DNA of 64,000 nt, taken from contig JAOUMY010000005.1 of assembly GCA_029881255.1 (NCBI GenBank), positions 259,531 through 323,530 of the forward strand, written 5' to 3'. The position numbers were made by a program, and so were the translations under genes. Of the stretch, positions 1-64,000 are shown one piece after another. Every line of letters starts with the position of its first letter. The first letter of the stretch is position 1. The DNA is from Gammaproteobacteria bacterium (GTDB taxonomy: Bacteria; Pseudomonadota; Gammaproteobacteria; S012-40). The notes under the pieces were generated by a model, which saw only the letters and a list, made by a program, of their open reading frames with translations, had not been told where the DNA came from and ran no database searches.

Positions 1-82
1 AATACAAACTTGCCCGGCGTATGTGCACAAGCGAGCAATAAGAAACTACAGCAAAGAACAACAAGGACGCGACGCATGGAAA

Positions 83-1231
83 TTACGGTAGCAACAACAT
101 TGCTGATTTCTGATCTACCGAGGTTTGTTCAGCTGGATTTTCGCCAGGCGCGGCGGGCACAGATTCTGGTTGTACTGGTTGAGTCTCTTTTGTCGACGGT
201 TTAGAAGCAGGACTTTTCTCCAGAACGGGCTGAGCTTTGGCAGGCGGCAGTATCTCGAAAACCTGGACGCGACCATTGAGACTGTCCGCGACATACAGAT
301 AACCCTTATGGACTTTCATGTCGCTAACGAATCGAAACTCGCCTCGACCGTAACCATTACTACCAATAACGTCGATCAACTTGCCCTGCTGAAAAACCTT
401 GATAATACTTTCATTCTTTTCGGAGACGTAAACACGCCCAAAGTTATCAACTGTCAGTGCGGTAGGGAATATCAACTGACCTTCACCAAAATGGGTCAGA
501 TAACGGCCTTCGTTGTCGAGTACCTGAACGCTGAGCTCAATACGATCGCTAAGATAAAACCCATCGGCCGTTTTAATCATATCGGTGATGATGCGAAATT
601 TACCCGGCCCTTCACCGCGACCACCAATACCGCGTAATGGCTCACCACGCTTATTGAAAACAACCACATGGCTATACACTTCGTCGGCGACGAAAACTTC
701 GCCATTGTCTTCATTGACAGAAACGGCAACCGGACGAGAAATGTTTGGGCCGTGAAAATAGCTACGGATTAGATTGCCATCGGGATCAAAATGCAGCACG
801 CGACGACCTTCGATATCAGCCAAATAGAATGAATGATCGGCTGCGACATAGATATCGGTGGCGTCTTCGGCGACTTCAGCACCAACACCTGCCATCGGGT
901 CCATACGTCCATCGACGAGTGAATAACGGAAAATATATCCATCACCGGCGTCGAAGATATACATGATGTCATCACGTAGCCCGATCGAGACAGGTCTTTC
1001 TAAATCATGGGAGTCGTCACCAACGAGAAATCTCTTAAATCCATCACCTGAGCCCAGACCGACACGGTCTATTGTTGCTCGGTAGCGCAACGTTTTGGCT
1101 TCGGTATCGACACTCGGATGTATGGGCGACATTTTCTCTGGCGCAATCGAACATCCCGCCATGAAAATCGCCAGTGCAATTGAGACTATTTGTAGCGCAG
1201 GCCTACGCTTTTTCTGGGTTCTCTGTGGCAT
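83..1231 (-). CDS. NHL-repeat (six-bladed beta-propeller) lipoprotein. The N-terminus has a lipobox (LAIFMAGCS) and the C-terminus is a Pro/Glu-rich tail. The 5' end overlaps the upstream gene by 46 nt, so the true start may be internal.
   Basis: Repeated [YF]VAD / GxGxGxF segments typical of NHL repeats (e.g. IYVAADHSFYLADIEGRRVLHFD, VFVADEVYSHVVVFNKRGE, LYVADSLNGRVQVFE). Lipobox present. Paralog of the ORF at 8904-9971. Confidence 0.6.
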   Translation of the reverse strand: MPQRTQKKRRPALQIVSIALAIFMAGCSIAPEKMSPIHPSVDTEAKTLRYRATIDRVGLGSGDGFKRFLVGDDSHDLERPVSIGLRDDIMYIFDAGDGYIFRYSLVDGRMDPMAGVGAEVAEDATDIYVAADHSFYLADIEGRRVLHFDPDGNLIRSYFHGPNISRPVAVSVNEDNGEVFVADEVYSHVVVFNKRGEPLRGIGGRGEGPGKFRIITDMIKTADGFYLSDRIELSVQVLDNEGRYLTHFGEGQLIFPTALTVDNFGRVYVSEKNESIIKVFQQGKLIDVIGSNGYGRGEFRFVSDMKVHKGYLYVADSLNGRVQVFEILPPAKAQPVLEKSPASKPSTKETQPVQPESVPAAPGENPAEQTSVDQKSAMLLLP

Positions 1232-1782
1232 CGATTACACTCGTAAGGTGGAAATGCAACTTTTCCATGACAAACACCGCAGTACTCACCTTCCATGATT
1301 TTTGCCATAGTGACCGGATTTCCACCCCGCTGAGGAATAAAAATACCGGGATGGCAGTTCTGACAGGTCAACCAGATGGTGTGCGGACGATGGGGAAAAC
1401 GCACATAAGGCATAGAAGCCGTGTTCTGAAAAATGACGTCGAAATCGACGGCGTGCATTTTGTCTTCTTGGGTAAGACCGGCGCGGGGATCAACCATTCC
1501 TTTGTCCAAGGTCTCGACCCAGTTAATCACACCACGTTCATCTCTGGGAAAATTAAGCATGGCTTCTGCGGGTGGCTGCAGTAATTTTACCGCTTCATTA
1601 GCGGGATCATGTATACCGTCTTCCGCAATAGGCGTAACGTCTCCGTGTAATTGAAAATGACCGGAGCTCTCTTCATATCGTCCTTCTATACGTCCCTCAA
1701 GGCTCGCAGCAAATACGGCCGAGGTGTAAATAAACAGCAAGGACAAAATGATAGTAATTTTCAAGATGTTATTATGGCGCAT
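1186..1782 (-). CDS. Triheme c-type cytochrome, secreted (cytochrome c3/c7-like).
   Basis: Signal peptide. Three heme motifs: CQNCH, CGVCH, CNRCH. Conserved block FPHRPHTIWLTCQNCHPGIFIPQRGGNPVTMAKI shared with the paralogs at 3624-4322 and 4337-4792. Confidence 0.7.
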   Translation of the reverse strand: MRHNNILKITIILSLLFIYTSAVFAASLEGRIEGRYEESSGHFQLHGDVTPIAEDGIHDPANEAVKLLQPPAEAMLNFPRDERGVINWVETLDKGMVDPRAGLTQEDKMHAVDFDVIFQNTASMPYVRFPHRPHTIWLTCQNCHPGIFIPQRGGNPVTMAKIMEGEYCGVCHGKVAFPPYECNRCHREPRKSVGLRYK

Positions 1783-1928
1783 AAAGCGTTTCTCTCTGTC
1801 CGCCCTCTCTTAGTCGAACGATTATACATAAATATTTGCAGAATTCTTGTATTTATTGGATTTTTGACCTCAGTAACACAGACTAGCTGTCATACCTTGC
1901 CCGGTCAGATTTTAGAGCAACGTCCCTC

Positions 1929-3404
1929 TTACATCGACACACCCAACAGCATCAATCCGCGTCTGACTTCCATCGTCGCATCCTTGATAATGACCAACGC
2001 TTCGGTATAGTTTCCCACACTTGCTGACTCTTGAGACTTATCGTGAAAGAACTGCCCTTTATCTACATAACGTTGCATCAAATCTACTGACGCCTTTGCC
2101 GGTTTTTTGACCTCAATTGCTACCGGAATCAGTTCCATATAACTGCGATAGCGATTGACTTCATATTCGTATTCATCTTTCGGCGTATCAAACTTTAACT
2201 CATAAACTAGCGTGCGCGAACCCAGCATCGCATTCATTGCTTCGGCGATAGCTCGCTCCGCAAGTCGAGCTTTGTTTATTGCCTGTTTGAAACTATTAGA
2301 CTTGGCAAGATTGTCTGCTTCCGCCAGTAGGCGCGCCACCTCTTTGGCATCGTAATCCACGATTTCGCGCTTTTCCTTTTGAGCGCTACGTTTTGCAGCG
2401 TCATGCGATTCTTCGAAACTCTGAACAGAAGCCAGGACACCCTCGTATTCGCCGCGCATCTCTTCAAGCTCTTCCTTACTAGGTCCCGCCTTTGGTTTTT
2501 TATTGAAAGCCGACACTACATCTTCAGCTAACGCCATGGCTTGATCCAACTCATTCTTATCTAAACTGGCCTGCGCCTGCTTAACTTTATTTTCTAAGTT
2601 ACTTTTCTCATCGGCATCAAGAGCTTTGCCTTTAAACATAATTAGCATGCTTGCATAACTGACTTTTTGTTTTACAACAGAAGGTGACAAGGTGCTCTTT
2701 GCACTTTGTTCCGGATTGGATTTTGAATATTGAGATTGCTCTGTATCGAGCTTAGCCTGCAATGCTTCGAGATCTGACCCAGCATCTACAATTAACAGCT
2801 TACCGCCCATAGACTGATGGTTACGACATTGATAATACAACTCGTCAGGCGTGTCTTTCTGCGGTTGGAAGGTAACATCTCCATTATAGGTAAATTGTCC
2901 GTCAACATTTCTGGTATAAACCGACGAACCCCAACCCTTGGGACTCTTACTCAAATAAAAATCGTGCTTTACGTTGGTTCTAACACGAAACGTATATTGC
3001 TTACCTCTTTCAAGGACTAACCATTTGCCTTGAACGCCATTCAAGGCGAATCCTTTTTCGTGTCCAATACCAAAAAACGGATGACTCTTGTTTTTTTCTT
3101 CAATATCGATCAGAAAAGTATTTGGCTCTTTTGGTAACTCCCTCGTTGGCTTTGAGACGGATGCCGCAATTGGCTCGGCTTTGAGCTCCGATACCGGCGC
3201 CGCCTCAATAATACTGATACTCGAAACTTCTAATTCGTCGTCCTCTGTTTTCTTCGGAGGAACCGGCTTAACCGCCTGCACTTCTGGCTGACTCGACTCT
3301 TTGGCAGGCATTTGGAAAAAAGCGCAACTCGATAATATTAACGCTGAGACGGCTATTGAACCTGATCGAAGAAGAACACTATTTAAGGACGAAATTCTCT
3401 TCAC
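1929..3404 (-). CDS. Lipoprotein with an N-terminal cupredoxin-like (type-1 copper) domain followed by a long alpha-helical/coiled-coil domain.
   Basis: Lipobox LSSCAF, then a Pro-rich linker. The domain carries candidate ligand His in SHPFFGIGH and VKHDFYL, and an amicyanin-like C-x2-H-x2-M site in YYQCRNHQSMGG; the upstream His lies about 48 residues before the Cys. The C-terminal ~280 aa is Lys/Glu/Ala-rich with heptad-like periodicity. Confidence 0.5.
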   Translation of the reverse strand: MKRISSLNSVLLRSGSIAVSALILSSCAFFQMPAKESSQPEVQAVKPVPPKKTEDDELEVSSISIIEAAPVSELKAEPIAASVSKPTRELPKEPNTFLIDIEEKNKSHPFFGIGHEKGFALNGVQGKWLVLERGKQYTFRVRTNVKHDFYLSKSPKGWGSSVYTRNVDGQFTYNGDVTFQPQKDTPDELYYQCRNHQSMGGKLLIVDAGSDLEALQAKLDTEQSQYSKSNPEQSAKSTLSPSVVKQKVSYASMLIMFKGKALDADEKSNLENKVKQAQASLDKNELDQAMALAEDVVSAFNKKPKAGPSKEELEEMRGEYEGVLASVQSFEESHDAAKRSAQKEKREIVDYDAKEVARLLAEADNLAKSNSFKQAINKARLAERAIAEAMNAMLGSRTLVYELKFDTPKDEYEYEVNRYRSYMELIPVAIEVKKPAKASVDLMQRYVDKGQFFHDKSQESASVGNYTEALVIIKDATMEVRRGLMLLGVSM

Positions 3405-3564
3405 AACATTTTCCTATATTCTGGATAAGCCAACGAAACTGATATCAAGGCAAAATAGAAATTCTCTCTAGCGATTGGCTTTTTCCCAAAGCATCGCTAC
3501 TACCATCCCCGTTTTTTATTTTTTCTTCCGGTCGTCAAATTCCGACATTTCACTCTAGCCAATA

Positions 3565-3595
3565 TGACACATCCCTCATAAAGAGGGATGTGTCA
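3565..3595. other. Perfect 13-bp inverted repeat with a 5-nt loop: TGACACATCCCTC-ataaa-GAGGGATGTGTCA. It lies 29 nt downstream of the 3624-4322 gene on the minus strand and has no U-tract on either strand.
   Basis: Read directly from the sequence. Sits between two co-directional cytochrome genes, 160 nt upstream of the cupredoxin lipoprotein gene. Confidence 0.5.
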
Positions 3596-3623
3596 GGTTG
3601 CTTGTACTATCAGATACCCGTGA

Positions 3624-4322
3624 TTATCTCCAAGGGTTCTTGACAGTTGCATCACTCAAAGGCGGAGTCCAGTCAGCTGGCTTGGGCTTGGAGTGACACT
3701 TGGTACAGGATTTCGTAGTCGGTGGAAAAGAAACCTTTCCATGACACACACCACATTTCTGACCAAGAATAATCGCAGACATATTGATCTGATTTGCACC
3801 GCGCTGAGGTATGAAAATCTTCGGGTGACAGTTAGAACAATGTAGCCATTGAGTATGCGGCTTGTGTGGAAATACCACGTCAGGCACAGAGGCCTTTACA
3901 GGACGGACGATATCGAGGTCCATTACGAACGGCTCGACATCAGGATCCTGACGATCGTAACGTGGATTCAACATGCCATCATTTAGTGACTTAACCCAGT
4001 CAATGTGGTTACCAAATTCCGTTGTTGGCAAACCTTCGTATGCAACCTTTGGCGGCTGCAGTGAGAAGGTAGGTTCGTTAGCGGTATCATGGATTCCATC
4101 TTCTGCCGGCGCAGCATTTGGATCTTTGATCTTTTTCAACAGACGGTTGAAAGTGTTGGCACCAGATACATTCATCTTTGAAGGCACGGAACCAGTCACT
4201 TCAGCAGAAGAAACCGGTGCACTCGCGGCAACCGCTAAAGGAGCGATCTCAGACGCCTGTACCATTACTGGCAACGCGGTAAAAGTTACCGCAATTGCAA
4301 AAGTTCTTAATACGTTTCTCAT
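3624..4322 (-). CDS. Triheme c-type cytochrome, secreted; paralog of 1186-1782.
   Basis: Signal peptide. Heme motifs CSNCH, CGVCH, CTKCH. Block FPHKPHTQWLHCSNCHPKIFIPQRGANQINMSAI matches the paralog. Confidence 0.7.
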   Translation of the reverse strand: MRNVLRTFAIAVTFTALPVMVQASEIAPLAVAASAPVSSAEVTGSVPSKMNVSGANTFNRLLKKIKDPNAAPAEDGIHDTANEPTFSLQPPKVAYEGLPTTEFGNHIDWVKSLNDGMLNPRYDRQDPDVEPFVMDLDIVRPVKASVPDVVFPHKPHTQWLHCSNCHPKIFIPQRGANQINMSAIILGQKCGVCHGKVSFPPTTKSCTKCHSKPKPADWTPPLSDATVKNPWR

Positions 4323-4336
4323 TGGTATTCCTCTCC

Positions 4337-4792
4337 CTACTTCTTATAGCCGTCTTGTACAGTGTCTTTCTGATCCAGGGCCTTATAGGCTGGCGCTACG
4401 AGACGTTGTACTGTACTTCCGCTGATGTGAGTTGGTGTACCTGGAATACCTGAGTGACACATGCCGCAGTTTTCAACTGACCATGAAATCTCTCCGTTGT
4501 GGCAAGCACCACAAAATTGGCCATCAATAATCTTCGCCATTGTAATCTTGTTTCCACCGGCCTTGAACTTAAAGCCCAAATCCGCGTGACAAACCTTACA
4601 GCGAAAACGAATGCGGTGATACCAATGAGGAAAAACTACTGGTCGCATACCCGCCGCATCCGCGTAGTTATTGATGACGACGTCTGCATATTCTGCGTGA
4701 GCCGGCTGTGGCATTACCACAACTGCAACCCATGCTAATGCACCGAATAAGGCGAACTTCCAAATGTTAGTGCGCTCTGCTTTGGCTCTCAT
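4337..4792 (-). CDS. Small triheme c-type cytochrome (c3/c7-like), secreted.
   Basis: Signal peptide ending AHAEY. Heme motifs CKVCH, CGACH, CGMCH. Block VFPHWYHRIRFRCKVCH...KITMAKIIDGQFCGACH is related to the other triheme paralogs. Confidence 0.7.
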   Translation of the reverse strand: MRAKAERTNIWKFALFGALAWVAVVVMPQPAHAEYADVVINNYADAAGMRPVVFPHWYHRIRFRCKVCHADLGFKFKAGGNKITMAKIIDGQFCGACHNGEISWSVENCGMCHSGIPGTPTHISGSTVQRLVAPAYKALDQKDTVQDGYKK

Positions 4793-4853
4793 AACTACGT
4801 TCTCCGTTTATTATAAAAAATCAACGTATAAAAAAACGCATTCCCGACCGAAA

Positions 4854-6671
4854 TCAGAAATTGCGATTAATCTGAAAAATCAACGATATGGATCCCAAAC
4901 CGGAATTACTTATAACACCACGCCCAACGAGTGAAGTCGCCAGTTTGCCAATGTTATACCCAAGCTGATTCTCCCAGTCTCCCTGCAAACGATCTTCCCC
5001 CGACTTATTGATCGTTGAAGAAAGATCAAACTTGGTCCGAAATTTGAGCTTATATATACCAAACAAACGCGAATGTTGGTAGCTCAATCTGCCCGTTGCC
5101 ACCGTCAGAAACTCGTCGAAAAATTTGGCATCGCTGCCTCCTTCGTCCCGACGAGAACTCTGCAAGGAAAAATTTCCACTCCAGGCGCTTAAGCGCGTGA
5201 TAGGCATGGATCGGGAGATTTGCATATTTATAATCTGCATCTCCAACGAATTATCGAAAAAGCTTCGAGTATCCATTGCCGTTAATTGCGCATACGCGCC
5301 GCCAGTGTTCACATCCAGATTCCACGCAAAGCTGCCTGAGTGTGACACCGTCAGTATCGAACCAAGATCTTTTGTTACTAAATATTCGCGTGCTTGTTGC
5401 GTGAAACTAGTACGCAAACTCGATCGGTTTCCCGTAATCCAATGTCGACTAATGCTATGACCAAGTCCTGCGTTCAAGTTTTGCGAAAGATCTAAGTCGA
5501 AGTCTGTTGAAGCACCTATTTTGCTGCGTTCACTTCCGGCGTCATTACCTATTCCAGCATTAGAAAACCAGCGATATTGAAAACCACGGCGTATCACTTG
5601 GTCAGATTGATACATTAACTGTACATTCTGTTTGGAACTTATATTCTGGCGACTCTCCGTATCGAGCGCGTTTCCACTAACTGACGCGGTCAGTTGCGTG
5701 CGACGATTTATCGTATAGGTACCTGAAAGAAAAGCATTCACGCCCTGGGTATCATTAATCAAAGAATCGTTATTATTGGTAAACTGGCGCAAATTTACAC
5801 GCAAAGCACCGTTAAGAACATATGGCCTGTAAACCGGACGCCAGTAGAAAAAGCTCGAGGCCTGACTCACTTCACTACTGCTGTCATTCGTACCACTCTT
5901 GTCCGTGTAATTGATATGAGACCCAAGAGTCTTTATATAAAACTCACTATTCGGAACGTAATGGTGCATGGCGGTGAGATACCCAGCTTGCGTTTTGCTC
6001 CCCGGGGTAATCCCTCCCTCTCTTGTCTGATAAGAACCTGTCGCATAAAAATTATGGTTGGCAACACGCGACTGTATTTTTCCGCCATAAGTCTGTTCAC
6101 TTGAATCACCAATCGTACTTGACGTCTGTCTGGCCCGATCCTGTATCCACAAATCTAACTGATCACCGCTACGACCGATAAAACTCTGCTTAACACCGAA
6201 AAAACGCGTTTTGATATCGAGCCCAAGCCTAAGCAGATCTTTTCCTGGAAATTTTACTACTGAATCACTAGTCGCAGGATCAAGATTGTTCTGCATGTAA
6301 AAAGAAGCCACCATCGGCGCACGACTGCGGGGTAAAAATCGAAAATCGCTTCTTGAAGACAACAATAAGGATCGCTTCTCTACGCCCTCTTCCACCAATG
6401 AAAACGCACCGGTACCGGATCCGCCCACGTTAAACGTCGCAAACCATGGCTGCCATAAATAACTATCCGCGTTTAATGAACCGACTACATAAGAGCTCTG
6501 TGATCGCTTTGCCTCTTCAGTGACATACAAAGCGTAGTTATAGCCCAAGTTGCCACTCAAATTCAGGGGAGACGTCGATGCCTGAACGGCCGACAGAAGA
6601 AGACCGCAAAATAATATCGCGAATACCACAGCTGCAGGTCTAAACATTATCACCTGCACTGTATGCACCAT
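4854..6671 (-). CDS. Large outer-membrane beta-barrel (porin-like) protein, about 600 aa. It has no CxxCH motif.
   Basis: Signal peptide (AVQAS). Ser/Thr/Asn/Gln/Gly/Tyr-rich composition with alternating hydrophobic residues throughout. C-terminal Phe (…INRNF) as in many outer-membrane proteins. Confidence 0.6.
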   Translation of the reverse strand: MVHTVQVIMFRPAAVVFAILFCGLLLSAVQASTSPLNLSGNLGYNYALYVTEEAKRSQSSYVVGSLNADSYLWQPWFATFNVGGSGTGAFSLVEEGVEKRSLLLSSRSDFRFLPRSRAPMVASFYMQNNLDPATSDSVVKFPGKDLLRLGLDIKTRFFGVKQSFIGRSGDQLDLWIQDRARQTSSTIGDSSEQTYGGKIQSRVANHNFYATGSYQTREGGITPGSKTQAGYLTAMHHYVPNSEFYIKTLGSHINYTDKSGTNDSSSEVSQASSFFYWRPVYRPYVLNGALRVNLRQFTNNNDSLINDTQGVNAFLSGTYTINRRTQLTASVSGNALDTESRQNISSKQNVQLMYQSDQVIRRGFQYRWFSNAGIGNDAGSERSKIGASTDFDLDLSQNLNAGLGHSISRHWITGNRSSLRTSFTQQAREYLVTKDLGSILTVSHSGSFAWNLDVNTGGAYAQLTAMDTRSFFDNSLEMQIINMQISRSMPITRLSAWSGNFSLQSSRRDEGGSDAKFFDEFLTVATGRLSYQHSRLFGIYKLKFRTKFDLSSTINKSGEDRLQGDWENQLGYNIGKLATSLVGRGVISNSGLGSISLIFQINRNF

Positions 6672-6845
6672 GCGTCACAAATAACAACGGCACCCCTCCA
6701 CCGATGAATGAGACTATTCATATGCTTTCAGGAAAACACAGACAGACCGTGAAACGGTCGTGACGAGCTCTCCTCCCTATTCAAATTTCTGAAGTCGTTT
6801 TAACTTGCAAAAACTCGCGACTTTCAGCGTTGTAAGGCTATCGGT

Positions 6846-7820
6846 CTATAGACCAGCCATATCGATTGTTATAGTTGCCCTGGATTTCAGATTTCGCAAC
6901 AAATCTGCCCAGGCTTGTTTAGCCCGCTCCCGTTGCCATAACTGGCGGACTCGATCCTTAACCTTCTCGTATTCATTCAACTGGGCGTCAAGCGTCTCAT
7001 CCAAACGCAGTATTGCAACGCCCTGCAACATCATCACGGGGTCACTAATTTCATTTTCTTTCATTCCATTGAGGACTTTCTCTGCCTGTGGAGAAAGCAT
7101 ACCCTGATGTAGAAAGCCCATATCGCCGCCGTTAGACGCCGATGGATCACCAGAATGTATACGTGCGGCGTCAGCAAAGTCCGCTCCACTACGCAAGCGC
7201 TTAACCAGTTTTTGCGCTTCGTCGCTAGCAGCCTGCCAAACGTCAGCACCAGACGACGGCGCGACCTTTAACAGGATTAGCGAAACGCGGCGCTGCATAG
7301 GCGTGGTAAATAGCTCGCGGTTTCCATCGTAAAATTTCTGCGCTTCTTTTTCATTCGGGACACCTATCTCTTGCACCCTCTGACGAAGTTGTTCCAGCAA
7401 ATTTTCTTCTTCCAGCGCCGCACGCAAACCAGCCAGCATGCCCTCACGGTTACGCTCCCAATCTGGACGTGACGCATAACGTTTCTCATAAGTCTTGAGC
7501 TGAGATTCAACAGACTTAGCATCGGCTGTAATTTTCTGCTTCTTCGCCTCACGCAACAACAACAACCGCTCAATCAAGGTATCAGAGACTTCTTGTTTGA
7601 ATGCCTCAAGCTGTTGTTCAGGAATCTTGCCGTGGTAAAAGCGCTTGCGCACACCCGCCTGATAGGCCATACGAAAATCGTGTTTGGAAATCTGTTCGCC
7701 GTCTACGACAGCAAATGCATCATTCTCTTTGGCTGTTGCTTTGGCATCGGGCTTGGCATAGGCAGCTACCTGCCACAAAACCAGCAAAACGACTAAGCCC
7801 GCTTTTACAACTCCGCGCAT
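6846..7820 (-). CDS. Periplasmic peptidyl-prolyl cis-trans isomerase, SurA/PpiD-like with a parvulin domain.
   Basis: Signal peptide. Parvulin signature ...SGDPSASNGGDMGFLHQGML... A chaperone-like N-terminal helical region is present. Confidence 0.7.
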   Translation of the reverse strand: MRGVVKAGLVVLLVLWQVAAYAKPDAKATAKENDAFAVVDGEQISKHDFRMAYQAGVRKRFYHGKIPEQQLEAFKQEVSDTLIERLLLLREAKKQKITADAKSVESQLKTYEKRYASRPDWERNREGMLAGLRAALEEENLLEQLRQRVQEIGVPNEKEAQKFYDGNRELFTTPMQRRVSLILLKVAPSSGADVWQAASDEAQKLVKRLRSGADFADAARIHSGDPSASNGGDMGFLHQGMLSPQAEKVLNGMKENEISDPVMMLQGVAILRLDETLDAQLNEYEKVKDRVRQLWQRERAKQAWADLLRNLKSRATITIDMAGL

Positions 7821-7844
7821 CTCTACTTACCTGTTCCGCACTGT

Positions 7845-8744
7845 TTACTTAACGTGACACGTCAAACACAAACCGCTTGGTGTGTCTGTATTGCTAATGC
7901 GCAGAAAAGTTGGGTTTACAGTTTCATGCGGATCATGGCAACTGGCGCATTCCACAAAAGGTTCTTGTTCAGACTGTCCAGGATAACCATTTTGTGCGTC
8001 ACGAGTATAAAGCAGGACATCATGTTTTGTACGCTCACCATCGCCGCCGTTGCGCCAATCATGGTCAACCCACCAGATATAACGACCGTCTTTTACTTTA
8101 TAGTTCACTTCAGCAAAATCAGGGTCGTTAGTGTCTCCACGACTGGGTTTCGGACGAGAAGCACTTACGCCGCCACCGGCATATTGCATTCCTATAGGGT
8201 GATCGTTGGTTAAGTCCGTTCCGAGATTTTGAACCAGACCCGGGGCAATCACAGAGCTATTGTCATTAGATCCGATTCCACCTAACTGCTGATCCGCGCC
8301 CGTCCAACGTCCAGCGGAAAAACTCGGGTTCTCTGCACCAGAACCAGGTTCATTGATGAGATTGTCGAGAGCTATGGTACCGTCATGACATGACAGACAG
8401 CCGATAGAAACAGAACCCACATCAGCAATACGTGCGTCGAATGTCGACGTGCCCAATTGATCATAAGTCTGATAAACAGCTGGATTGGCTAGTTTGCGAT
8501 TCCAGAGTGGAATAGCTGCGCTGGAATCACCACCATGAGGGGTATGACAGAAGACACAGATTTCGGCTGTTCCTGAAAATTCATTACGCTCGCCACCGTT
8601 GGCGCTGGTACTTGTACCCGTAACACCGAGATTGTGCACGGATTCGGCAATCCCAGCCCAGGCAACTTTTGTATTGACAGTCAACACAAGACCTATGCCT
8701 GCAACGACTGCAAAACTCGCCAAGGCCTTCAGGTTAGCTCTCAT
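7845..8744 (-). CDS. Tetraheme c-type cytochrome, secreted, with CxxCHxxH 'paired CXXCH'-style motifs.
   Basis: Signal peptide. Heme motifs CVFCHTPH, CLSCH, CASCHDPH, CLTCH. Gly/Asn/Asp-rich loops between the heme sites. Confidence 0.7.
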   Translation of the reverse strand: MRANLKALASFAVVAGIGLVLTVNTKVAWAGIAESVHNLGVTGTSTSANGGERNEFSGTAEICVFCHTPHGGDSSAAIPLWNRKLANPAVYQTYDQLGTSTFDARIADVGSVSIGCLSCHDGTIALDNLINEPGSGAENPSFSAGRWTGADQQLGGIGSNDNSSVIAPGLVQNLGTDLTNDHPIGMQYAGGGVSASRPKPSRGDTNDPDFAEVNYKVKDGRYIWWVDHDWRNGGDGERTKHDVLLYTRDAQNGYPGQSEQEPFVECASCHDPHETVNPTFLRISNTDTPSGLCLTCHVK

Positions 8745-8903
8745 TTCCCCCCCTAAATCTAGAATCCACGTATCAACAAGGCTGATCGATTTCTATCGCT
8801 CTACTATAAAGCCTTATCCCAGCATACTGGACAAAGGCCTTACTCTAGACGACTAACCTTGTTTTCGCAAGACTGAATGTAAGGAAATATAAGAGCAAAT
8901 CAG

Positions 8904-9971
8904 TCAACGAATCACAGACTTGGCGCTGTCTTCATCGAGTAGTCGCCAAACATCAATCGATCTCAAGGCCTGATCCACTATATAGATAAATCCCTTTTCA
9001 TCGCTCGCCACTCCCGAGGGAAGTAGATATCGCCCTGGTTCACCGGGCGGCTCTTGATTCCCCAGCACCAACAACAATTGTCCGTCGCTGTTAAAAAACT
9101 GTACATTCTGAAATGCTGTGTCCGAAATCACGAACAAACCGTTATGAGTTAGCGCCAATCCACGCGGCCTGGCCAATTGCCCCAAGCCGCGCCCAAGCCC
9201 GGCCCAACTGCTTTTGTACTTTCCCTCGGAATCGAACACCTGAACACGAAAGTTTCCCGCATCCAACACCACAAGATCACCCTGCAGACTTACCGTCACC
9301 TGGTTAGGATGATTAAACTGTCCTTCACCATGACCGCGTTCACCAATAAAGCGTTTGAATTTACCTTCAGAATCAAACTGAGTGACGCGATGCCGTGTTG
9401 AATCCACGCCACCTCGATCCAGGGCAAACACATCGTTATTTAACGATGAAACCGCAACATCACTAAGCCGATCAAACAGATCCGGCGTTCCAATTTCGCG
9501 CAGATAAAGGCCATATGCATCGTAGACTATGATCTTACCGCGCGCACTATCGGCAATATAAACCTGCTTGTTGTTGTCGATTGCAATTCCTGCAGGTTTT
9601 TCAAGTTTTCCTTCCCTCCGCCAGCCGAATGCAAAAAAGCGCCGACGTTGCAAATCGAACATATACGCGACGGCATCGCGACTATCCGTAATGGCAACTA
9701 AACCGTGCCGAGCCGCAATATCATAAGGCTTGTTCATGCCGGGAGCGGACTCCAACTCGCCGGTCGCAAAGCGCTGGAATCTTTGCAGAGTGGAATCGCG
9801 AACAAGATCTTCGCCAGAACGAAGACGTGCTTCCAGTTTCAATCTGGGCAAGTCCGGCGCGGGTGGCCAGTAAAAAGGTTTATTCTCAATTATCGGTGCG
9901 TTTGAACACGCTGATAACACCGACGTCAGAAAAGCAAAGCTCAACCAAAAAACCAGAATACTGAACCGCAT
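8904..9971 (-). CDS. NHL-repeat beta-propeller lipoprotein; paralog of 83-1231.
   Basis: Lipobox VLSACS. Repeated [IV]A[IV][TD]D / YV[AF]D segments (LVAITDSRDAVAYMFD, VYIADSARGKIIVYD, LVVLDAGNFRVQVFD, LFVISDTAFQNVQFF, IYIVDQALRSIDVW). Confidence 0.6.
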   Translation of the reverse strand: MRFSILVFWLSFAFLTSVLSACSNAPIIENKPFYWPPAPDLPRLKLEARLRSGEDLVRDSTLQRFQRFATGELESAPGMNKPYDIAARHGLVAITDSRDAVAYMFDLQRRRFFAFGWRREGKLEKPAGIAIDNNKQVYIADSARGKIIVYDAYGLYLREIGTPDLFDRLSDVAVSSLNNDVFALDRGGVDSTRHRVTQFDSEGKFKRFIGERGHGEGQFNHPNQVTVSLQGDLVVLDAGNFRVQVFDSEGKYKSSWAGLGRGLGQLARPRGLALTHNGLFVISDTAFQNVQFFNSDGQLLLVLGNQEPPGEPGRYLLPSGVASDEKGFIYIVDQALRSIDVWRLLDEDSAKSVIR

Positions 9972-9994
9972 TGGCCTGACTCTTACGCCACAGC

Positions 9995-10684
9995 TTAAAC
10001 TGCTTTTTTCAATTCCTCACGCATCTTGGCCACGATGCTATCGTAGCGATTCGGGTCTGAAACACCAGGCTTACCAAAAATTCCCGAGCCTGAAACAAAG
10101 GTATCTGCACCTGCTTCTGCTATCTCGCGAATGTTTTCCACTTTGACTCCACCATCTATTTCAAGGCGAATATCATAGCCAGACTCGTCAATAATTTTAC
10201 GCGCCTCTCTCAGTTTATCGAGAGTTGCAGGAATAAACGCCTGCCCGCCAAAACCAGGGTTCACAGACATCAACAAAATCATGTCGACTTTGTCGATAAC
10301 GTATTTCAGATAATCCAGAGGTGTCGCAGGGTTGAATACTAAACCCGATTTGCATCCACTACTTCTGATGAGTTGCAGGGTTCTGTCCACATGCTTGGAA
10401 GCCTCAGGGTGAAAGGTAATATAGGTGGCACCTGCCTCAGCAAAATCTGGGATGATGCGATCAACTGGCTCTACCATCAAATGCACATCAATTGGAGCGG
10501 TAATGCCATGTTTGCGCAACGCCTCACAAACCAATGGGCCAATCGTCAGATTGGGGACATAGTGATTATCCATAACGTCAAAATGGACAAAATCAGTTCC
10601 CGAATCTAATACGTTTTTGACTTCCTCGCCCAGACGGGCGAAATCTGCAGACAGGATGGACGGTGCAATCTTAAAATCTGGCAT
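9995..10684 (-). CDS. rpe: Ribulose-phosphate 3-epimerase.
   Basis: Full-length match to the Rpe family ([15 protein letters not shown]...[17 protein letters not shown]...[13 protein letters not shown]...EIDGGV). Co-directional with the cytochrome cluster and immediately upstream of it. Confidence 0.9.
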
Positions 10685-10736
10685 GACTTTAGCCTCTTAC
10701 CTTTACAATTCTGTTCGTAAAATCTGGCGACAAATG

Positions 10737-11690
10737 ATACTTGTCTATCCAAAAAGGACGCACTTTACCGCAATACGCCTCTATTTACAGCTTCTTTTTC
10801 GTCAGACACGCTGTCTCTTACCCGTTTCTTTTTCCGATGTGCGCGTTTACCTATTGGTGCCGACATTACTCTGCGCCCAGCCGGGATTCTCCAGTAATCT
10901 ATGGGAGGAACAACAAATCTGGCAGGAGATCGAGAACTCGGTCCCCAAAAGCCAGATTGTGAAATTAGATGCTGGGAAGCGCTACCCCGTATTGGGATTA
11001 TACATTGCGTCCAGCCTGAACGAGGCTGACGGCGGCGTGCTCATACTCCATGACTTCGGGCACCACCCGAATTGGCCACGTGTCAGTCGACCACTGCGTG
11101 AACAATTACCCGATTCCGGCTGGCATACCCTCGCGATCCAAATGCCCATTCCGGATCCTATGTGGAATTTTGACAATCCTGCGGATGTTCTCAAAGAGTC
11201 TGTAGCGCGAATCGAATCCGCGATTTCGTTTATGCAACAAAGAAACATCGAGCCTTTGGCTATTATCGCCCACGGCCAAAGCGCCGCAGTGGTCACGCAA
11301 TACCTGGCAGAAACGCCGCAACACCCATTTAAAGCACTGGTGGCCATTAGCCTACCTCACCAAGAACAAAGCGAAGACTGGCATAATATTAAGAAAAATC
11401 TGGTCAATCTTCAGTTACCCATGTTGGATATTTATGCCGAACGGGACTATACATCGGTAACTGATCACGCCCATATGCGCCTGGTTGCCGCCCGCGTCGC
11501 AGGAAAAAACTTGAAACTTGGGCCACCTCCCATTGCTCACTCCAGCAAGGTACAAGAACTCGCGAAAAACAAGACCAGCAATCTATGGTTTCGACAGATC
11601 ATGTTGCCTGGCGCCTTTCCAGACTTCCCCTACAATACCGACGAACTGGTGAAAGCCATTAGAGGCTGGCTTTCCGTATATAGCCGATAA
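10737..11690 (+). CDS. Secreted alpha/beta-hydrolase-like protein (DUF3530-like). Start is uncertain: the ATG at 10737 or the GTG at 10846 could be used; the 10617 ORF start overlaps rpe.
   Basis: Possible signal peptide VYLLVPTLLCAQP. Hydrolase-like core LILHDFGHHPNWP...AIIAHGQSAAVV. The family assignment is tentative. Confidence 0.45.
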   Translation: MLVYPKRTHFTAIRLYLQLLFRQTRCLLPVSFSDVRVYLLVPTLLCAQPGFSSNLWEEQQIWQEIENSVPKSQIVKLDAGKRYPVLGLYIASSLNEADGGVLILHDFGHHPNWPRVSRPLREQLPDSGWHTLAIQMPIPDPMWNFDNPADVLKESVARIESAISFMQQRNIEPLAIIAHGQSAAVVTQYLAETPQHPFKALVAISLPHQEQSEDWHNIKKNLVNLQLPMLDIYAERDYTSVTDHAHMRLVAARVAGKNLKLGPPPIAHSSKVQELAKNKTSNLWFRQIMLPGAFPDFPYNTDELVKAIRGWLSVYSR

Positions 11691-11818
11691 GCACTAGCAA
11701 CCTGAAAAGATTAAGTTTTTCCGCCTTATCGCGCGCAAAACCCACCTCTACCAGTGTCCCCAGCGTATCCATTGGTGCATAATTGTAAGTAGTATCACCA
11801 GCTGTTAGACGGAATATC

Positions 11819-12274
11819 ATGGCATTAGCGATCACTCTTCATCTTTTGGCCGCAATCGTTTGGATTGGGGGAATGTTTTTCGCGTATATGGCGCTTCGAC
11901 CGGCGGCCGCTAGGGTGCTAGAACCACCACCCAGACTCCATCTGTGGCAACTCACTTTTAAACGCTTTTTCGTCTGGGTCTGGGTGTGCGTATTAGTTCT
12001 GCCACTAACCGGCTACTGGATGGTTTTTTTCGTACTTGATGGGTTTGGTCAAGCTGCCCTGTACATCCATATCATGCATTTCCTTGGACTGGTCATGATT
12101 GCGATTTATATGTTTGTTTATTTTCGCCCGTACCAGGGACTTAAAGATGCCATACGCGCAGAAGATTTCCCGTTAGCAGCTAGCCATCTCAATAAAATGC
12201 GACAACTCATAGCAATCAATCTCAGCCTGGGGATTGCAACAGTGTTAGTTGCTAGTATGGGGCGATATTTTTGA
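11819..12274 (+). CDS. Small four-TM membrane protein, CopD-like (putative copper-resistance protein D family).
   Basis: Four hydrophobic helices. N-terminal motif [14 protein letters not shown] resembles the CopD-family signature. Confidence 0.45.
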
Positions 12275-14415
12275 AATTTGTACCGGCGCTTTATTTTGTC
12301 TCATTAATTGCGCTTACGTTGGGATATTCCACAACGCTGGTAGCCGAACGCTATGCATATGAAGAAATCCCACTCAGTGATGTCATCGTTATCAACAACA
12401 GTAATAAAGTTCTCGGGCACAACGCACTTGGACAACCCACCGTTCTGATTTATACGGCAGAAAATCGATACTCGAGAATCATTGGCGACACGACGGTTCC
12501 GAACACTGCAATACTATCCCTAGCCGGTTTGGATGCAAAAGAAGTACACGCAACTGATATCAATAGCCCTGCACCCGAAGATGAATCATCAGAAATAGTT
12601 TCAGGTTGGTATCTAGACCTAGACGATAAAGAACACGCCGTAATCTGGCGAAACACCGAAGGTGCGTATACCGACGAACAACTTCCGAACTTTAAAAAAG
12701 AGCAAAACATATGTCCCGAAAGTGGAGTTCAAGGGAATGATTGCATCCTGAGAGAAGAAATTGAAGATGTGCTTATCGCAGTACAAACTTCCCAGGGTTG
12801 TGACAATAGCGCGTGGACAGATTGGGTGGCAAGCGACCCCTTCCCTACACCTTCAATCGTGACAGAATGCGACTTCCGCAGCAAAGCATACGCACTCAAT
12901 GATAATGGCATTGTTGTTGGCATTTCGATTCGCTACGACGGCACAACACGCGCAATCGCCTGGGAGGAAGAAGAAATCACTAGCGACGACGAGACTGCCA
13001 CTCCCGAAGTTGCCTATGTGGCAAGGGACCTGGCAACCATCAATGTAGGAGGGAAGATTAACAGCCTTATTGCCCAAGCATCGAAAATTAATCGACACAG
13101 CAATGAAATTACCGGTGAAATATTCAAAGAAACCGAAGCTCGGTTCAACGCAACATTGTGGTCAGACACGACCAAAGCCCCGGTCGATATAGTCAAGGAT
13201 GCTGCCGGAACTCACTACGATAACCCAATAGGCATAACCAGCATCACATTAAATGGCGTTATTGGCTGGTATGCCGACAATAGCGGCTTGATTCGTCCAG
13301 TCCGTTGGCGCCGATTTCAAAACGATCAACAGGAATTGGTTTTTGAATCTAAGGACATCATAACGCTCGAGGAAGATATCGGATATGGCCGTATCTATCA
13401 GGCCAATGATCTAGGCGAATTCGTTGGTGCCTCAGGCCTGGATCCCGCAAACTACCGAGCATATAAATTAAGTCCGCAATGCGGTGTGCAAAATCTCAAT
13501 GAGCTGCTCGCGTTTCCAAACCCTGATTTATCATTAAAAAAAGCGCTATCTGTTACGACACGCATAAAAGAGAATTTTATCGTCGCATCTGGCCAAATGG
13601 CGGACGATACAACAGAGCGTTTCTACGTTTTGAGCCCTACCAGCGTCGATATCGATCTTCAAACTGCAATCATTTCTGATCATGAGCGACTGACAGTTGG
13701 TGAAAAACACACCTATTCCATAGTAATTCGAAACAATAGCGATATTGCAGAACCCAATAAATACGCAACCTGCCTTAGCGCTAATATTGCTCCGGTCATT
13801 CCTGTAAAGCGCGACACGTCTCTTAACCCGGATCTTTCGGAAATCTATTACAAATCTGGTGGCTTAACAATAATCAGTGCCGAAGGTACCGATGGAGTGA
13901 TTTGCAATTGGACACCCATAGATGTCAATTGTTTCGTTGACAGACTAGACCCCGGACAATTTGTCACCGTCACTCTTCTAACCGAGCCGCGTATTATTCT
14001 CGCAGATCGCACGATTGCTATGACGTCTATCATTCAATCAAGCGAAAACGAGATAAAGGAAGACGACAACAAAGCCATAACATTCACGCATATCGATCGT
14101 GAAGGATGCTTTATCGCTACAGCCGCCTATGGCTCATATCTCGAAGAACATGTACAGACACTCAGAAAATTTCGCGATGACGTTTTATTGAAGACATCTG
14201 TAGGCCGCTGGCTCGTACATCAATATTATAAATATTCCCCCGAGCTGGCAGATTACATCGCGCAACATTCAGAATTGCGGATGATCGTTCGATGGCTGTT
14301 AACACCCATTGTTTGGATCATCGAAAAGCCCTTGCTATTCCTTTTTGCATTAAGCGGAATGCTCATGTTTATTGCTTTGTTGAAAACATCAGCACGACGG
14401 ACTCAACCAATGTAG
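12271..14415 (+). CDS. Large acidic secreted protein (713 aa) with a C-terminal CFI-box-type sorting domain and a terminal TM anchor. Starts at a TTG that overlaps the upstream stop codon (TTGA).
   Basis: Signal peptide. C-terminus ...[30 protein letters not shown]...[35 protein letters not shown] matches what I recall as the CFI-box-CTERM motif ([10 protein letters not shown] followed by a TM helix and a basic tail). Confidence 0.55.
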
Positions 14416-14422
14416 TCCAAAT

Positions 14423-14450
14423 AAAAAAGGGCTCATTCTAGCCCTTTTTA
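14423..14450. terminator. Bidirectional rho-independent terminator between convergent genes.
   Basis: AAAAAAGGGCT-cattct-AGCCCTTTTT. Confidence 0.6.
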
Positions 14451-14468
14451 TGATTGAATGAATCGAAA

Positions 14469-14858
14469 CTAGCTTCCGAGTGCCGCGCAAACTCGTTGCA
14501 GCTTTTCCCTCACTTCCATTCCAAGCTTTTCAACCTCGGGACGGTTCACTAATCCCAATACGGATTTAGGATCCATAAATCCGATAGTAACAGCACCGTC
14601 TTCCTCTTCACGAACCACGACATTACACGGCAATAACAAACCAATATCAGGCTCGGCATCCAAGGCCTGGTTTGCATAGCCGGGATTACAGGCCCCCAGA
14701 ATCTTGTACGGTCTTTTTTCCACGCCAAGTTTCGCCTTTAATGTAGCCTGCACATCGATTTCGGTCAGAATCCCGAATCCCTCTTTTTTCAATTCGTCCG
14801 CAATGCGCACTTGTGCTTCGTCGAAGCTACCGGGAAATGTTGTGCTGAAACCGTACAT
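14469..14858 (-). CDS. DUF302-domain protein.
   Basis: Family-typical sequence FDEAQVRIADELKKEGFGILTEIDVQATLKAKLG...YKILGACNP. Confidence 0.75.
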   Translation of the reverse strand: MYGFSTTFPGSFDEAQVRIADELKKEGFGILTEIDVQATLKAKLGVEKRPYKILGACNPGYANQALDAEPDIGLLLPCNVVVREEEDGAVTIGFMDPKSVLGLVNRPEVEKLGMEVREKLQRVCAALGS

Positions 14859-14954
14859 AAAAAACCTCCTGTATATTCGGGTAAAAGGACTCGCTAGAAA
14901 CTCATCAACGTACCACTACTTTTAGCAGCATGCACTCATTTATCCAACTTCAAG

Positions 14955-15398
14955 TTATTGCCTATCGTTGATGTCTTGCCAAGCATGATATACCTGCATA
15001 GGCCACAAAGACTGGAACCAGGTAATCACGTTGTCTATATCCTGCTCGCTAAGCTTATCTCGCCACGCAGGCATATTGCCATTTGGCAAAGTACCGTTTT
15101 CGATGACTTCCTTCAGCACCTTTGTTGGATGGTGCCAAGCGTGTCCAGTCCCATTAAGCGGGGGCGGGGGAAACTTCCCTGAGGCGTCAGATTCGCGCCA
15201 GTTTTCTGCGCCAACCGCATTAACACCATGGCATTTCTGACAATGCGCAGAATAGATGACAAAGCCTTTATCAACTTTTTGTCGATCAAATACTGGCTTG
15301 ATCTTTCTAGCACCTGCCGATTCAGTGTTGTCTGAACAAGCACTCATTGCCACAAAGGTAATGCAAGCTACCACAAACAACACGCTACTAATGCGCAT
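14955..15398 (-). CDS. Monoheme class-I c-type cytochrome, lipoprotein.
   Basis: Lipobox AMSACS. Single CQKCH motif. Met-ligand region NGNMPAW. Confidence 0.75.
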   Translation of the reverse strand: MRISSVLFVVACITFVAMSACSDNTESAGARKIKPVFDRQKVDKGFVIYSAHCQKCHGVNAVGAENWRESDASGKFPPPPLNGTGHAWHHPTKVLKEVIENGTLPNGNMPAWRDKLSEQDIDNVITWFQSLWPMQVYHAWQDINDRQ

Positions 15399-16008
15399 GA
15401 GGTTTATTATCTGTGTGCTCGTGGGTTGGCATTTCTTCTCCAGACATTACCGCATCTCCACCCATTAAATCATCCTGGTGTGACAAATCGGAGGAAGAAG
15501 GTTGAACATTGTGTGCATGGCCTTCGCCATGATCGTGATCGTGGCCATCACCTTCAGACTTAGGCAAAGACATGACGCCAAGTCCATATCGATATACGAG
15601 TTCTCCACCCAACCATGAAGTCGATAGCAAAGCCACCAGTCCTATGACTAAAAGCCCGTTAAACGCCCTTGGTTCGTCGTTTTTCGATCTGTGACACCAT
15701 ATCGCCCACACCGCTGCAATTCCAAATACAAGGAAAGTTCCTAACGCGACGTTTCTATGTATAGTCATCCACTCATGAGACGGGCCGTCGTGATTCACTG
15801 TGTAGTACGCGTATACTCCAGCAGCCACTGTCAGCACGCTTAGTGCCGAACCTATCCATAGGCTCCATCTGGCCATAACCCGCAACTGTAGACGAGTTGT
15901 GTATTGAGCAGCAAAATTGGAAAATAAATAAATTACGACGGAGACACTTAGCAACGCGATAGTGTAATGAACAAATACTGGATGCCAATTTGGAATTATA
16001 TCTATCAT
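15388..16008 (-). CDS. DUF2231-type four-TM membrane protein with a His-rich C-terminal tail.
   Basis: Four TM helices. Tail ...SEGDGHDHDHGEGHAHN...HEHTDNKPHAH. Overlaps the downstream cytochrome c gene by 11 nt, so the two are probably in one operon. Confidence 0.6.
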   Translation of the reverse strand: MIDIIPNWHPVFVHYTIALLSVSVVIYLFSNFAAQYTTRLQLRVMARWSLWIGSALSVLTVAAGVYAYYTVNHDGPSHEWMTIHRNVALGTFLVFGIAAVWAIWCHRSKNDEPRAFNGLLVIGLVALLSTSWLGGELVYRYGLGVMSLPKSEGDGHDHDHGEGHAHNVQPSSSDLSHQDDLMGGDAVMSGEEMPTHEHTDNKPHAH

Positions 16009-16242
16009 TGAAGCACTTATACCTTTTCACTCGATCCCAGGGTATTAGATCACTTCCGGTTCAGCATCTCAATATCACTATGGAAAAGTAATGCGCCTAG
16101 AATCGTGATTAAGTTAGCCAGCGAGAGAGAACAAGACAAAAAAAGCTGAAAAAGTGCAAATTACGTAGAAAAAATAGGCATTCTGAATTTCTTAATACCG
16201 CTATCAATCGCTAGAAAACTAATTTGTGGATGCCTCTGTAAA

Positions 16243-16573
16243 AGAAAACCGGGGAGCAAACGTTCAGTTCACACCCCGGCAACACGTGGGAATTTATTAC
16301 TAATCTGTAAATACTGACATCAGAAATTTTAAAAAGTGCCGGGAGTAAAACTCCATTTGTTTTAACATCCCGGCAACACGTGGGAAGTCAGTACTCTCTT
16401 GTCTCTTACCATCCCATCTTGTTTAAAAATGCCGGGAGCAAAACTCCATTTGTTTTAGCATCCCGGCAACACGTGGGAAGTCTTAATATCTCGTCTCTTA
16501 CCGTCCCATCATGTTAAAAATGCCGGGAGCAAAACTCCATTTGTTTTAGCATCCCGGCAACACGTGGGAAGTC
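16243..16573. repeat. Tandem array of four ~92-bp repeats (units begin near 16243, 16331, 16425, 16516). Each unit contains a long imperfect hairpin and a CACGTG palindrome. On the minus strand each hairpin is followed by ATTTTT, so each reads as an intrinsic terminator.
   Basis: Units 3 and 4 are near-identical over the whole period, including the ~34-nt inter-hairpin segment; units 1 and 2 are degenerate. Core AAAAATGCCGGGAGCAAAACTCCATTTGTTTTAGCATCCCGGCAACACGTGGGAAGTC. Confidence 0.8.
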
Positions 16574-16688
16574 ATTTATTCGTTACAGTAAATTCTAAAT
16601 ATTCAGAAAGCTACGCTTCGATTACACACAATAAACACTGAATGAGCACTGAATAGAAGGGAAGCCGCGGACGGACTACTCCCTGAGA

Positions 16689-17072
16689 CTAGGCAGATAT
16701 CGGTGGACGAATGTCTGCTGGAAGTGAAACAGTAGTGAGCTTATAAATATCTCTGAACTGGACACCAGTTTTTTTCCAATTGGCGCCGCAGAAAACCTGA
16801 ACCTCGCTAACCGCAGCTGCAATCAATTGGGTTGAACAGGTATTATCCGGTCCGTAATCATTGTTGTCGCTCACCTGAATATCAGAAAAATCGACATCAC
16901 TCAGGTCAATTGCGCTGGAATGGGAAGAATGAGAATCGTGTTCGATAGAGGAGTTTATATCAACTCGATCATGGAAAAGACAGTCAACAGATGCGGCCAC
17001 CACAGACAACGGCATCCACGCTGCGATCAAAACGCAGTAAAAGACTATAGTTTTTTTTGTAAATCTTCCCAT
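16689..17072 (-). CDS. Small secreted His/Ser/Asp-rich protein; overlaps the czcA stop by 28 nt.
   Basis: Signal peptide. Mature part [35 protein letters not shown] with two Cys. Function unknown; possibly a periplasmic metal binder. Confidence 0.4.
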
Positions 17073-20000
17073 GTTTGAGATCTTTTCTTTTTTCTAAAAG
17101 AAGGCTTTTTAAACGTTGGTCGCCATGACCAAACTCGCCTCCAACTCCCCGGCCGTTTGATAGACCCGTTAATTGCTCCGTTATTTATAGCAAATTGTTT
17201 TCCTTTCCACAAGGCATATAAAGCGGGAATTAAAACCATGGAAACTAGCGGCGCGGTGATCATTCCACCCAGCATCGGAGCGGCAATCCGTCTCATTACT
17301 TCGGAACCAGTGCCGCCGCCAATCATTATCGGTGCCAACCCGGCCAATATCACCGCAGCAGTCATCGCTTTGGGACGGACACGCATTACCGCGCCATAAA
17401 CTATCGCGCGACGTAGTTCATTCAAATCCTTGGGATCAAAATCTTTTACTGCCTGGTTTAAGTAAACCAGCATAACAACACCAAATTCCGCTGACACTCC
17501 TGCCAGAGCGATCAATCCGACTCCGACCGCTACTGATAGATTGTAGTCAAGCAGATAAACCATCCACAATGCCCCCACTAGAGCAAGTGGCACAGCGCCC
17601 ATGACCATAAAGGATTCTGCAAAATTTCTGAAATTGAAATACAGCAACAACAAAATGATTACCAGGGTTAGAGGCACAACATAAATCAGCTTTTCCTTTG
17701 CACGCAGCATGTATTCGTATTGTCCGGACCAACCAAGGGCATAACCTGCAGGTAGTTCGACTTTTTCGAGAACAATTCTTTGAGCATCAGCGACGAAACT
17801 TCCCAGGTCGCGACCTCGGATATCAACATATACCCAGCCTGTTCGCCTCGCATCTTCACTTTTTATCATTCCTGGCCCGTCGGCGATGGAGACAAAGGCA
17901 ACATTGCCCAGGGTGATCTGACCGCCCCCTGGTGTAACAATCGGTAAAGCCATCAGGTCATCAATAGAATCACGTACGTGTTGTGGATAGCGGATATTGA
18001 CCGGATAACGTTCCAGTCCTTCAACTGTTTGAGTAACATTTGCCCCACCCACAGCCATGCTGATAATTTCATGTACATCAGCGATGTTTAAGCCGTAGCG
18101 TGCGGCTGCACGTCTGTCAATATCCAAGTTAATATATCGACCACCTGCCACGCGTTCCGAAAAAACACCGGCGGCTCCCGGTACACTCTTCACCGCAGAC
18201 TCAACTTGCTCGCCGATCTTTTGTATCACGCCCAGATCAGGACCAAGAATCTTGATACCCAACGGAGTTTTTATACCCGTAGATATCATGTCTATACGTG
18301 TTTTGATCGGCATAACCCAGGCGTTTGTCAATCCGGGAAACTTCACCGTTTCATCGAGAATATTTTTCAGCTTATCGGTGGTCATCCCCTTACGCCATTC
18401 ACTGCGGGGCTTTAATTTGATCGTGGTTTCGATCATTGTAAGTGGAGCAGGATCGGTGGCTGTTTCGGCCCTGCCCACTTTACCGAATACAACATCGACT
18501 TCTGGAATGGTCTTTATCAAACGATCCGTAATTTGTAACAACTCGCCAGCTTTGCCGATTGATACACCGGTGAATGTGGTCGGCATATAGAGCAAATCAC
18601 CCTCATCCAATTCCGGCATAAACTCAGAACCCAATTCTCCATAGGGATATATCGTGGTTAAAACAACTGCAAAAGAAAGGACTACGACCGTCTTTGGCCA
18701 ATTGAGCACGAACTTAATGACCGGCAGATACATCGATATAAGGAATCGATTGATCGGATTTTTATGCTCTGAGGGAATATGTCCCCTTATAAAATATCCC
18801 ATCAATACAGGCATAAGTGTTATCGACAAACCCGCCGCTGCAGCCATGGCATATGTCTTGGTATAGGCTAGCGGGGAAAATAGTTTTCCTTCTTGCGCCT
18901 CAAGTGTAAAAACAGGAAGAAAACTCAAAGTAATTATCAACAACGAAAAGAATAGTGCCGGACCCACTTCAACCGCAGCACGCTGCATAGCAACCCAGCG
19001 ATTCTCATCTGTGATATTGCCCTTTTCAATATGTTTATGCGCATTTTCAACCATCACAATGGCTGCATCGACCATGGCACCTATGGCAATGGCAATTCCG
19101 CCCAGGGACATGATGTTAGAATTGATATTCTGATAATGCATTACGATATATGAGATCAATATACCGAGAGGCAAAATAACTATTGCCACCAATGCAGAAC
19201 GCAAATGAAATAGAAAGATTCCGCAAACAATTGCGACGACGATAAATTCTTCAATGAGCTTATCGCGTAGTGTTGTTATCGAACGCATGATGAGATCGGA
19301 ACGATCATATGTTTCGATGATTTCCACGCCTTCCGGCAAGCCCTTGGCGACCTGAGCCAATCGTGTTTTAACTGCCTCTATCGTGGTCAACGCGTTTTCA
19401 CCAAAACGCATCACGATAATGCCGCCAACGACCTCACCTTCACCATCGAGCTCGGCGATACCACGGCGCATCTGTGGGCCGATACGAATATTGGCAACAT
19501 CCTGCAGCAACACAGGCGTACCTTCTTCACTCACACCAAGCGGAATATGGCGAAGATCGTCCAGACCCTTGATATAACCTTTGGCACGAACCATATATTC
19601 AGCTTCGGCCATTTCGATAACAGAACCACCCACTTCCTGGTTGGCCCGTTGTATCGCTGTCTTCACATGATTGATATGCATGTTGTAAGCACGCAGACGA
19701 TCAGGATCCACCACCACCTGGTACTGTTTGACCATTCCGCCAACAGTTGCGACTTCTGAAACACCTGGTACGGTCTGTAGTTCGAAGCGTATAAACCAAT
19801 CTTGCAAGCTACGTAGTTGAGCGAGGTCATGATTGCCGCTGCGGTCAACGAGCGCGTACTCATAGATCCAGCCTACACCGGTCGCATCCGGTCCTAGCTG
19901 AGGTGTTGCCGACGGAGGCAAGGCCCCGGCGACTTGCGACAAATACTCGAGCACGCGGGAACGCGCCCAATATATATCTGTGCCATCTTTAAAAATGACA

Positions 20001-20281
20001 TAGACGTATGAATCACCGAAAAAGGAATAACCACGCACTGCTGTAGTCCCGGGTACCGAGAGCATGGCTGTGGTAATGGGGTAGGTTACCTGGTCCTCAA
20101 CAACTTCCGGCGACTGACCTGGAAATGAGGTTTTAATAATAACTTGTAGGTCAGATAGATCAGGAATCGCATCCAAAGGTGTATTCTTTACCGAGTAAAC
20201 CCCCCAAACTGCGAGGATTATGGTAAAGATGAGTACTAGAGGCCTATTTCGAATCGACCAGCGAATTATTTGTGCAATCAT
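17045..20281 (-). CDS. czcA: CzcA/CusA-family heavy-metal efflux RND inner-membrane pump.
   Basis: 1078 aa with the 12-TM RND architecture. N-terminus [17 protein letters not shown]... matches the CusA/CzcA family. Lys-rich C-terminal tail. Confidence 0.9.
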
Positions 20282-20391
20282 ATCTACTACCGAACAATAT
20301 CCGCCGCGTCACTATACTTAATGAATGACATCGGCATGTCATTTATTTTTATTGAATTCTTGCCGATCAATTTCCCGGAAATTGTCAGATA

Positions 20392-21849
20392 TTATCCGCC
20401 GGCCATACGCATAAGGGCAGCACGCATGCTGCTTTCAGAATCGATCAAAAACTGGCTCGATACAACCACTTCCTGATCCTCTTCCAACCCGCCAACAACC
20501 TCGATGCGATCATCCGTTTCGATACCTGCATGAATAATCACGGGCTTGAATTTTCCTTCTCCAAGGTGGGTAATCACCCTGGTTTGATTGCCCTGGCGAA
20601 TCACTGCCTCACGTGGGACAGTCAAAACTTGCCGCTTTGGACGTGCGAAAATGCTGATATCGGCATACATATTAGGTTTGAGGACTTCATCGGGATTGTC
20701 AAAACGCAGACGCGCCTTCACACTTCTGGTGCGGGCATCGAGGCTTGGATAAATATATTCAACCTCGCCTTCCCATACCTTTTCAGGCATAAACGACAAC
20801 CTGGCTTCTGCACCTTGTCCTTCCTTGACCCAATCAATCTGATTTTCGAATACGTCGACCATCAGCCAGACTGTGGACAGATCGGCAATACTGATCACGG
20901 ACTTAGACGGTGGCACAAATTCCCCTTCCGATACATTCAAACGCGTGACGAATCCGTCCTGGGGCGCATAGAAACTGACCAGTTGCTCCACTTCACGAGT
21001 ATCGTTCAAACGGGCAATCTGTTGCTCCGAAACACCGAGGGCACGAAGACGCTCCCGAGAGGCATCAATCAATCCATTGGCGCTATCTCCCAGTTCAAGC
21101 GCCTGCAGAAATTCTTCCTGGCTATTGACGAGCTTGGGCGAGTATAGCTGGAACAAGAGATCACCCTTGGCAACCTTCTCACCTGTTGTTTTGACCGCGA
21201 GCTTCTCGACCCAGCCCTCGGTGCGCAAACTCACTGTTCTGAGATTGTTGTCATTATAATTGATATAACCGACGCTCTCGATCTTGCGATATATCGTACG
21301 CCGCTTCACCTTATCCAGTCTTACACCCAATGCATTGATCACGGTCGGCGCTAAGGTCACGACGCCTGAATCGCCGGTGTTCTCCAATGGCACCAGGTCC
21401 ATTCCACATATCGGACAGTCTGCCTCCGGATCTTCCATCACAATTTCCGGGTGCATAGGACAAACAAATTTAGGATTGGAGTGCTTTTGCGCGTGCTCTA
21501 CCGCAGTTTCTTTTGGCGCTTCGTTCACAGGGGAAATGCTCTGGTTTCCAAAAGAGTCATGGTTATGGCCATCACCGCTCAATTCACTCAGCATGGCAGG
21601 CGCTGCAACGACAGGGGCCGCCTGAATATGACTAGATGAATTCTCATCGGCAGCCACCGCCTGTCTATCACCCAGCCCGGAGAACACATATATATTGATG
21701 GGTACCCCAACCGCGAGTAACACGATTGCACCAAGTATCTGTTTACGTGCAACAGATGACATGTGTCGCGCATTCGGCAGGAAAATCTGTTCCAGCCACT
21801 TAAATACCAACCAAACACCGTAGCGTGTTGTTCTAGTAACACGTTCCAT
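20392..21849 (-). CDS. czcB: RND periplasmic adaptor (CzcB/CusB-like membrane fusion protein) with an N-terminal heavy-metal-binding Cys motif.
   Basis: FVCPMHPEIVMEDPEADCPICGMDLVPL metal-binding module, followed by MFP beta-barrel/lipoyl-like segments. Confidence 0.8.
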   Translation of the reverse strand: MERVTRTTRYGVWLVFKWLEQIFLPNARHMSSVARKQILGAIVLLAVGVPINIYVFSGLGDRQAVAADENSSSHIQAAPVVAAPAMLSELSGDGHNHDSFGNQSISPVNEAPKETAVEHAQKHSNPKFVCPMHPEIVMEDPEADCPICGMDLVPLENTGDSGVVTLAPTVINALGVRLDKVKRRTIYRKIESVGYINYNDNNLRTVSLRTEGWVEKLAVKTTGEKVAKGDLLFQLYSPKLVNSQEEFLQALELGDSANGLIDASRERLRALGVSEQQIARLNDTREVEQLVSFYAPQDGFVTRLNVSEGEFVPPSKSVISIADLSTVWLMVDVFENQIDWVKEGQGAEARLSFMPEKVWEGEVEYIYPSLDARTRSVKARLRFDNPDEVLKPNMYADISIFARPKRQVLTVPREAVIRQGNQTRVITHLGEGKFKPVIIHAGIETDDRIEVVGGLEEDQEVVVSSQFLIDSESSMRAALMRMAGG

Positions 21850-21851
21850 GT

Positions 21852-23159
21852 TTATGCTTCCCCTGCCAGATATTGAAGGTCGTAGTGTGCCTTTGCCCTT
21901 TCCACTCTCAAACGCAGAGTTTGTAAATTACTATCCAGTTCTCGCAAACGCGCACGAACCAATTCTGAGAAATCACTAGTCTGGCTTTGATAGGATTTTC
22001 TCGAAGACTCGGAATACTGTGCCGCCTTAGGCAACACATCATCCATGTAAAATTTTAAACGGTCACCCAAGCGGAACCAGTCCGCATAACTTGCATCTAG
22101 CAAACGTTTTAGCTCGCGACGCTGGCCATCTGCTGCGTCCGACGCAGAATTTACCAAATGGCCTTTTGCATTCAAACGACGATTCTGTCGCTTCTCAGTA
22201 AAAAACGGCATATCTACTGACACGACGGCAGACAAAAAATCACTTCTTGGAATAACACTACCATCAGCTGAATTGACGCCATCAGCCCGATAACCGTAGC
22301 TAATATCTACATTCCAGCTCGGCTTAAATGTAGACCGTTCTGCGAGAACATCCTTGCGACTTGCGCCTAACATGGCTTTTTTTACGGCCAGGGATGGGTG
22401 GTTTTCGAGACGATGATCGAGCTCCTCAACCGTAGGCAAGGTTGGGAGCTGAGGAAACACTGTCGATAGTGCATGTTTGCGCACTGAAGCACCCGTCCAT
22501 TTTTCAAGTTCTGCGATCGCTTTTTCACGCATTTGCTGTATGTCGTCTTCGCGATCTTGAAGTAAACTCAATTCTAATTGAGCACGTATCACATCTTGTT
22601 GTTGACCACGGCCTGCACGATATTGGTATCGAGTTACTTTCACTAACTGGTTAAATATCTCTTCGCTTTCTTTTACCAGGGCAAGCGAATGTGTTTGCAA
22701 ATAAACTTCCATCCACGCTTTGCGCAAATTTCGTAAAACTGTCATTGCCCTGTCGACAGCTTTCGCACGCTCGGCCTCGGCCATTAGCAACTTTTTTTCC
22801 GTCTTTGCCTCAAGCATGCCTTTCGAAGGAAAACCCTGATTGATGCCTACTATTGCCTGCGTCATACCTTCAGAGTTAAAACTAAACGCATTGTTACCGA
22901 TTATCGGAAAATTTACCGCGCCAACGCGAAATTTCGGATCAGGCAGTTGCCCGTCGGCTACTGACTCTTCCATAAAGGACTGGGCATTTGCCTGGAACTC
23001 GGCAATGAGTGGGTCGTTTTGGATGGCAACCGTCTCAGCATCCTTGATAGTCAATTCAAGCGCGTGAACGGTATTCACGCCCGCAATCACCGTCAGGATT
23101 ACTAAGACCCAAAGTCGCAAGTAATTCATACTTCCCACACCTGTTATCTTGCTCAACAA
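21852..23159 (-). CDS. czcC: TolC-family outer-membrane efflux protein (CzcC/CusC-like).
   Basis: Signal peptide. Two helical/beta repeat halves typical of outer-membrane factors. Confidence 0.8.
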   Translation of the reverse strand: MLSKITGVGSMNYLRLWVLVILTVIAGVNTVHALELTIKDAETVAIQNDPLIAEFQANAQSFMEESVADGQLPDPKFRVGAVNFPIIGNNAFSFNSEGMTQAIVGINQGFPSKGMLEAKTEKKLLMAEAERAKAVDRAMTVLRNLRKAWMEVYLQTHSLALVKESEEIFNQLVKVTRYQYRAGRGQQQDVIRAQLELSLLQDREDDIQQMREKAIAELEKWTGASVRKHALSTVFPQLPTLPTVEELDHRLENHPSLAVKKAMLGASRKDVLAERSTFKPSWNVDISYGYRADGVNSADGSVIPRSDFLSAVVSVDMPFFTEKRQNRRLNAKGHLVNSASDAADGQRRELKRLLDASYADWFRLGDRLKFYMDDVLPKAAQYSESSRKSYQSQTSDFSELVRARLRELDSNLQTLRLRVERAKAHYDLQYLAGEA

Positions 23160-23407
23160 CTTCGTTCAGAAAATTTATACCAACGCGCAAGATAACCAAG
23201 ACGAGTTAAAGGAGACTTAACCAGACGGGTAAGGGTTGCCTAACTATAAGACAAATCTGCAATTCTTCCCCAGTCCCACATGAAATTCTTTTTTTCTACG
23301 ATTCAGACATAGTCTGATTAAAAACTATTGTTCTACTTTTGAGCCTATTTATCAACAATTCAACGGGCTAATGTAATTAATACCTCATCTACAATTTTTA
23401 TATCAAA

Positions 23408-23438
23408 TAAAAAAAAGCGGCACTAGCCGCTTTTTTTG
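23408..23438. terminator. Bidirectional rho-independent terminator.
   Basis: AAAAAAAAGCGGC-acta-GCCGCTTTTTTT. Confidence 0.6.
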
Positions 23439-23454
23439 TTATTCGTTCAATGCA

Positions 23455-23745
23455 TTACTGCATATCCAAAATGACGAACCGACCTTTTCGATCAGTGGTG
23501 ACTACAAATTTGATCTTCTGGCCAGGTTTGACTTCCTTCAACATAAAAGGGTCAGCAACTGCGAAATCCATCGTCATTGCCCCCATTCCCATTGTCGTAA
23601 TCGGGCCATGACTGATATTGAGTGTTTTGTTCACGTTATCAATTGAGTTGATTGTACCGCTTGCCTCATGCTCGTCTGCTGCAAAAACAGTAGTAAATAC
23701 CGACATAAGCATGACGATTGCAGCTGATAAAAACGTTTTTTTCAT
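23455..23745 (-). CDS. cusF: CusF-like periplasmic Cu(I)/Ag(I)-binding protein.
   Basis: Signal peptide. OB-fold with His/Met ligands (ISHGPITTMGMGAMTMDF...KIKFVV). Confidence 0.75.
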   Translation of the reverse strand: MKKTFLSAAIVMLMSVFTTVFAADEHEASGTINSIDNVNKTLNISHGPITTMGMGAMTMDFAVADPFMLKEVKPGQKIKFVVTTDRKGRFVILDMQ

Positions 23746-23889
23746 ACCTCCCCCTCTACTTCATTTATGAGTCATTTCCGACATGGACGGAATCTATAAT
23801 TTCTTAGAAAACTACGACTTAAGCATGAAATCAGGATTAATTTCCGACTCTGACGCAGCGTTTCATCATTAAATCCTTTGGCTGGCTTG

Positions 23890-24825
23890 TCAAGCTCCCT
23901 GTATGAATTTTGGTAGCGAGGCAAATTTTTCCGCCTGCTCAAGCACGAATTCACTAAAACGCTTCGCCACAGGCGAGAGCCTTTTTCCTTCGCGATGAAC
24001 CAGATACCAGTGACGTAAAATCGGAAAGTGCTCCACATTCAATAGCTTCAACTTACCTATCTCCAATTCCAGGCGTACCGTATGTGCCGATACTATTCCC
24101 AGACCCAGACCCGCTTGAACCGCGTGCTTTATGGCTTCGTTACTGGTCATTTCCATCCTGGAGGCAGCTTCAAAGCCGTACTGCTGAAAAAATCGCTCCA
24201 TCGCTATCCGCGTACCCGAAACTTTCTCTCTGACAACAAAGGTTTCCTGCACCAGGCGCTTGAGAGAAATATTTGTTTCGTTTACCAGCGGGTGATCGGG
24301 GGGCGCAATAACTACCAATGGGTTATCCATAAAGGGTTCCGCCACAAGCTTCAGGTCTCGCGGTGGCCGACCCATGATGACCAGATCGGTCTGATTATTC
24401 TCAAGCTCATCAAGTAGCGTTTGGCGGTTAGTCACATCCAATTTGTACTGAATATTGCCAAACTGCTGCGAAAATGCAGCAAGTAGCTGGGTTGCAAAGT
24501 CGTTAGCTGTAGTCGCTACCGCGATGTTCAAGGTACCACGCCTGACACCGCGCAAATCTTCGAGCACGCCCTCTGCTTCATCTAGTAGACCGAGTATCTC
24601 CCTACTATAATGCAGCATCTCGCGGCCGGCCTCGGTAAGAAAGTTCTTTTTGCCGAACTGTTCGAGCAGGGAAACACCCACGTGATCTTCTAATTGTTTG
24701 ATCTGCATGGACACTGCCGGTTGTGAAAGATGAAGTTCTTCGGCCGCACGGGTAAAGCTCAAATGTCGGCCTACAGACTCAAAAACCTTTAATTGTCTTA
24801 GGGTTACGTGAAGCATTCGGGTCAA
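23890..24825 (-). CDS. cbbR: LysR-family regulator, CbbR-type (divergent from cbbL).
   Basis: HTH LRQLKVFESVGRHLSFTRAAEELHLSQPAVSMQIKQLE plus a LysR substrate-binding domain. Position divergent from RuBisCO is the classic CbbR arrangement. Confidence 0.85.
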   Translation of the reverse strand: MTRMLHVTLRQLKVFESVGRHLSFTRAAEELHLSQPAVSMQIKQLEDHVGVSLLEQFGKKNFLTEAGREMLHYSREILGLLDEAEGVLEDLRGVRRGTLNIAVATTANDFATQLLAAFSQQFGNIQYKLDVTNRQTLLDELENNQTDLVIMGRPPRDLKLVAEPFMDNPLVVIAPPDHPLVNETNISLKRLVQETFVVREKVSGTRIAMERFFQQYGFEAASRMEMTSNEAIKHAVQAGLGLGIVSAHTVRLELEIGKLKLLNVEHFPILRHWYLVHREGKRLSPVAKRFSEFVLEQAEKFASLPKFIQGA

Positions 24826-24990
24826 ATCCTGTCAATCATAAGCAATCATTTATGATTTTGATTATAAATATTTAATTTACTTTATGCCAGCGCGCCCGTA
24901 ACCTCTTTCTCACGAAATATCAGCGACACGATTTTCTTTAGTTCAATCACAGTTAACTCGTTTTTATACCTACTTTTTGGAGGAAATAAA
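24826..24990. promoter_or_regulatory. cbbR-cbbL divergent intergenic region with a putative CbbR operator.
   Basis: Palindrome ATCATAA-N8-TTATGAT at 24835-24856 with further ATCAT/ATGAT half-sites. GGAGGA RBS ahead of the cbbL ATG. Confidence 0.45.
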
Positions 24991-26412
24991 ATGGCAGAGA
25001 AGAAGTACAACGCGGGTGTAAAAGAATACCGCGAAACATATTGGATGCCTGACTACACGCCGAAGGACACTGACTTTCTTGCGTGTTTCAAAGTTACCCC
25101 ACAGCCTGGTGTACCTCGTGAAGAGGTTGCTGCTGCGGTTGCTGCGGAATCATCAACTGGTACCTGGACCACTGTTTGGACTGACCTGTTGACTGACCTG
25201 GATTACTACAAGGGTCGTGCATACGCCATCGAAGACGTACCTGGCGACGACACTTGTTTCTATGCATTCGTTGCATACCCAATTGACCTGTTCGAAGAAG
25301 GTTCAGTTGTAAACGTTTTCACTTCATTGGTTGGTAACGTTTTCGGCTTTAAAGCACTACGTGCACTTCGCTTGGAAGACATCCGTATTCCTATCGCTTA
25401 CGTAACTACTTGTGGTGGTCCTCCTCACGGTATCCAAGTTGAGCGCGACATCATGAACAAATACGGTCGTCCTCTGTTGGGTTGTACTATCAAGCCTAAG
25501 TTGGGTCTGTCTGCTAAGAACTATGGTCGTGCGACTTATGAGTGTCTTCGTGGCGGTCTTGACTTCACTAAGGACGACGAAAACGTTAACTCTCAGCCGT
25601 TTATGCGCTGGAAGCAGCGTTTTGACTTCGTAATGGAAGCAATCCACAAAGCTGAGCGTGAAACTGGTGAGCGTAAGGGTCACTACCTGAACGTTACTGC
25701 TCCTACTCCTGAAGAAATGTACAAGCGTGCAGAGTATGCTAAGGAAATCGGCGCACCTATCATCATGCACGACTACCTGACTGGTGGCTTCACTGCTAAC
25801 ACAGGTCTTGCTAACTGGTGTCGTGACAACGGCGTTCTGCTTCACATCCACCGCGCGATGCACGCAGTACTTGACCGTAACCCGCACCACGGTATCCACT
25901 TCCGTGTACTAACTAAGGCACTTCGTTTGTCTGGTGGTGACCACCTGCACTCAGGTACGGTTGTTGGTAAGCTGGAAGGCGACCGTGACGCAACTCTGGG
26001 CTGGATTGACATCATGCGTGATTCTTACATCAAAGAAGATCGCTCACGCGGCATCATGTTCGACCAAGATTGGGGCGCAATGCCTGGTGTAATCCCAGTT
26101 GCTTCTGGTGGTATCCATGTATGGCACATGCCTGCTCTGGTTAGCATCTTCGGTGATGACTCTGTACTCCAGTTCGGTGGTGGTACGCTGGGTCACCCAT
26201 GGGGTAATGCCGCTGGTGCAGCTGCAAACCGTGTTGCTTTGGAAGCGTGTGTTGAAGCACGTAACGAAGGTCGCGCTATCGAGAAAGAAGGTAAGGACAT
26301 CCTTACTAATGCTGCCAAGAGCAGTCCTGAGCTCAAGATGGCGATGGAAACTTGGAAAGAAATCAAGTTCGAATTCGACACAGTTGACAAGCTGGACGTT
26401 GCTCACAAGTAA
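24991..26412 (+). CDS. cbbL: RuBisCO large subunit, form IA.
   Basis: 473 aa. Form-I signatures [19 protein letters not shown] and the KPKLGLS active-site loop. Strongly biased, highly-expressed-type codon usage. Confidence 0.95.
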
Positions 26413-26540
26413 TTTAAAGCATCATGTGGCACGCTCTGGCGGCGTGTGTATACATACGACGCCAGAGCGCACCAACTAACGCTTTAAACACTTGAATTAA
26501 CGAAACCGAATTTGACTAAATAGATTTTGAGGAATTTAAA

Positions 26541-26897
26541 ATGTCTGAAATGCAAGATTACAAGTCAAGCTTGACTGATACTTCAAGCCGTAAGTTTGAG
26601 ACTTTCTCTTACTTGCCAGAAATGAGCGATGAGCAGATCCGTAAGCAGATCCAGTACATCGTTGATAAAGGATGGAATCCTGGTATCGAGCACACTGAGC
26701 CAGAAAATGCATTCGATAACTACTGGTACATGTGGAAACTGCCTATGTTCGGTGAAACTGACGTAGACAAAGTTCTGGCCGAATGCGCTGCTTGCAAGAA
26801 AGCACATCCAAAGAACCACGTTCGTTTGATGGGCTTCGACAACTTCGCACAGTCTGCCGGTGCTTCCATGGTAATTTTCCGCGGTAAAGCTGTTTAA
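26541..26897 (+). CDS. cbbS: RuBisCO small subunit.
   Basis: 118 aa, family-typical ([11 protein letters not shown]...MVIFRG). Confidence 0.9.
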
Positions 26898-26922
26898 TCA
26901 GCCGCCAGGGTAAAGACCTACA

Positions 26923-26960
26923 AAAAGCCCCTGGCCGCTCGCGGGCAGGGGCTTTTTTTA
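26923..26960 (+). terminator. Rho-independent terminator (or attenuator) after cbbS.
   Basis: AAAAAGCCCCTG-gccgctcgcgg-CAGGGGCTTTTTTT. Confidence 0.6.
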
Positions 26961-26985
26961 TCCATAGCAAGAAGGAATTCCATAA

Positions 26986-27297
26986 GTGAACAAACCCAAA
27001 GCTTACATCGGTATCGATAAAGATATAAATGGCGGCATGACACCTATCGGCAAAGTTATTCGAGACGCTTGGGTATTTGGTTTGATTCCGGAAACCCAGA
27101 CCTGTGAAGGCTGGACACAACAGGCCGTTGAGGCGTTAATGCACAAAGTAAACGCCGAATGGGATAAATATGGTTGCATGGTTAGATGTTTGCCTACTGA
27201 ACTGTTCGAAAAGCATCAACGCATTCACGGCGACGCTGTAAAGAAAGCCAACCAGGCTGGTTGGAATGGAAACGTCGAGACCGATGACGAAGAATAA
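26986..27297 (+). CDS. Small conserved hypothetical protein (103 aa) between cbbS and cbbQ; GTG start with an AAGGAA RBS.
   Basis: Reading frame with a good RBS. No recognisable family; two Cys (CEGW, CMVRC). Confidence 0.45.
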   Translation: MNKPKAYIGIDKDINGGMTPIGKVIRDAWVFGLIPETQTCEGWTQQAVEALMHKVNAEWDKYGCMVRCLPTELFEKHQRIHGDAVKKANQAGWNGNVETDDEE

Positions 27298-27380
27298 AAG
27301 GTTTTCTGATTAACCCATTATCCATACCAGGTTAATCAGAATGTCTTTCATCTAAACTTTCAAGAAATCGAAGGTGCACT

Positions 27381-28196
27381 ATGTCTAAACAAAATAGCGT
27401 AGATCCAGATCAATACAAAGTTAAATCAGAACCATTTTATAAGCCTGTTGCCAACGAAGTTGAAATGTATGAAGCAGCATACGCGGCACGCATGCCAGTT
27501 ATGCTCAAAGGCCCTACCGGTTGCGGTAAATCACGTTTCGTTGAATATATGGCTTATCGTTTAGGCCGTCCATTGATCACCGTCGCGTGTAATGAAGACA
27601 TGACAGCATCCGATCTTGTTGGCCGATTCCTTCTCGATAAAGACGGTACTGTTTGGCAAGATGGGCCCCTGACTATGGCAGCGCGCATAGGTGCAATTTG
27701 TTACCTGGATGAAGTGGTTGAAGCGCGCCAGGATACTACCGTTGTTATCCACCCACTGACTGACCACCGTCGTACGCTGCCACTAGACAAAAAGGGTGAG
27801 TTGATCGAAGCCCATCCTGATTTCCAACTGGTTATTTCCTACAACCCTGGATATCAAAGTCTAATGAAGGATCTCAAGCAATCAACCAAACAACGTTTTG
27901 GCGCTTTGGATTTCGATTATCCATCGGAAGAAATCGAAACAGAAATCGTTGCTAAGGAAACCGACATTGACAAGGAAACTGCGCACAAGCTGGTGCAGAT
28001 CGCACATCGCGCGCGCAATCTGAAAGGACATGGCCTGGATGAAGGTATATCCACCCGTCTTCTGGTTTACGCGGGTCAACTAATACAGAAAGGTGTCGAT
28101 CCTATTGCTGCCTGCAGCATGACACTGGTTCGTCCTCTAACAGACGACCCAGATATGCGTGAGACATTGGATGCAGCCGTCGGTACCTTCTTCTAA
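27381..28196 (+). CDS. cbbQ: CbbQ, MoxR-type AAA+ ATPase (RuBisCO activase component).
   Basis: Walker A GPTGCGKS, Walker B CYLDEV. Length and sequence are typical of CbbQ/NirQ/NorQ. Confidence 0.9.
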
Positions 28197-28343
28197 GCAG
28201 ATATTGGATTTGCGTAGCAAGCTATCTGGAAAAGACTAAGTAACCCGGTTAGCAAATGGCGTCAGTCGTCTGCTTGCCGGGTGTAAAAACTGAAAGGTTT
28301 AACTATTGTCTTATGCGCTTTCTCACTTCGGTGACATACACAC

Positions 28344-28940
28344 ATGGAAAAAAAACAATATATCGATAGCTTGCGTAAGGATATTGTTTTCAATGCGGAA
28401 TTGGGCGGTTTTCCGTTTACCTTCCACTCAACCTGGGGAATTTTTTCACCCCGAGAAATAGACGAAGGTACTGAATTATTGCTTGAACGCATAAACATCG
28501 CAAAAGAAGCCAATTGTTTTGACCTCGGTTGCGGATACGGCCCTATCGGCCTAACGATGGCACGCATGGCACCGGCAGGCCAGACCATTATGGTCGACAA
28601 GGATTTTATGGCGGTGGAATATGCAAACAAGAATGCAGAATTCAACGGCATCAACAATGCGAAAGCTTTGCTGAGTAACGGGTTTCAACACATTCCCCAA
28701 CAAAGCTACGATGTCATAGCGTCAAACATTCCGGCTAAAGTAGGCAAGGAAATGTTGCAGATTATTATGTATGACACATTCCATCGTTTGTCACCTGGTG
28801 GAAAATTTTATGTCGTAACGATTAATGGTCTAAGAGACTTTATGAAACGACATTTCAAAGAGACATTTGGTAACTACGACAAAGTCAAACAGGGCAAGAA
28901 TTACACTGTAGCGCTGGCAGAAAAGTCAGAATCGAGGTAG
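28344..28940 (+). CDS. Class I SAM-dependent methyltransferase (small RsmC/RsmD-like domain) inserted between cbbQ and cbbO.
   Basis: Motif I DLGCGYGPIGL. Post-I acidic residue in IMVDKD. NIPAKVG is the NPPF/DPPY-type motif region. Confidence 0.65.
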   Translation: MEKKQYIDSLRKDIVFNAELGGFPFTFHSTWGIFSPREIDEGTELLLERINIAKEANCFDLGCGYGPIGLTMARMAPAGQTIMVDKDFMAVEYANKNAEFNGINNAKALLSNGFQHIPQQSYDVIASNIPAKVGKEMLQIIMYDTFHRLSPGGKFYVVTINGLRDFMKRHFKETFGNYDKVKQGKNYTVALAEKSESR

Positions 28941-28942
28941 TC

Positions 28943-31282
28943 ATGAGCGTCGATATCGAAAACTATCGTGAAGTGCTGACCAAAGCAGCACCGGAATTGA
29001 AAAACACCTTGGACGGCATCGTACATGAAGCCGCACGCAACATGTCTCCCGCCGGACTCGAACAATACCTTAACGGCGCCAAGGGTCTAGCAAATCTTGG
29101 GCGCGGTAGCGACATCGTTGTCTCCTTTCTCGAAGACATGCCCAAGGTTGTCAAAGAATGCGGTGACGATATCATCAATGATGTTCTGGCCGCTGCATTA
29201 AAACTGTCCTCCTTGACCTCTGGTCAGGTAATCGCGCTACTCCTGGCGAGTTTGCCAACTGCCGCGAGTCGACTGGGCGATGCCGAATTATTGAAATCTT
29301 ATATCGCACTTGTACACCAGATATCGGCAAAAGCGCCGCGCGGGCTACGTCCAATGTTGGAACACATGGATGAATTGTTATCCAAGCTAACATTGAGTGG
29401 TCTACGTCGATGGGCGAATTTCGGTGCCGAAGCCTATCGCCGTGACTATGTTAATCAAGCGTCATACTTTGCTCTACAAACCGCAGACAGCCTAAAAGTG
29501 CTGCAGAAGGAACGACGTGGAACCTTGTTTATTGACATCCAACGCAAGATAAATTTCTATTTACGCGCCCTATGGGGGCGTGACTTTTTTTTACGCCCAA
29601 CAGCGGCTGACCATGACGGCTTCAAACCTTTTATTGAATCACGTATTCTGCATTTACCCGATGCCTTAGATGACATTGCTGACATTAAGGGCCTTGAGCT
29701 TTATCGCGCTACAGCCGCTCACCTCGCGTCACATATGGTATACACCAAATCGCGAATTTCAGCGGAACAATTATCCCCTGCACAAATGTTTTTCATCGGC
29801 TTAATTGAAGACTCACGAGTTGAGTATCTTGCAATTAAAGAATTCCCGGGACTCAAGAAACTGTGGAAGTCTCTGCTCGATATCGAATTCGAACAGGCGC
29901 CGCAGCATCCAACCATTGCTACATTGGAATACATTGCGCGCATGTTATTGGATGACAGTGTGACTTCCAATGATGCAGACATCCAGGCGTTTGTAGAAAG
30001 ATTTCATGCCAATATAGAAAACAATGCCGAAGATAGTTCTTTCTCATGGCATATGGGTATGGAGTTGTATAATATTTTCGCCGCGCGTCGTGATGTTCCA
30101 AGCCTACGAATCCTGGAGTCGATACGTATCCCTTATCGCGACGACAATCGTTATGTTTGGGAATTCGAAGAATTCGCCTGGGACAAACCAGCCGATTATC
30201 TTGCTGCAGCTATGCAACAGATTCGACGCAAAGTCAGTGTTGTAGAGATGGCAAATGAAGTAGATTGCGAATTGGCCGGCGACGATGCACAGGAAATCTG
30301 GATATGTGAAACAGAAATGTATCCCTATGAGGATGATCTGGAGAATACCCAAAGCTTTAACCAGATGTGGGGTAAGGAACCGATCTCTGAGCCTTTTCAC
30401 TATCAGGAATGGGATTACCAGGTGCAATTGCATCGTCCTGATTGGGCGACTATCTATGAACGCCGTCCTCAAAAAGGCGACCCAGAAGATATCGATCGTA
30501 TATTGCTCGATTACAAACCGGTTACACACCGTATCAAACAGATCATAGACCTTTTACAGCCGGAAGGCGTGCAACGTGTGCGCAATATGGAAGATGGTGA
30601 TGAAATCGATATCAATGCCGCGATTGATGCAATGATCGATATCCGCCAAGGTAGACAGCCAAACACGCGGATTACCATGCGTAACGTGATCAAGAATCGC
30701 GATCTGGCGGTTGTGGTATTACTCGACTTGTCTGAGTCTACTAATGAAACCGTAGAAGGATCAGATAAAACTATTCTTGAACTAACACGTGAAGCTGCAT
30801 CGTTGGTAGCGACTGCAATCAACGGCGTGGGTGATCCTTTTGCAATCCACGGTTTCTCCTCCGATGGACGACACAATGTCCAATATTTCCGGTTCAAGGA
30901 TTTCAATCAAAAGTTTAATGAAGAACCCAAGTCGCGACTTGCCGGAATGAAGGGTGGATTGTCTACTCGAATGGGTGCGGCAATGCGTCACGCCGGACAA
31001 CATTTGCTTCGACAGCAAGAGCGTAAGAAACTGCTTCTTGTCGTTACCGATGGCGAGCCTGCGGATATTGACGAACGCGATCCACAGTATTTACGCCACG
31101 ACACAAAAAAGGCAGTCGAAGAGTTATATGGCAAAGGGATTATGTCTTACTGTCTTACACTAGACCCCGATGCTGATGCCTACGTGAAGCGGATTTTCGG
31201 TGCTAACAATTACACCATTATTGACCACGTACAGCGTTTGCCTGAAAAACTGCCAGTGCTATTCGCATCGCTTACTACTTGA
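28943..31282 (+). CDS. cbbO: CbbO, von Willebrand factor A-domain partner of CbbQ.
   Basis: 779 aa. C-terminal vWA MIDAS motif VVVLLDLSESTNE. Follows cbbQ. Confidence 0.85.
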   Translation: MSVDIENYREVLTKAAPELKNTLDGIVHEAARNMSPAGLEQYLNGAKGLANLGRGSDIVVSFLEDMPKVVKECGDDIINDVLAAALKLSSLTSGQVIALLLASLPTAASRLGDAELLKSYIALVHQISAKAPRGLRPMLEHMDELLSKLTLSGLRRWANFGAEAYRRDYVNQASYFALQTADSLKVLQKERRGTLFIDIQRKINFYLRALWGRDFFLRPTAADHDGFKPFIESRILHLPDALDDIADIKGLELYRATAAHLASHMVYTKSRISAEQLSPAQMFFIGLIEDSRVEYLAIKEFPGLKKLWKSLLDIEFEQAPQHPTIATLEYIARMLLDDSVTSNDADIQAFVERFHANIENNAEDSSFSWHMGMELYNIFAARRDVPSLRILESIRIPYRDDNRYVWEFEEFAWDKPADYLAAAMQQIRRKVSVVEMANEVDCELAGDDAQEIWICETEMYPYEDDLENTQSFNQMWGKEPISEPFHYQEWDYQVQLHRPDWATIYERRPQKGDPEDIDRILLDYKPVTHRIKQIIDLLQPEGVQRVRNMEDGDEIDINAAIDAMIDIRQGRQPNTRITMRNVIKNRDLAVVVLLDLSESTNETVEGSDKTILELTREAASLVATAINGVGDPFAIHGFSSDGRHNVQYFRFKDFNQKFNEEPKSRLAGMKGGLSTRMGAAMRHAGQHLLRQQERKKLLLVVTDGEPADIDERDPQYLRHDTKKAVEELYGKGIMSYCLTLDPDADAYVKRIFGANNYTIIDHVQRLPEKLPVLFASLTT

Positions 31283-31302
31283 TCTCGACACTTTTCTCAC
31301 AT

Positions 31303-31336
31303 AAAACAAACACCACTTTTTAGTGGTGTTTGTTTT
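31303..31336. terminator. Bidirectional terminator between cbbO (+) and the convergent 31341-32594 (-) gene.
   Basis: AAAACAAACACCACT-tttt-AGTGGTGTTTGTTTT. Confidence 0.6.
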
Positions 31337-31340
31337 AGCT

Positions 31341-32594
31341 TCAGTAAATTGCTATGGTCTTCGAAGGCGCATGCAAACCAGACAATACCTTGCCAACTTC
31401 ACGCACGTCGGCAATGGCGAGTCGGCAAGTCCAGGTGCCTGGGCAAACCACCACATCGTTTTCCGCATTTGGAACGTGCAGACCTATACGTTCTAGTTTT
31501 TTCACTAGATCCTGTAATTGCGATTCGACTACATTGGGCAAAACCAGATTCTGGTTTTGAGTGAGTCTTATTTCCTGCAATCCGTATCGACTCAACAGTG
31601 CGTCCAACTGTTCGATGGTCTGAAAAGATAATTCACCTCTTGATAATTTCAAAGGGATTGCGACGTTTCGTGTTTGCCGTTGTGGTACGACTTCGTTCAA
31701 ATCACGAAAGTCGAATATTAGTTTCTCATCGGGTTCACGCCAGTTCTCGCCAACAGCAATCACCGGCACCGCATGTTCGATACGTTTTAACTCGCGCTTA
31801 TAGAGTTCACGCAATTCACCAGCCTCGACTCGCTCCACCAAGTCACTAAAACGTGACTTGGCGTGTTTGCTGCCGTCAGAATTTCGATTGTGCAAATTAA
31901 CTACAGCCTCAACAACTGAAAGTATGTTCCCCTCGTCGATGAATGCCTCCAACTCCACCGCTTCGCGTAGCTTGTGACCTAAGCCACCACCGACGTAAAC
32001 ACGAAATCCGAATCGTTCATTTTTTTTTGTTGCAACAAATGTTAGGTCATGAATCAAGGTCTGGGCACAGTCTTGTTCACAAGCCGAGAAACTTATCCTA
32101 AATTTTCGCGGTAAGTGCTGACAATCCGGGTTGCGCAAAAAATATTGCACTATCGCGTTAACATAGGCCTGCACATCCACATACCCAACCAGGCACACGC
32201 CCGTTAATACACAGGTCGTGATATTGCATATCGTATTACCGCAGGCCTCTCGCGTAGTTAGACCAACTTCGGCTAAACCACGTAGTAGTGACGAAACGTT
32301 TTCGAGTGCTACGAAGTGGAACTGTATATCCCGGCGCTTTGTGACATTTACAAAGGCTTTGTCCGAGTAGCGTCGTCCGAGTTCAGCAATTCGACTTAGT
32401 TGAGTACGAGCAAGCTTACCTCCTGGTACGCGTATCCGAACCGTAAACCTACCGCTCTGGCGCTGCGCGTAGACACCAAGCTGCAGACGACTGGCAACAA
32501 AATCTTCCTCAAAGAGCTCGCCCCGCTCAAAGGCATGACGCTTTTGCTCAAAGCGCGCAATATCCTCGAAAGTGTTTTGTATTGCTGCATTCAT
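31341..32594 (-). CDS. Nitrite/sulfite-reductase-family protein (ferredoxin-like half-domain plus a 4Fe-4S/siroheme-binding domain), about 418 aa. Start placed at the ATG at 32594, which has a GAGGAA RBS.
   Basis: NIR_SIR-ferredoxin-like segment GVYAQRQSGRFTVRIRVPGGKL...QLSRIAELGRRY, then Cys cluster CGNTICNITTC...C...C. A second ferredoxin-like segment lies near the C-terminus. Confidence 0.55.
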   Translation of the reverse strand: MNAAIQNTFEDIARFEQKRHAFERGELFEEDFVASRLQLGVYAQRQSGRFTVRIRVPGGKLARTQLSRIAELGRRYSDKAFVNVTKRRDIQFHFVALENVSSLLRGLAEVGLTTREACGNTICNITTCVLTGVCLVGYVDVQAYVNAIVQYFLRNPDCQHLPRKFRISFSACEQDCAQTLIHDLTFVATKKNERFGFRVYVGGGLGHKLREAVELEAFIDEGNILSVVEAVVNLHNRNSDGSKHAKSRFSDLVERVEAGELRELYKRELKRIEHAVPVIAVGENWREPDEKLIFDFRDLNEVVPQRQTRNVAIPLKLSRGELSFQTIEQLDALLSRYGLQEIRLTQNQNLVLPNVVESQLQDLVKKLERIGLHVPNAENDVVVCPGTWTCRLAIADVREVGKVLSGLHAPSKTIAIY

Positions 32595-32745
32595 CTGCCG
32601 TTTCCTCGACCAAAATAAGTTATATCCCGTCCCTGGGAACCAGCTCCATCTAAAAGCCACATAACAGGAGTAGTTGGAATATAGGCAGAAATGCTTATAA
32701 TCTGAAATAATATATATTAATTTTCTTATACGTTTTTAGATATAT

Positions 32746-33723
32746 ATGAATCTGACACAGTTACGCCATATCGATGCCATAGTAAAAAATGCTTACAACC
32801 TTTCCCGTGCAGCCGAAACGCTGCACACTACACAGCCCGGTGTGAGTACTCAGTTACGCGCTTTGGAAGACGAATTAGGAGTAATGATCTTTGAGCGCAA
32901 AGGCAAACGCATAATAGGCTTAACCGCTGCCGGCGAATCGATCGTCAGCATGAGCCAGGAAATCCTGCAAAAAATTCGTGCAATACGTGCTGTTGGGGAG
33001 GAGTTTAGCCAAGAGAAAAAAGGGACGTTTACCATAGCCACCACTCACACCCAGGCCAGATATGCGCTCCCAGCTATTATCACGCGCTTTGTAAAACGTT
33101 ATCCTGACGTTCAACTGCGTATTCGACAAGGACATCCACAGCAAATTTCCGAAATGGTGATTCAGGGCGATGCTGATATTGCAATTGCAACCGAGGCCAT
33201 CGCATCTTACCAACAGCTGCTTATGTTACCCGTGTATCGCTGGAACCGGTGCCTGATTGCACGCTCCGGACATCCAGTTTTGAAACCACGCAAACCGACG
33301 CTGGACCTGATCGCGCAATTTCCTATCGTGACCTATGACTTTGCCTTTGCCGGCCGTTCCGCGATGAATAAGTCGTTTATTGAGGCAGGACTCAAACCCA
33401 ACATAGTGTTAACTGCAATCGACTCCGACGTTATCAAACACTATGTGGAACTTGGGCTAGGGATAGGTGTACTTGCACATATGGCATACGATGAGAAACG
33501 AGACAAGAAATTGCGCTGCAAAGATGTCAGTCATCTCTTTGATGACAGTGTTACCAGTATCGGTATACGACGCGGCAGTTTTCTACGCGGTTACATGCTC
33601 GAGTTTGTCGAAATGTTTGCACCGCACCTCAGCATTGGACAGATTTCATCGTTACTGACTAAGCATAGTCCGGAACTGGAAAATGAGTTAATGCAAAAGC
33701 TGACAGACTTGCCTTTGCGCTAG
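32746..33723 (+). CDS. LysR-family regulator, CysB-like.
   Basis: HTH LSRAAETLHTTQPGVSTQLRALE; TTHTQARYALP motif typical of CysB-family members. Divergent from the sulfite-reductase-like gene. Confidence 0.75.
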   Translation: MNLTQLRHIDAIVKNAYNLSRAAETLHTTQPGVSTQLRALEDELGVMIFERKGKRIIGLTAAGESIVSMSQEILQKIRAIRAVGEEFSQEKKGTFTIATTHTQARYALPAIITRFVKRYPDVQLRIRQGHPQQISEMVIQGDADIAIATEAIASYQQLLMLPVYRWNRCLIARSGHPVLKPRKPTLDLIAQFPIVTYDFAFAGRSAMNKSFIEAGLKPNIVLTAIDSDVIKHYVELGLGIGVLAHMAYDEKRDKKLRCKDVSHLFDDSVTSIGIRRGSFLRGYMLEFVEMFAPHLSIGQISSLLTKHSPELENELMQKLTDLPLR

Positions 33724-35510
33724 CGAGTCAATAAGTGACAATCATTACAGCCAATAACCTGCCCACTACCGTACTGAATGACGCTACCGGCTTTTGTAAT
33801 AAAGCTACGAGCGGCCAGTGCACGTGATAGATGTGTACCTTCCAGCGACAAGCCATGACAGGATTGGCAACTTTTCGGATCGGCATTGTAAAATCGACCA
33901 TGTTCGGAACCCATCCACTGGGGATCATCAATATTGTGTAGTCCATGGGGGCCATTTAGAGAAACGGGAACGCCTTTTTCATGACATACCTCGCACTGAC
34001 TGATGGTACCGACGTGCCCTTGCAGCTGGATCGGGATCAAATTATCCACCATGCCGGGAATTGAGCTACTCCAAATAGCGTGCGGACTACCATGACAACC
34101 CTGACAGGCCACGCCACCGTGACCAACACTTTGACGATACAACTTATCCGGCTCTTCTGCATAGCGTCGATTAACGGCTAGACGCTGGGTGGCAAACACG
34201 TCGGATTCATCAAAGGTTCTGTTCAACACTATCGAGTCGCCCAAATGCTGAAGCGCATCGCCCGTATGGCAAGACTCGCAACGTGGTTCATCGAGAAACG
34301 GTCTTCGTTGTTCGGATGAACCGACCATAGGGGATTTACCTACCGCGAGCATGCCACCGTGACAGCTTTGGCAGTTGATTCCGCTCTTGCTCATAGCATC
34401 TCTAACATAGGGTGCTTCACGACCGTGACAATACATACAACTGGTATTCCCATCCTCTGGAATATTTTGTGTTTCGTTTGAAACGGCCAACTGATATTGG
34501 TTGTTTAAGGCATGTGCAGCATGTATTGAAATCGACAATGGTAATCGTCGTTGTTGATGAAAGGTTGACGGCCCCAAACCATCCGGATCTGCAACTGGCG
34601 AGTAGTGGCACTCAGCACACATCAGCGGTGTTCTCTTTAATAAATCGAGGCCTGTCGTTGCCCCATGCAATAGCAAAACGTTTTCCTTTCCTTGGTTGTC
34701 GATATCTGAATTTTGACTCCACTCAATATCGATACCCAGACGTTGACTGACGGCATCGTTTGCTGCAATCTCACCCGTCGCATGACAGTGGGCACAATCC
34801 ATTGGTTTAGCCATGGGTAACACAATGTTTGTAGATGCAAGCAAGCGTGGATGTTCTCCGCGAACGATCGCACTAATTTGGAATTGCGGAAAATAGTTTA
34901 GATTACCGTTATCATCTATTGGTGTAATCGGTACCCATGCAGCGGTAAACTCTTTGGTCTTCGCATCAAACAAACCAAATGTTTGTGGAATGTTATTAAG
35001 CCCGGGCATGTTCTGTCCATCAAACAGTAATCCTCGCACCCCGCCATCTAGCGGAATCCGAACTTGATTGCCAAGTAAAAACCGGTATAGCTCGCCGGCA
35101 TGTTCCCAAAAATTCGTCTTGCTGGCGCTGCTGGTATTGATAGAACCATAGCGGTCCATAGTGCCCTGATACTCAAGTTTAACTTCGGTATTATCGAGTA
35201 ATACAGGCAATTGCTTTTTATCGGTAGACGTTTTTATCACCTGAGCCTTGATGAAATTGGCAGGAGGAAATATTGCAAACACCGAAAAATCTTGATCAGG
35301 AAAGGCCATTCCCCTGCGGTTAACCGCAAGTACTTTATAGTGCTCAGTGCCGCCTAGATTGCTGCTTCCATTTGAGTCATTCTTGTGCCGCGATGAAAAG
35401 TCTCTTTCCGCACATCCTCCCAAAGCAATAAGTGAGAACAGCAGAACAAGAAGAAAATTTAGAATTCGTAAAATCGAAGCACTATTCGACATGAAATATT
35501 TGCCAACCAA
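33720..35510 (-). CDS. Nonaheme c-type cytochrome lipoprotein with a ~250-aa heme-free N-terminal domain.
   Basis: Lipobox LIALGGC. Nine CxxCH motifs: CAHCH, CAECH, CMYCH, CQSCH, CESCH, CQGCH, CEVCH, CQSCH, CNDCH, all in the C-terminal ~350 aa. Confidence 0.75.
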   Translation of the reverse strand: MVGKYFMSNSASILRILNFLLVLLFSLIALGGCAERDFSSRHKNDSNGSSNLGGTEHYKVLAVNRRGMAFPDQDFSVFAIFPPANFIKAQVIKTSTDKKQLPVLLDNTEVKLEYQGTMDRYGSINTSSASKTNFWEHAGELYRFLLGNQVRIPLDGGVRGLLFDGQNMPGLNNIPQTFGLFDAKTKEFTAAWVPITPIDDNGNLNYFPQFQISAIVRGEHPRLLASTNIVLPMAKPMDCAHCHATGEIAANDAVSQRLGIDIEWSQNSDIDNQGKENVLLLHGATTGLDLLKRTPLMCAECHYSPVADPDGLGPSTFHQQRRLPLSISIHAAHALNNQYQLAVSNETQNIPEDGNTSCMYCHGREAPYVRDAMSKSGINCQSCHGGMLAVGKSPMVGSSEQRRPFLDEPRCESCHTGDALQHLGDSIVLNRTFDESDVFATQRLAVNRRYAEEPDKLYRQSVGHGGVACQGCHGSPHAIWSSSIPGMVDNLIPIQLQGHVGTISQCEVCHEKGVPVSLNGPHGLHNIDDPQWMGSEHGRFYNADPKSCQSCHGLSLEGTHLSRALAARSFITKAGSVIQYGSGQVIGCNDCHLLTR

Positions 35511-35642
35511 AAAGCTGAAAAGAGCATATATAAGTGTCTTTAAACGCTCATTAAACAGGGCTTGGCAAAGTGGGATAAATCTAAAGAGAAAACAAACAGC
35601 TCTACAGCCTTTCGCGCTGTAGAGCTGCCTGCCATTTCATGT

Positions 35643-36392
35643 TCATGCAGCGCCTTTTGTCTTCTGGCCAAAATAGGCTTTCAGTTGTTCAGCGCCACCA
35701 ATATGCTTTCCTTCTATAAACACCTGGGGAACGGTATCTAGCCCGGTTATGGCGTGTACTGTACGCAGCGAAACATCGTGCGCAAGTGAGATCTCTTCAT
35801 AGGTATAGCCATGCCCGTCCAAAAGTTTTTTGGCTTCCGCACAAAATGGACAACCGGGTCGAGTAAGAATACTCACGGCAGCAGGGACTTCCGCCTGTGG
35901 ATTGATATATCGCAACATGGTATCCGCATCCGACACCTCGAATGGATCACCTGGCACTTCCGGTTCGATAAACATTTTTTCGATCACGCCGTCGCGAACC
36001 AACATCGAATAGCGCCAGGAACGCATACCAAAACCGATGTCGGACTTGTCCACCAACATACCCATAGCGTCGGTAAATTCGCCGTTGCCGTCGGGGATTA
36101 ACGTGAGATTGTCTGCATGTTGATCTTTTTTCCAGGCATCCATAACAAACGCATCATTGACCGACAAACAAACAATGTCATCAATGCCGTTAGCATGAAA
36201 AACTGGAGCGAGATCGTTAAAGCGCGGTACATGAGTGGACGAACATGTGGGCGTAAATGCCCCAGGAAGCGAGAAAAGAACCACAGTTTTGCCTTTAAAT
36301 ATGTCATCACTGCTCACATCCACAAATTCGTTATTAAGACGCGTCTTAAAGACGACTTGGGGGACTTTTCGTCCCTCGCAATTAGTTAACAT
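35643..36392 (-). CDS. Hybrid peroxiredoxin (Prx5-type) fused to glutaredoxin (PGdx).
   Basis: Peroxidatic motif PGAFTPTCS. C-terminal glutaredoxin domain with CPFC and GG. Confidence 0.85.
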   Translation of the reverse strand: MLTNCEGRKVPQVVFKTRLNNEFVDVSSDDIFKGKTVVLFSLPGAFTPTCSSTHVPRFNDLAPVFHANGIDDIVCLSVNDAFVMDAWKKDQHADNLTLIPDGNGEFTDAMGMLVDKSDIGFGMRSWRYSMLVRDGVIEKMFIEPEVPGDPFEVSDADTMLRYINPQAEVPAAVSILTRPGCPFCAEAKKLLDGHGYTYEEISLAHDVSLRTVHAITGLDTVPQVFIEGKHIGGAEQLKAYFGQKTKGAA

Positions 36393-36526
36393 GGTATTCT
36401 CCTTTAGGTTAAGAAAAGCTTAGCTGACTGAATACGGAGACATTATCGTGCGAAACCTACAATAGATATAATCGTTTGTTATTATCCCATGTATCGTTAA
36501 TTCCTATCACCCATAAGCAACTGAAT

Positions 36527-36557
36527 AACAAAGAAAAGAGGGCCTACTTAGGCCCTC
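36527..36557 (-). terminator. Rho-independent terminator for the 36577-36909 gene. Minus strand reads GAGGGCC-taagta-GGCCCTC followed by TTTTCTTT.
   Basis: Hairpin plus U-tract on the minus strand. Confidence 0.5.
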
Positions 36558-36576
36558 GATACTCAGAAATAGGGAC

Positions 36577-36909
36577 TTATGAGCCAAGTGCGCTAGAACA
36601 CGCTTGGGGCGTCATGCCTGATTCCGTTGGCTGCCAACGACGATGCATAAAGCGCCCGAATAAGAGATAGACCAAATACAAATCCACCCCGCCCATCAAA
36701 AGACCACTATTAAACACCGCGTCCAGGCCATGGTTGAAAGCAAACACATCGATCGAAGCGCCTGCCAGTAAAATACTATGAATTAGATTTCCTTTCGTCG
36801 AACGCCCGAACAGGCTTGGAAATCGAATATTTGCATAGGCATAGACCAGATGAAGAAACGCCCCTGCCAACAATATTCCACTTAGATAATCCCACCAATC
36901 GATACTCAT
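36577..36909 (-). CDS. Small membrane protein (3 TM), hypothetical.
   Basis: Hydrophobic helices. No recognisable family. Confidence 0.35.
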   Translation of the reverse strand: MSIDWWDYLSGILLAGAFLHLVYAYANIRFPSLFGRSTKGNLIHSILLAGASIDVFAFNHGLDAVFNSGLLMGGVDLYLVYLLFGRFMHRRWQPTESGMTPQACSSALGS

Positions 36910-37146
36910 AATATTTTCCTCTGTTGATTGTGAAAACCAGTCGTAACTGACTAAGGAAAACTCTAGCAGAGAGTGTTTGGATCAAGGTCTCACACGGGTA
37001 TCAAACGGTTACGAAATATTTCAGACACCCCCTGTGTAATGTATTGTTGCCAACAAGGAGAAAAGAGCCCCACGATCTGGATTCTTGAAATGTGTTGTTA
37101 CACGCCGATCACTGCAAATTTGTCATATCTGGTTTATAGTACCGAT

Positions 37147-37872
37147 ATGCAACAAGCACAGAAACAAGCCCATATTTTGATTGTTGACGATGACAGGGAA
37201 ATTTGTAGCCTGCTCAGTCGGTTTTTGTCTGACAATCACATTCGAACTTCTGTGGCATACAATGCAGCCGAAGCAGAAAACAAATTGGCTGCGGGACGTT
37301 TCGATCTTATTGTTCTCGACTTGATGATGCCAGGCGAAGACGGTCTGTCTTTTTGTCGGCGCTGGCGCATGCAATCAGAAATACCCGTTATTATGCTGAC
37401 GGCTATGGGAGAGGATACGGATCGAATTATCGGCCTGGAAATGGGCGCCGATGATTATCTACCTAAGCCATTTAATCCGCGCGAATTGCTGGCGCGCATT
37501 CGGGCAGTATTGAGACGCCTGCAACACGTTCCGAAATCCGCGTCCGAACATGCTACACACAGTTTTCGATTCGAGGGGTGGCGACTCGATGCAGCCAAAC
37601 GTGAATTACACAATCCGGACGGAGTGCTGGTTAGTCTAACCTCCGGTGAATTCGATTTGCTGCAAACCTTTGTCGAACATCCGCAACGCATACTCAATCG
37701 CGATCAACTTCTCGACCTGACCAAGGGGCGTGACAGCATACCCTTTGATCGTAGTATTGATGTTCAGCTCAGCCGACTCAGACAAAAAATCGAGCACGAT
37801 CCAAAGCAGCCCCAATTGATCAAAACCATTCGTAACAGCGGATATATGTTCACGCCTGAAGTAGAGTCGTGA
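37147..37872 (+). CDS. OmpR-family response regulator (receiver plus winged-helix). Start is the ATG at 37147; the ORF track extends upstream without support.
   Basis: Receiver ILIVDDD...LIVLDLMMPGEDG...MLTA. C-terminal OmpR/PhoB DNA-binding domain. Confidence 0.85.
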   Translation: MQQAQKQAHILIVDDDREICSLLSRFLSDNHIRTSVAYNAAEAENKLAAGRFDLIVLDLMMPGEDGLSFCRRWRMQSEIPVIMLTAMGEDTDRIIGLEMGADDYLPKPFNPRELLARIRAVLRRLQHVPKSASEHATHSFRFEGWRLDAAKRELHNPDGVLVSLTSGEFDLLQTFVEHPQRILNRDQLLDLTKGRDSIPFDRSIDVQLSRLRQKIEHDPKQPQLIKTIRNSGYMFTPEVES

Positions 37873-38849
37873 ATATGCGCTTTATCTATGACAATTTGAC
37901 TGGCCGCGTCATTCTCATCCTGTTGCTCGGTGCGGCACTGATTGCTCTTGATGTATTACTTGTTGGCTCGATGTTAGACAACAAACAGCAGGATGCCTCG
38001 AGTTGGATTAGTGTTTCGGCAGCGATACTGTTTGGACTGATATTCATTGGCTACATAATATCCCGACAACTAATCAAGCCCCTTAGACGCCTGGCCGAGA
38101 CAGCTCAGCGCTTTTCCACCGATTTGAAAAGCGAAACCCTGGTATTAAAAGGGCCAAAAGAAGTACGTGATACAGCGCAAAGTTTTAACCAGATGCAGCA
38201 ACGCATACAGCGCTTCGTCGAGGAAAGAATGCAACTGATCGCGGCTATCTCTCACGACTTACGCACCCCTCTCACGCGTTTGCGACTCCGAGTGGAAACA
38301 ATAGAGGACGAAGAACAGCGCAACAAGGCACTGCGAGACATTGAAGACATGCGTGCCATGATCCAAAGCACCCTCGCCTTTATCCGTGATGACGCTGCAA
38401 CCGAGGTAAGTGTCAAGGCAGATATCGCATCACTGGTGCAGACTATTTGTGACGATACCAGTGATATCTATGGGCCTGCGACATATACCGGTCCGGATCG
38501 TTGTATAAGCTTGTGCAAGCCGAACTCGTTGAAACGTGCCCTGGCCAATATTATCGAAAACGGCGTAATTTATGGCAAAAATGTCACTGTCACTTTGAGT
38601 TGTGGCGAAACAGAAATTTCACTGCTGATCGATGATCAGGGAGACGGCATTCCCCCTGATCAATTTGAAAATGTTTTTCTGCCGTTTTACCGCATCGACA
38701 AATCACGAAACCGAGAAACCGGTGGAATCGGCCTGGGTATGAGCGTAAGTCGCACCACGATACACGCACATGGTGGAAAGATACTACTCTCCAATAAAAA
38801 AGAAGGTGGCCTGCGCGTCGAAGTAAAACTGATTCGACATCAATCCTGA
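37869..38849 (+). CDS. Sensor histidine kinase with two TM helices separated by only a short loop, so effectively no periplasmic sensor domain. Overlaps the response-regulator stop by 4 nt.
   Basis: HAMP-like region, H-box AISHDLRTPLT, ATPase G-boxes DDQGDGIP, GGIGLGMS. Confidence 0.8.
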   Translation: MNMRFIYDNLTGRVILILLLGAALIALDVLLVGSMLDNKQQDASSWISVSAAILFGLIFIGYIISRQLIKPLRRLAETAQRFSTDLKSETLVLKGPKEVRDTAQSFNQMQQRIQRFVEERMQLIAAISHDLRTPLTRLRLRVETIEDEEQRNKALRDIEDMRAMIQSTLAFIRDDAATEVSVKADIASLVQTICDDTSDIYGPATYTGPDRCISLCKPNSLKRALANIIENGVIYGKNVTVTLSCGETEISLLIDDQGDGIPPDQFENVFLPFYRIDKSRNRETGGIGLGMSVSRTTIHAHGGKILLSNKKEGGLRVEVKLIRHQS

Positions 38850-39135
38850 GTAAGGCGCAACGATATTCAAACAAATCTTTTGCGTCTCCCAAAGCATAAC
38901 GAACGCTGCTATTAGTCAAACGTTTTTTCTCTTACAAGAAATAGAAACGTATTCTCACAATTTACTTCGCACAACTTTCATAACATTCGAAAAACATTGG
39001 CTATTCACTAATACAGATATTCTCATTCAAATAGCAAATATTGTCCTCGTCCTTTTCTCTAAAGGGATCGATTGCGCTATTTCACATCAATGTCTAGAAT
39101 AGGACGCATAGGAATACTCATATCGAACTGTCATT

Positions 39136-39663
39136 ATGGAAAACAAAAAAACTTCCCCGCTAATCATTGCATCGCTGTTGTTGTTAGTCTCCAACGTCTA
39201 TGCGGAGGACAACAGTTTTGGAAGTGCTAAACACGCATTCGGTGTCTCGGCTGGCACTGCATCTGGCGGGGGGCTAACGTTCCGGCAATATCTCTCCAAT
39301 GGGTTCCTGCAGGGGCGGTTTTTCTCTGTCGCAAATGGTTATGACAAGTTGACAAACTTGTTACTGGGCGCGTCGTATGGTCACGTCTTGAGTGAAATCT
39401 CAATGGTAAAAGCCCTCCCACCAACGGCCTTAGTACTGACAATTGGCGCCGACGGTCACTACACTCAAGATGATATCGTGGGCTCAGGCTTTAACAAATT
39501 CGCATCAGGAGTTGGAGTAGCGCTCGAAATCGGCAATACCTTTTCTCCTGGATTGATGTTTTCCATCGGCATGAATTACGCGTTAGTAATGGACAAGGAT
39601 ATCGGTAGCTGGAACTGGAATCTTGGTCCGCAACTAGACGTCAGCATGTTTTATAACTGGTAA
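39136..39663 (+). CDS. Small secreted beta-barrel-type outer-membrane protein; paralog 1 of 3.
   Basis: Signal peptide. Amphipathic beta-strand pattern. C-terminal aromatic residues (…MFYNW). Shared motifs with the next two ORFs. Confidence 0.5.
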   Translation: MENKKTSPLIIASLLLLVSNVYAEDNSFGSAKHAFGVSAGTASGGGLTFRQYLSNGFLQGRFFSVANGYDKLTNLLLGASYGHVLSEISMVKALPPTALVLTIGADGHYTQDDIVGSGFNKFASGVGVALEIGNTFSPGLMFSIGMNYALVMDKDIGSWNWNLGPQLDVSMFYNW

Positions 39664-39720
39664 CCGAATATGGACATTTACCTGCCGCATTTCTCAACCA
39701 GACAATCAGGCTTCAAAGGC

Positions 39721-40266
39721 ATGTTACCTTGGGTTATGGTTGTGTGCATACTTGTTGTGTGTTTTTCTTCACCGGCAATGGCCGAACAAAAAGCCAAACA
39801 CGGTATTTCGGGAGGCTTTGGTTGGATAGGCGGTAGTGGTTTAGGCTATATACATTACCTAGGCCCGAACATGTTACAGCTATCCTTTGCTGGAAATGTC
39901 GATGAATTTCGTAGTGACTACACAATCGGGGTATCTTTCGCCCGCTATCTCCACCATGTACGAGATCCACGCTCCATGGTTCCCGTTGCGCTGAAATTGA
40001 TTGTTGGAACAGATGTGCGCTATCAGTCTGGCATAATTAACTCCGGTCTTATTGTTACTCCTGATACGGATTACAACACACTTCAATCGGCATATTTCAT
40101 TACTACTGGCGCGGGTCTCGGAATCGACATAGGCAGTCCGGGAGAACCAGGACTGGTCTGGTCTTTAGCTATTTCCTATGCCTTGTCTATCGAAGATGTG
40201 AGCCCGCAAAAACGCGAGTGGCTCATTAGCCCGCTCCCGGCAATGGCACTGATTTATAGTTGGTAA
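39721..40266 (+). CDS. Small secreted beta-barrel-type outer-membrane protein; paralog 2 of 3. An alternative start lies at 39670.
   Basis: Signal peptide ...SSPAMA. C-terminal …LIYSW. Confidence 0.5.
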   Translation: MLPWVMVVCILVVCFSSPAMAEQKAKHGISGGFGWIGGSGLGYIHYLGPNMLQLSFAGNVDEFRSDYTIGVSFARYLHHVRDPRSMVPVALKLIVGTDVRYQSGIINSGLIVTPDTDYNTLQSAYFITTGAGLGIDIGSPGEPGLVWSLAISYALSIEDVSPQKREWLISPLPAMALIYSW

Positions 40267-40273
40267 TACGAAT

Positions 40274-40840
40274 ATGAAATGCTTTTCCCAAACACTGACA
40301 TTCCGCATTTGCTCAACGGTGCTAGGTATGCTTTTAACGGCTTCCGTCTACGCACTTGAACCTGCGCAACTAAAGCCAGCTAAACATGCATTGGGATTTT
40401 CTGCTGGTTGGGTCAATGGAAGCGGCATTACGTACCGACGATACTTTGGTGATCATTTTGCGCAAGGAACGATATTTGGTCTCGTGTCGAATAACGGCAA
40501 TGACGCTTATGTAGACGCTGCGTTCTCTGTAGGCACCTATCTAAGCCGATTGGAGTCCTTTGGCATACTTCCACCCATGGGTCTTAAACTCATGGCAGGC
40601 GCCGACCTTGTTATTGACCGGACTGATTCATCAAGAGACGGATTCACAACAGGTAGCTTTACTTACGACCGAAGCTACTATGGCGGAGGCGTTGCGCTCG
40701 AGTTTGGCAATCCTGGAAGCTCCGGACTTAGCCTGTGGGCAGCCTTAAACTATGTATTCACCTATGACGGAATAGGCTCTCCATCATTTCAAACATTTGA
40801 TATGCGGCCTTCTATGGGAATTCTATACGGCTGGAAATAA
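40274..40840 (+). CDS. Small secreted beta-barrel-type outer-membrane protein; paralog 3 of 3.
   Basis: Signal peptide. C-terminal …GILYGWK. Gene junctions TGGTAAyCGAATATG are repeated, indicating tandem duplication. Confidence 0.5.
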   Translation: MKCFSQTLTFRICSTVLGMLLTASVYALEPAQLKPAKHALGFSAGWVNGSGITYRRYFGDHFAQGTIFGLVSNNGNDAYVDAAFSVGTYLSRLESFGILPPMGLKLMAGADLVIDRTDSSRDGFTTGSFTYDRSYYGGGVALEFGNPGSSGLSLWAALNYVFTYDGIGSPSFQTFDMRPSMGILYGWK

Positions 40841-40857
40841 GACTTCAGCAACGTTAT

Positions 40858-41511
40858 TCAGCACTCAGTAGGCAAACCCATAATTCTCCATTCGGGAAAG
40901 CCCCCATCCAAACGCCGCGCGTGTATACCATGTTCACGCAGTAAAGCGACCGCATCAAATGCCAGCACGCAATGAGGCCCTCGGCAATAGGCGATATATT
41001 CTTGTGTCGCATCCAGTTCGTGTAGCCTTTTCTTGAGCTCTGACAGTGGCAGGTTAATAGCCCCCGCAATATGGCCGGCCTGAAACTCTTCGTCCGGGCG
41101 TACATCCAACACCGTTACCAGGCCGCTGCTGGCACGCTCATAGAGCTCAGCTGCCGGTATGGGCTCAAGGTCGTCCTTCACATTAAGATAATCGGTAATC
41201 AGCTGCTCTACCTCGTCCAGATGGCGTTCGGCGACCACTCTCAATCGATCGGTGAGTGCGATCACATCGTCACCACTCAGTTGGTAGATAACGTATTGCC
41301 CTTCCTTGCGACCGATCACTAAACCAACTTGTTTGAGCTGCTGTAAATGATGAGATGTGTTAGCAACACTTAGCCCCGTGAGCGTGGCCAAGTCTTCCAC
41401 CGAACGTTCGCTCTGAGCCAGAAACTCCAGCAACTCCAGGCGATTCTCATTGCCCAAGGCTTTAGCCACCCGTGAGAAATGAGCAAGCAACTGCTTTTTA
41501 AACGTTTTCAT
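40858..41511 (-). CDS. ArsR/SmtB-family transcriptional regulator fused to a rhodanese (sulfurtransferase-like) domain.
   Basis: wHTH LGNENRLELLEFL...VEDLATLTGLSVANTSHHLQQL. C-terminal rhodanese domain with CRGPHC. Confidence 0.8.
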   Translation of the reverse strand: MKTFKKQLLAHFSRVAKALGNENRLELLEFLAQSERSVEDLATLTGLSVANTSHHLQQLKQVGLVIGRKEGQYVIYQLSGDDVIALTDRLRVVAERHLDEVEQLITDYLNVKDDLEPIPAAELYERASSGLVTVLDVRPDEEFQAGHIAGAINLPLSELKKRLHELDATQEYIAYCRGPHCVLAFDAVALLREHGIHARRLDGGFPEWRIMGLPTEC

Positions 41512-41541
41512 ACCACTCGTCTCTTGCCAGTGAGATCAATA

Positions 41542-41607
41542 ATATTCAAATGAATACTTGAATACAAAACCGCGCGTCCGATATATTATTCAAACAATCC
41601 CTTGAAT
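41542..41607. promoter_or_regulatory. Two copies of a palindromic operator, TATTCAAA-N7-TTGAATACAAA, in the divergent ArsR/desaturase promoter region.
   Basis: Site 1 at 41542-41563 and site 2 at 41586-41607. TATTCAA and TTGAATA are reverse complements. Confidence 0.55.
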
Positions 41608-41627
41608 ACAAATTCACGGAGAAATTC

Positions 41628-42494
41628 ATGTCTTTTGACGAATGGCTGACTCACAACGAAGTGGTTATACGCCTCGGGTGTTTTTTCGGCGTATTGCTGG
41701 TGATGGCCACTTGGGAGATGCTTGCGCCAAGACGCTCACTGTCTATCGCCAAGGGCATGCGCTGGCTCAATAACCTGGGGTTGGTATTTCTGAACAGCCT
41801 CATTTTACGCATACTATTTCCCGCTGCCGCGGTCGGCGTTGCGGCCTTCGCAACAAACGCTGGTTGGGGGCTGTTGAATTTTTATCAACTGCCTTTCTGG
41901 CTCAGTGTTATTTTGGCCATCATCGCACTCGATTTAATCATTTATCTTCAGCATGTATTGGTACACGCCGTCCCTGCGCTTTGGCGCCTGCATCGGGTTC
42001 ACCATGCTGATCCCGATTACGATGTAACGACCGGCGCGCGCTTTCATCCCATCGAAATTATCTTATCTATGCTAATCAAGTTTGCCGCGATTATTGTGTT
42101 AGGCGCACCGCTTGTTGCCGTAATTATTTTCGAGGTCATTCTGAACGCAATGGCGATGTTTAATCACGCCAATGTGAAACTACCACTGCGGCTGGACAAA
42201 TACCTACGCCTTATCGTCGTAACACCGGACATGCATCGAGTGCATCATTCCGTGGAAGACGACGAGGCAAATAGTAATTTCGGATTCAATCTTTCCATTT
42301 GGGACCGCGTCTTCGGTACCTATCGTGCTCAGCCGCGCAATGGTCACGAAGGTATGAAAATAGGAATTCACCAATTTACCGAAACAAAAACCGTCACCTG
42401 GTTACCCGGTATGCTTATGCTGCCGTTCAAAGGAAAAGTAAGCGCTTACGCTATCAATCGACGCTCCTGGAAGAACACGGAACAGGATAAATAA
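41628..42494 (+). CDS. Fatty-acid hydroxylase / sterol desaturase superfamily membrane enzyme.
   Basis: His boxes HRVHHADPDYD and HRVHH in a multi-TM protein. Confidence 0.8.
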   Translation: MSFDEWLTHNEVVIRLGCFFGVLLVMATWEMLAPRRSLSIAKGMRWLNNLGLVFLNSLILRILFPAAAVGVAAFATNAGWGLLNFYQLPFWLSVILAIIALDLIIYLQHVLVHAVPALWRLHRVHHADPDYDVTTGARFHPIEIILSMLIKFAAIIVLGAPLVAVIIFEVILNAMAMFNHANVKLPLRLDKYLRLIVVTPDMHRVHHSVEDDEANSNFGFNLSIWDRVFGTYRAQPRNGHEGMKIGIHQFTETKTVTWLPGMLMLPFKGKVSAYAINRRSWKNTEQDK

Positions 42495-42495
42495 C

Positions 42496-43191
42496 GTGAT
42501 TAAGAATCTCCCCCGCGTGTTGATGGCGGGCTTGCTTGCCATTGGCATCGTCGTGGCTGTACTCAATCGTCACCAGTTTGATTCCGATGCTATTCAGTTG
42601 TGGATAAATGAATTAGGGGGAGCCGGTCCCGTAATTTTTGTTGGGGCATATATCATTGCCTGCGTCCTCTTCTTACCCGGTTCACTACTCACCCTAACTG
42701 CCGGCGCCCTATTCGGACCAATTTTGGGAAGCCTATACAGTTTAATCGGCGCCACTACCGGGGCAACACTCTCCTTCCTAATCGCTCGATATTTGGCTTC
42801 CGGCTGGGTCGAACAATACAGCCAAAACAAGCTGGGGAGCATCAAACACAGCATCGAACAAGAAGGCTGGCGCTTTGTTGCCTTCGTGCGGCTGGTACCA
42901 ATATTCCCATTCAATCTCTTGAACTATGCATTAGGACTGACTCGCATTTCACTGCGAGATTATGTGGTGACGACACTCCTATGCATGATACCCGGCGCCT
43001 TCGCCTATACTTATCTTGGATATGCAGGAAAAGAGGCAATTACCGGCGGCGAAGATCTGGTACAAAAAATCATTCTTGCAACTGCCCTACTTGCCTGCGT
43101 CGCTTTCCTACCCGGAATCGTGAAACGCGTTCGCCAGAATTCTTCCGCTGTCAGTGACAGTCATAAGAAAAACCACGGGCACGGTGATTAA
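42496..43191 (+). CDS. TVP38/TMEM64 (DedA-like) family membrane protein; GTG start.
   Basis: Family motif FLPGSLLTLTAGALFG; multiple TM helices. Confidence 0.7.
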   Translation: MIKNLPRVLMAGLLAIGIVVAVLNRHQFDSDAIQLWINELGGAGPVIFVGAYIIACVLFLPGSLLTLTAGALFGPILGSLYSLIGATTGATLSFLIARYLASGWVEQYSQNKLGSIKHSIEQEGWRFVAFVRLVPIFPFNLLNYALGLTRISLRDYVVTTLLCMIPGAFAYTYLGYAGKEAITGGEDLVQKIILATALLACVAFLPGIVKRVRQNSSAVSDSHKKNHGHGD

Positions 43192-43278
43192 AAATCCTTG
43201 TCCTCAAGTCTGAACGACTTTCGGCCGACGCAATCTAAAGAAGTTAAGTACTCAGAGTAATGTCTCGAAGGAGGTATT

Positions 43279-43473
43279 ATGATGTCGTCAGTTAAACTGT
43301 TCTTCGAAGCGTATGAACGGGACGTGTTCGACCTGACAGGCGCCTGCTCATGGCCGGACCTGGCGGAATGCTTTATATTTTATGCCTTTGTTGCTTTCTT
43401 TGTTTCATTCACACTTTTTCTACCGTTTGTATTTTTTATTCTATTAGTCTTGCTACCTTCACTACAGTTTTAG
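43279..43473 (+). CDS. Small (64 aa) membrane protein, hypothetical.
   Basis: Perfect SD GAAGGAGGT 5 nt before the ATG. C-terminal hydrophobic helix FIFYAFVAFFVSFTLFLPFVFFILLVLL. Confidence 0.45.
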   Translation: MMSSVKLFFEAYERDVFDLTGACSWPDLAECFIFYAFVAFFVSFTLFLPFVFFILLVLLPSLQF

Positions 43474-43493
43474 GTTTCCGCTGCTTACGCTAT

Positions 43494-44099
43494 TTAAAAT
43501 GAAACGCCGATATTTGCTCCCAGCGTGTTTCCGCTAACACCGTGGCTGAAACCAGGTATATTGTAACGTATCATGGTATAGCGTACTCCAACAAACATCG
43601 AAAAGCTGACGTCTCGTTCGCGTATTTCGTAATTGTATTCTGCTATCACACCGCCAACGTCGTTAAATTTGTAATGCCCATTGCATCCCCCTTCTACCTC
43701 ACAAAGATAACTCACAAAGAGATGGCGCGTTATTCCGAATCCTAAACCGTGCATGCGATAACGTAGCATAGCAAGTGCATCAATTGGAGCACGTGAGAAT
43801 ACCCCTCTGCCATCGCTTCCACCGACCCGGTTGCTCTTCCATCCTAAATCCAGACGTGCCTCAAATGATCGGTATGTTAGCGCAAGTCCACCGGCAAAAA
43901 ACAGGCCTCGTCCTGCTACTACGTCTTCACGTCGCGTTGTTTCACCGCTGGCTTCCTGCCTGATTATAATAAATCTTGCCACAGTTTCACCTGGAAGAAC
44001 GTCGTAGTGGGCAAAGGCAAATTTCTTCCAATCAAATCCATTTGCATACGAAACACTAGACAGTTGAGACATCAACAAAATTGCAGCAAAAATTCTCAT
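43494..44099 (-). CDS. Outer-membrane beta-barrel protein (OmpA-like/porin-family TM domain).
   Basis: Signal peptide. Alternating-pattern strands. C-terminal …NIGVSF. Confidence 0.5.
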   Translation of the reverse strand: MRIFAAILLMSQLSSVSYANGFDWKKFAFAHYDVLPGETVARFIIIRQEASGETTRREDVVAGRGLFFAGGLALTYRSFEARLDLGWKSNRVGGSDGRGVFSRAPIDALAMLRYRMHGLGFGITRHLFVSYLCEVEGGCNGHYKFNDVGGVIAEYNYEIRERDVSFSMFVGVRYTMIRYNIPGFSHGVSGNTLGANIGVSF

Positions 44100-44416
44100 T
44101 TACACACTTTATTTTAAATAATTGTATCTATGGATAGTCAATTATGAAAACTTTCCGAGCGGGAAACCGAATTTCCAGACCAAGTATATAATGTAGCCTC
44201 CTACCCTCCTGTATCGCCAGGAAACATTAAATTGTTTAGCTAACAAACCCCAAAAGATGAGGAACAATTTTCAATTGTTGAAATTTCGGATTCATTCTCT
44301 TCATTTTTGGTATTAGATGGGGGAAGTCCAGGTCTAAAACTATTCGCACTTGATCGCCACTAATTTGCTATCTATAGTTTATCTAAGACACAATAAATAT
44401 ACGTAGGGACGACTGC

Positions 44417-45904
44417 ATGGTGCGAATCTCGCTACTCGTATGGATTATTTTGACTATGGTGGCAGCATGTGCAGAAAACCTTCCACCAAGCCCAGCAACT
44501 TCATTGACATCCTCAAAAAATAGTCCCAGTTCAAGAAGCCACGGTATGTGGGATCCTGTCGTACAGCTATCCTCGGCCCAAGTTGACAACTCTAATCTTG
44601 CCCGAATTCGAGAATTCGCTGTAAGCCTGTCTCCGCAAGATGCTACGAGTATTTTTTCCTGGCAAAACGCGGTTTCGATGGATGCATTCTCGGGAAATGT
44701 CCTTTGGGGAAACTATCAGGTTCGCATCTTGGATGATATTGGTGCAGTCACCAGTGCTTCGCCGATTCCGGAAATACAACAAACGAATGCCCAATATCTA
44801 GACATACAATTCTCTCGCGACGCCAACAATGCGAAGGCGTTATGGTCAAACAATGGCGAAATATACAGCAGTGACATCTACGTGAATACTAGCCCTATAT
44901 GGCTGTTGCCTCAATTACAGGGAAACAGCACCGGCAAACCTCAATTGCTATTTTCGGCACAAACACTTCCTTTCTCACCACCCGTGGACACACAAGCATA
45001 CGCTATGGTTTGGCCTGCGCCAACGCTCAACAATTCTATTCAAGGCCGAGTTACCAGCCTGGCACGCGGTATGGGCGGTGCACCAATTGCCCAAATTGGC
45101 GACGTTCAGAATTTGTCGTTTGGTAGTGGTGTAGCGCTTGGCTCAGCTACAATTGACGACCAGACGAGGACATCACAACTTTGGCAACAATACAACATCG
45201 CCGGTCAACAAGAGTTAATCGTGAGTCAACTTGAACCGGGGAAAACTTGGTTCACACTATCCCCAACCCTCACCAGCATCAATTTTGATATTGCGAGAGA
45301 AATTGTTACTGCGAGCCTGCCTGGGAATGTTCTCATGCTTATCGGTTATGACCGCGGTGGCAACATTCTTTCGCAGAGCTTCCATCCAATTGTCGGCTGG
45401 GGAAACCCCCAAGTCATCAGCGAATCCACTCCTATACCATCTAGCCGTTCAAATCTACGCGCGAACTACAACGGACTCGGAGATATACAAGTTGTGTGGC
45501 TGAGTGAAGATACCAGTCCTGTATTTGTCACACGTGTATATGGAAATCGTTTTTCGCGAATCCAACAAGGTTTTGCCTGGAATGGTGTGACGGAATTTAG
45601 CAGCGATATTCCTGCTGCCGTGCACAGTAGCGTGATGGTAAAGGTGGCAGACAATAGCGATACGGTAGTTTTGTGGCAAACCCAAGCTGGTGTTGATCAA
45701 ACACTCCACTTCCGCGAATTTCGCCCTAGCACAGGATGGAGTGGCAGTATTTCTGTCGCCAGCTTTTCGAATATTAACGGTCAACAATTATTAGCCTCAA
45801 CGATTGATATAAATAAGATAGGCATTATTAGCCTCGCATGGGCAGAAGTGGGCATTAACGGACCACTGGCAAATCTAAATATTAATGCCTTACGCAGACG
45901 CTGA
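44417..45904 (+). CDS. Secreted lipoprotein, hypothetical (495 aa).
   Basis: Lipobox TMVAACA. No recognisable domains. Confidence 0.45.
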   Translation: MVRISLLVWIILTMVAACAENLPPSPATSLTSSKNSPSSRSHGMWDPVVQLSSAQVDNSNLARIREFAVSLSPQDATSIFSWQNAVSMDAFSGNVLWGNYQVRILDDIGAVTSASPIPEIQQTNAQYLDIQFSRDANNAKALWSNNGEIYSSDIYVNTSPIWLLPQLQGNSTGKPQLLFSAQTLPFSPPVDTQAYAMVWPAPTLNNSIQGRVTSLARGMGGAPIAQIGDVQNLSFGSGVALGSATIDDQTRTSQLWQQYNIAGQQELIVSQLEPGKTWFTLSPTLTSINFDIAREIVTASLPGNVLMLIGYDRGGNILSQSFHPIVGWGNPQVISESTPIPSSRSNLRANYNGLGDIQVVWLSEDTSPVFVTRVYGNRFSRIQQGFAWNGVTEFSSDIPAAVHSSVMVKVADNSDTVVLWQTQAGVDQTLHFREFRPSTGWSGSISVASFSNINGQQLLASTIDINKIGIISLAWAEVGINGPLANLNINALRRR

Positions 45905-46019
45905 TCCAACCCACCCTATAAATTTCTATAGTAGTACTTCATTAAAGAGCAAATTACTCTACCCGTTAGGAAAATATGGAAAGCTTCTCGCCAAAATGGC
46001 GTCTGGAAAAAGGAATTTT

Positions 46020-46388
46020 ATGTCGGGTGTAAATATACTGGTCGTAGACGACTCATTTATTGTGCGCAAAATTTTACGATATTATCTGGAAAACGCAGGT
46101 CACTTAGTTGAAGAAGCACAGGACGGTGGAAGCGCCTGGATGCTTGCCCAACATCAACAATACGGCTTAATTATTACCGAGATTAACATTTCAAGTATGG
46201 ATGGGGTTGAGCTTATTGAAAAGCTCCGCCAGGAGTCCTGCAACCGTTACACCCCTATATTGGCAATTAGTTCGGAACGCCGCTCTCATAAAAAAGACCG
46301 GGCAAGTAAGGCGGGGGCGTCTGATTGGATTTGCAAACCATTTATTGAAGAAACAGTGCTCAATGCTGTTGAAAAATTGATCGCCTGA
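46020..46388 (+). CDS. Stand-alone CheY-like receiver-domain protein. Start is the ATG at 46020 with an AAGGA RBS; an in-frame alternative lies at 45996.
   Basis: Receiver motifs ILVVDDS...LIITEINISSMDG...AISS...K. Confidence 0.75.
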   Translation: MSGVNILVVDDSFIVRKILRYYLENAGHLVEEAQDGGSAWMLAQHQQYGLIITEINISSMDGVELIEKLRQESCNRYTPILAISSERRSHKKDRASKAGASDWICKPFIEETVLNAVEKLIA

Positions 46389-46392
46389 AACG

Positions 46393-46424
46393 AAAAACCC
46401 GCCTTCTATTGAGGCGGGTTTTTG
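46393..46424. terminator. Bidirectional terminator between the receiver gene (+) and the cold-shock gene (-).
   Basis: AAAACCCGCCT-tctattg-AGGCGGGTTTTT. Confidence 0.6.
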
Positions 46425-46441
46425 ACAGAAACCGGTGAGAA

Positions 46442-46645
46442 TTAATCTACACGAACTTCGGTCGCCTGTGGTCCTTTTGCTCCATTTTCTACTTTGAAGG
46501 TTACTGTTTGACCTTCGTTCAGTGTGCGAAAACCGCTACCCTGAATGGCTGAAAAATGAACAAAAACGTCAGCGCTGCCATCGGAAGGTGTAATAAATCC
46601 GAAACCTTTGCTTTCGTTAAACCACTTGACTGTGCCAGTATTCAT
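46442..46645 (-). CDS. Cold-shock protein (CspA family).
   Basis: [15 protein letters not shown]...[11 protein letters not shown] motifs; 67 aa. Confidence 0.9.
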
Positions 46646-46810
46646 AGTGAGATACCTCGATAAGATGTTGAACTAAAAAGGTATTGCAAACATATCAAGG
46701 TAGCTTACTGAGAACACAGGGAGAGATGTGACCGAATGACCGTGATAATGTAACAATGCTCCAGGGGGCAAATTAGAGCATAAAGGGAATTCAATATCCA
46801 GCTATTTTTA

Positions 46811-46854
46811 AAGAAAAAAGTGGCAGCGGAACACCGCTGCCACTCCTTTTTCTA
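46811..46854. terminator. Bidirectional hairpin terminator downstream of the 46878-47333 (-) gene.
   Basis: AGTGGCAGCGG-aaca-CCGCTGCCACT flanked by A6 on one side and T5 on the other. Confidence 0.55.
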
Positions 46855-46877
46855 ATTATCGTAATACGTATTTCCGA

Positions 46878-47333
46878 TTAAGGTCTTACGTAAGAATAAC
46901 CGGCCATTTGAAGCTCCATGATGCGACCAACGCCAGCCTTAACAACCTGAACGCCTTCAGTCAGCACTGGATCTTTGCCAGTTTTTGCCTTAACTTTCTT
47001 CATTGTGTTGCCACAAGCGCTGAAAGTAATATTCTGAGTGGCCAGGCTCTTAACGCGGTCTGACTGCTTGTTACCTTTAGTCAGTAGACCCAGGCCAGGA
47101 CCGTAGGCAACGACTTCTACTGCGATATTGTCAAGACCGTATTCCTGTTGCAGGTTAACAGCATTGTTCAACGCAATAGTTTGGGTCTGAGCATCATCTG
47201 AGCTGACCTGGATAACGATTTTATATTTTGGATCAAAGTCAGCAGCTACGCTGTTTGCGGATACAGATACAGCCAGGATTGCGCTTGCAGCAGCAATAGC
47301 GAAAACCTTAGACACTAGTTTGCTAAATTTCAT
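46878..47333 (-). CDS. Secreted DsrE/DsrF/YchN-like protein (family tentative).
   Basis: Signal peptide. Core KIVIQVSSDD...IAVEVVAYGPGLGLL...ITFSACGNT...AGYSYVRP. Homologous to the C-terminal domain of the anti-sigma factor at 48043-48768. Confidence 0.5.
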   Translation of the reverse strand: MKFSKLVSKVFAIAAASAILAVSVSANSVAADFDPKYKIVIQVSSDDAQTQTIALNNAVNLQQEYGLDNIAVEVVAYGPGLGLLTKGNKQSDRVKSLATQNITFSACGNTMKKVKAKTGKDPVLTEGVQVVKAGVGRIMELQMAGYSYVRP

Positions 47334-47500
47334 TTTATTTCTCCCAAAATGTGATGACAGTTAAACAAAAACACCTACAGGACTATAGACGTTGGCCGAT
47401 AGACATTTATTCCACATTTGAAAAATATTTTTCCCTAAGGGAATAAAACCGTAGACCAAGCCGTCTTAAATAATACGTGGTAACGTTAGAAGGTTGCACT

Positions 47501-48046
47501 ATGTGGGAAATATTTACCCAGTCTCGCAAATCCCGCCAGAAGCTTGAAAGCCGCTGGCATCGCCTCTACCGCCTGGCCTATTCCTGGTGTCATGACCCAG
47601 ATCTTGCGGGAGATCTTACACAAGACACCCTTGCGAAAGCCTTAAAGAACATGCATCAGCTGAAAGATACCGATGCATTGGATGCCTGGCTGTTCAGTAT
47701 TCTAAATAATTGCTGGAAGGACTATTGGCGAAATCGCCGGGAAATGTCTGACTTGGACCAAATCGAACACGAACCTTTTGATGATATCCACACACATCAA
47801 CAACGAAATGATCTCATTTCCGGGGTTCGCCAAGCCATCGCACGTTTACCTTTGCACCAGCGTCAAGTATTGAGCTTGGTCGATATAGAGGAAATGAGCT
47901 ACAAAGAGGTTGCTCAAATTCTCGATATTCCTATCGGCACGGTAATGAGTCGCCTGTGTCGAGCGAGAAAAGAATTAAAGGATATCTTGATTACAATGGA
48001 GAGAGAGACCGTTTCCAATAAACCAGAATTGAGGATTATAAAATGA
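47501..48046 (+). CDS. ECF (sigma-70 family, RpoE-like) sigma factor. ATG at 47501 with an AGAAGG RBS.
   Basis: Region 2 (LAYSWCHDPDLAGDLTQDTLAKA) and region 4 (LSLVDIEEMSYKEVAQILDIPIGTVMSRLCRARKEL). Confidence 0.8.
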   Translation: MWEIFTQSRKSRQKLESRWHRLYRLAYSWCHDPDLAGDLTQDTLAKALKNMHQLKDTDALDAWLFSILNNCWKDYWRNRREMSDLDQIEHEPFDDIHTHQQRNDLISGVRQAIARLPLHQRQVLSLVDIEEMSYKEVAQILDIPIGTVMSRLCRARKELKDILITMERETVSNKPELRIIK

Positions 48047-48768
48047 GCCGCAAAGAAACAGTTTCAGATGAGAAATTAAACGCTTTGCTGGACAACGAAT
48101 TGGATAACGATGACAGAGCACATGTTTTGTCCATTATGCAACAGGATCAAGAGGTGGCTTCTCGCTATTGTGCCTTGCGTCGAACCAAAGACTCGATAGC
48201 ACTGGCATACTCCAACCCACCCCTACCATCGCAACTGGCGCATTCCAGAGTAAAAACAACAGAGAGACTGCCTTTTAGAAATTTCGCCGCCTCCTTTGCT
48301 CTCATTATTTGCGGCGCGATCGCAGGATGGATTGGTGGGCAATTTAATACTCAAGTTGCTGACCCTGGATTTCTCAGCATTGATCAAATTCAAAACCACA
48401 ATCTACAAAGCAACCGGGTTCTAATCCATATCAGTGATATGAACCCCAGACAAATACTTTCCGCGCTGGATACCGCAAAAGGTATGCTGGCTTCCCAGGA
48501 CAAGAGCAGCAATTTGCAGTTAGAAATTGTTGCCAACTCCGACGGAATCGACTTTATGCGCGAAGGATCACCTTTTGCGCAGGAAATTAGACAAATGACG
48601 TCGGACTTTTCCAACGTGACCTTCCGTGCATGTAGCTCGGCAAGAAGCAATGCCGAACTGCGGGAAGGCCGGAGAATTGCGATGCTGCCGGACGTACATA
48701 TGGTACCGATGGCATTTGATTTTATCCTCACTCGACTGAGTGAGGGCTGGACCTATGTTCGTGGCTAA
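48043..48768 (+). CDS. Anti-sigma factor: N-terminal anti-sigma domain, one TM helix, and a periplasmic DsrE/YchN-like domain.
   Basis: Overlaps the sigma-factor stop (ATGA). LNALLDNELD anti-sigma motif. TM FAASFALIICGAIAGWIGG. The C-terminal domain aligns with the 46878-47333 protein: RVLIHISDMN versus KIVIQVSSDD, LEIVANSDGIDF versus VEVVAYGPGLGL, VTFRACSSA versus ITFSACGNT, and both end ...YVRG/YVRP. Confidence 0.6.
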   Translation: MSRKETVSDEKLNALLDNELDNDDRAHVLSIMQQDQEVASRYCALRRTKDSIALAYSNPPLPSQLAHSRVKTTERLPFRNFAASFALIICGAIAGWIGGQFNTQVADPGFLSIDQIQNHNLQSNRVLIHISDMNPRQILSALDTAKGMLASQDKSSNLQLEIVANSDGIDFMREGSPFAQEIRQMTSDFSNVTFRACSSARSNAELREGRRIAMLPDVHMVPMAFDFILTRLSEGWTYVRG

Positions 48769-48820
48769 ATAAGTGACAGTCACGCATTGCATGTGCTGAG
48801 TCACGGCGTAAAATACTGGC

Positions 48821-50410
48821 ATGGATGCCACTATAAAAACACCGCGCTTTATACTGGCGCTGCTAGAACCAGAAGCCTATTCTCATCCTGTTTGGGAATG
48901 CAAGCTGATACAGACTCACATCTCCTGGATTATCCTGACGGGTAGATATGCCTACAAGATAAAAAAGCCCGTCAATCTTGGTTTTCTCGATTTTTCCAGT
49001 CTCGAAAAACGTCGTTATTTCTGTGAAGAGGAATTACGTCTTAATCGACGACTTGCCCCTTCCTATTACCTATCTGTTGTCCCCATTACCGGCCGAGAAG
49101 ACCATCCAATCATGAATGGTGACGGGCCAACGCTAGAATATGCTGTACGCATGCGCCAGTTTCAGCACCGGAATCAGTTTGACGAGATGCTGTCGCGAGG
49201 AGAATTGCAGGAGTCTCACATTGATGCGCTGGCCACTATGATCGCAAGTTTTCACAAGAACATCCCATCCTGTTCCGTCGAAGAGCCTTATGGTGATACA
49301 AATCATATAACCCATATCGTTACAGAAACCATAAAGAGCTTTAGGCAGGCTCTCAGCGAACCAGAAATGCTACGACAGCTAGATCAAATAGACACCTGGT
49401 GCAAACATCAATTTCAAACGCTTGGCCCAAGCTTTGAAAAACGTAAGATTGCTGGATTCGTACGGGAATGCCATGGTGATATGCATTTACGCAATATCGC
49501 GTGGGACGATGGAACACCACTGGTGTTTGACTGTATTGAATTCAGTCCAGGCTTGCGTTGGAATGACGTTATTAGTGAAATCGCTTTTCTGATCATGGAC
49601 CTCGATGATAGACAGCAATCACAACTGTCGTCGCGATTCATGAATACCTATTTGGAATACACAGGAGACTATGCGGGCCTATCACTGTTACGCTTTTATC
49701 TCACCTATCGTGCACTGGTCAGAGGCATGGTAGCGGCGATTCGACTGATACAGACCGACAGCACACAACAGGAACACATAAAGGTCGATAGGGAAGCCCA
49801 TGAATATTTGGATCTCGCTACAGCGTATACAAAAACGCGAACTCCCATGCTCATACTTACACGTGGCCCATCAGGAACGGGAAAGACAACCTACTCGCAA
49901 AATTTACTACAACATCTAGGCGCCATCAGAATTCGCTCTGACGTGGAACGAAAACGCCTACACGGACAGGATGCACACAAAATTACGAGAACAACACCTG
50001 GCGAGGGAATATACGGCGCATCCTCGACTGACAAAACTTACGCACATTTATTGAAACTCACGCAGGAAATATTAGACGCCGGATACCATGTCATTGTCGA
50101 TGCAACATTTCAATCTCCCGTACATATACGTGCGTTTCAAAAAACAGCGATCGAGAACAATATCGGCTTCATTATTGTTGAGTTCTATGCTTCAACCCAT
50201 ACGTTGAGACAACGAGTTTCCAAACGAACAGGCGACGCCTCGGATGCTGATATCGCTGTTTTAGATCACCAGTTACAATCGTGGCAGACTCTTAGCGAAC
50301 AAGACTATCCGCTATTTTTTCGTGTTAACACAGAGAGTAGAGAAGAAGCAACACTCGCGTTAAACACGGTTATTCAAACTGTCAAATCTATACAAACAAA
50401 CGACACATAA
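48821..50410 (+). CDS. Bifunctional aminoglycoside-phosphotransferase-like kinase domain fused to a P-loop (AAA-type) ATP-binding domain.
   Basis: Kinase-like catalytic loop ECHGDMHLRNIAWDDG and DxD. C-terminal Walker A LTRGPSGTGKTT. Confidence 0.7.
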   Translation: MDATIKTPRFILALLEPEAYSHPVWECKLIQTHISWIILTGRYAYKIKKPVNLGFLDFSSLEKRRYFCEEELRLNRRLAPSYYLSVVPITGREDHPIMNGDGPTLEYAVRMRQFQHRNQFDEMLSRGELQESHIDALATMIASFHKNIPSCSVEEPYGDTNHITHIVTETIKSFRQALSEPEMLRQLDQIDTWCKHQFQTLGPSFEKRKIAGFVRECHGDMHLRNIAWDDGTPLVFDCIEFSPGLRWNDVISEIAFLIMDLDDRQQSQLSSRFMNTYLEYTGDYAGLSLLRFYLTYRALVRGMVAAIRLIQTDSTQQEHIKVDREAHEYLDLATAYTKTRTPMLILTRGPSGTGKTTYSQNLLQHLGAIRIRSDVERKRLHGQDAHKITRTTPGEGIYGASSTDKTYAHLLKLTQEILDAGYHVIVDATFQSPVHIRAFQKTAIENNIGFIIVEFYASTHTLRQRVSKRTGDASDADIAVLDHQLQSWQTLSEQDYPLFFRVNTESREEATLALNTVIQTVKSIQTNDT

Positions 50411-50416
50411 AGGCAG

Positions 50417-51811
50417 CTACGGCCAGATTCCTCGCATTAATGTCGCTTTAGCGACACGCTCGATAGCAATAATCAAGGAAACTGTTCGAAAATCGGGTAG
50501 TTCATGCGGTATTGGTGAGTTCGGATCGGCCATACCGTTTTCACCAACCACATAACTTTGCCAACGACTAAACACATGATCCACTGTGTCATGAATTCTG
50601 CGTTGCAATTTGTCGATGACTTCCTCCAACGGCCAATGCTCATGCGCGTGATTCTGTACCCATTCGTAAAAGCTCACGGTTACACCACCGGCATTCGCGA
50701 GTATATCTGGCAATACAAAAATTCCTCTCGCCGCCAGCAATGCATCGGCCTGCGGTGTGGTGGGATTGTTTGCGGCTTCAACGACAAGCTTCGCCTTAAC
50801 GCAGTGCGCGTTATCCGCACGAATTTGGTTACCCATGGCTGCAGGAATCAGAATATCGCAATCCGTCTCGAGTATTTCTTCGTTGGTTATGGTTAGGGTT
50901 TCTGCCATACCAACAACGGTACCGTTTTGTTTTTTGAATGCTTCGACTGCCGAAGGATCCAAACCGTCCGCACAGTAGATGCCTCCGCGGCTATCGCTAA
51001 CGGCAACAATTTTTGCACCTTTGCGAAAAAAGGCATCCGCGGCAATCGCACCCACAGCGCCGAATCCTTGTATTGCGACACGACAACCTGCAACTTCCTG
51101 CTTCTCCGGTATCAGCGCCTTTGATAAAAAACGCTCCGTCGCAAACAACACGCCTAAACCGGTCGCTTCGCGACGGCCATATGATCCGCCCATTTCTATT
51201 GGCTTTCCCGTGACTACTGGCCTATTGTTGTGCCCAGGGTGCAACATGTCATAAGTATCGAATATCCAGGCCATAGTTTGCTCATCGGAATAGAGGTCCG
51301 GCGCCGGAATATCAATATGCGGACCAATTACGTCAGAGACCTCTGCAGTAAATCGCCGCGTGATACGCCGCAGTTCTCCGTCACTCAATTCCTTAGGATT
51401 ACAGACTACCCCGCCTTTTGCGCCTCCAAATGGAATATTCACTAATGCACATTTCCATGTCATAAGCTTTGCTAAAGCTACTACTTCGTCCTGAGTCACT
51501 TCAGGATGATATCGAATACCGCCTTTGCCCGGTCCAAACACGCGATTATGAACTACTCGATATGCCTGGAATGATTTCACCGAACCATCATCCAGCTCTA
51601 CTGGAAAATTTACGTGATAAATACGCTTTGGTTGTTTGAGAAAATCGATGAGACCTTGTTTTAGCCCGTGGATATATTGTTTTGCTCGATTAAATTGCTG
51701 CTCGCTTATGTAAACAGGATCAAGGTTTTCTTTTGCACTTTGGGATTGCTCGTTTGAAGATTGCTCTTGCATTTGGTCATCCATAATATTTTGCGTGACT
51801 TGCTTACACAC
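50417..51811 (-). CDS. Glutamate dehydrogenase (Glu/Leu/Phe/Val dehydrogenase family). The start is probably the internal ATG near 51784.
   Basis: Catalytic Lys region NIPFGGAKGGV. NAD(P) Rossmann motif GFGAVG. Confidence 0.85.
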   Translation of the reverse strand: MCKQVTQNIMDDQMQEQSSNEQSQSAKENLDPVYISEQQFNRAKQYIHGLKQGLIDFLKQPKRIYHVNFPVELDDGSVKSFQAYRVVHNRVFGPGKGGIRYHPEVTQDEVVALAKLMTWKCALVNIPFGGAKGGVVCNPKELSDGELRRITRRFTAEVSDVIGPHIDIPAPDLYSDEQTMAWIFDTYDMLHPGHNNRPVVTGKPIEMGGSYGRREATGLGVLFATERFLSKALIPEKQEVAGCRVAIQGFGAVGAIAADAFFRKGAKIVAVSDSRGGIYCADGLDPSAVEAFKKQNGTVVGMAETLTITNEEILETDCDILIPAAMGNQIRADNAHCVKAKLVVEAANNPTTPQADALLAARGIFVLPDILANAGGVTVSFYEWVQNHAHEHWPLEEVIDKLQRRIHDTVDHVFSRWQSYVVGENGMADPNSPIPHELPDFRTVSLIIAIERVAKATLMRGIWP

Positions 51812-52014
51812 TTTTAATACTCACGAGGAGTGAAAGCAAGCACAAATGAATTACGAAACTTTAATCGTCCGAAATAGTGAAAGGGTAACTCATCACAAAA
51901 GCTTCAAATATTTGACTCAAAAGAACGCGAAACATCTGTATTTACATACAAGTCTGAAAGCATTCTTCGTGCGAATAATGCTCTTTTGTTGTGAACGATT
52001 TGCTGCAGCGAGAC

Positions 52015-52983
52015 CTACGCCAATTGGCATACAGCTTCCTTACGCCGCTCCATCAATTGAGTGACTATCGGTTCACAAATCGTACGTATCGCCTGAGACA
52101 TGTGGGTATTGGGTATTAACAAGGTATTTGGGCGAGTAAATTTAGCACCAGGGAATTTCTCTTTATAGGCAATCAGATTATATTTTTTTGGCTCTCGAAA
52201 ACGCACCACCACCATACACTCGTCTTCCAGAGGAACATCGGTCAACACAAATGGATTGGAGGTATCCACCATGGGAATACGTTGAAAATTGATATCCGTC
52301 CAGGAAAACTGAGGCGTAATAAACTTTACGTAATCCGGCATGCGTCGCAGAATGAGATTAACAGCGTCCTGTGCGGAACAAAAAGTCAACTGACAGGCTC
52401 TATTGATTTTTTGCATCCACTCAAGGTTGATGCTCGGCACTATCCCTATCAGCAAATCGACCCACTGTGCGATATCGACACCTGGGTCTTCGATCGTTTG
52501 GGATTGCTGACGTTTTTGTATCACCAGCGGGTTATTTGACTGGCTCAATTCGCGTTTTGACCACAGAGATTCAATATAACCGCCATGATGCCCTTCGTAA
52601 AAAAGCACATCGGTATCCACAGGAATTTCTTCCCAAGCAGAAAACAACCCTTTTTCAACACCTAATCGCTGCGCCTGCTCATCGGACTCAACATATTCAC
52701 GCACCGTTCCACTACCGCTCCGTGAAAATTCCTGAAACAAGCCTTCAAGGCGATTCAATAAATTGATTTCGGGGCCAAAAGCACTCAATGGCGTTCCAGA
52801 CTTTTCTGCATCTCGAAACATGCGTACCAAGTCTTTACCGGGATATTTACGAAAACTATTGCCGTGGACAAAGCAGGCGTTTACATTTCCCCGCTGAAAA
52901 ATCTGACGAAAGTCGTTAGCCGCCGATGATATACCCGATCCCGCCGAGCCCGTAACTGCGATGACAGGGTATTGACTGGACAT
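52015..52983 (-). CDS. cbbP: Phosphoribulokinase.
   Basis: N-terminus YPVIAVTGSAGSGISSAANDFRQIF (P-loop) and overall length are typical of bacterial PRK. Confidence 0.8.
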   Translation of the reverse strand: MSSQYPVIAVTGSAGSGISSAANDFRQIFQRGNVNACFVHGNSFRKYPGKDLVRMFRDAEKSGTPLSAFGPEINLLNRLEGLFQEFSRSGSGTVREYVESDEQAQRLGVEKGLFSAWEEIPVDTDVLFYEGHHGGYIESLWSKRELSQSNNPLVIQKRQQSQTIEDPGVDIAQWVDLLIGIVPSINLEWMQKINRACQLTFCSAQDAVNLILRRMPDYVKFITPQFSWTDINFQRIPMVDTSNPFVLTDVPLEDECMVVVRFREPKKYNLIAYKEKFPGAKFTRPNTLLIPNTHMSQAIRTICEPIVTQLMERRKEAVCQLA

Positions 52984-53753
52984 AACTCACTCCCTTTGAA
53001 TTTCCCAAAAATACTACGATAAGCTGCATGATTATGCAATCAAGCCAATACTGACTAACGCGTATAACGTTTGCACGCTACAATCTGAATAAATATGACT
53101 ATTTTTGCATTTATCGCGTATTGGCTACTCGTACTGGTCGTGGGCTATCTCGCCTACTGCCTGACACACAGGGTAAGGTCTCAGACTATGTCGCGACTCT
53201 ATGCGTCGGTGCCAGCTATTCCATGCTGTGTCTGACTTCCCGTATTGCATTGACCATGGGTACGGTCATTATCATGTCAAATATTGTGATTGACGGATTC
53301 CTCGCAGTTTCGTAGACCGATCTTATTCAGGGTTTGCTTATGGCAGCAATACTGGTGAAAGTGTCGCTTATGTTGTTCTTTGAAGTGGTGGCCTATTTGA
53401 TGTCTAGGAAATTGTACCCGGTTTTATTTTTTCTCTAGCCAGCATCCTAGTCGTAAGCAGGTACAGCGCCCCTCTACCGCCACATATCATCAAAGATTTC
53501 GACGATGCTACAAAATAGGCATATTTGCTCTTCAGCCAACATTAAACTCCCCAGGGAATAATCAGTCTGCGTTCAGAAAACTATATTAATTTACGACCTA
53601 ACTATCAGATTTTAGGGGAATTGATCGAGGGCACAGCACCAGACAAATACTCTAAAATAATATAACCTATCGTTTCAGTTAGATTTTTTTACAAATAAAA
53701 TTGCTAACAATAAGAAAGAGCAGGACGCTCCAATGCTGGAGGGGAGTACGGAA

Positions 53754-55574
53754 ATGAAGTTGTACAGTGTAAAGGCAGTCTTATGTCTGTTTGTTTTTCT
53801 ATTTATCAGTTCTTGTGAAGCACCCCCAACATACAAACGCCCCGGCATTAAGGGATCAAACCTCCATATTCGCGAGGCCACTCTCGTCCCATTTGATCCA
53901 GCACTCTATGAGCTTGCAGACCTGCATTGGGGTGGTCGCCTATATGATCATTGGTGGACAAATCAAGATGGCACAATGTTGCCGGTACCTGCTGAAACCG
54001 CAACTACTCACGAGCTATGGCCGGTGGAAAATACCAACGAGGCCGGAGTAGTTACCTGGGAATGTAGCTCCTGTCATGGCTGGGACTACCAGGGAGTTGA
54101 CGGTATCAATGGCAAACCTGCCAGCCCATTTCATACCGGTATCAAAGGCATCATACCTATAAGCGGTGGTAGCCAACCCGTGCTACAGACACCGGAAGAA
54201 GTATATAACTTTCTACACGACGGCATGGTCGATACGCTGTCTCATTCATTTGGTCACGTGATTCTCGATGACATGGCGATATATGCCCTGACCAAATTTG
54301 TTATCACTATGCACGAAGACGCATTAGCGCAGCGCGCTCCAAGTAACTACATTAATCAGGAAACCGGACTTACGGCTGGTGTGGAAGCGGACGGAGCGAC
54401 AATGTTCGGCCTCGATATCACCGAAGGTGGTTGTCAGGCCTGTCATGGCGCAGATGGAAAGATGATCGATTTCATTGATGGTGACCCAGCGACTCAACCT
54501 AACGAATTTGTTGATACTCTGGCGCGCGAAAACCCTTGGGAAACACTGCATATCATCCGCTTTGGTCAACCCGGAAGCGAACCTGTATTCATGAAAGGCC
54601 TGGGCGAATATCCCGCACATGCAACAAAGGATGTGCTGCACGAGGCGGTCAATATTGTCGCCTACGCACAGAACGGCCTGATCGCCAGTGCGACTGGTTT
54701 CGACTTCAGAACCTTCCAGGCTGGCGCAGATCACGCTACCGCGAATCAACCCGCACTCGATTTCGCACGCGGCGGTATCCTCTACGACGAATGGTGGACG
54801 GCACATGACGAAACCGCACCGCTTGTTGTTCCACCGGAGATTGTCGGTGTCGATCATGCATTGTGGACACCTGCTGCGACTAACCTAACACCAGCAGCTG
54901 GAGAAATTACCTGGCGCTGTAAAGCCTGTCATGGCTGGGACTATGTGGGCGCAGACGGAATCAATGGTGTCAGTGGCAGCAGTTACGAAACCGGCATTAA
55001 GGGCATCGTAACGTCTCACAACACTATGCCAACCCATATGGAACCTGTAGCAATCTACGATTTCATCCATTCAGGAACGGTGCATGCTGAAGGAGATCAC
55101 GCCTTCGCAGCACACGTATCACCTGAGGACTTGTATGCGCTAACACGTTTAGTCGTCGATTTGCAGCAAGAAGCAATGCACGGCATGGCGCCTGATGACT
55201 TTATCGATCTCGCCACCGGAACCGTAACAGGTGGCAACGTCGAACATGGTCAGACGGTATTTCATGCAGCCGCAGATGCCGGAGGCTGTGGCGATGCCGC
55301 ATGTCACGGCCCAGATGGTACGGCGATTGATTTAGCACCTGCGGGCGAACCACCTATCTTTCTGCATAATTTTGTTCTTGCAGATCCGCAGGAAGCTTTG
55401 CATAAAATCCGATTCGGAAATCCAGGAAGTGCAATGCCCGGGCATGCCGATCATCATGATCTCCTGAATTTAATGGACTCAATTAGCGTTCTTGAGTTTA
55501 TCGAAGGCGGCATACTGCCACCCCCAACGGCTGCGCCGGCAGCAGGCTTTATAAGCAATTACTATCGGCGCTAG
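53754..55574 (+). CDS. Tetraheme class-I-type c cytochrome lipoprotein, built as a tandem duplication of a diheme module. The fourth heme site is CX4CH.
   Basis: Lipobox FISSCEAP. Heme motifs CSSCH, CQACH, CKACH and CGDAACH. Repeated blocks W.C..CHGWDY.G.DGING...GIKGI and GGC..CHG.DG..ID...IRFG.PGS. Confidence 0.75.
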   Translation: MKLYSVKAVLCLFVFLFISSCEAPPTYKRPGIKGSNLHIREATLVPFDPALYELADLHWGGRLYDHWWTNQDGTMLPVPAETATTHELWPVENTNEAGVVTWECSSCHGWDYQGVDGINGKPASPFHTGIKGIIPISGGSQPVLQTPEEVYNFLHDGMVDTLSHSFGHVILDDMAIYALTKFVITMHEDALAQRAPSNYINQETGLTAGVEADGATMFGLDITEGGCQACHGADGKMIDFIDGDPATQPNEFVDTLARENPWETLHIIRFGQPGSEPVFMKGLGEYPAHATKDVLHEAVNIVAYAQNGLIASATGFDFRTFQAGADHATANQPALDFARGGILYDEWWTAHDETAPLVVPPEIVGVDHALWTPAATNLTPAAGEITWRCKACHGWDYVGADGINGVSGSSYETGIKGIVTSHNTMPTHMEPVAIYDFIHSGTVHAEGDHAFAAHVSPEDLYALTRLVVDLQQEAMHGMAPDDFIDLATGTVTGGNVEHGQTVFHAAADAGGCGDAACHGPDGTAIDLAPAGEPPIFLHNFVLADPQEALHKIRFGNPGSAMPGHADHHDLLNLMDSISVLEFIEGGILPPPTAAPAAGFISNYYRR

Positions 55575-55590
55575 CCTAAACAGCGAGTCT

Positions 55591-55622
55591 ACCTGCCCTA
55601 CCCCTGGGGCAGGTGGATTTCG
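55591..55622 (+). terminator. Possible terminator after the tetraheme cytochrome gene; the T-tract is weak.
   Basis: ACCTGCCC-tacccctg-GGGCAGGT then GGATTTCG. Confidence 0.35.
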
Positions 55623-55699
55623 CCCAACGCAGGCAAACTAGCTGAGTTTTTTTCGCCGACGTGCTAAGGTCGTTCTTCCTGAATATCTGTGCCGAGGCT

Positions 55700-56533
55700 A
55701 TGACCAATAAAACCCGCGCCCTGCCCTGGCTTTCCTTTTTCCTGCTTACAATTGCTGTACTTGTCTTTCTTGCGAATTATTTTTCGGTTTCGCAGGAAAT
55801 TCACATCAATGATATGCAAGCACAGCAGATTGGAAAGCAAATATGGCAAAACGAAAGTGGTGGGAAGTTGGAGAACCTGATTTCCTGGAATGAAGGAGAA
55901 GATTTTCCATCTCTAGGTATTGGGCATTTCATCTGGTATCCGCAAGGTGTTGAACACACTTTCGAGGAAAGTTTTCCGAAACTGCTGCGGTTTCTCAGTC
56001 AAACGCGTAACTTGCCATCGGAATTGAATCCTGATAGCGCAGCACCGTGGAATTCGCGCGAAGAGTTTCTGGCAAATAGGAACAGTGAATTTACGCAAAG
56101 GCTACGTTCCTTCTTACAGGACAGCTTCGCCGAGCAAACTCAGTTTGTCATTATGCGATTGCAAGAAGCGCTACCGCGTATCCTGAGAAACACAAAGAAC
56201 CCGTTTGCGAAAATGCATATCCGCGAAAACTTCTACGCTTTAGCCGCCTATCCTAATGGCGTTTATACACTGGTTGACTACGTTAATTTCAAAGGTGAGG
56301 GCATTTCAGAAAAGGAACGTTACAACGGCCTCGGCTGGGGTTTAGCACAGGTTCTTGACCACATGAATAGCAGTCGGGAAAGCAAAACACACGCGTTTGT
56401 CGAAGCGGCAGATTTCATATTGACGCGCCGAGTGGAGAATGCGCCCCGTGACGAAAGACGCTGGCTACCCGGCTGGCGCAAACGACTGCAGACCTACCTA
56501 TCCGTCGAACAACACCAATCGTACACGCCCTGA
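55700..56533 (+). CDS. Membrane-anchored hypothetical protein (N-terminal TM, about 250-aa periplasmic domain).
   Basis: TM LPWLSFFLLTIAVLVFLANYF. No recognisable family. Confidence 0.4.
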   Translation: MTNKTRALPWLSFFLLTIAVLVFLANYFSVSQEIHINDMQAQQIGKQIWQNESGGKLENLISWNEGEDFPSLGIGHFIWYPQGVEHTFEESFPKLLRFLSQTRNLPSELNPDSAAPWNSREEFLANRNSEFTQRLRSFLQDSFAEQTQFVIMRLQEALPRILRNTKNPFAKMHIRENFYALAAYPNGVYTLVDYVNFKGEGISEKERYNGLGWGLAQVLDHMNSSRESKTHAFVEAADFILTRRVENAPRDERRWLPGWRKRLQTYLSVEQHQSYTP

Positions 56534-56578
56534 TTTCAACTGCGGCCTTCTATTCATAGAAAATAATAGTGTGATTTT

Positions 56579-57166
56579 TCAATCAAAGTCCGCAACTAAA
56601 GCATTGCGATAATTTTCGGGAAGTGGCTTCACTACCGTTGAATAGGCATTGTGATCAACACCTATCGCGATCGCTGCACCGGTTCGGGCCTTTTCGATCA
56701 TACCTGGGGTAAACTCGAATCGTAGAAAATGTACCGAGGAAGTTTTTTCATCAGTCTCGCGATCCAAATCTTCGTTTGCGATTGGATATACTTTGTCGCA
56801 ATCATCAATTTGCACCCAAACTTGGCGCTCTATACCGATGAGCTGCCCCAACATCTTTTTACGTTCATCCACGTCAGGGTATTCGATCATAAACGTGGCC
56901 TTCCAGTTAGATCCATCGGGAATGAGTGGATTGTAGGCTTCCAGTTCTTCTTTTATACCATCGGCTTCAAAGATCTTTTCGATGCGTAGCATTTCCTGCA
57001 CCTGATACTGAACCGTCAGACGGTCTTCAAAATACAAGGTCGCATTCTGCCCCAAGTGAACCGTTCGGTTCTTTTTATGTTCGATGACTTTGGCGCGAAA
57101 CTCCTTTCGAGCTTCCGCATAGGATTCCAGAGACATTAAATCACTACGTGTAAGTTTGTCAGACAT
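56579..57166 (-). CDS. DUF3501-family protein.
   Basis: Sequence and gene context: follows a CCG-domain Fe-S protein and a rubrerythrin, a recurrent triad. Confidence 0.6.
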   Translation of the reverse strand: MSDKLTRSDLMSLESYAEARKEFRAKVIEHKKNRTVHLGQNATLYFEDRLTVQYQVQEMLRIEKIFEADGIKEELEAYNPLIPDGSNWKATFMIEYPDVDERKKMLGQLIGIERQVWVQIDDCDKVYPIANEDLDRETDEKTSSVHFLRFEFTPGMIEKARTGAAIAIGVDHNAYSTVVKPLPENYRNALVADFD

Positions 57167-57204
57167 GCTACCTCTACTATCTGTCCATCACTGATACAGT
57201 AAAA

Positions 57205-58548
57205 CTAAATTCCGTAAGCCATACGCAAAAGACTCAAGGGATGTGTCGCACCACGACCATCTTTTAAACCGTTTTCTATCTGATCGCCCGCCATTGGACA
57301 GTCGCTGGTATAGTGATCTGGTTCAAATTTCTTGACCTTGTTGATCACGGGTCGACATATCTTCATGGAAATATCGTGGTACTCTTGCTTTACCGCATAC
57401 GTCCCATCGTGGCCCGAACATCGCTCAATAAGATCGATTTCAGTTCCTGGCGTTAATGCCAACACATCCCGGGTTTTCAAACCGATGTTCTGTACTCGCA
57501 AATGGCAGGATGCATGATACGACACCTTACCCAAACCTCGCTGGAAACTGGTGTTTAACTTTCCAGCCTTGTGTCTAAGCATGAGATATTCAAACGGGTC
57601 ATAGATGTGTTGTTTTACTTTTTGTACATCTCTATCATCCGGGAACATCAAGGGCAATTCCTGTTTAAACATCAATACACAGGACGGAACCGGTCCAACG
57701 ATATCAAAACCCTGCTCTATCATTTCAATCATTACCGGGATGTTTTTGTTTTTTGCCCTTTCAACTGCCTCCAGATCACCGAGCTCCAACTTAGGCATAC
57801 CACAACATACTTCGGAATCTATTAGTTTGGTATGAAGTTGATTGTGTTCGAACACGGCAACCAGATCTTCCACTATCTGTGGCGCATTGCGGTTGCCATA
57901 ACAGGTAACAAACACCGCAACCTTGCCTGCGGTCTGCTCCGTAGCCTCTGATTGCGCCAAAGACTTATGGCTGGCTAGCCGTTTGCGCGCTGTATGGCTA
58001 TGATATTGCGGAACCACCGCGTCAGTATGTATACCGAGTACGCTTTGTAAAATCTTGCGCGTAGCCTGAATTTTATTGGCGCTGTTTACCACACCAGACA
58101 CAACGGGAATACCTGCCAAAGAGCCAACGGCATCTGTCGAGGTCAGTATCTTGTCTCGCAGCTTCACGTCCCCCTTGCGATGCTTTACTGCCTTTGCACG
58201 CAACATCGTGTGTGGAAAATCCAGATTCCATTCGTGCGGGGGAACATAAGGACACTTCGTCATATAACACAAATCACACAAATAGCAGTGATCGACGACT
58301 TTCCAGTAATCTTTTTTCGCGACTCCATCAACTTCCATGGTGTCGGACTCGTCTACCAGATCAAAAAGTGTCGGGAAGGCATTGCAAAGACTGACGCATC
58401 GGCGACATCCATGACAAATGTCATAGATGCGCTCAAGTTCGTGCATGAGTGATTCTTCGTTATAAAACTCGGGGTTTTTCCAGTCGAGCGAATGTCGCGT
58501 AGGAGCCTCCAGGCTACCTTCACGCACAGGGGATTTCGGTCCAGACAT
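57205..58548 (-). CDS. (Fe-S)-binding oxidoreductase of the HdrD/GlpC type, with two 4Fe-4S ferredoxin motifs and two CCG cysteine-rich domains.
   Basis: CHGCRRCVSLC and CYLCDLCYMTKCP ferredoxin-like motifs. CCG-type motifs CCGMP...C and CSGHDG. Confidence 0.75.
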   Translation of the reverse strand: MSGPKSPVREGSLEAPTRHSLDWKNPEFYNEESLMHELERIYDICHGCRRCVSLCNAFPTLFDLVDESDTMEVDGVAKKDYWKVVDHCYLCDLCYMTKCPYVPPHEWNLDFPHTMLRAKAVKHRKGDVKLRDKILTSTDAVGSLAGIPVVSGVVNSANKIQATRKILQSVLGIHTDAVVPQYHSHTARKRLASHKSLAQSEATEQTAGKVAVFVTCYGNRNAPQIVEDLVAVFEHNQLHTKLIDSEVCCGMPKLELGDLEAVERAKNKNIPVMIEMIEQGFDIVGPVPSCVLMFKQELPLMFPDDRDVQKVKQHIYDPFEYLMLRHKAGKLNTSFQRGLGKVSYHASCHLRVQNIGLKTRDVLALTPGTEIDLIERCSGHDGTYAVKQEYHDISMKICRPVINKVKKFEPDHYTSDCPMAGDQIENGLKDGRGATHPLSLLRMAYGI

Positions 58549-58593
58549 AAAACTCCCTTGGAATGACAGTCTGTTTATTCTTTTTTTGGTGAG

Positions 58594-58622
58594 AAAAACT
58601 GGCCACGGATGTGGCCAGTTTT
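58594..58622 (-). terminator. Perfect hairpin terminator/attenuator between the rubrerythrin gene and the Fe-S gene. Minus strand reads CTGGCCAC-atcc-GTGGCCAG followed by TTTTTCTC.
   Basis: 8-bp GC-rich stem flanked by an A-run and a T-run. Internal to an apparent operon, which suggests polarity control giving more rubrerythrin than downstream products. Confidence 0.5.
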
Positions 58623-58638
58623 ACGTGTACTCTTTGAT

Positions 58639-59055
58639 CTAGTCGAGTGTGTCGAGGGCCTTCTGAAAACGATTAGCGTGAGAACGCTCGGCCTTTGCCA
58701 GTGTTTCAAACCAATCAGCAATTTCATCAAAACCTTCATCACGAGCCGTTTTAGCCATACCCGGATACATATCTGTGTATTCATGGGTTTCGCCCGCAAT
58801 CGACGCCTTGAGATTATCGGAGGTATTTCCAATTGGTAATCCTGTTGCAGGATCGCCTACCTCTTCAAGATATTCCAGGTGACCATGGGCATGACCGGTT
58901 TCACCTTCTGCCGTCGAACGGAAAACAGTTGCGACATCGTTATAACCTTCGACGTCTGCTTTGGCAGCAAAGTAAAGATAACGACGATTTGCCTGAGATT
59001 CGCCGGCAAAAGCGTCCTTCAGATTTTTTTCTGTTTTACTACCTTTTAACGACAT
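58639..59055 (-). CDS. Rubrerythrin-family ferritin-like diiron protein; no rubredoxin domain.
   Basis: ExxH diiron motifs ([18 protein letters not shown]) in a four-helix-bundle sequence. Confidence 0.85.
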
Positions 59056-59144
59056 GTTGCTCCTCCTGCAATAGATTAGCTCACCATTTGTTCATTTGCA
59101 TTCTGAAGAATAATTTGGACTTTGTCCAATATTTATCAAGGTAA

Positions 59145-60956
59145 TTATGATTCAACATCGACACGCGTTTGCCACTCAACAATTGCACTATATGATGAGT
59201 GTTCAGCAACAAGCTGTGAGTGAGTACCAACATCCACACTTCCATCACCGTTAAGATATACAACACGATCCGCTTCACGAATTGAAGAAAACCGATGGGC
59301 TATGATTATCGTAGTTCGTCCCACGCATAGTCGCCGAATACTTTGCATCAGATGCTGTTCCGATTCGCTGTCAAGCGCGGAACTGGGTTCATCCATAATC
59401 AGAATGGGAGCATTCCGCAAAAAGGCACGTGCAATCGAGAGCCGTTGCAACTGACCACCAGACAAAGTAAAACCGCCTTCGCCTATGGGTGTATCCAAAC
59501 CCAACTCCAGATTTCGAATAAATTCCCAACTACCACTATCGACACAGGCCTGTTGCAACATCGAATCACTTGCATCAGGACAAGCGAGCAGTAGATTCTC
59601 CCGAATACTGGTTGGTAGTAACAATGGTTCCTGCCAGACGACTGCAATGTATTTGCGCAGCGATACCGGGTCATACGCTGAAATATTCTTGCCGTTGAAC
59701 AAGATCTCGCCTTGCTGTGGATCATAAAAACGCAATAACACATTTACCAACGTAGACTTACCGCTGCCGCTCGCTCCTACTATGGCGACTGTTTCACCGG
59801 GAATGAACGCCAGATCGACACCACGAAACAAAGGTTGAGATCCGGGATAGGCAAACCACAAATCCTGTATATCGATACGCACGCCGTTATCACCGGCGAC
59901 GAAATTCTCGCACCCGCTCTGCCGTACATCTGCGCTTTGCGCCAGCACTTCTTCCAATCGTCTACTCGCCGCAAGTCCGGCTTGCGCCTGAAAGGGCATC
60001 TCTGCAAGACCTCGAACAGGAACGGAAAGATATCCAAGATAGATCAGAAAGCTGACTAAAGAACCGGCGTTTAGCCTGGATTGTTCGACAAAGCCGATAC
60101 CAACATATATGACAGCAAGAATACACACATACATCAATGCGCTCAGGCTGACGCCGAACGATGCCTCTAGCCAACGCTCTTTCATCGCTGCCCGATACGC
60201 GTCATTGAAACGCTGAAGGTGTTGCTGACGCATGCGTGTTGATGCGCCGAAACTGGTCATAGGTTTCAGAAAACTGATCAAGACATTTTCGAACGCCAAC
60301 AATTTGCCATTGTTGTGCATAAACTGGCTTGCGGCCTTGTGTTTACGATTAACAAATATTTTCTGGTGCATCACAAACAATGGCGTCAACATCGTTGCGA
60401 GTACCGCAAGATATGGATCTAAAAAAAACAACATCGCCACATAAAACAATATTGTTAAAATGTGAGATAAAACATATATCGGATATTCAATCACAACACG
60501 TTGAACTTCATCCACGTCATGACTTAAACGTGACAGCAGATCACCCTGCTCAAATTTGTCGGAAACTGGTGCAGAAACTTCCAATAAATGACCGAGAAAA
60601 CGGTTACGCAAGCGGCCAACAAATCGTAATCCCGCACCACTCGATAGTATACGCGCAATAAAATGGGCCGATTGATTCAGAATAACCATTACCATCAGCC
60701 CTAAAATGACAGACAATAGCTGCTGGTATTGACTTTGAAAAATGAGATTAAGCGGCTGACCTAACAACCAAATCAGTACTGTATTGGATATAGCGATCAA
60801 AAGCACCGCGATCGCTGCAAGCTTTATTGTCGATAACTCGTCAACCAACTCCTCCGCATAACGCTTTTTGATGCGGCGGGTTTCACTCAATAGCTCAAAT
60901 AGACCTTTAAACAGCAATGACTCATCTCCGACGGTTAGGTATCCATTCTGTACCAC
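59145..60956 (-). CDS. ABC exporter, fused TMD-NBD half-transporter (MsbA-like). It has no C39 peptidase domain. GTG start.
   Basis: Six-TM N-terminal domain. Walker A GASGSGKST, signature LSGGQLQRLSIARAF, Walker B ILIMDEPSSALD. Confidence 0.85.
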   Translation of the reverse strand: MVQNGYLTVGDESLLFKGLFELLSETRRIKKRYAEELVDELSTIKLAAIAVLLIAISNTVLIWLLGQPLNLIFQSQYQQLLSVILGLMVMVILNQSAHFIARILSSGAGLRFVGRLRNRFLGHLLEVSAPVSDKFEQGDLLSRLSHDVDEVQRVVIEYPIYVLSHILTILFYVAMLFFLDPYLAVLATMLTPLFVMHQKIFVNRKHKAASQFMHNNGKLLAFENVLISFLKPMTSFGASTRMRQQHLQRFNDAYRAAMKERWLEASFGVSLSALMYVCILAVIYVGIGFVEQSRLNAGSLVSFLIYLGYLSVPVRGLAEMPFQAQAGLAASRRLEEVLAQSADVRQSGCENFVAGDNGVRIDIQDLWFAYPGSQPLFRGVDLAFIPGETVAIVGASGSGKSTLVNVLLRFYDPQQGEILFNGKNISAYDPVSLRKYIAVVWQEPLLLPTSIRENLLLACPDASDSMLQQACVDSGSWEFIRNLELGLDTPIGEGGFTLSGGQLQRLSIARAFLRNAPILIMDEPSSALDSESEQHLMQSIRRLCVGRTTIIIAHRFSSIREADRVVYLNGDGSVDVGTHSQLVAEHSSYSAIVEWQTRVDVES

Positions 60957-60980
60957 ACCGTCCTTCCTGAAGCTGAAAAC

Positions 60981-61015
60981 AAAAAAAGAGAGGCCGAAGC
61001 CTCTCTTTCTCTTTT
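60981..61015 (-). terminator. Rho-independent terminator on the minus strand about 30 nt upstream of the ABC exporter start. Minus strand reads GAGAGGC-ttcg-GCCTCTC followed by TTTTTTT.
   Basis: Hairpin at 60988-61005 flanked by A7 and a T-rich tract. Confidence 0.55.
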
Positions 61016-61155
61016 ACTACGGTTTATCTGATGATGGAACAAGTCATCAGTGATAAGTGTTCGGGTAGATACCCGCTCCCCATATCACCGCATCTACACG
61101 GCTTTCGATGTGGCGCGTGTGGTGTTGTTGTTCTTGTACGGTAGTCTGGTGTGGC

Positions 61156-61236
61156 CTACATGCCACCGCCCATTCCTCCGCCCATACCGCCCATGCCGCC
61201 GCCTCCTCCACCACCCATACCACCCATGCCACCCAT
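61156..61236 (-). CDS. Putative 26-aa Met/Gly-only peptide, MGGMGGMGGGGGGGMGGMGGGMGGGM. An overlapping 107-aa ORF in another frame (61047-61370) is the alternative reading.
   Basis: Minus strand reads AAGGAGGT-cact-ATG GGT GGC ATG ... ATG TAG. The SD is a perfect 8-mer with ideal spacing. Confidence 0.35.
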   Translation of the reverse strand: MGGMGGMGGGGGGGMGGMGGGMGGGM

Positions 61237-61474
61237 AGTGACCTCCTTCGGATAATGTAGGTGAATGCAGTCTGGAACTGCGCCATAGTAGCGCCTTGAT
61301 TTAATAGAAAAAAACCAAGACACTCGTTGAGTATAGACAATATATGTCTATTTTTCCAAAACCGGGCCAAGCCGATTTCGGGCAGAGTCTAGGCAGGCAA
61401 GATTAATCCAGGTTTAAACGTTGGAAAAAGGCAATATAGCGGCCCGGCTTGATACCACCAACCAAAACGATCTT

Positions 61475-61924
61475 TTAGCCGCCAACCACTGGCATTAGCT
61501 TGATAAAGCTAACGTCCGTCGACGGCGTTATCGTCAGTTCGTGATCAAGGCTCTGCACTTCCCTGTGATCCACCATCACGAAAAATGCTTTATTTTCAAA
61601 GGCTTTTAGAGCCTCTTCGCATTGCACCTTCCAGTCAAGATCGCGATGTTGACGCAAACGATATCCCTGACTAGTCTCCTCAGCGTCCGCAGGCTGCACC
61701 AGGGCTCGAAAATTCACCGGGCGGCGCAGATTAAAGCTTTCGGCTTCGGCCTGTACACGTCGCTCTATCAGCTCACGTAATGTCAAGCGCTCGCTCGCAA
61801 GTTTCAATTGCACTCTATGGGTACGTTCTCCACGGGCTGTTTCGTCAAAAACCGTCAATGTGGAAGGCATGGCGACCTCGCTAAACAGATTGGCATCTCT
61901 TTTATAACGAGCGTCGAGCGACAA
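61475..61924 (-). CDS. Hypothetical protein ending in ...LMPVVGG. True start is possibly the internal ATG near 61873.
   Basis: ORF with a C-terminal Gly-Gly. No confident family. Confidence 0.4.
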   Translation of the reverse strand: MSLDARYKRDANLFSEVAMPSTLTVFDETARGERTHRVQLKLASERLTLRELIERRVQAEAESFNLRRPVNFRALVQPADAEETSQGYRLRQHRDLDWKVQCEEALKAFENKAFFVMVDHREVQSLDHELTITPSTDVSFIKLMPVVGG

Positions 61925-62043
61925 GCTTTAGTCTACGTTGTAGCTCAACTTCTCTAAAATCCCGACTCAACTTCAGCCTATTTTGTGACGTGATTACTTG
62001 AATCCAACATAGTGTTATTATCGTCCTTTGTCTTACCCCCTTA

Positions 62044-62643
62044 TTGGAAGAGGCTATAACAACATTGAACTTCCAAGACCGCCGCATAATCGTCATTGTT
62101 CTGGTCTGTATTTCCATAGTCGCACTCGCGTTATTGGGTGGACTCGGCATGAGTGCGTTTATAAAAACCACAAGCACTAACGAGTTCTGTATTTCCTGTC
62201 ACGAGATGGAAACGACGGTATATCAGGAGTATCGGCGAACCACGCATTATAAAAACGTCAGTGGCGTAAGCGCCGGTTGTGCTGATTGCCATATACCACA
62301 TGACCTCGGCACAACCATCATTCGCAAATTTGCAGCCGTCAAAGATATTTATCATCATCTCCTGGGGACAATCGACACTACGGAAAAATTCGAAGCACGT
62401 CGCCTGGAAATGGCGCAAAGAGTATGGGCTTCGATGAAAGCGTCAAACTCCCGCGAATGCCGCAACTGCCACAGTTTCGACTCTATGGATATGGACAAAC
62501 AACGTCAACGCGCCTCTAAAATGCACCAGCAAGCCACTAAAGACGGTGAAACTTGCATCGAGTGCCACAAGGGAATCGCACACAAAGCAGTTCATGATTT
62601 GATGGAAACATCAGAAGAAGAAAATATTATCTTGGAGTTTTGA
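62044..62643 (+). CDS. NapC/NirT-family membrane-anchored tetraheme cytochrome (quinol dehydrogenase). TTG start is needed to include the TM anchor.
   Basis: N-terminal TM IIVIVLVCISIVALALLGGLG. Heme motifs CISCH, CADCH, CRNCH, CIECH with NapC-typical spacing. Confidence 0.8.
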   Translation: MEEAITTLNFQDRRIIVIVLVCISIVALALLGGLGMSAFIKTTSTNEFCISCHEMETTVYQEYRRTTHYKNVSGVSAGCADCHIPHDLGTTIIRKFAAVKDIYHHLLGTIDTTEKFEARRLEMAQRVWASMKASNSRECRNCHSFDSMDMDKQRQRASKMHQQATKDGETCIECHKGIAHKAVHDLMETSEEENIILEF

Positions 62644-62660
62644 ATGACGGGGATGAAAAA

Positions 62661-63593
62661 ATGAGATCAGGGAAAATTGCTCTCCTGATATGTGCCGTTG
62701 TCTCACCAAATGTCTATGCAAACAACATTGATTGGGGACAAGTGGACAGTCAGGAATTCGTTCTGTTTTATCCAGGCCAGGCCTCATGGGAATGGTTACT
62801 CACACAACACAAGGGCTCGAAGAGTCTACGTAAAGGCACTCCCTGTCTCGAATGTCACGAGACAGAAGAAAAACAGATGGGAGCAGCACTCGCCAGCGGA
62901 AAAAAAATGGATTCGGATGCCATTGCGGGCAAACCGGGTTCTGTTACCGTCAGCATCCAGGCAGCCATTGATGCGGATTTTCTGTACCTGCGCGCACAGT
63001 GGCAAGACCCAGAGTTCAGCAGCGGAAAAAAGATGGATGCCAACCACGAAACCAAATTCGCAGTCATGTTTGACGACGGCCGGGTTAAGGAAGCCGGTGT
63101 CGCCGGTTGCTGGGGGGTATGCCATGTCGACGTTGCCAACATGCCTTCTGCCGATGGTGAAAAACGTGAGTTGTATACCAGCAAATCCCGGCAGACCATC
63201 ACTCAAAAGGGCGGTGGTGATAAATACAAAGGCGTCTCGGAGTTAAAGGCATTGCTCGACGAAAATAACTTTATGGAATTCTGGCAAGCACGCCCCGGTA
63301 AGAAATCTATGGAAACGGTTTCAGGATACATCCTCGAAAAACGACATCTCCATCAGGGACAGCCGGTAACCAGTGTAGCGGAAAAAAAAGACAACGTTTG
63401 GACAGTCGAATTCAAGCGACGCCTGAAAACAACAGGCGATGGTCTTAAAAAACTCGACGCTTCCACACCGTTGCAGATAGGATTCGCCATACACGACGAT
63501 TATACCAGCGGACGCTTTCACTACGTATCGTTCGGCAAACGCCTGAGCCTCAACGGTGAAAAATCTGATATTACAGTCAAGAAAATTCACTAA
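62661..63593 (+). CDS. Periplasmic heme-binding protein with one CxxCH and one CX3CH motif; possibly an EB_dh/DOMON-like beta-sandwich.
   Basis: Signal peptide ...NVYA. CLECH and CWGVCH motifs. Follows the NapC-like gene with a 17-nt gap. Confidence 0.5.
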   Translation: MRSGKIALLICAVVSPNVYANNIDWGQVDSQEFVLFYPGQASWEWLLTQHKGSKSLRKGTPCLECHETEEKQMGAALASGKKMDSDAIAGKPGSVTVSIQAAIDADFLYLRAQWQDPEFSSGKKMDANHETKFAVMFDDGRVKEAGVAGCWGVCHVDVANMPSADGEKRELYTSKSRQTITQKGGGDKYKGVSELKALLDENNFMEFWQARPGKKSMETVSGYILEKRHLHQGQPVTSVAEKKDNVWTVEFKRRLKTTGDGLKKLDASTPLQIGFAIHDDYTSGRFHYVSFGKRLSLNGEKSDITVKKIH

Positions 63594-63610
63594 TTCATAG
63601 AGACCAAATC

Positions 63611-64000
63611 ATGAACCAACTGAACAGATTTATATCGGGCGTAGTTAGCCTTCCATTTTTAACTCTAATTTTTTTATCCACATTTAGCATAGAATCGCAG
63701 GCCACCGGTGCCTTTGCACGCGCCACGGGTTCCAAATGCGACAAATGCCACACCCAGTCTTTCCCTCGCCTAAACACTCGCGGAGAGCGTTTCATGCGCA
63801 ATGGGTTTCAGCTAAAAAAGGAAAACGATGGCGGTTTCGGCCTGGACGATGATAAAGGTCAGGAAGAGGATAAACTGCTACGCAAGCTGGCCGAGACTCT
63901 CAGTATCACTGGTGATATGGAATTAATGAGTATGAAGGGTGGCACTGTCACTCCAGAGCTAGGAGTCCCTAATGCCGTGGGATTTCTGGCAACTGGTAGC
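63611..64000 (+). CDS. 5' part of a gene, truncated by the window end, for a secreted protein with a CxxCH motif directly after the signal peptide. Possibly a fused cytochrome-porin of the Cyc2 type.
   Basis: ATG at 63611. Signal peptide, then ...ATGSKCDKCHTQSFPRLNTRGERFMRNGF..., then an acidic linker. No stop within the window. Confidence 0.5.
   Translation, partial: MNQLNRFISGVVSLPFLTLIFLSTFSIESQATGAFARATGSKCDKCHTQSFPRLNTRGERFMRNGFQLKKENDGGFGLDDDKGQEEDKLLRKLAETLSITGDMELMSMKGGTVTPELGVPNAVGFLATGS

Follow-up and report, generated by a model that had tools for sequence, protein, structure and literature searches.

The locus described here raises the question of what signal could reach an ECF sigma factor whose membrane-bound anti-sigma factor carries a DsrE-like domain in the periplasm, and what part is played by a secreted protein of the same kind encoded divergently beside it. 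To our knowledge, the sensing of periplasmic substrates by chemolithotrophic sulfur oxidizers is poorly known, and the regulators of sox genes are largely undefined beyond a few Alphaproteobacteria (SoxR, ECF26 with sorT) and Acidithiobacillus (two-component systems). SoxR, which is of the ArsR type, and the TspS/TspR two-component system of Acidithiobacillus respond to reduced sulfur compounds by regulating the genes for thiosulfate oxidation in the periplasm; they belong to other regulator classes, being neither ECF sigma factors nor DsrE-like sensors.

Three ORFs make up the locus, and the coordinates given for all of them in a first-pass annotation were confirmed in the window, by which we mean the whole 64-kb stretch of DNA that was analysed. 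The features are as follows.

46819..46844, no strand assigned: GC-rich hairpin with an 11-bp stem and T-runs on both strands, likely terminator of a monocistronic DsrE-like transcript
46878..47333, minus strand: secreted MTH1491-type DsrE-like protein, 151 aa (Pfam DsrE, PDB 1L1S, AF2)
47241-47333, minus strand: predicted signal peptide of the DsrE-like protein, about residues 1-31, with the mature fold at 46881-47240
47388..47413, minus strand: predicted ECF-type promoter facing the DsrE-like gene, GGAATAAATGTCTATCGGCCAACGTC, with -35 GGAATAAA and -10 CGTC
47440..47465, plus strand: predicted autoregulatory ECF-type promoter of the sigma/anti-sigma operon, GGAATAAAACCGTAGACCAAGCCGTC
47501..48046, plus strand: ECF sigma factor (sigma2 + sigma4), ECF26-like, 181 aa (Pfam r2/r4; RpoE4 identity)
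48043..48213, plus strand: anti-sigma domain, class I ASD, three helices, residues 1-57 of the 241-aa protein
48271..48342, plus strand: single predicted transmembrane helix, residues ~77-100, FRNFAASFALIICGAIAGWIGG, preceded by basic residues (AF2 helix 77-104)
48400..48768, plus strand: periplasmic MTH1491-type DsrE-like domain of the anti-sigma factor, residues 120-241

The whole anti-sigma ORF spans 48043-48768(+) and encodes 241 aa, its ATG overlapping the stop codon of the sigma gene (ATGA). The mechanical ORF of the sigma factor starts at GTG 47477; we prefer ATG 47501, which is preceded by GAAGG, because the GTG lies too near the -10 element. Between the DsrE-like and sigma genes is an intergenic region of 167 bp that holds the two back-to-back predicted promoters. 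Statements on promoters, regulon and topology are computational predictions throughout.

Two DsrE-like domains and their conserved cysteine

From matching sequence blocks, the first-pass annotation had concluded that the C-terminal domain of the anti-sigma factor and the secreted protein are paralogues, and it named profile alignment as the test. Pairwise BLASTP aligned the two over 84 aa (E=7e-10). Alignment of the two families by hhalign was significant (probability 98.9%, E=1.4e-17, 118 columns, anti-sigma residues 120-240 against secreted residues 33-150) and recovered every one of the blocks. An HMM of the free DsrE-like family also matched 141 anti-sigma homologues, and the reverse search succeeded too.

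The DsrE/YchN assignment, tentative until now, holds for both proteins. The secreted protein passes the gathering score of the Pfam DsrE model (PF02635; 28.6 vs 22.7 bits). The anti-sigma domain alone scored below the threshold of that model, and the window anti-sigma protein had no Pfam match of any kind; the DsrE model was found at E<1 in nine of 20 anti-sigma members. PDB 1L1S (MTH1491) was matched by the profiles of both families (secreted, E=5e-19; anti-sigma, E=1e-13) and was the best structural match for both AlphaFold models, and modelling predicts the three-layer alpha/beta DsrE/YchN fold. The model of the secreted protein (AF2 pLDDT 93) matched 1L1S in Foldseek with E=2e-11.

A local duplication of the neighbouring gene was ruled out as the origin of the sensor domain, as mean identity between the two groups is 22%, the groups are reciprocally separate, and the nearest neighbour of every anti-sigma domain is another anti-sigma domain. 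Judged by their sequences, the anti-sigma domain and the secreted protein are ancient paralogues. More than 2184 homologues of the secreted protein were found, and the free DsrE-like neighbours of the module are drawn from several subfamilies; an N-terminal hydrophobic segment is present in 70/70 of these neighbouring paralogues. In Rhizobium, free DsrE-like genes adjoin DoxX and TlpA.

Each periplasmic domain has one cysteine, namely C197 (codon 48631-48633) in the anti-sigma factor and C107 (codon 47013-47015), within an FSAC motif, in the secreted protein. Conservation of this single cysteine in an FxAC motif, noted earlier from the two proteins only, extends to the families: Cys197 is present in 150/150 anti-sigma homologues, and Cys107 is kept in 99% of neighbouring free paralogues. 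Neither of the two outcomes that the first-pass annotation had named as refuting, failure of the profile alignment or loss of the cysteine among homologues, was therefore seen. Both models place the cysteine where a strand ends and a helix begins. Further residues of the anti-sigma domain are as constant (G235, W236 and Y238 in 145/145 homologues) or nearly so (H129 in 146/151), and N165, R173, P216 and R231 are also conserved in a family with a mean identity of ~39%. The anti-sigma domain does not retain the CxNT motif that is conserved in both MTH1491 and the free family, and for that reason its pocket may be different or non-catalytic.

Both window proteins share with MTH1491 and ST0148 (COG1416-type; PDB 1L1S, 2PD2) the F-x-A-C motif and a C-terminus of the form G-W/Y-x-Y-(V/I)-R. 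However, those are free cytoplasmic archaeal proteins, whereas at this locus one protein is secreted and its counterpart forms part of a membrane-bound anti-sigma factor. DsrEFH, TusBCD and DsrE3A are more distant (sequence identity 10-13%) and are cytoplasmic carriers acting in metabolism, not signalling. Because we found no member with a demonstrated biochemical function in the literature on the MTH1491-type clade, the sulfur chemistry considered below is extrapolated from DsrE, TusD and DsrE3A.

The sigma/anti-sigma pair and its promoters

The sigma factor matches Pfam Sigma70_r2 (9.5e-13) and Sigma70_r4_2 (1.1e-17), with neither r3 nor r1, and scores 90.8 bits against TIGR02937 (cut-off 42.9). 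Its best match in S. meliloti is RpoE4 (40% identity, E=2e-29), and its top plasmid matches include catalase-linked ECF26s1-type loci. By sequence comparison, it appears to be ECF26-like and related to the sulfite-responsive RpoE4. We rejected a system of the RpoE/sigmaE type, given the GGAAT/CGTC promoter and the ECF26-like character of the best matches.

The features of the 241-aa protein point to a class I anti-sigma factor with one transmembrane pass. The proposed pairing of the two proteins stands on their domain content, on the ATGA overlap and on the position of the sigma gene, which lies immediately upstream of the anti-sigma gene in 125/125 related loci. The N-terminal profile of the anti-sigma family matches the annotated RpoE4 anti-sigma factor (E=9e-8) and, weakly, MucA (0.028) and RseA_N (0.046); zf-HC2 was sub-threshold in 16/20 members (best 9e-4). 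Modelling predicts an ASD fold that structurally resembles RsiW, and the transmembrane segment has conserved G91, G95 and W96. A zinc-binding (ZAS) anti-sigma factor was excluded, since there is no HxxxCxxC motif and only a single, partly conserved Cys43.

The string GGAATAAA-N14-CGTC occurs exactly twice in 64 kb, against 0.03 expected, and both matches lie back to back in the intergenic region, one directed towards the sigma operon and one towards the gene for the secreted DsrE-like protein. The latter gene is on this account a predicted target of the sigma factor. In silico, the site at 47440-47465 has the AAC/AAT-type -35 and CGT-type -10 of an autoregulatory ECF promoter. Five other strict GGAAT-N-CGTC matches in the window (39617, 50844, 52274, 45612, 27089) were treated as chance (~2 expected) because the GGAATAAA extension is missing or the site falls within a gene or on its antisense strand.

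The arrangement is conserved. In 1.02 Mb of loci, GGAATA-N14-16-CGTC occurs 160 times against ~6 expected, with 101 of the sites upstream of sigma genes and 28 upstream of DsrE genes. A PWM scan placed the motif at 113 of 126 sigma genes and found the reverse promoter between sigma and divergent DsrE genes in 37 of 50 loci; most sites sit 11-58 nt ahead of the start codon. Motif-preceded genes in other genomes include SoxY and SoxB-like genes, and the divergent target elsewhere may be a TPR protein, an HAD hydrolase or a SoxB-like protein instead of DsrE.

The mapped promoter consensus of ECF26 RpoE4 and SigE is -35 GGAAT/-10 CGTC, and the S. meliloti rpoE4 and sorT promoters have the same core and spacing as those found here, GGAAT(A)-N16/17-CGTC (PMC6527743). 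The signal is sulfite for RpoE4 and SigE and tetrathionate for SnRpoE1 (PMC3511301, PMC6527743). The ECF26 pairs (S. meliloti RpoE4-SMc04050 and RpoE1; Starkeya novella SigE) have an N-terminal anti-sigma domain homologous to that in the window, co-transcribe the anti-sigma gene as here, and target periplasmic sulfur-oxidation proteins (PMC3511301); in these points they resemble the window system as predicted here. They also differ from it. The periplasmic half of the RpoE4 anti-sigma factor is unrelated: no alignment extends past residue 54, and a DsrE-like domain was sought there and is absent, whereas the protein described here has a predicted DsrE-like fold with an invariant cysteine. The ECF26 pairs are alphaproteobacterial, whereas the DsrE-type module belongs to Gamma- and Betaproteobacterial lithotrophs. 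Finally, their main target is sulfite dehydrogenase, whereas here it is predicted to be the secreted DsrE paralogue (or Sox, porin and permease genes). The ECF26-like sigma/anti-sigma pair is of a known kind, and the putative DsrE-like sensor domain is the new part.

Distribution of the module and its sulfur context

A word-indexed protein search had suggested a tiny family of 20 homologues, a picture that was overturned by contig scans, which gave 163 loci with the module, and by an exhaustive HMM search, which gave at least 469 anti-sigma clusters at 50% identity. Protein length is 228-261 aa throughout the 150 homologues listed, and a plasmid search for a full-length anti-sigma homologue found none. 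An adjacent free paralogue is present in 47 of 105 loci, across Gamma- and Betaproteobacteria. The adjacent paralogue is thus no fixed member of the three-part module first proposed; what the data do indicate for it is a place among the predicted transcriptional targets of the sigma factor.

The hosts are almost all sulfur-oxidizing Gamma- and Betaproteobacteria, including Thiobacillus, Sulfuriferula, Sulfurisoma, Sedimenticola, Thiogranum, Thiohalobacter and Sideroxydans. In other genomes the module often adjoins or sits within sox clusters, with sox genes beside it at loci L061, L071, L125 and L148, and its neighbours include SoxZ, a SoxA/TsdA-type cytochrome, a Sulf_transp permease, a periplasmic thioredoxin-like protein, SBP_bac_11 and a porin. 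Loci of the Thiogranum/Thiohalobacter clade have neither a free DsrE nor a sox gene adjacent. No sox genes (soxXA, soxYZ, soxB) were found within the window, so the module there is not part of a sox cluster. The window does encode RuBisCO, from which its host is probably an autotroph; a Cus-type efflux system is also present. Together, the hosts, the sox neighbours and predicted targets, and the ECF26-like sigma factor make a strong circumstantial case for a link to sulfur.

The first-pass annotation had called the architecture new to its author. A literature search for DsrE with anti-sigma or ECF found no description of the family, and DsrE goes unmentioned in the main text of the ECF classification 2.0. 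The module may represent an undescribed route by which sulfur-oxidizing bacteria sense extracellular sulfur compounds.

How the signal might be received

Our data are best matched, with moderate confidence, by a three-gene unit in which an ECF26-like sigma factor is controlled by a DsrE-domain anti-sigma factor that senses periplasmic sulfur through Cys197, and induces a secreted paralogue of the sensor domain. The co-translated anti-sigma factor (48043-48768) would bind and inhibit the sigma factor (47501-48046), tethering it at the inner membrane. A reactive sulfur compound in the periplasm would then bind or covalently modify Cys197, for example as a persulfide or S-thiosulfonate; candidate signals are thiosulfate, tetrathionate, polysulfide or other sulfane sulfur, and sulfite. 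Modification would lead to release of the sigma factor, most likely by regulated proteolysis, since other single-pass anti-sigma factors work in this way. The freed sigma factor would transcribe its own operon and, from the back-to-back promoter, the divergent DsrE-like gene; in other genomes its targets would include genes for a porin, a thioredoxin-like protein, a YeeE/SoxT-like permease, SoxYZ and SoxB-like proteins.

A more specific and more tentative version is that Cys197 exchanges sulfane or thiosulfonate sulfur with the secreted DsrE-like protein (or SoxYZ), and that this transfer, not simple ligand binding, sets sigma activity. We regard it as possible at best; if true, it would be the first case of a sulfur-relay fold that receives signals outside the cytoplasm, and would amount to a periplasmic pathway from 'sulfur-relay to transcription'. 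The entire MTH1491/COG1416 clade would then gain its first physiological role, and Gamma- and Betaproteobacterial lithotrophs would have a master regulator for their sox and thiosulfate-uptake genes.

The shared fold also allows for a different part for the secreted protein. The DsrE-like domain could be mainly a docking surface, and the paralogue, in mixed oligomers, could shield the anti-sigma factor from proteolysis or expose it, much as RseB does with RseA, the sensed quantity being the sulfur-loading of the free protein; as the sigma factor induces the paralogue, such titration would give feedback. MTH1491 is a stable homotrimer (PMC5495134), both window proteins are predicted to be periplasmic, and the paralogue is a predicted sigma target that is adjacent in the 47 loci mentioned above. 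Nevertheless, more than half of the loci have no adjacent paralogue, the divergent gene can be one of the other targets named above, and the two clades are only ~22% identical, with free neighbours from several subfamilies, all of which make this explanation rather unlikely. The RseA-RseB-sigmaE and MucA-MucB-AlgU systems are comparable: their single-pass anti-sigma factor binds sigma through a cytoplasmic N-terminal domain and has a further domain in the periplasm, a secreted periplasmic protein is encoded at the locus, and the N-termini of RseA and MucA are weakly similar to that of the window protein (E=0.03-0.05). Their periplasmic domains and partners are, however, of other folds, their promoter motif differs, and the gene for RseB shares a transcript with the sigma operon; the secreted window protein, by contrast, is divergently encoded and has its own predicted sigma-dependent promoter.

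Sensing of sulfur compounds through Cys197 must also be weighed against a general sensor of periplasmic thiol-redox or metal stress, in which the lone cysteine would report oxidative, disulfide or copper stress and the regulon would protect or repair periplasmic thiols. Several clades have thioredoxin-like, DsbD, CutA or DUF255 thioredoxin-like neighbours, the Rhizobium genes beside DoxX/TlpA and the Cus-type system of the window would fit, and in the Thiogranum clade dsbD is preceded by a site resembling the motif; that site is, however, internal to cutA, where it encodes the conserved EYRLAACV and may be a coding coincidence. SoxV, SoxW and SoxS are themselves thiol-reductant proteins of Sox systems, which counts against reading such neighbours as signs of thiol stress. 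The taxonomic range is almost wholly one of sulfur lithotrophs, SoxY, SoxZ, SoxB-like or SoxA genes are adjacent or motif-preceded in several loci, and the nearest characterized sigma factor is sulfite-responsive (PMC6527743), so that we consider a general stress sensor improbable. A degenerate, ligand-free structural plug, with the anti-sigma factor controlled otherwise, for example by a generic envelope-stress protease cascade, would suit the loss of CxNT and the DegS-like protease gene near the module in Sulfuriferula loci, but retention of Cys197, H129, N165, R173, P216, R231, G235, W236 and Y238 at ~39% mean identity is unexpected for a passive plug and makes this very improbable.

Under the favoured reading, sulfur sensing through Cys197, an ECF26-type sigma/anti-sigma chassis would have gained a new sensor through domain replacement, and the MTH1491-type DsrE-like proteins, for which structures have existed since 2002 with no known role, would gain a function. 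The anti-sigma family is a widespread candidate sensor with Cys197 as a clear testable residue, and the defined promoter motif allows regulon prediction in any genome. Cultured hosts of the module are found in Sulfuriferula, Sulfurisoma, Sedimenticola and Sideroxydans.

Genes of the locus and the identity of the 241-aa protein

The module consists of an ECF sigma gene, the gene for a 241-aa protein and a divergent gene for a secreted DsrE-like protein, with two predicted promoters back to back within the 167-bp intergenic region.

46878–47333, minus strand: secreted DsrE-like protein, 151 aa (ORF call)
47388–47413, minus strand: predicted ECF promoter (GGAATAAA-N12-14-CGTC match)
47440–47465, plus strand: predicted ECF promoter (GGAATAAA-N12-14-CGTC match)
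47477–48046, plus strand: ECF sigma gene (mechanical ORF call)
48043–48768, plus strand: predicted anti-sigma factor, 241 aa (ORF call)

The sigma factor has regions 2 and 4 only and passed the NCBIfam ECF superfamily model. The mechanical ORF starts at GTG 47477, 11 nt past the predicted plus-strand -10 element; the ATG at 47501, preceded by GAAGG and giving a 181-aa product in line with homologue lengths of 178–186 aa, is the more likely start. The 151-aa protein exceeds the Pfam DsrE gathering score, and its N-terminus is basic and then hydrophobic up to SVA-AD, with no lipobox cysteine. As a strong hairpin (46819–46844) lies 3′ of the DsrE gene, that gene is probably monocistronic in the window. 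Just past this terminator is a CspA-like cold-shock gene (46442–46645, minus strand), and at 44417–46388 (plus strand) a 495-aa ORF without a Pfam match runs into the beginning of the gene for a 167-aa response regulator that has only a receiver domain. Directly 3′ of the anti-sigma gene, a 529-aa ORF (48821–50410, plus strand) joins an aminoglycoside-phosphotransferase-like kinase domain to an AAA_33 P-loop kinase domain; this gene is not kept at that position in related loci.

The 241-aa protein itself had no match in Pfam or NCBIfam, and public annotations of its family read ‘hypothetical’ or, in one case, ‘DsrE/DsrF family’. Its sequence and structure model are nevertheless consistent with a predicted anti-sigma factor. 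The start codon overlaps the sigma stop codon (ATGA), and all 125 non-redundant loci with enough upstream sequence have an ECF sigma gene directly before the homologue. The AlphaFold model places three N-terminal helices before a long hydrophobic helix (77–104, following basic residues) and an alpha/beta domain. Profile matches to MucA and RseA_N were weak, and zf-HC2 gave sub-threshold matches in 16 of 20 family members; the HxxxCxxC motif is missing, so the protein is not a zinc anti-sigma factor. The strongest evidence for the predicted identity is the match of the family profile, built from 20 homologues, to the annotated anti-sigma factor beside S. meliloti rpoE4 (E=9e-8, residues 4–54).

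Relationship between the two DsrE-like domains

The first-pass annotation proposed that the periplasmic domain of the anti-sigma factor is paralogous to the secreted protein, and that both are tentatively DsrE/YchN-like. The similarity was confirmed at several levels: pairwise BLASTP aligned 84 residues (E=7e-10), and hhalign of the family profiles, from 20 and 40 homologues respectively, matched positions 118–239 to the entire mature secreted protein (probability 98.9%, E=1.4e-17), recovering each of the matching blocks originally named. An HMM of the free family, the secreted DsrE-like proteins without an anti-sigma part, picked up 141 of the non-redundant anti-sigma homologues, and searching in the other direction worked too. 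Both family profiles matched MTH1491 of Methanothermobacter (1L1S; E=5e-19 for the free family and E=1e-13 for the anti-sigma family), followed by ST0148 (2PD2). AlphaFold modelled both proteins with confidence, at a mean pLDDT of 86.9 (anti-sigma factor) and 93.0 (secreted protein); the secondary-structure elements come in identical order in both domains, and 1L1S was the best Foldseek match of each model. The profile matches and the models together therefore show the fold assignment to have been correct, and by sequence and predicted structure both proteins are members of the MTH1491-type branch, for which a literature search found no functional study. The anti-sigma-domain and free clades share approximately 22% identity and never interleave, so the fusion is ancient and the adjacent gene is no recent copy.

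The single cysteine singled out in the first-pass annotation also stood up. Among 153 non-redundant anti-sigma homologues from genome and metagenome contigs, Cys197 was conserved in 150/150, Gly235, Trp236 and Tyr238 in 145/145 each, His129 in 146/151, Asn165 in 146/150 and Arg231 in 143/145. Cys197 is the sole cysteine of the periplasmic domain, and in the AlphaFold model it sits where strand 192–197 ends and helix 198–208 starts. Few positions are common to the anti-sigma domain and the free paralogues, namely the Cys, the preceding F-x-A and a C-terminal G-aromatic-x-Y; the CxNT motif seen in MTH1491 and the free family is missing from the anti-sigma domain.

Promoter motif, predicted regulon and likeness to ECF26 systems

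When dyads were enumerated over 250 nt of upstream sequence for the sigma genes of 126 loci, GGAAT(A)-N16/17-CGTC came up in 95; in shuffled sequence no dyad exceeded seven. Extended, the consensus reads TGGAATAA(A/T)-N13-(G)CGTCTT, and most sites lie 11–58 nt from the sigma start codon. Across approximately 1.02 Mb of fetched loci, GGAATA-N14-16-CGTC occurred 160 times against approximately six expected (101 before sigma, 28 before a DsrE-like gene, 26 before other genes and five without a downstream ORF). A position-weight scan at a 12-bit threshold gave 201 matches, versus nine in shuffled controls; repeated with two additional spacings it gave 204, which placed the motif before 113 of the 126 sigma genes and, in reverse orientation, in the gap separating sigma from the divergent DsrE gene at 37 of 50 loci. 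The 64-kb window contains exactly two matches to GGAATAAA-N12-14-CGTC (0.03 expected), the two intergenic sites. This conserved bidirectional promoter pair places the secreted paralogue in the predicted regulon of the sigma factor. The motif also precedes soxY in L125 and L148, SoxB-like genes in L036 and L015, and HAD hydrolase or TPR protein genes in other clades.

In one clade (L010, L011, L013, L092–L097) the sigma-divergent gene with the reverse motif encodes a 466-aa TPR protein, not a DsrE-like one (e.g. L010 2889–4289, minus strand). In L002 (10069–10093), L004 (8609–8633) and no fewer than 10 further Thiogranum/Thiohalobacter loci, a motif-like GGAATACCGGCTGGCCGCCTGCGTC lies inside cutA, 219–225 nt upstream of dsbD. 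These bases code for EYRLAACV, a conserved CutA peptide; the match could be a coincidence of the coding sequence, or an internal promoter of dsbD.

The core of the motif is the same as the consensus of the sulfite-responsive ECF26 sigmas RpoE4 of S. meliloti and SigE of Starkeya novella (-35 GGAAT, -10 CGTC), determined by 5′-RACE and reporters (PMC6527743; PMC3511301). A tblastn search of plasmid records with the window sigma matched an S. meliloti replicon at the locus rpoE4/anti-sigma/sorT/cytochrome c/pseudoazurin (40% identity to RpoE4, E=2e-29), where GGAATAAG-N14-CGTC precedes rpoE4 and GGAAT-N16-CGTC precedes sorT. The two anti-sigma factors have the N-terminal domain alone in common, with no similarity past residue 54, and the DsrE-like part is absent from the S. 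meliloti protein. The window therefore appears to carry an ECF26-like chassis, so called by similarity to RpoE4, with a DsrE-like domain as its predicted periplasmic sensor.

Distribution and proposed function

An exhaustive HMM search (E≤1e-30) found at least 469 representatives of the anti-sigma family (50% identity clusters); the best 150 of these are 228–261 aa long, with one exception of 195 aa that is without the N-terminal ~45 residues. Named hosts are nearly all sulfur lithotrophs, including Thiobacillus, Sulfuriferula (among them the complete genome of strain GW1), Sulfurisoma sediminicola, Sedimenticola hydrogenitrophicus, Sideroxydans, Thiogranum, Thiohalobacter, Thiohalomonadales and Acidiferrobacterales. 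In 47 of 105 loci a secreted DsrE-like protein is encoded divergently no more than 1.5 kb away, and all 70 neighbouring DsrE-like proteins have an N-terminal hydrophobic segment.

Locus layout varies by clade. In Betaproteobacteria, a porin-like gene (weak Porin_O_P match) follows the DsrE gene in 27 loci. A gammaproteobacterial clade (L061, L071, L125, L148, L067, L131) carries Sulf_transp permease, thioredoxin-like, porin and DsrE genes on one side and sigma, anti-sigma and SBP_bac_11 on the other, adjoined by a second DsrE, a SoxB-like gene, a SoxA/TsdA-type cytochrome or SoxY-SoxZ. In the Thiogranum/Thiohalobacter clade the sigma/anti-sigma pair is flanked by glnE and groESL and has no DsrE gene beside it. 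The 64-kb window has no sox genes. It encodes a RuBisCO large subunit (24991–26412), a CusA/CusB-like RND efflux pair (17045–21849), an MtrC-like multihaem cytochrome (33720–35510) and a multi-domain cytochrome c (53733–55574); RuBisCO and the multihaem cytochromes fit a host that is probably a lithoautotroph.

Sequence comparison and structure models show how the proteins are built and related, the strict conservation of the periplasmic cysteine and that of the bidirectional promoter pair; the central functional claim, sulfur sensing, is one that we infer. DsrE, TusD and DsrE3A carry persulfide or thiosulfonate sulfur on a single cysteine, and regulated proteolysis is the usual way in which single-pass anti-sigma factors lose their activity. 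Sulfite or tetrathionate elicits a response from ECF26 relatives (PMC6527743). Taken together, these precedents suggest a model where a reactive periplasmic sulfur species binds or modifies Cys197, the anti-sigma factor would then be inactivated, and the sigma factor would induce its own expression and that of periplasmic sulfur-handling proteins. We regard this overall reading as probable; confidence is high for its architecture and regulon, and about even or slightly better for the sulfur signal.

The MTH1491-type branch forms a stable homotrimer (PMC5495134), and a role for the free paralogue as a binding partner via mixed trimers, which is compatible with the main model, is conceivable at rather long odds. 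Less likely still, the module could be a general thiol-redox or metal sensor. That the DsrE-like domain is a passive plug is very improbable.

It is already known that ECF sigma/anti-sigma pairs can carry a variety of extracytoplasmic sensor domains, and ECF26 control of sulfite oxidation has been published (PMC6527743; PMC3511301). In line with the initial impression of an undescribed architecture, we found in the searchable literature no DsrE-like fold as an anti-sigma sensor domain, no pairing of such an anti-sigma factor with a sigma-dependent secreted paralogue, and no association of the module with sox/thiosulfate-uptake genes in Gamma- or Betaproteobacteria. Specialists in ECF signalling and sulfur oxidation will find this surprising, and it brings periplasmic sulfur sensing within reach of direct tests.

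Several further settings were observed. In L035, L046 (Sulfuriferula, 5844–9441) and L055 (Sideroxydans), the anti-sigma gene is followed by genes for 6-phosphogluconate dehydrogenase and glucose-6-phosphate dehydrogenase; near the module in these loci, as in approximately five loci only, is a gene for a single-PDZ DegS-like protease that could be the site-1 protease. In Sedimenticola hydrogenitrophicus (L085), a free DsrE-like gene (5945–6382, plus strand) lies 3′ of the anti-sigma gene and is co-oriented with it, not divergent, and a DUF255 thioredoxin-like gene is upstream. Lastly, a free MTH1491-type DsrE-like gene adjoins a site-2 protease family gene on an Azospirillum brasilense plasmid (L164, 2206–3863), and another, under a LysR regulator, is flanked by DoxX and a TlpA disulfide reductase on a Rhizobium tumorigenes plasmid (L165, 2700–4377), possibly representing other redox or sulfur contexts for the MTH1491-type clade.

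Follow-up and report, generated by a model that had tools for sequence, protein, structure and literature searches.

A conserved family of Met/Gly-only micropeptides linked to one clade of ABC exporters, their most likely transporters, in uncultured Gammaproteobacteria

A 26-codon ORF encoding only Met and Gly, located beside an ABC exporter gene in a gammaproteobacterial contig, was found to belong to a real, conserved and so far unannotated gene family of peptides built from just two amino acids. These ORFs are linked to one particular clade of ABC-B exporter in uncultured Gammaproteobacteria, and the peptide is most likely the cargo of that exporter, although its function is unknown. The locus was examined within a 64-kb stretch of contig JAOUMY010000005.1 (the window, 64,000 nucleotides, whose coordinates are used below), and related loci are denoted by L followed by a number. 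The features of the locus, all on the minus strand, are as follows:

61330..61359 (-), predicted sigma70-like promoter of the M/G transcript, with -35 TTGGAA at 61359-61354, an 18-nt spacer and -10 TATACT at 61335-61330
61333..61351 (-), 19-bp palindrome ATAGACATATATTGTCTAT in the promoter spacer, a candidate operator for an unknown repressor
61241..61248 (-), Shine-Dalgarno (SD) sequence AAGGAGGT, separated from the ATG by a 4-nt spacer (cact)
61156..61236 (-), M/G micropeptide gene, with ATG at 61236-61234, 25 further codons and TAG at 61158-61156; product MGGMGGMGGGGGGGMGGMGGGMGGGM (26 aa, 7 Met and 19 Gly)
61009..61155 (-), G-poor, C/A-rich 3' UTR of 147 nt
60975..61008 (-), strong intrinsic terminator, AAAGAGAGGC-UUCG-GCCUCUCUUU followed by UUUUGUUUU
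59145..60956 (-), ABC-B half-transporter gene starting at GTG 60956 (603 aa, membrane domain plus nucleotide-binding domain, no C39 peptidase domain)

The observation behind the original prediction, a Met/Gly-only ORF with a strong SD followed by a terminator and an MsbA-like exporter, was confirmed, with small corrections. The hairpin, a 10-bp stem with a UUCG loop, spans 61008-60985 rather than 60988-61005, and the U-tract (TTTTGTTTT, to about 60975) ends about 20 nt before the exporter start rather than 30. A 107-aa ORF in an alternative frame (61047-61370) exists as described, and Tandem Repeats Finder (TRF) detected only an imperfect array with periods 9, 12 and 33. That the ORF is more than chance follows from comparative data, not from the window alone.

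To determine whether the ORF is conserved, related genomes and metagenomes were searched; absence of an M/G-only frame from them had been named in advance as grounds for rejecting the gene. At least 21 stand-alone M/G-only ORFs (13-55 aa) were found in 19 distinct loci. A DNA pattern for the C-terminal end, applied to viral contigs, mostly hit Gly/Met-rich tails of larger proteins, and an SD-anchored pattern was used instead. The 19 ORFs analysed in detail all have an ATG start, an SD core 5-8 nt before it and a stop immediately after a final Gly-Met. Their Gly codons are GGT 38%, GGC 52%, GGA 9% and GGG 0.4%, compared with 25% GGG in the adjacent exporter genes. All members with enough flanking sequence have a 3' UTR of about 80-170 nt and their own terminator, and a nearly identical hairpin follows the M/G ORF of the closest relative, L083. 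The whole predicted transcript of the window folds with z = -4.9, with the UTR pairing with the G-rich ORF; the function of this UTR is unknown. Exact look-up of nine peptides and of the 55-aa extended ORF found none in the protein collection searched, and Pfam and NCBIfam gave no family.

The linkage to the exporter was examined in both directions. The exporter has ABC_membrane and ABC_tran domains and is MsbA-like, but it scores below every curated NCBIfam cut-off, including those for the lipid A flippase MsbA (TIGR02203, 341 bits against 602; NF008381, 281 against 867), so that it is MsbA-like in fold only. All nine exporter orthologs looked up (37-54% identity) have at least one M/G ORF within about 2.4 kb, while none occurs in 652 kb around 79 non-orthologous ABC-B exporters (Fisher p = 1.8e-12). 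In the reverse direction, of nine stand-alone ORFs found by DNA pattern alone (a minimum, and a small sample of the metagenomes), four have the exporter ortholog on the same stretch, and three of the other five lie on contigs under 2.6 kb. Two pattern-found ORFs (L135 and L199) and a phage-borne one (L102) have no exporter within the DNA examined. The exporter is the only neighbour common to all lineages, and every other neighbour changes between them. The closest solved single-half structures are generic (Sav1866, MsbA and ABCB10), the nearest solved structures being lipid and drug pumps, and the membrane domain shows no Met enrichment (3.1% versus 3.4% in controls, with aromatics slightly higher); ABC-B exporters move many substrate classes, and nothing in the exporter sequence points to peptides.

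Several accessory partners recur, namely an AsnB-type amidotransferase, a periplasmic DUF255 thioredoxin-like protein, YceI and GroESL; of these, AsnB, DUF255 and YceI are absent from the window. The AsnB-like enzyme, which has an intact catalytic Cys and PP-loop, overlaps the exporter start in L084 and L251, or follows the M/G ORF and its hairpin in L130, L199 and L253. More distant relatives of this enzyme, at about 55% identity (L254 and L255), have neither the ORF nor the exporter, so it is an accessory rather than a universal partner. The DUF255 proteins encoded just after the exporter have signal peptides and a C[Y/R]WC motif. No methionine sulfoxide reductase gene and no recurrent copper gene was seen in any locus; the only hint of the latter is a bufferin-like MbnB/DUF2063 operon beside the ORF in L135.

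The predicted promoter was located by consensus scan, and its -10 context TGTCTATRCT is shared with L162 and L245 at the same distance from their M/G ORFs; promoter activity is inferred. Palindromes related to that in the window, TGAC(A/C)A-N3-TTGTCA, lie at the M/G promoters of L162, L245 and L249. Perfect matches expected in 1.9 Mb number 0.11, whereas three distinct loci have one, two of them at M/G promoters; the window copy is a 3-mismatch variant. MetJ and McbR were considered as the regulator, but the half-site spacing fits neither, and the regulator is left unassigned. The 5' UTRs cannot be aligned beyond the promoter and operator and match no Rfam family: a search of known RNA families gave only a sub-threshold hit over the terminator in the window and nothing in eight related loci. 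An RNA thermometer acting by SD sequestration was also dropped, since the unpaired probability of the SD region ranges from 0.27 to 0.80 with no consistent hairpin.

We consider the ORF at 61236-61156 to be a real protein-coding gene, one of a family of leaderless micropeptides made almost entirely of Met and Gly and transcribed from their own promoter as a short mRNA ending in an intrinsic terminator. We hypothesize that the peptide is the dedicated partner, and most probably the transport substrate, of one clade of ABC-B half-transporters, and assign this reading a probability of roughly 0.55. In this view, the strong SD in the window would give abundant peptide, while the terminator would let only a fraction of transcripts continue into the exporter gene, the usual high-precursor, low-exporter layout of peptide-export operons; with only about 20 nt between the two, exporter transcription must, by inference, read through the terminator. 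Since the peptide has no signal sequence, the exporter would carry it across the inner membrane, and in some lineages the AsnB-type enzyme would probably first modify its only carboxylate, on the invariant C-terminal Met, most likely by amidation. In the envelope the flexible, uncharged, thioether-rich chain would work alongside the periplasmic partners seen in other lineages, the DUF255 thioredoxin-like protein and YceI. Our preferred role is a sacrificial Met-based sink for oxidants, for which the Met-rich periplasmic peptide MrpX is a precedent (PMC4436054), with buffering of soft metals (Cu(I)/Ag(I)) as the second choice. The analysis itself establishes the gene family, its coding signature, the two-way linkage to the exporter and the accessory neighbours, whereas export, amidation and the envelope role are inferences from sequence and gene neighbourhood in uncultured organisms, without expression, proteomic or transport data. 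The envelope role is the weakest step, and the poor solubility of Gly/Met peptides (PMC12571646) could argue for a quite different, material-like role.

The interpretation offered in the original prediction is partly supported. Of its three readings, exporter cargo or precursor is the one favoured by the evidence. A thioether-rich peptide binding Cu(I)/Ag(I) is chemically plausible, since successive Met residues are mostly 2-4 residues apart, but metal binding was not assayed. A leader peptide controlling the terminator through Met- or Gly-tRNA sensing is not supported. It was further suggested that the 107-aa frame might be the one translated and that the repeat might be slippage-prone, and neither idea is supported. 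The 107-aa frame has no SD and no family match, starts upstream of the predicted promoter, and its extent is not conserved elsewhere. Variation in tract length between strains had been proposed beforehand as a check on slippage: four strain pairs carrying 5-58 SNPs elsewhere show no change in length, and the one SNP that falls inside a tract is synonymous. The repeat units are also heterogeneous (69-92% matches) and GGG runs are avoided, in contrast to a contingency locus.

Among the alternatives, it is unlikely but possible that the peptide is a cytoplasmic 'free GroEL tail', mimicking the (GGM)n C-terminal tail of GroEL/Hsp60 and modulating, for example, chaperonin or client folding during stress, with the exporter merely co-located in a heat-shock neighbourhood. 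The sequence is nearly identical in kind to the GroEL and mHsp60 tails; groES-groEL lies directly upstream of the exporter ortholog in L001, L086, L221 and L247 and 6.5 kb away in L249; DegP, HSP20, HtpG and Hsp15 are neighbours in L086 and L251; and the phage contig carries an M/G ORF with no exporter nearby. However, linkage follows the exporter and not groEL: the window, L083, L088, L162 and L245 have the ORF and the exporter but no groEL in the stretch, the other recurrent partners are periplasmic, and the groESL adjacency matches the ordinary cutA-dsbD-fxsA-groSL synteny of Gammaproteobacteria. A similarly unlikely alternative is an accessory or regulatory subunit that tunes the transporter, as AcrZ, CydX, KdpF and MgtS do for their partners. 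The two-way linkage would fit a subunit as well as a substrate, but known transporter-binding small proteins are single hydrophobic helices, and a chain that is 67-88% Gly cannot form a stable transmembrane helix. The wide variation in length (13-55 aa) and Met spacing is unlike a fixed binding interface, the strong SD followed by a terminator implies a large excess of peptide over transporter, and an AsnB-type modifying enzyme fits a product better than a subunit.

A leader peptide or attenuator of the trpL/hisL type is considered very unlikely, and is already largely refuted as a general explanation. In the window and five other loci the ORF does lie 107-342 nt upstream of the exporter on the same strand with a terminator in between, and the 3' UTR can pair with the ORF. 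However, the ORF is convergent with the exporter or downstream of it in seven loci (listed individually, convergent in the six loci L084, with two ORFs, L086, L221, L240, L247 and L251, and 3-4 kb downstream in two more, L130 and L253). The stop codon lies 147 nt from the hairpin in the window, too far for ribosome-position control, and no Met or Gly biosynthesis genes are nearby, the downstream gene being an exporter. Equally improbable is that the tract yields no M/G protein at all, being instead a functional RNA or DNA element (an sRNA, a G-quadruplex or a contingency repeat), a decaying relic of a groEL 3' end, or part of the 107-aa frame or of an antisense Pro/Ile/Met-rich frame. In favour of this, TRF detects a repeat, the transcript is strongly structured, the antisense frame is also open with Gly wobble changes silent in it too, gene callers chose the alternative frame in the window and in L249, and the exporter often sits after groEL, with 'PKE' preceding the tail in GroEL as in the window. 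Against it, the tract in the 19 ORFs is bounded exactly by an SD-led ATG and a stop right after a final Met, an always-Met C-terminus being very unlikely by chance with Met at about 20% of residues, and the other frames have no conserved start, stop or SD. Searches of the window with a GroEL (tblastn) and its 3' flank (blastn) matched only the repeat tract, so a groEL relic is rejected as a description of the present locus and kept only as a speculation about its origin.

No paper describing stand-alone M/G peptides was found in the literature. More tentatively, these could be the first recognised natural proteins written in a two-letter alphabet, free-standing, ribosomally made Met/Gly polymers ('free chaperonin tails') that may have been born from the 3' end of groEL. 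A dedicated ABC transporter would pump them into the envelope of chemolithoautotrophic Gammaproteobacteria, in some lineages after C-terminal amidation by an AsnB-type enzyme. There they would act as a new kind of protective agent, either a regenerable thioether sink for oxidants or soft metals or a polyproline-II, abductin-like elastic or holdase material, defining a new class of leaderless exported peptide together with its export and modification machinery.

If the peptides are made and exported as proposed, this is an unannotated gene family of extreme composition hiding below gene-caller length limits, over which the callers often annotate the wrong frame and which HMMER's composition filter rejects. 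It would provide a natural, genetically tractable test of what Gly-Met sequences do, which is still debated for the GroEL/Hsp60 tails. It would also assign a substrate to an orphan clade of ABC-B exporters, and possibly to orphan AsnB-like and DUF255 (SPATA20/YyaL-like) proteins, and add a leaderless member to the known ways in which bacteria deploy small peptides into the envelope under stress. It is also a practical warning that low-complexity micro-ORFs with perfect translation signals can be real genes and are systematically missed.

Comparison with known systems shows partial resemblances. MrpX, the hypochlorite scavenger of Azospira suillum, is likewise a small Met-rich polypeptide, proposed to work in the periplasm through sacrificial oxidation of its thioethers, but it is 20% Met and 44% charged residues, has a Sec signal peptide, and is encoded with the YedYZ (MsrPQ) reductase under SigF control (PMC4436054). 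M/G peptides have no charge and no signal peptide and would need an ABC exporter, and no Msr-family gene appears among the called genes of any locus. Met residues spaced 2-4 apart on a flexible backbone are the arrangement that binds Cu(I) and Ag(I) through three or four thioethers in the Ctr1 'Mets' motifs (MXM, MXXM), CusF and the Met-rich regions of CueO, PcoE and SilE; those motifs, however, sit inside larger proteins and usually include His. Abductin, the Gly/Met-rich elastomer of bivalve hinge ligaments, has Gly- and Met-dominated low-complexity repeats that adopt polyproline-II conformations (cited in PMC12571646), but it is a eukaryotic, cross-linked structural protein that also contains Phe, and there is no evidence that the bacterial peptides form a material.

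With regard to peptide-export operons, microcin J25 mcjABCD shares with the M/G loci a small precursor gene followed by a hairpin, an Asn-synthetase-family enzyme and a homodimeric ABC-B exporter of about 580-600 aa lacking a C39 domain. M/G peptides, in contrast, are M/G from the first residue to the last, without the leader (or follower) and core of a RiPP precursor, and contain no acidic residue that could form a lasso ring at core position 7-9; no B-type leader peptidase or recognition element was found in any locus. The AsnB-like enzyme scores 222 bits against a cut-off of 525 for the lasso-cyclase model (NF033535) and retains its glutamine-hydrolysing Cys. As a RiPP-type modifying enzyme it is adjacent to the ORF in the five loci given above but not in the window or the other loci examined, a distribution that does not settle the matter either way, and modification of the product was not measured. 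Double-glycine-leader bacteriocins are excluded, as the exporter lacks the N-terminal C39 peptidase domain and the peptide has no GG-type leader. AsnB-family enzymes known to amidate peptide C-termini (TsrC, ScdTA, AsnO of the NAGGN pathway and PesC) use ATP-dependent adenylation of a C-terminal carboxylate and glutamine-derived nitrogen (PMC13060819). The proteins found here belong to the same family but pass only the generic asparagine-synthase model (TIGR01536) and fall below the cut-offs of the NAGGN and XrtA/PEP-CTERM amidotransferase models, and the reaction is not demonstrated for them. The closest match in sequence is the C-terminal Gly-Met tails of GroEL/Hsp60, (GGM)4M and GGMGGGMGGGMF, which share the two-letter composition and the M-G-G(-G)-M periodicity and are flexible, mildly hydrophobic and populate polyproline-II helices (PMC12571646; PMC11978752). 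Those tails are 13-19-residue appendages of a 57-kDa chaperonin that act inside its cavity, whereas here no chaperonin body precedes the tract, which is a free-standing gene with its own SD, promoter and terminator, is up to 55 residues long, and is linked to an exporter.

The minus strand was read directly to examine the putative Met/Gly-only (M/G) ORF, and the observation made in the original prediction was found to be correct. The features of the locus, in the order of transcription, are as follows.

61359-61330, minus strand: sigma70-like promoter, TTGGAA-18-TATACT
61248-61241, minus strand: Shine-Dalgarno (SD) sequence AAGGAGGT, followed by a 4-nt spacer
61236, minus strand: ATG start of the M/G ORF, 26 codons encoding only Met (7) and Gly (19)
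61158-61156, minus strand: TAG stop codon, followed by a G-poor 3' UTR of 147 nt
61008-60985, minus strand: 10-bp stem with a UUCG loop, followed by a U-run reaching about 60975
60956, minus strand: GTG start, about 20 nt further on, of a 603-aa ABC-B half-transporter

The half-transporter has ABC_membrane and ABC_tran domains and no peptidase domain, and is MsbA-like but scores below every curated family cut-off. The 107-aa alternative-frame ORF noted in the original prediction is also present, and the repeat is imperfect, with periods of 9, 12 and 33. No Pfam, NCBIfam or Rfam family covers the peptide or its RNA.

To investigate whether the ORF is conserved, which had been named in advance as a test of the prediction, the genomic context of exporter orthologs was examined. 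The window comes from an uncultured organism (identical contigs exist in ENA and Logan assemblies), and its exporter belongs to a well-populated orthologous group at 37-54% identity, almost all from uncultured Gammaproteobacteria. Two orthologs (P0051 and P0112) are attributed by NCBI to Kaarinaea lacus, a nostocalean cyanobacterium, whereas all the others are gammaproteobacterial; this could reflect a contaminant contig from a non-axenic culture or a horizontal transfer. Eight further orthologs were chosen only for closeness to the window protein or for the length of their contig, and every one has its own M/G-only mini-ORF near the exporter (table below; loci are designated L followed by a number). 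Counting the window, this is 9 of 9. In contrast, 79 loci around non-orthologous ABC-B exporters (about 30% identity, 652 kb in total) contain none, the only hit being one ordinary GroEL tail (Fisher's exact test, p = 1.8e-12). The rest of the 64-kb window contains no other such ORF. The gene is thus conserved and is not a chance ORF in a repeat.

Table. M/G ORFs near the exporter orthologs in eight further loci.
Locus M/G ORF(s)
L083 cut by the contig end (13 aa seen)
L084 43 aa and 24 aa
L086 26 aa
L088 32 aa
L245 31 aa
L247 38 aa
L249 33 aa
L251 21 aa

The reverse search agreed with this linkage. Metagenome contigs were scanned with an SD-anchored DNA pattern, which returned at least nine more stand-alone M/G ORFs of 22-55 aa (a sample and not a census). 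Of these nine, four (L130, L162, L221 and L240) carry the exporter ortholog on the same stretch, three lie on contigs shorter than 2.6 kb, and two (L135 and L199) show no exporter within the DNA examined. L199 ends inside an AsnB-like gene, and in L084 and L251 that gene is followed directly by the exporter. The M/G ORF of L135 (27 aa; 5001-5084) is convergent with an MbnB/DUF692 plus DUF2063 operon (5193-7194) that is preceded by a small ORF. This is the gene set of bufferin-type copper-related RiPPs, and is the only copper-flavoured neighbour seen. A further example, L102 (381-479; IMG/VR contig UViG_3300033155_001120), is a 32-aa SD-led M/G ORF on a phage-like contig with a MazG-type pyrophosphatase and other PHROG matches, where it sits inside a tRNA array (Lys, Lys, [M/G ORF], Met, Ala, Ala), with no exporter in the 5.7 kb examined.

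Nineteen stand-alone ORFs were analysed in detail for a coding signature. All start with ATG, all have an SD core 5-8 nt upstream, and all end with Met followed directly by a stop codon, and the repeat tract and the ORF therefore share exactly the same boundaries. Since Met makes up only about 20% of residues, a C-terminus that is always Met indicates selection. The Gly codons are GGT 38%, GGC 52%, GGA 9% and GGG 0.4%, compared to 25% GGG in the neighbouring exporter genes. Residues other than Met and Gly are rare (N, R, Q, A, C), and successive Met residues are mostly 2-4 residues apart. Variation in repeat length between strains, proposed beforehand as a check on the suggestion that the tract is slippage-prone, was looked for in four pairs of near-identical contigs that differ by 5-58 SNPs elsewhere. 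No change in tract length was found, and the one SNP that falls inside a tract is synonymous.

Each ORF with enough flank is followed by a G-poor, C/A-rich 3' UTR of about 80-170 nt and a clear intrinsic terminator, and several of these UTRs begin with GCC right after the stop. The terminators of the window and of its closest relative, L083, are almost identical. The window transcript (60972-61323, minus strand) folds with z = -4.9, with the UTR pairing to the G-rich ORF, which might protect the mRNA or tune its translation, although neither effect was tested. The antisense frame (Pro/Ile/Met-rich) and the +1 and +2 frames are also open, because the repeat contains no stop codons in those frames. 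Gly wobble changes are silent in the antisense frame as well, so wobble variation alone cannot identify the coding frame, but only the M/G frame has a conserved SD, start and stop. Automatic gene callers sometimes annotate a wrong-frame ORF over the tract (79 aa in the window, 61047-61286; 92 aa in L249, 9713-9991). Where the M/G frame is 31 codons or longer it was sometimes called, yet the peptides are absent from the 15-billion-protein collection and are rejected by HMMER's bias filter, a systematic blind spot for such genes.

Two gene layouts dominate. In the window, L083, L088, L162, L245 and L249, the ORF lies 107-342 nt upstream of the exporter on the same strand, with the terminator in between. 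In L084 (two ORFs), L086, L221, L240, L247 and L251, the ORF is downstream and convergent, facing the exporter's 3' end with a gap of 214-2350 nt. In L130 and in L253, a further locus, the ORF lies 3-4 kb from the exporter and directly upstream of an AsnB-like gene.

All-against-all clustering of the neighbouring ORFs showed that only the exporter is shared by all lineages, while several accessory partners recur. An AsnB-type amidotransferase, with a class-II glutamine amidotransferase domain plus an Asn_synthase domain and with the catalytic Cys ('MCGI') and the SGGxDS PP-loop both intact, is found in L084, L130, L199, L251 and L253. More distant AsnB relatives (about 55% identity) have neither the ORF nor the exporter, and this partner is therefore specific to some lineages. 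A DUF255/Thioredox_DsbH protein of about 600 aa, with a signal peptide and a C[Y/R]WC motif, is encoded immediately after the exporter in L162, L245 and L249, and YceI is found in L088, L162, L245 and L249. A very large fused MFS/spermidine-synthase protein (about 900-1,030 aa), whose role is unknown, recurs beside the exporter and M/G ORF in L130 (1978-4668), L221 (1-1165), L247 (13085-16165) and L253 (4501-7566); L255, a locus with a distant AsnB relative, has one near that relative and a phytochelatin-synthase-like gene. Lastly, groES-groEL lies directly upstream of the exporter ortholog in four lineages, L001 (1220-3205), L086 (1155-3171), L221 (5114-6358) and L247 (6467-8488). The 'PKE(E)' codons before the GroEL tail contain AAGGAG, which resembles the SD context of the M/G ORFs. 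The micro-gene could have been born from a duplicated groEL 3' end, but no homology beyond the repeat was detectable.

None of these accessory genes is in the window, where the local context (56579-59055, 62044-63593 and 52015-52983) is specific to this genome. The exporter is followed on the same strand by rubrerythrin, a GlpC-like CCG iron-sulfur protein and DUF3501, while a NapC/NirT tetrahaem cytochrome and an EB_dh haem-b subunit are transcribed divergently upstream, and phosphoribulokinase suggests a chemolithoautotroph. The gene just upstream of the M/G ORF (61475-61870, minus strand; 131 aa, or 149 aa if started at TTG 61924) has no Pfam or NCBIfam match but belongs to a large family (1,217 representatives). 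Its AlphaFold model is confident (pLDDT 91) and matches only ubiquitin-like beta-grasp proteins (ISG15, MoaD, ubiquitin, SUMO) at weak E-values, and the protein has a nearly invariant C-terminal Gly-Gly. It looks like an uncharacterised Ubl or sulfur-carrier-like protein with no E1 or E2 gene nearby, and is not present in the other M/G loci.

The M/G promoters of L162 (11515 and 11616), L245 (9534) and L249 (9643 and 9663) carry perfect or one-mismatch copies of the palindrome TGAC(A/C)A-N3-TTGTCA, overlapping the -35 element. In the 1.9 Mb of DNA examined, 0.11 perfect matches would be expected by chance, whereas three distinct loci have one, and two of those sites are at M/G promoters. The window has a variant, ATAGACATATATTGTCTAT (61351-61333), in the promoter spacer. 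It shares the -10 context TGTCTATACT with L162, an 11-mer that occurs nowhere else among 255 loci, and the window, L162 and L245 share a TGTCTATRCT -10 region. A dedicated but unknown repressor is therefore likely; neither MetJ nor McbR spacing fits. The rest of the 5' UTR is not conserved, and neither a consistent SD-sequestering hairpin nor a match to a known RNA family was found.

Taken together, the analysis demonstrates a conserved family of translated-looking micro-genes and its specific, two-way linkage to one ABC-B exporter clade, whereas what follows about the peptide's fate and the exporter's transcription is inference. We hypothesize that the peptide is the exporter's substrate, as it has no signal peptide, yet the recurrent partners are periplasmic, and the layout of precursor, hairpin and exporter (or precursor, hairpin and AsnB-like enzyme) is the one used by peptide-export and RiPP operons. 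The evidence is entirely comparative and comes from uncultured organisms, several contexts are cut by contig ends, and expression, export, modification and function all remain to be shown. In the window, exporter transcription must pass the terminator, since only about 20 nt remain after it, which would give an excess of peptide over pump. Met1 is probably removed, because the second residue is Gly, given the established specificity of methionine aminopeptidase. Where the AsnB-like enzyme is present, the likely reaction is amidation of the only carboxylate in the molecule, on the invariant C-terminal Met, for which there is direct precedent in TsrC, ScdTA, AsnO and PesC (PMC13060819).

The role in the envelope is the least secure step. 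We favour a thioether-based protective role, meaning an oxidant sink like MrpX (PMC4436054), given the thioredoxin-like partner, rubrerythrin, and the stress-gene neighbourhoods (DegP, HSP20, Usp, HtpG, Hsp15, GroESL). Binding of Cu(I) or Ag(I), as originally suggested, is chemically just as possible but has little genomic support. A chaperone-like or elastic polyproline-II role is suggested by what is known about GroEL tails and abductin (PMC12571646).

The interpretation offered in the original prediction was thus supported only in part: of its three readings, exporter cargo is the one we favour, Cu(I)/Ag(I) binding has the standing just described, and leader-peptide attenuation is excluded as a general explanation by the convergent and downstream layouts, by the 147-nt gap between stop and hairpin, and by the absence of any related regulated pathway. 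A cytoplasmic 'free GroEL tail' is not excluded, but the linkage follows the exporter and not groEL. A transporter subunit is unlikely for a chain that is 67-88% Gly and varies so much in length. Readings of the tract as a non-coding element, a microsatellite, an alternative or antisense frame, or a groEL relic all conflict with the exact SD/ATG/stop boundaries, the avoidance of GGG, the stability of the tract between strains, and the lack of any GroEL similarity outside the tract.

No description of stand-alone Met/Gly peptides was found in the searchable literature. The nearest sequence analogue is the GroEL/Hsp60 tail, the nearest system analogues are small-peptide operons with a dedicated ABC-B exporter and an Asn-synthetase-family enzyme, and the nearest functional analogue is MrpX. 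The locus lacks defining features of each of these families: it has no leader peptide, no C39 domain, no acidic residue for a lasso ring, no chaperonin body, no signal peptide and no Msr partner. We therefore place it, on the inferred export, with exported ribosomal peptides that have a dedicated ABC transporter, from which it differs in a cargo class that is unprecedented.

Follow-up and report, generated by a model that had tools for sequence, protein, structure and literature searches.

Three co-directional genes at the end of the window (the whole stretch of DNA that was analysed, 64,000 nucleotides) encode, in this order, a NirT-like tetrahaem cytochrome, a predicted NirB-like cytochrome and a predicted Cyc2-like fused cytochrome-porin. 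We consider it likely that together they form an envelope-spanning electron path, in which the NirT-like/NirB-like adaptor pair works with an exchanged outer-membrane partner and electrons most likely flow inward. The trio would thus probably serve as an electron link that joins the respiratory quinone pool to the cell surface. The pairing of these two known modules, NirT-NirB and a Cyc2-type porin, is previously undescribed; our literature searches for an operon combining Cyc2, NapC/NirT and an EbdC-like protein found no description of one.

Results

Layout of the three-gene locus

The start codon of gene 2 lies exactly 17 nt behind the stop codon of gene 1, and a second spacer of 17 nt separates gene 2 from gene 3 (Table 1). 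A promoter and terminator scan of the locus gave no signal exceeding shuffled controls, and it is from spacing and synteny that we infer co-transcription of the three genes as one operon. Chance resemblance was rejected as an explanation, as the Pfam E-values lie far past the curated cut-offs and the haem motifs of genes 2 and 3 are invariant in homologues; chance adjacency of the three genes was likewise considered and dropped. An earlier note on this DNA had described a NapC/NirT tetrahaem protein with a transmembrane anchor, a secreted partner with the motifs CLECH and CWGVCH 17 nt behind it, and a third gene that begins with a signal peptide followed by CDKCH and is cut by the window edge. 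All three descriptions hold: the four haem motifs of gene 1, the signal peptide and both motifs of gene 2, and the start of gene 3 were each located.

Table 1. Genes, signal peptides and motifs of the three-gene locus (positions in the window)
Feature	Position	Strand	Remarks
NirT-like gene 1	62065..62643	+	PF03264 and motif positions; ORF itself 62044..62643
Alternative gene 1 start, TTG	62044	+	upstream of the gene caller's start, TTG 62065
CISCH	62188-62202	+	gene 1, haem motif 1
CADCH	62278-62292	+	gene 1, haem motif 2
CRNCH	62458-62472	+	gene 1, haem motif 3
CIECH	62554-62568	+	gene 1, haem motif 4
NirB-like gene 2	62661..63593	+	ATG start 62661, 310 aa; PF09459
Gene 2 signal peptide	62661-62720	+	ends SPNVYA, followed by NN
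CLECH	62844-62858	+	gene 2, CXXCH
CWGVCH (AGCWGVCH)	63108-63125	+	gene 2, atypical motif
Cyc2-like gene 3, first 130 codons	63611..64000	+	ATG start 63611; leaves the window at 64000
Gene 3 signal peptide	63611-63703	+	31 aa, ends SQA, followed by T; by eye
ATGAFARAT	63701-63727	+	gene 3, upstream of CDKCH
CDKCH	63737-63751	+	gene 3, residues 43-47; sole CXXCH of the protein
PRL	63764-63772	+	gene 3; followed by an acidic linker, then the barrel start

Gene 1 encodes a NapC/NirT-family protein and gene 2 a NirB-like cytochrome

The product of gene 1 matches PF03264 (NapC/NirT) with an E-value of 2.3e-67 and 226.5 bits against a Pfam cut-off of 24.1. Its N-terminal hydrophobic helix (RRIIVIVLVCISIVALALLGGLGMSAF, residues 7-30) is the single transmembrane helix, and the first of its four CXXCH motifs stands in the context CISCHEM, corresponding to the CXXCHXM that has been reported as a haem-1 feature of the NapC/NirT family (PMC13390432); domain, single helix, four haem motifs and CXXCHXM are all features by which the family is recognised. 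The NCBIfam equivalog models, in contrast to the Pfam model, all scored below their curated cut-offs (TIGR02161, 228.6 against 310.6; NF007906, 214.1 against 349; TIGR02162, 229.3 against 478.2; TIGR03153, 55.4 against 134.2). As these scores cover napC_nirT, torC, NapC and NrfH, gene 1 is best regarded as a member of the family and not as an orthologue of NapC, TorC or NrfH. Of its two candidate start codons, the gene caller's is the more likely because of GGAAGAGG at 62046-62053.

Gene 2 is predicted to encode a secreted NirB-like cytochrome with an EbdC/EB_dh beta-sandwich domain, matching PF09459 (EB_dh; E 4.6e-31, 109 bits against a Pfam cut-off of 33.3). In 14 orthologues, the residues C62, C65 and H66 of the first haem motif as well as A148-G-C-W151, C154 and H155 of the second are invariant. 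Azospira Dsui_0143 and P. stutzeri NirB have been reported to combine CXXCH and CWXXCH in the same way (PMC3884062). The earlier note had called CWGVCH unusual; the motif is present, but it is the known NirB motif and in that sense not unusual. NirB-type proteins are characterised by an EB_dh domain that carries one CXXCH motif and one CWXXCH motif, and by a gene that immediately follows one for a NapC/NirT protein; gene 2 shows all of these features. Relatives that are 34-36% identical to gene 2 are fused to NirT and, in locus L090, lie beside a Cytochrom_D1 nirS gene. The possibility that gene 2 encodes a haem-b gamma subunit of a molybdenum enzyme was discarded, with no genes for alpha or beta subunits found and the NCBIfam models scoring far below cut-off.

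Gene 3 encodes a predicted Cyc2-like fused cytochrome-porin

The remainder of gene 3 is supplied by the public contig L001, which is 100% identical to the window across the 601 nt compared. The full product has 422 aa and ends at the window-equivalent position 64879 (L001:10951..12219). Inspection of its N-terminus (MNQLNRFISGVVSLPFLTLIFLSTFSIESQA, followed by TG) revealed the basic n-region and hydrophobic core of a signal peptide, with SQA as cleavage motif. Residues 62-422 are predicted to fold as a 16-strand barrel (pLDDT 81, pTM 0.81; the 361-aa sequence of the public annotation was modelled), and a 60%-identical homologue provided a second structure model for the family. The barrel resembles OprP as well as anion-selective and phosphate-selective porins. 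The earlier note had named a short soluble monohaem cytochrome as the outcome that would speak against a porin fusion, and had asked for the downstream sequence to be searched for a C-terminal barrel of about 400 aa; the completed gene instead encodes 422 aa in which a signal peptide and a single CXXCH precede a predicted 16-strand porin barrel.

Neither Pfam nor NCBIfam assigned the fragment or the full 422 aa to a family, and a PDB sequence search with the family profile returned no meaningful match. In the word-index search for homologues, the 130-aa window fragment gave one match, and the full-length query was needed for more. A31, R37, C43, C46, H47, P52 and L54 are invariant in 43 sequences of the gene 3 family.

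We compared gene 3 with the published description of Cyc2 by Keffer et al. 2021 (PMC8406198), which comprises a signal peptide, a single N-terminal CXXCH, the motif AXPXFAR[Q/K][T/Y], PXL four residues after CXXCH, a 16-strand porin like OprO/OprP and a length of at least 365 aa, with PXFAR[Q/K][T/Y] used as a database screen. Gene 3 has the signal peptide, the single N-terminal CXXCH, the OprO/OprP-like 16-strand porin and the length, and PXL is placed as described (CDKCH-TQSF-PRL). It departs from the strict motif, as ATGAFARAT agrees at five of seven fixed positions and has G where the motif has P, and A where it has Q/K. Its FAR motif keeps the register of canonical-motif homologues, with FAR..T three residues before the first Cys, and about nine members of the clade (e.g., P0029, P0032, P0033), which read ATP[AS]FARQT, do carry the strict motif. 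The clade also has an extended signature of its own, TGxxCxKCH...FPRL[NT]xxGE[RK]FMxNGF.

An exhaustive profile search with gene 3 retrieved 3842 cluster representatives, and matches at E-values of about 1e-20 to 1e-30 carry AIPAFARKY...CxxCH..FPKLNxFG. Aligned with hhalign, the gene 3 family and the canonical-motif proteins match end to end over 373 columns with a probability of 100% and an E-value of 9e-56 (5.7e-20 for the window fragment); these comparison proteins are all annotated as hypothetical proteins from MAGs, so that their Cyc2 identity refers to the published motif and not to a named Cyc2 sequence. Gene 3 is thus predicted to encode a Cyc2-like fused monohaem cytochrome-porin whose homology to proteins with the published signature runs from one end to the other. 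The possible Cyc2-like fusion proposed in the earlier note is borne out by length, barrel and end-to-end homology, though not by the strict Cyc2 motif, which is only partly present.

The gene order is conserved and the outer-membrane partner varies

To assess the conservation of the locus, we searched from both sides. In the search from the Cyc2 side, a NirB-like gene lies directly upstream in all 14 gammaproteobacterial loci, and of the 12 loci whose sequence reaches far enough upstream, 11 carry the NirT-like gene as well, although the flanks of the loci are unrelated. In the search from the NirB side, which covered 80 metagenome loci, a NapC/NirT gene lies directly upstream in 56 of the 59 loci with room for one. 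Downstream, at least 36 of the 80 loci have a DmsE decahaem with an MtrB/PioB protein (a call made with NCBIfam TIGR03508 and TIGR03509, which were above cut-off on three examples), and 12 have a Cyc2-like protein. At 95% identity, we count 37 decahaem-linked and 23 Cyc2-linked lineages. The three-gene order is conserved in an uncultured gammaproteobacterial clade, with 23 non-redundant Cyc2-linked loci. All Cyc2-linked NirB sequences form one clade in a midpoint-rooted neighbour-joining tree, drawn without support values, which points to a single origin. In the nearest relatives of the window pair, the NirT-NirB genes are followed directly by those for a DmsE decahaem and an MtrB/PioB porin.

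Five or six of the 80 metagenome loci encode NirT-NirB as one fused ORF, and such fusions are also found in the literature (PMC13086519). One of ours lies in a nirS-nirTB-c551-nirF-nirD cluster. The existence of these fusions supports direct contact between NirT and NirB. A further arrangement, seen in locus L009, consists of NirB-like and Cyc2-like genes with no adjoining NirT-like gene.

Discussion

Proposed electron path and its direction

In the scheme that we infer for protein contacts, substrate and direction of flow, the NirT-like tetrahaem protein would be anchored in the inner membrane and trade electrons with the quinone pool. Its dedicated partner would be the NirB-like periplasmic cytochrome with its EbdC fold, two covalent haems and possibly a third, non-covalent one, and electron exchange with a substrate, at the pore or inside it, would take place at the N-terminal monohaem domain of the Cyc2-type 16-strand outer-membrane porin. 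NirT-NirB would thus act as a portable quinone-pool adaptor, elsewhere plugged into cd1 nitrite reductase or DmsE/MtrB complexes of the MtoAB/PioAB type, whose outer-membrane partner in this gammaproteobacterial clade would have been swapped for the Cyc2-type fused cytochrome-porin. On the inward route, electrons from Fe(II) or another extracellular donor would pass from the Cyc2-like haem via the NirB-like and NirT-like proteins to quinone, much as in MtoAB-PmcA-ImoA, and would there drive reverse electron transport in support of CO2 fixation. With a Tenderiales-type Uet cluster, PRK, Rpe and an RbcS-like ORF, the host appears to be autotrophic; it is because of the Uet cluster and the Calvin-cycle genes that we favour inward flow.

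The favoured direction conflicts with the classical, textbook activity of NirT, NapC and CymA proteins, which oxidise quinol and so send electrons outward. The same architecture could accordingly run from quinol via the NirT-like and NirB-like proteins to the Cyc2-like haem and on to a final acceptor outside the cell or within reach of the pore, for example Fe(III), Mn(IV), an electrode or a soluble oxidant. In nir clusters, the NirT-NirB pair serves the reduction of nitrite, and it is also found in a perchlorate reduction island; ImoA can stand in for CymA as quinol oxidase in Shewanella (PMC13390432), and the DmsE/MtrB partners of the same pair can work either way (PMC13390463). Yet all Cyc2 proteins tested biochemically are Fe(II) oxidases (PMC8406198), the Uet electron-uptake module of the host is that of an electroautotrophic lineage, and no gene for an extracellular multihaem reductase is attached to the trio. 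Taken together, we regard outward flow as unlikely.

Electrons might also stay within the periplasm, with NirT-NirB feeding quinol electrons to the detoxification of peroxide, nitrite or oxyanions and the haem porin only admitting or sensing the substrate. The pair does serve soluble periplasmic enzymes in other contexts, the porins that the gene 3 barrel resembles include anion- and phosphate-selective ones, and divergent homologues may, according to the literature on Cyc2, have further functions. We nevertheless consider this very improbable: no reductase gene is conserved beside the trio, whose flanks differ in every locus, all full-length homologues examined retain the CXXCH of gene 3, and the slot after NirB is otherwise occupied by a decahaem/MtrB conduit, from which we argue that the Cyc2-like and decahaem/MtrB partners are functionally equivalent. 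Finally, the public gene call (P0002, 361 aa) begins 61 codons downstream, beyond signal peptide and haem motif, but the idea that this annotation is correct and gene 3 an ordinary haem-free porin with an untranslated CDKCH, or else a short soluble monohaem cytochrome, can be dismissed as scarcely credible, since the ORF is open for 422 codons from ATG 63611, its first 61 residues are the most conserved stretch of the family and their removal leaves no signal peptide, and the remainder folds as the 16-strand barrel.

The envelope-spanning path with inward flow therefore remains our preferred reading, and it is tempting to extend it. NirT-NirB could quite generally act as a plug-in adaptor that connects the quinone pool to interchangeable outer-membrane conduits of the Cyc2 or MtoAB type. 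The cassette would then be the first Cyc2-type pathway that is self-contained and has a quinone route of its own, bypassing bc1/ACIII, perhaps bidirectional and small enough to be transplanted whole; we offer this broader proposal tentatively, as a real possibility that could well prove wrong.

The route from Cyc2 to the inner membrane, especially to the quinone pool for reverse electron flow and CO2 fixation, is largely hypothetical in neutrophilic iron oxidisers. The locus described here is a compact three-gene system in which a Cyc2-type protein is genetically tied to a carrier in the periplasm and to a tetrahaem protein with a quinone link, and the occurrence of the same carrier pair with MtoAB-type conduits in sister lineages provides comparative evidence for functional interchangeability of Cyc2-type and MtoAB-type conduits. 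The public call omits the signal peptide and haem motif, and the degenerate motif of the clade would be missed by the Cyc2 screen as published. Metagenome surveys therefore probably count too few of these pathways.

Comparison with known systems

With the published Cyc2 proteins (A. ferrooxidans Cyc2, Mariprofundus Cyc2PV-1 and Leptospirillum Cyt572; PMC8406198), gene 3 shares the signal peptide, the N-terminal CXXCH, FAR..T, PxL, the 16-strand OprP-like porin and a length of about 420 aa. It differs from them in its ATGAFARAT, in the signature of its clade and in its operon with a NirT-NirB pair. The order of genes 1 and 2, a NapC/NirT tetrahaem gene followed by a gene for an EbdC/EB_dh cytochrome with CXXCH and CWXXCH, is that of P. 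(Stutzerimonas) stutzeri nirSTBM and of fused NirTB, a likeness that for P. stutzeri NirB refers to described motifs and not to its sequence. Unlike nirSTBM, the window locus is devoid of nirS and other nir genes, and its downstream partner is an outer-membrane cytochrome-porin instead of a periplasmic reductase. Dsui_0144/Dsui_0143 of Azospira suillum PS (PMC3884062) represent the same Pfam pair, PF03264 and PF09459, with two haem-c motifs in the EbdC-like protein, whereas this pair serves a periplasmic perchlorate reductase, non-essentially, and has another gene order and other neighbours.

ImoA, itself of the NapC/NirT family, is with PmcA and MtoAB a functional analogue (PMC13390432). The Mto pathway of Sideroxydans lithotrophicus ES-1 (MtoAB-PmcA-ImoA) and clusters of NapC/NirT, c-type cytochrome, DmsE and MtrB/PioB (e.g., in Ferrovaceae) likewise consist of a conduit in the outer membrane, a cytochrome in the periplasm and a quinone-linked inner-membrane protein of the NapC/NirT family. 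In contrast to Mto, where a 26-strand porin sheathes a decahaem and the carrier is the monohaem PmcA, the predicted outer-membrane part of the window trio is one polypeptide with one haem, and its periplasmic carrier is NirB-like with an EbdC fold. Neither the DmsE-family decahaem and 26-strand MtrB/PioB porin that define the MtoAB/PioAB/MtrAB conduits nor a nir gene adjoins the trio, which is an analogue of these conduits and not a member of their group.

A NirT/NirB-type pair upstream of a Cyc2-like gene

Three co-directional genes (genes 1-3, the trio) stand at the end of the window, and the earlier note's account of them proved right in every detail, from the ORFs and motifs to the 17-nt gap and the signal peptides. 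The gene 1 product has a hydrophobic helix at its N-terminus and four CXXCH motifs (CISCH, CADCH, CRNCH and CIECH), and matches the NapC/NirT family (Pfam PF03264, E 2.3e-67). Because it scores under the NCBIfam cut-offs of the NapC, TorC and NrfH models, its sequence marks it as a family member that is not a NapC, TorC or NrfH orthologue; it shares with NrfH and ImoA the CXXCHXM context of haem 1 (here CISCHEM). The gene 2 product, with a signal peptide, CLECH and CWGVCH, matches the EB_dh domain (Pfam PF09459, E 4.6e-31), and C[LRK]ECH and AGCW[GSA]xCH are invariant across 14 orthologues. CWGVCH is present as the earlier note reported, but CWXXCH is not new: Melnyk et al. 2013 (PMC3884062) described it as an atypical motif, alongside one CXXCH, in an EbdC-like protein (PF09459) that adjoins a NapC-like tetrahaem protein (PF03264) in the perchlorate-reduction island of Azospira, and noted that both motifs are conserved in the NirB encoded by nirSTBM of Pseudomonas stutzeri. 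In a study of 2026, NirT is described as a tetrahaem cytochrome and NirB as a dihaem one, and fused NirTB proteins are reported (PMC13086519). Genes 1 and 2 form a pair of the NirT/NirB type.

Features of the window and of its continuation in the public contig L001
Feature	Position	Strand	Remarks
NHL-repeat proteins	83..1231, 8904..9971	-	Uet-like cluster
Three c7-type trihaem proteins	4337..4792, 3624..4322, 1186..1782	-	Uet-like cluster
605-aa protein, probable barrel	4854..6671	-	no Pfam match
PPIase	6846..7820	-	Uet-like cluster
Tetrahaem protein	7845..8744	-	Uet-like cluster
596-aa ORF	33720..35510	-	nine CXXCH; another multihaem cytochrome, unlinked to the trio or the 83-9971 cluster
613-aa protein	53733..55574	+	three CXXCH; weak matches only, to class-I cytochrome c
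DUF3501, CCG-domain Fe-S protein (heterodisulfide-reductase-like), rubrerythrin	56579..59055	-	genes in a row
Low-complexity region	61047..61370	-	between an ABC transporter gene and the trio operon
Gene 1 ORF (NirT-like)	62044..62643	+	probable start TTG 62065, the gene caller's choice
Gene 2 (NirB-like)	62661..63593	+	ATG start, 17 nt past the gene 1 stop
Gene 3 (Cyc2-like)	63611 to past window end	+	ATG start after a second 17-nt gap; L001:10951..12219
Part of gene 3 skipped by P0002	63611-63793		L001:10951-11133
RbcS-like ORF	64939-65274 (window-equivalent)	+	L001:12279-12614; ~60 nt past the gene 3 stop

In the odd low-complexity region, one frame is rich in W/V/A/E (…WVAWVVWVVEEAAAWAVWAEEWAV…) and another reads as GGMGGMGGGGGGGMGG repeats; the gene caller predicts a 79-aa product there.

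Gene 3, a probable divergent member of the Cyc2 superfamily

Two public contigs, L001 (from an ENA assembly contig of 248 kb) and L002, encode a protein that exactly matches the gene 2 product, and both agree with the window at 100% identity over the 601 nt compared. Gene 3 is an ORF of 422 codons in L001, beginning with a signal peptide and then CDKCH. The public call P0002 (locus tag OEZ43_12530, "MAG: Gammaproteobacteria bacterium", 361 aa) has its start placed 61 codons too far downstream, so that the stretch with signal peptide and haem motif is lost; with its CXXCH absent, it would be overlooked by motif-based Cyc2 screens. In an alignment of 43 homologues (388-463 aa), conservation is highest towards the N-terminus, with A31, R37, C43, C46, H47, P52, L54, G58, E59, F61, N64 and G65 invariant. 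Such conservation rules out the 361-aa start and identifies the long form as the true gene product.

The AlphaFold2 model of residues 62-422, built on a 57-sequence alignment, has exactly 16 beta strands (pLDDT 81.3, pTM 0.81), and in Foldseek it matched OmpU, Omp32, OmpF and PorB at probability 1.0. P0004, a full-length homologue (60% identical), is modelled with the same 16-strand barrel, preceded by an acidic linker of low confidence and, around the haem motif, by short helices, and the gene 3 C-terminus (…VSVTLRYML) aligns to the …[IL]x[FY]MF ends of homologues. The full ORF and its predicted strands thus bear out the haem motif with a C-terminal beta-barrel that had been proposed; a short soluble cytochrome is ruled out by the predicted barrel.

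Cyc2 proteins have been characterized by a signal peptide, a single CXXCH, a 16-strand porin like OprO/OprP and a length of at least 365 aa, with the motif AXPXFAR[Q/K][T/Y] just before CXXCH (PXFAR[Q/K][T/Y] in the database screen) and PXL four residues downstream of it (Keffer et al. 2021, PMC8406198). The gene 3 product, which reads A-T-G-A-F-A-R-A-T-GSK-CDKCH-TQSF-PRL, has all of these features save at two upstream-motif positions, with G instead of P and A instead of Q/K; about nine members of its clade carry ATP[AS]FARQT and pass the strict screen. An exhaustive profile search gave 3842 cluster representatives at E ≤ 1e-3, and the matches at E ~1e-20 to 1e-30 bear the canonical AIPAFARKY-xxx-CxxCH-xx[FY]PKLNxFG. 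Profile-profile comparison of the clade with 37 canonical-motif proteins aligned the two end to end (373 columns, probability 100%, E 8.8e-56). From these motifs and profiles we conclude that gene 3 most probably represents a divergent subfamily within the Cyc2 superfamily; the Cyc2 authors themselves warn that a divergent homologue may lack Fe(II) oxidase activity. As for a distal haem ligand, no His or Met beyond the CXXCH His is invariant across the window clade and the canonical set, and M62 (in FMxNG) is nearly invariant in the window clade but not in the canonical set.

Conserved gene order and alternative partners of the pair

On the Cyc2 side, loci were collected by looking up exact proteins and by a single scan across 185,579 species genomes. 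The Cyc2-like gene directly follows a NirB-like gene in 14/14 gammaproteobacterial loci, and a NirT-like gene is also present in 11 of the 12 with enough upstream sequence, the exception (L009) having an AcrB-like gene where NirT would stand; the flanks of the conserved loci are unrelated to each other. Cyc2-like genes in Gemmatimonadota, Glassbacteria, Aminicenantes and deltaproteobacterial MAGs occur without the pair, often after a small monohaem cytochrome gene. Such a gene (110-139 aa), not NirT-NirB, precedes the distant Cyc2-like gene in Gemmatimonadota and Glassbacteria loci L017-L021, and a decahaem-MtrB pair lies immediately upstream in L020 and L022. Locus L075 holds two Cyc2 types, a canonical-motif gene (1707-2879) directly upstream of a NirT-NirB-Cyc2-like trio (3303-5713). 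A CHRD-domain protein gene adjoins the trio in two distinct loci, L004 (7336-8184) and L005 (3482-4384), once on the downstream and once on the upstream side; the window locus has none.

From the NirB side, a scan of a metagenome collection yielded 80 loci, and a NapC/NirT gene stands directly upstream of NirB in 56 of the 59 with room. Downstream of NirB, at least 36 loci encode a DmsE-family decahaem protein and an MtrB/PioB porin (calls resting on TIGR03508 and TIGR03509, over curated cut-offs in three examples) and 12 a Cyc2-like protein; in 19 the contig end is too near to judge the partner. Single-ORF NirT-NirB fusions of ~600 aa occur in 5-6 loci. At 95% identity, the lineages number 23 Cyc2-linked, 37 decahaem-linked and 4 fused. 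In L090 (1230-7240) the fusion, which matches PF03264 and PF09459, lies between nirS (Cytochrom_D1, E 1e-114) and c551, nirF and nirD, i.e., in a classical nirS-nirTB-c551-nirF-nirD cluster. Further fused ORFs are found in L099, L101, L105, L106 and L107, with a cupredoxin gene after that of L101. In a neighbour-joining tree of the NirB domain, which is only indicative since it is midpoint-rooted and carries no support values, the Cyc2-linked sequences form one clade amid the decahaem-linked ones, with the fused nir-type outside.

Given this range of partners, the NirT-NirB pair behaves as a portable adaptor, beside which Cyc2-type and MtoAB-type conduits have apparently been exchanged; in the window's clade, a Cyc2-type protein occupies the outer-membrane slot.

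Proposed electron path and its direction

The support for the trio as a system consists entirely of comparative genomics and structure prediction. Its products are predicted to reach across the envelope: the first has a transmembrane anchor, the second a signal peptide but no barrel, and the third both a signal peptide and a 16-strand barrel. Together they have seven covalent haem sites; the genes are tightly spaced, their order is conserved, and NirT-NirB fusions occur in other loci. The NirT-like protein would trade electrons with quinone, the NirB-like protein may carry or bridge them over the periplasm, and the Cyc2-like haem would trade them with a substrate at the pore.

Sequence by itself sets no direction. 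Outward electron flow, the classical NirT/CymA direction, is a serious rival, but we favour uptake from an extracellular donor to quinone because all tested Cyc2 proteins oxidize Fe(II), because PRK and Rpe are encoded in the window and an RbcS-like ORF just past its end, and because the 83-9971 cluster (- strand) matches in gene content the electron-uptake module "Uet" of electroautotrophic Tenderiales. From this content, the source MAG is probably a Tenderiales-like electroautotroph. The RbcS-like ORF (111 aa), missed by the gene caller, matches the RuBisCO small-subunit domain (PF00101, E 1.3e-14), with no large-subunit gene adjoining it.

Each part of the proposed uptake route is of a known kind, namely Cyc2-type porin-cytochromes, NapC/NirT proteins and NirB-like EbdC-fold cytochromes. 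In the literature searched, the coverage of which was incomplete, we found no description of a Cyc2-type gene with NirT-NirB in one operon, nor of the apparent exchange of Cyc2-type with MtoAB-type conduits. The trio offers a compact, transplantable system to test the link of a Cyc2-type conduit to the quinone pool. In Ferrovaceae, a cluster of NapC/NirT, a c-cytochrome, DmsE and MtrB/PioB has been described as a putative iron-cycling pathway (PMC13390463), and the best-studied analogue is MtoAB-PmcA-ImoA of Sideroxydans, with a protein of the NapC/NirT family as the proposed reductant of the quinone pool (PMC13390432).
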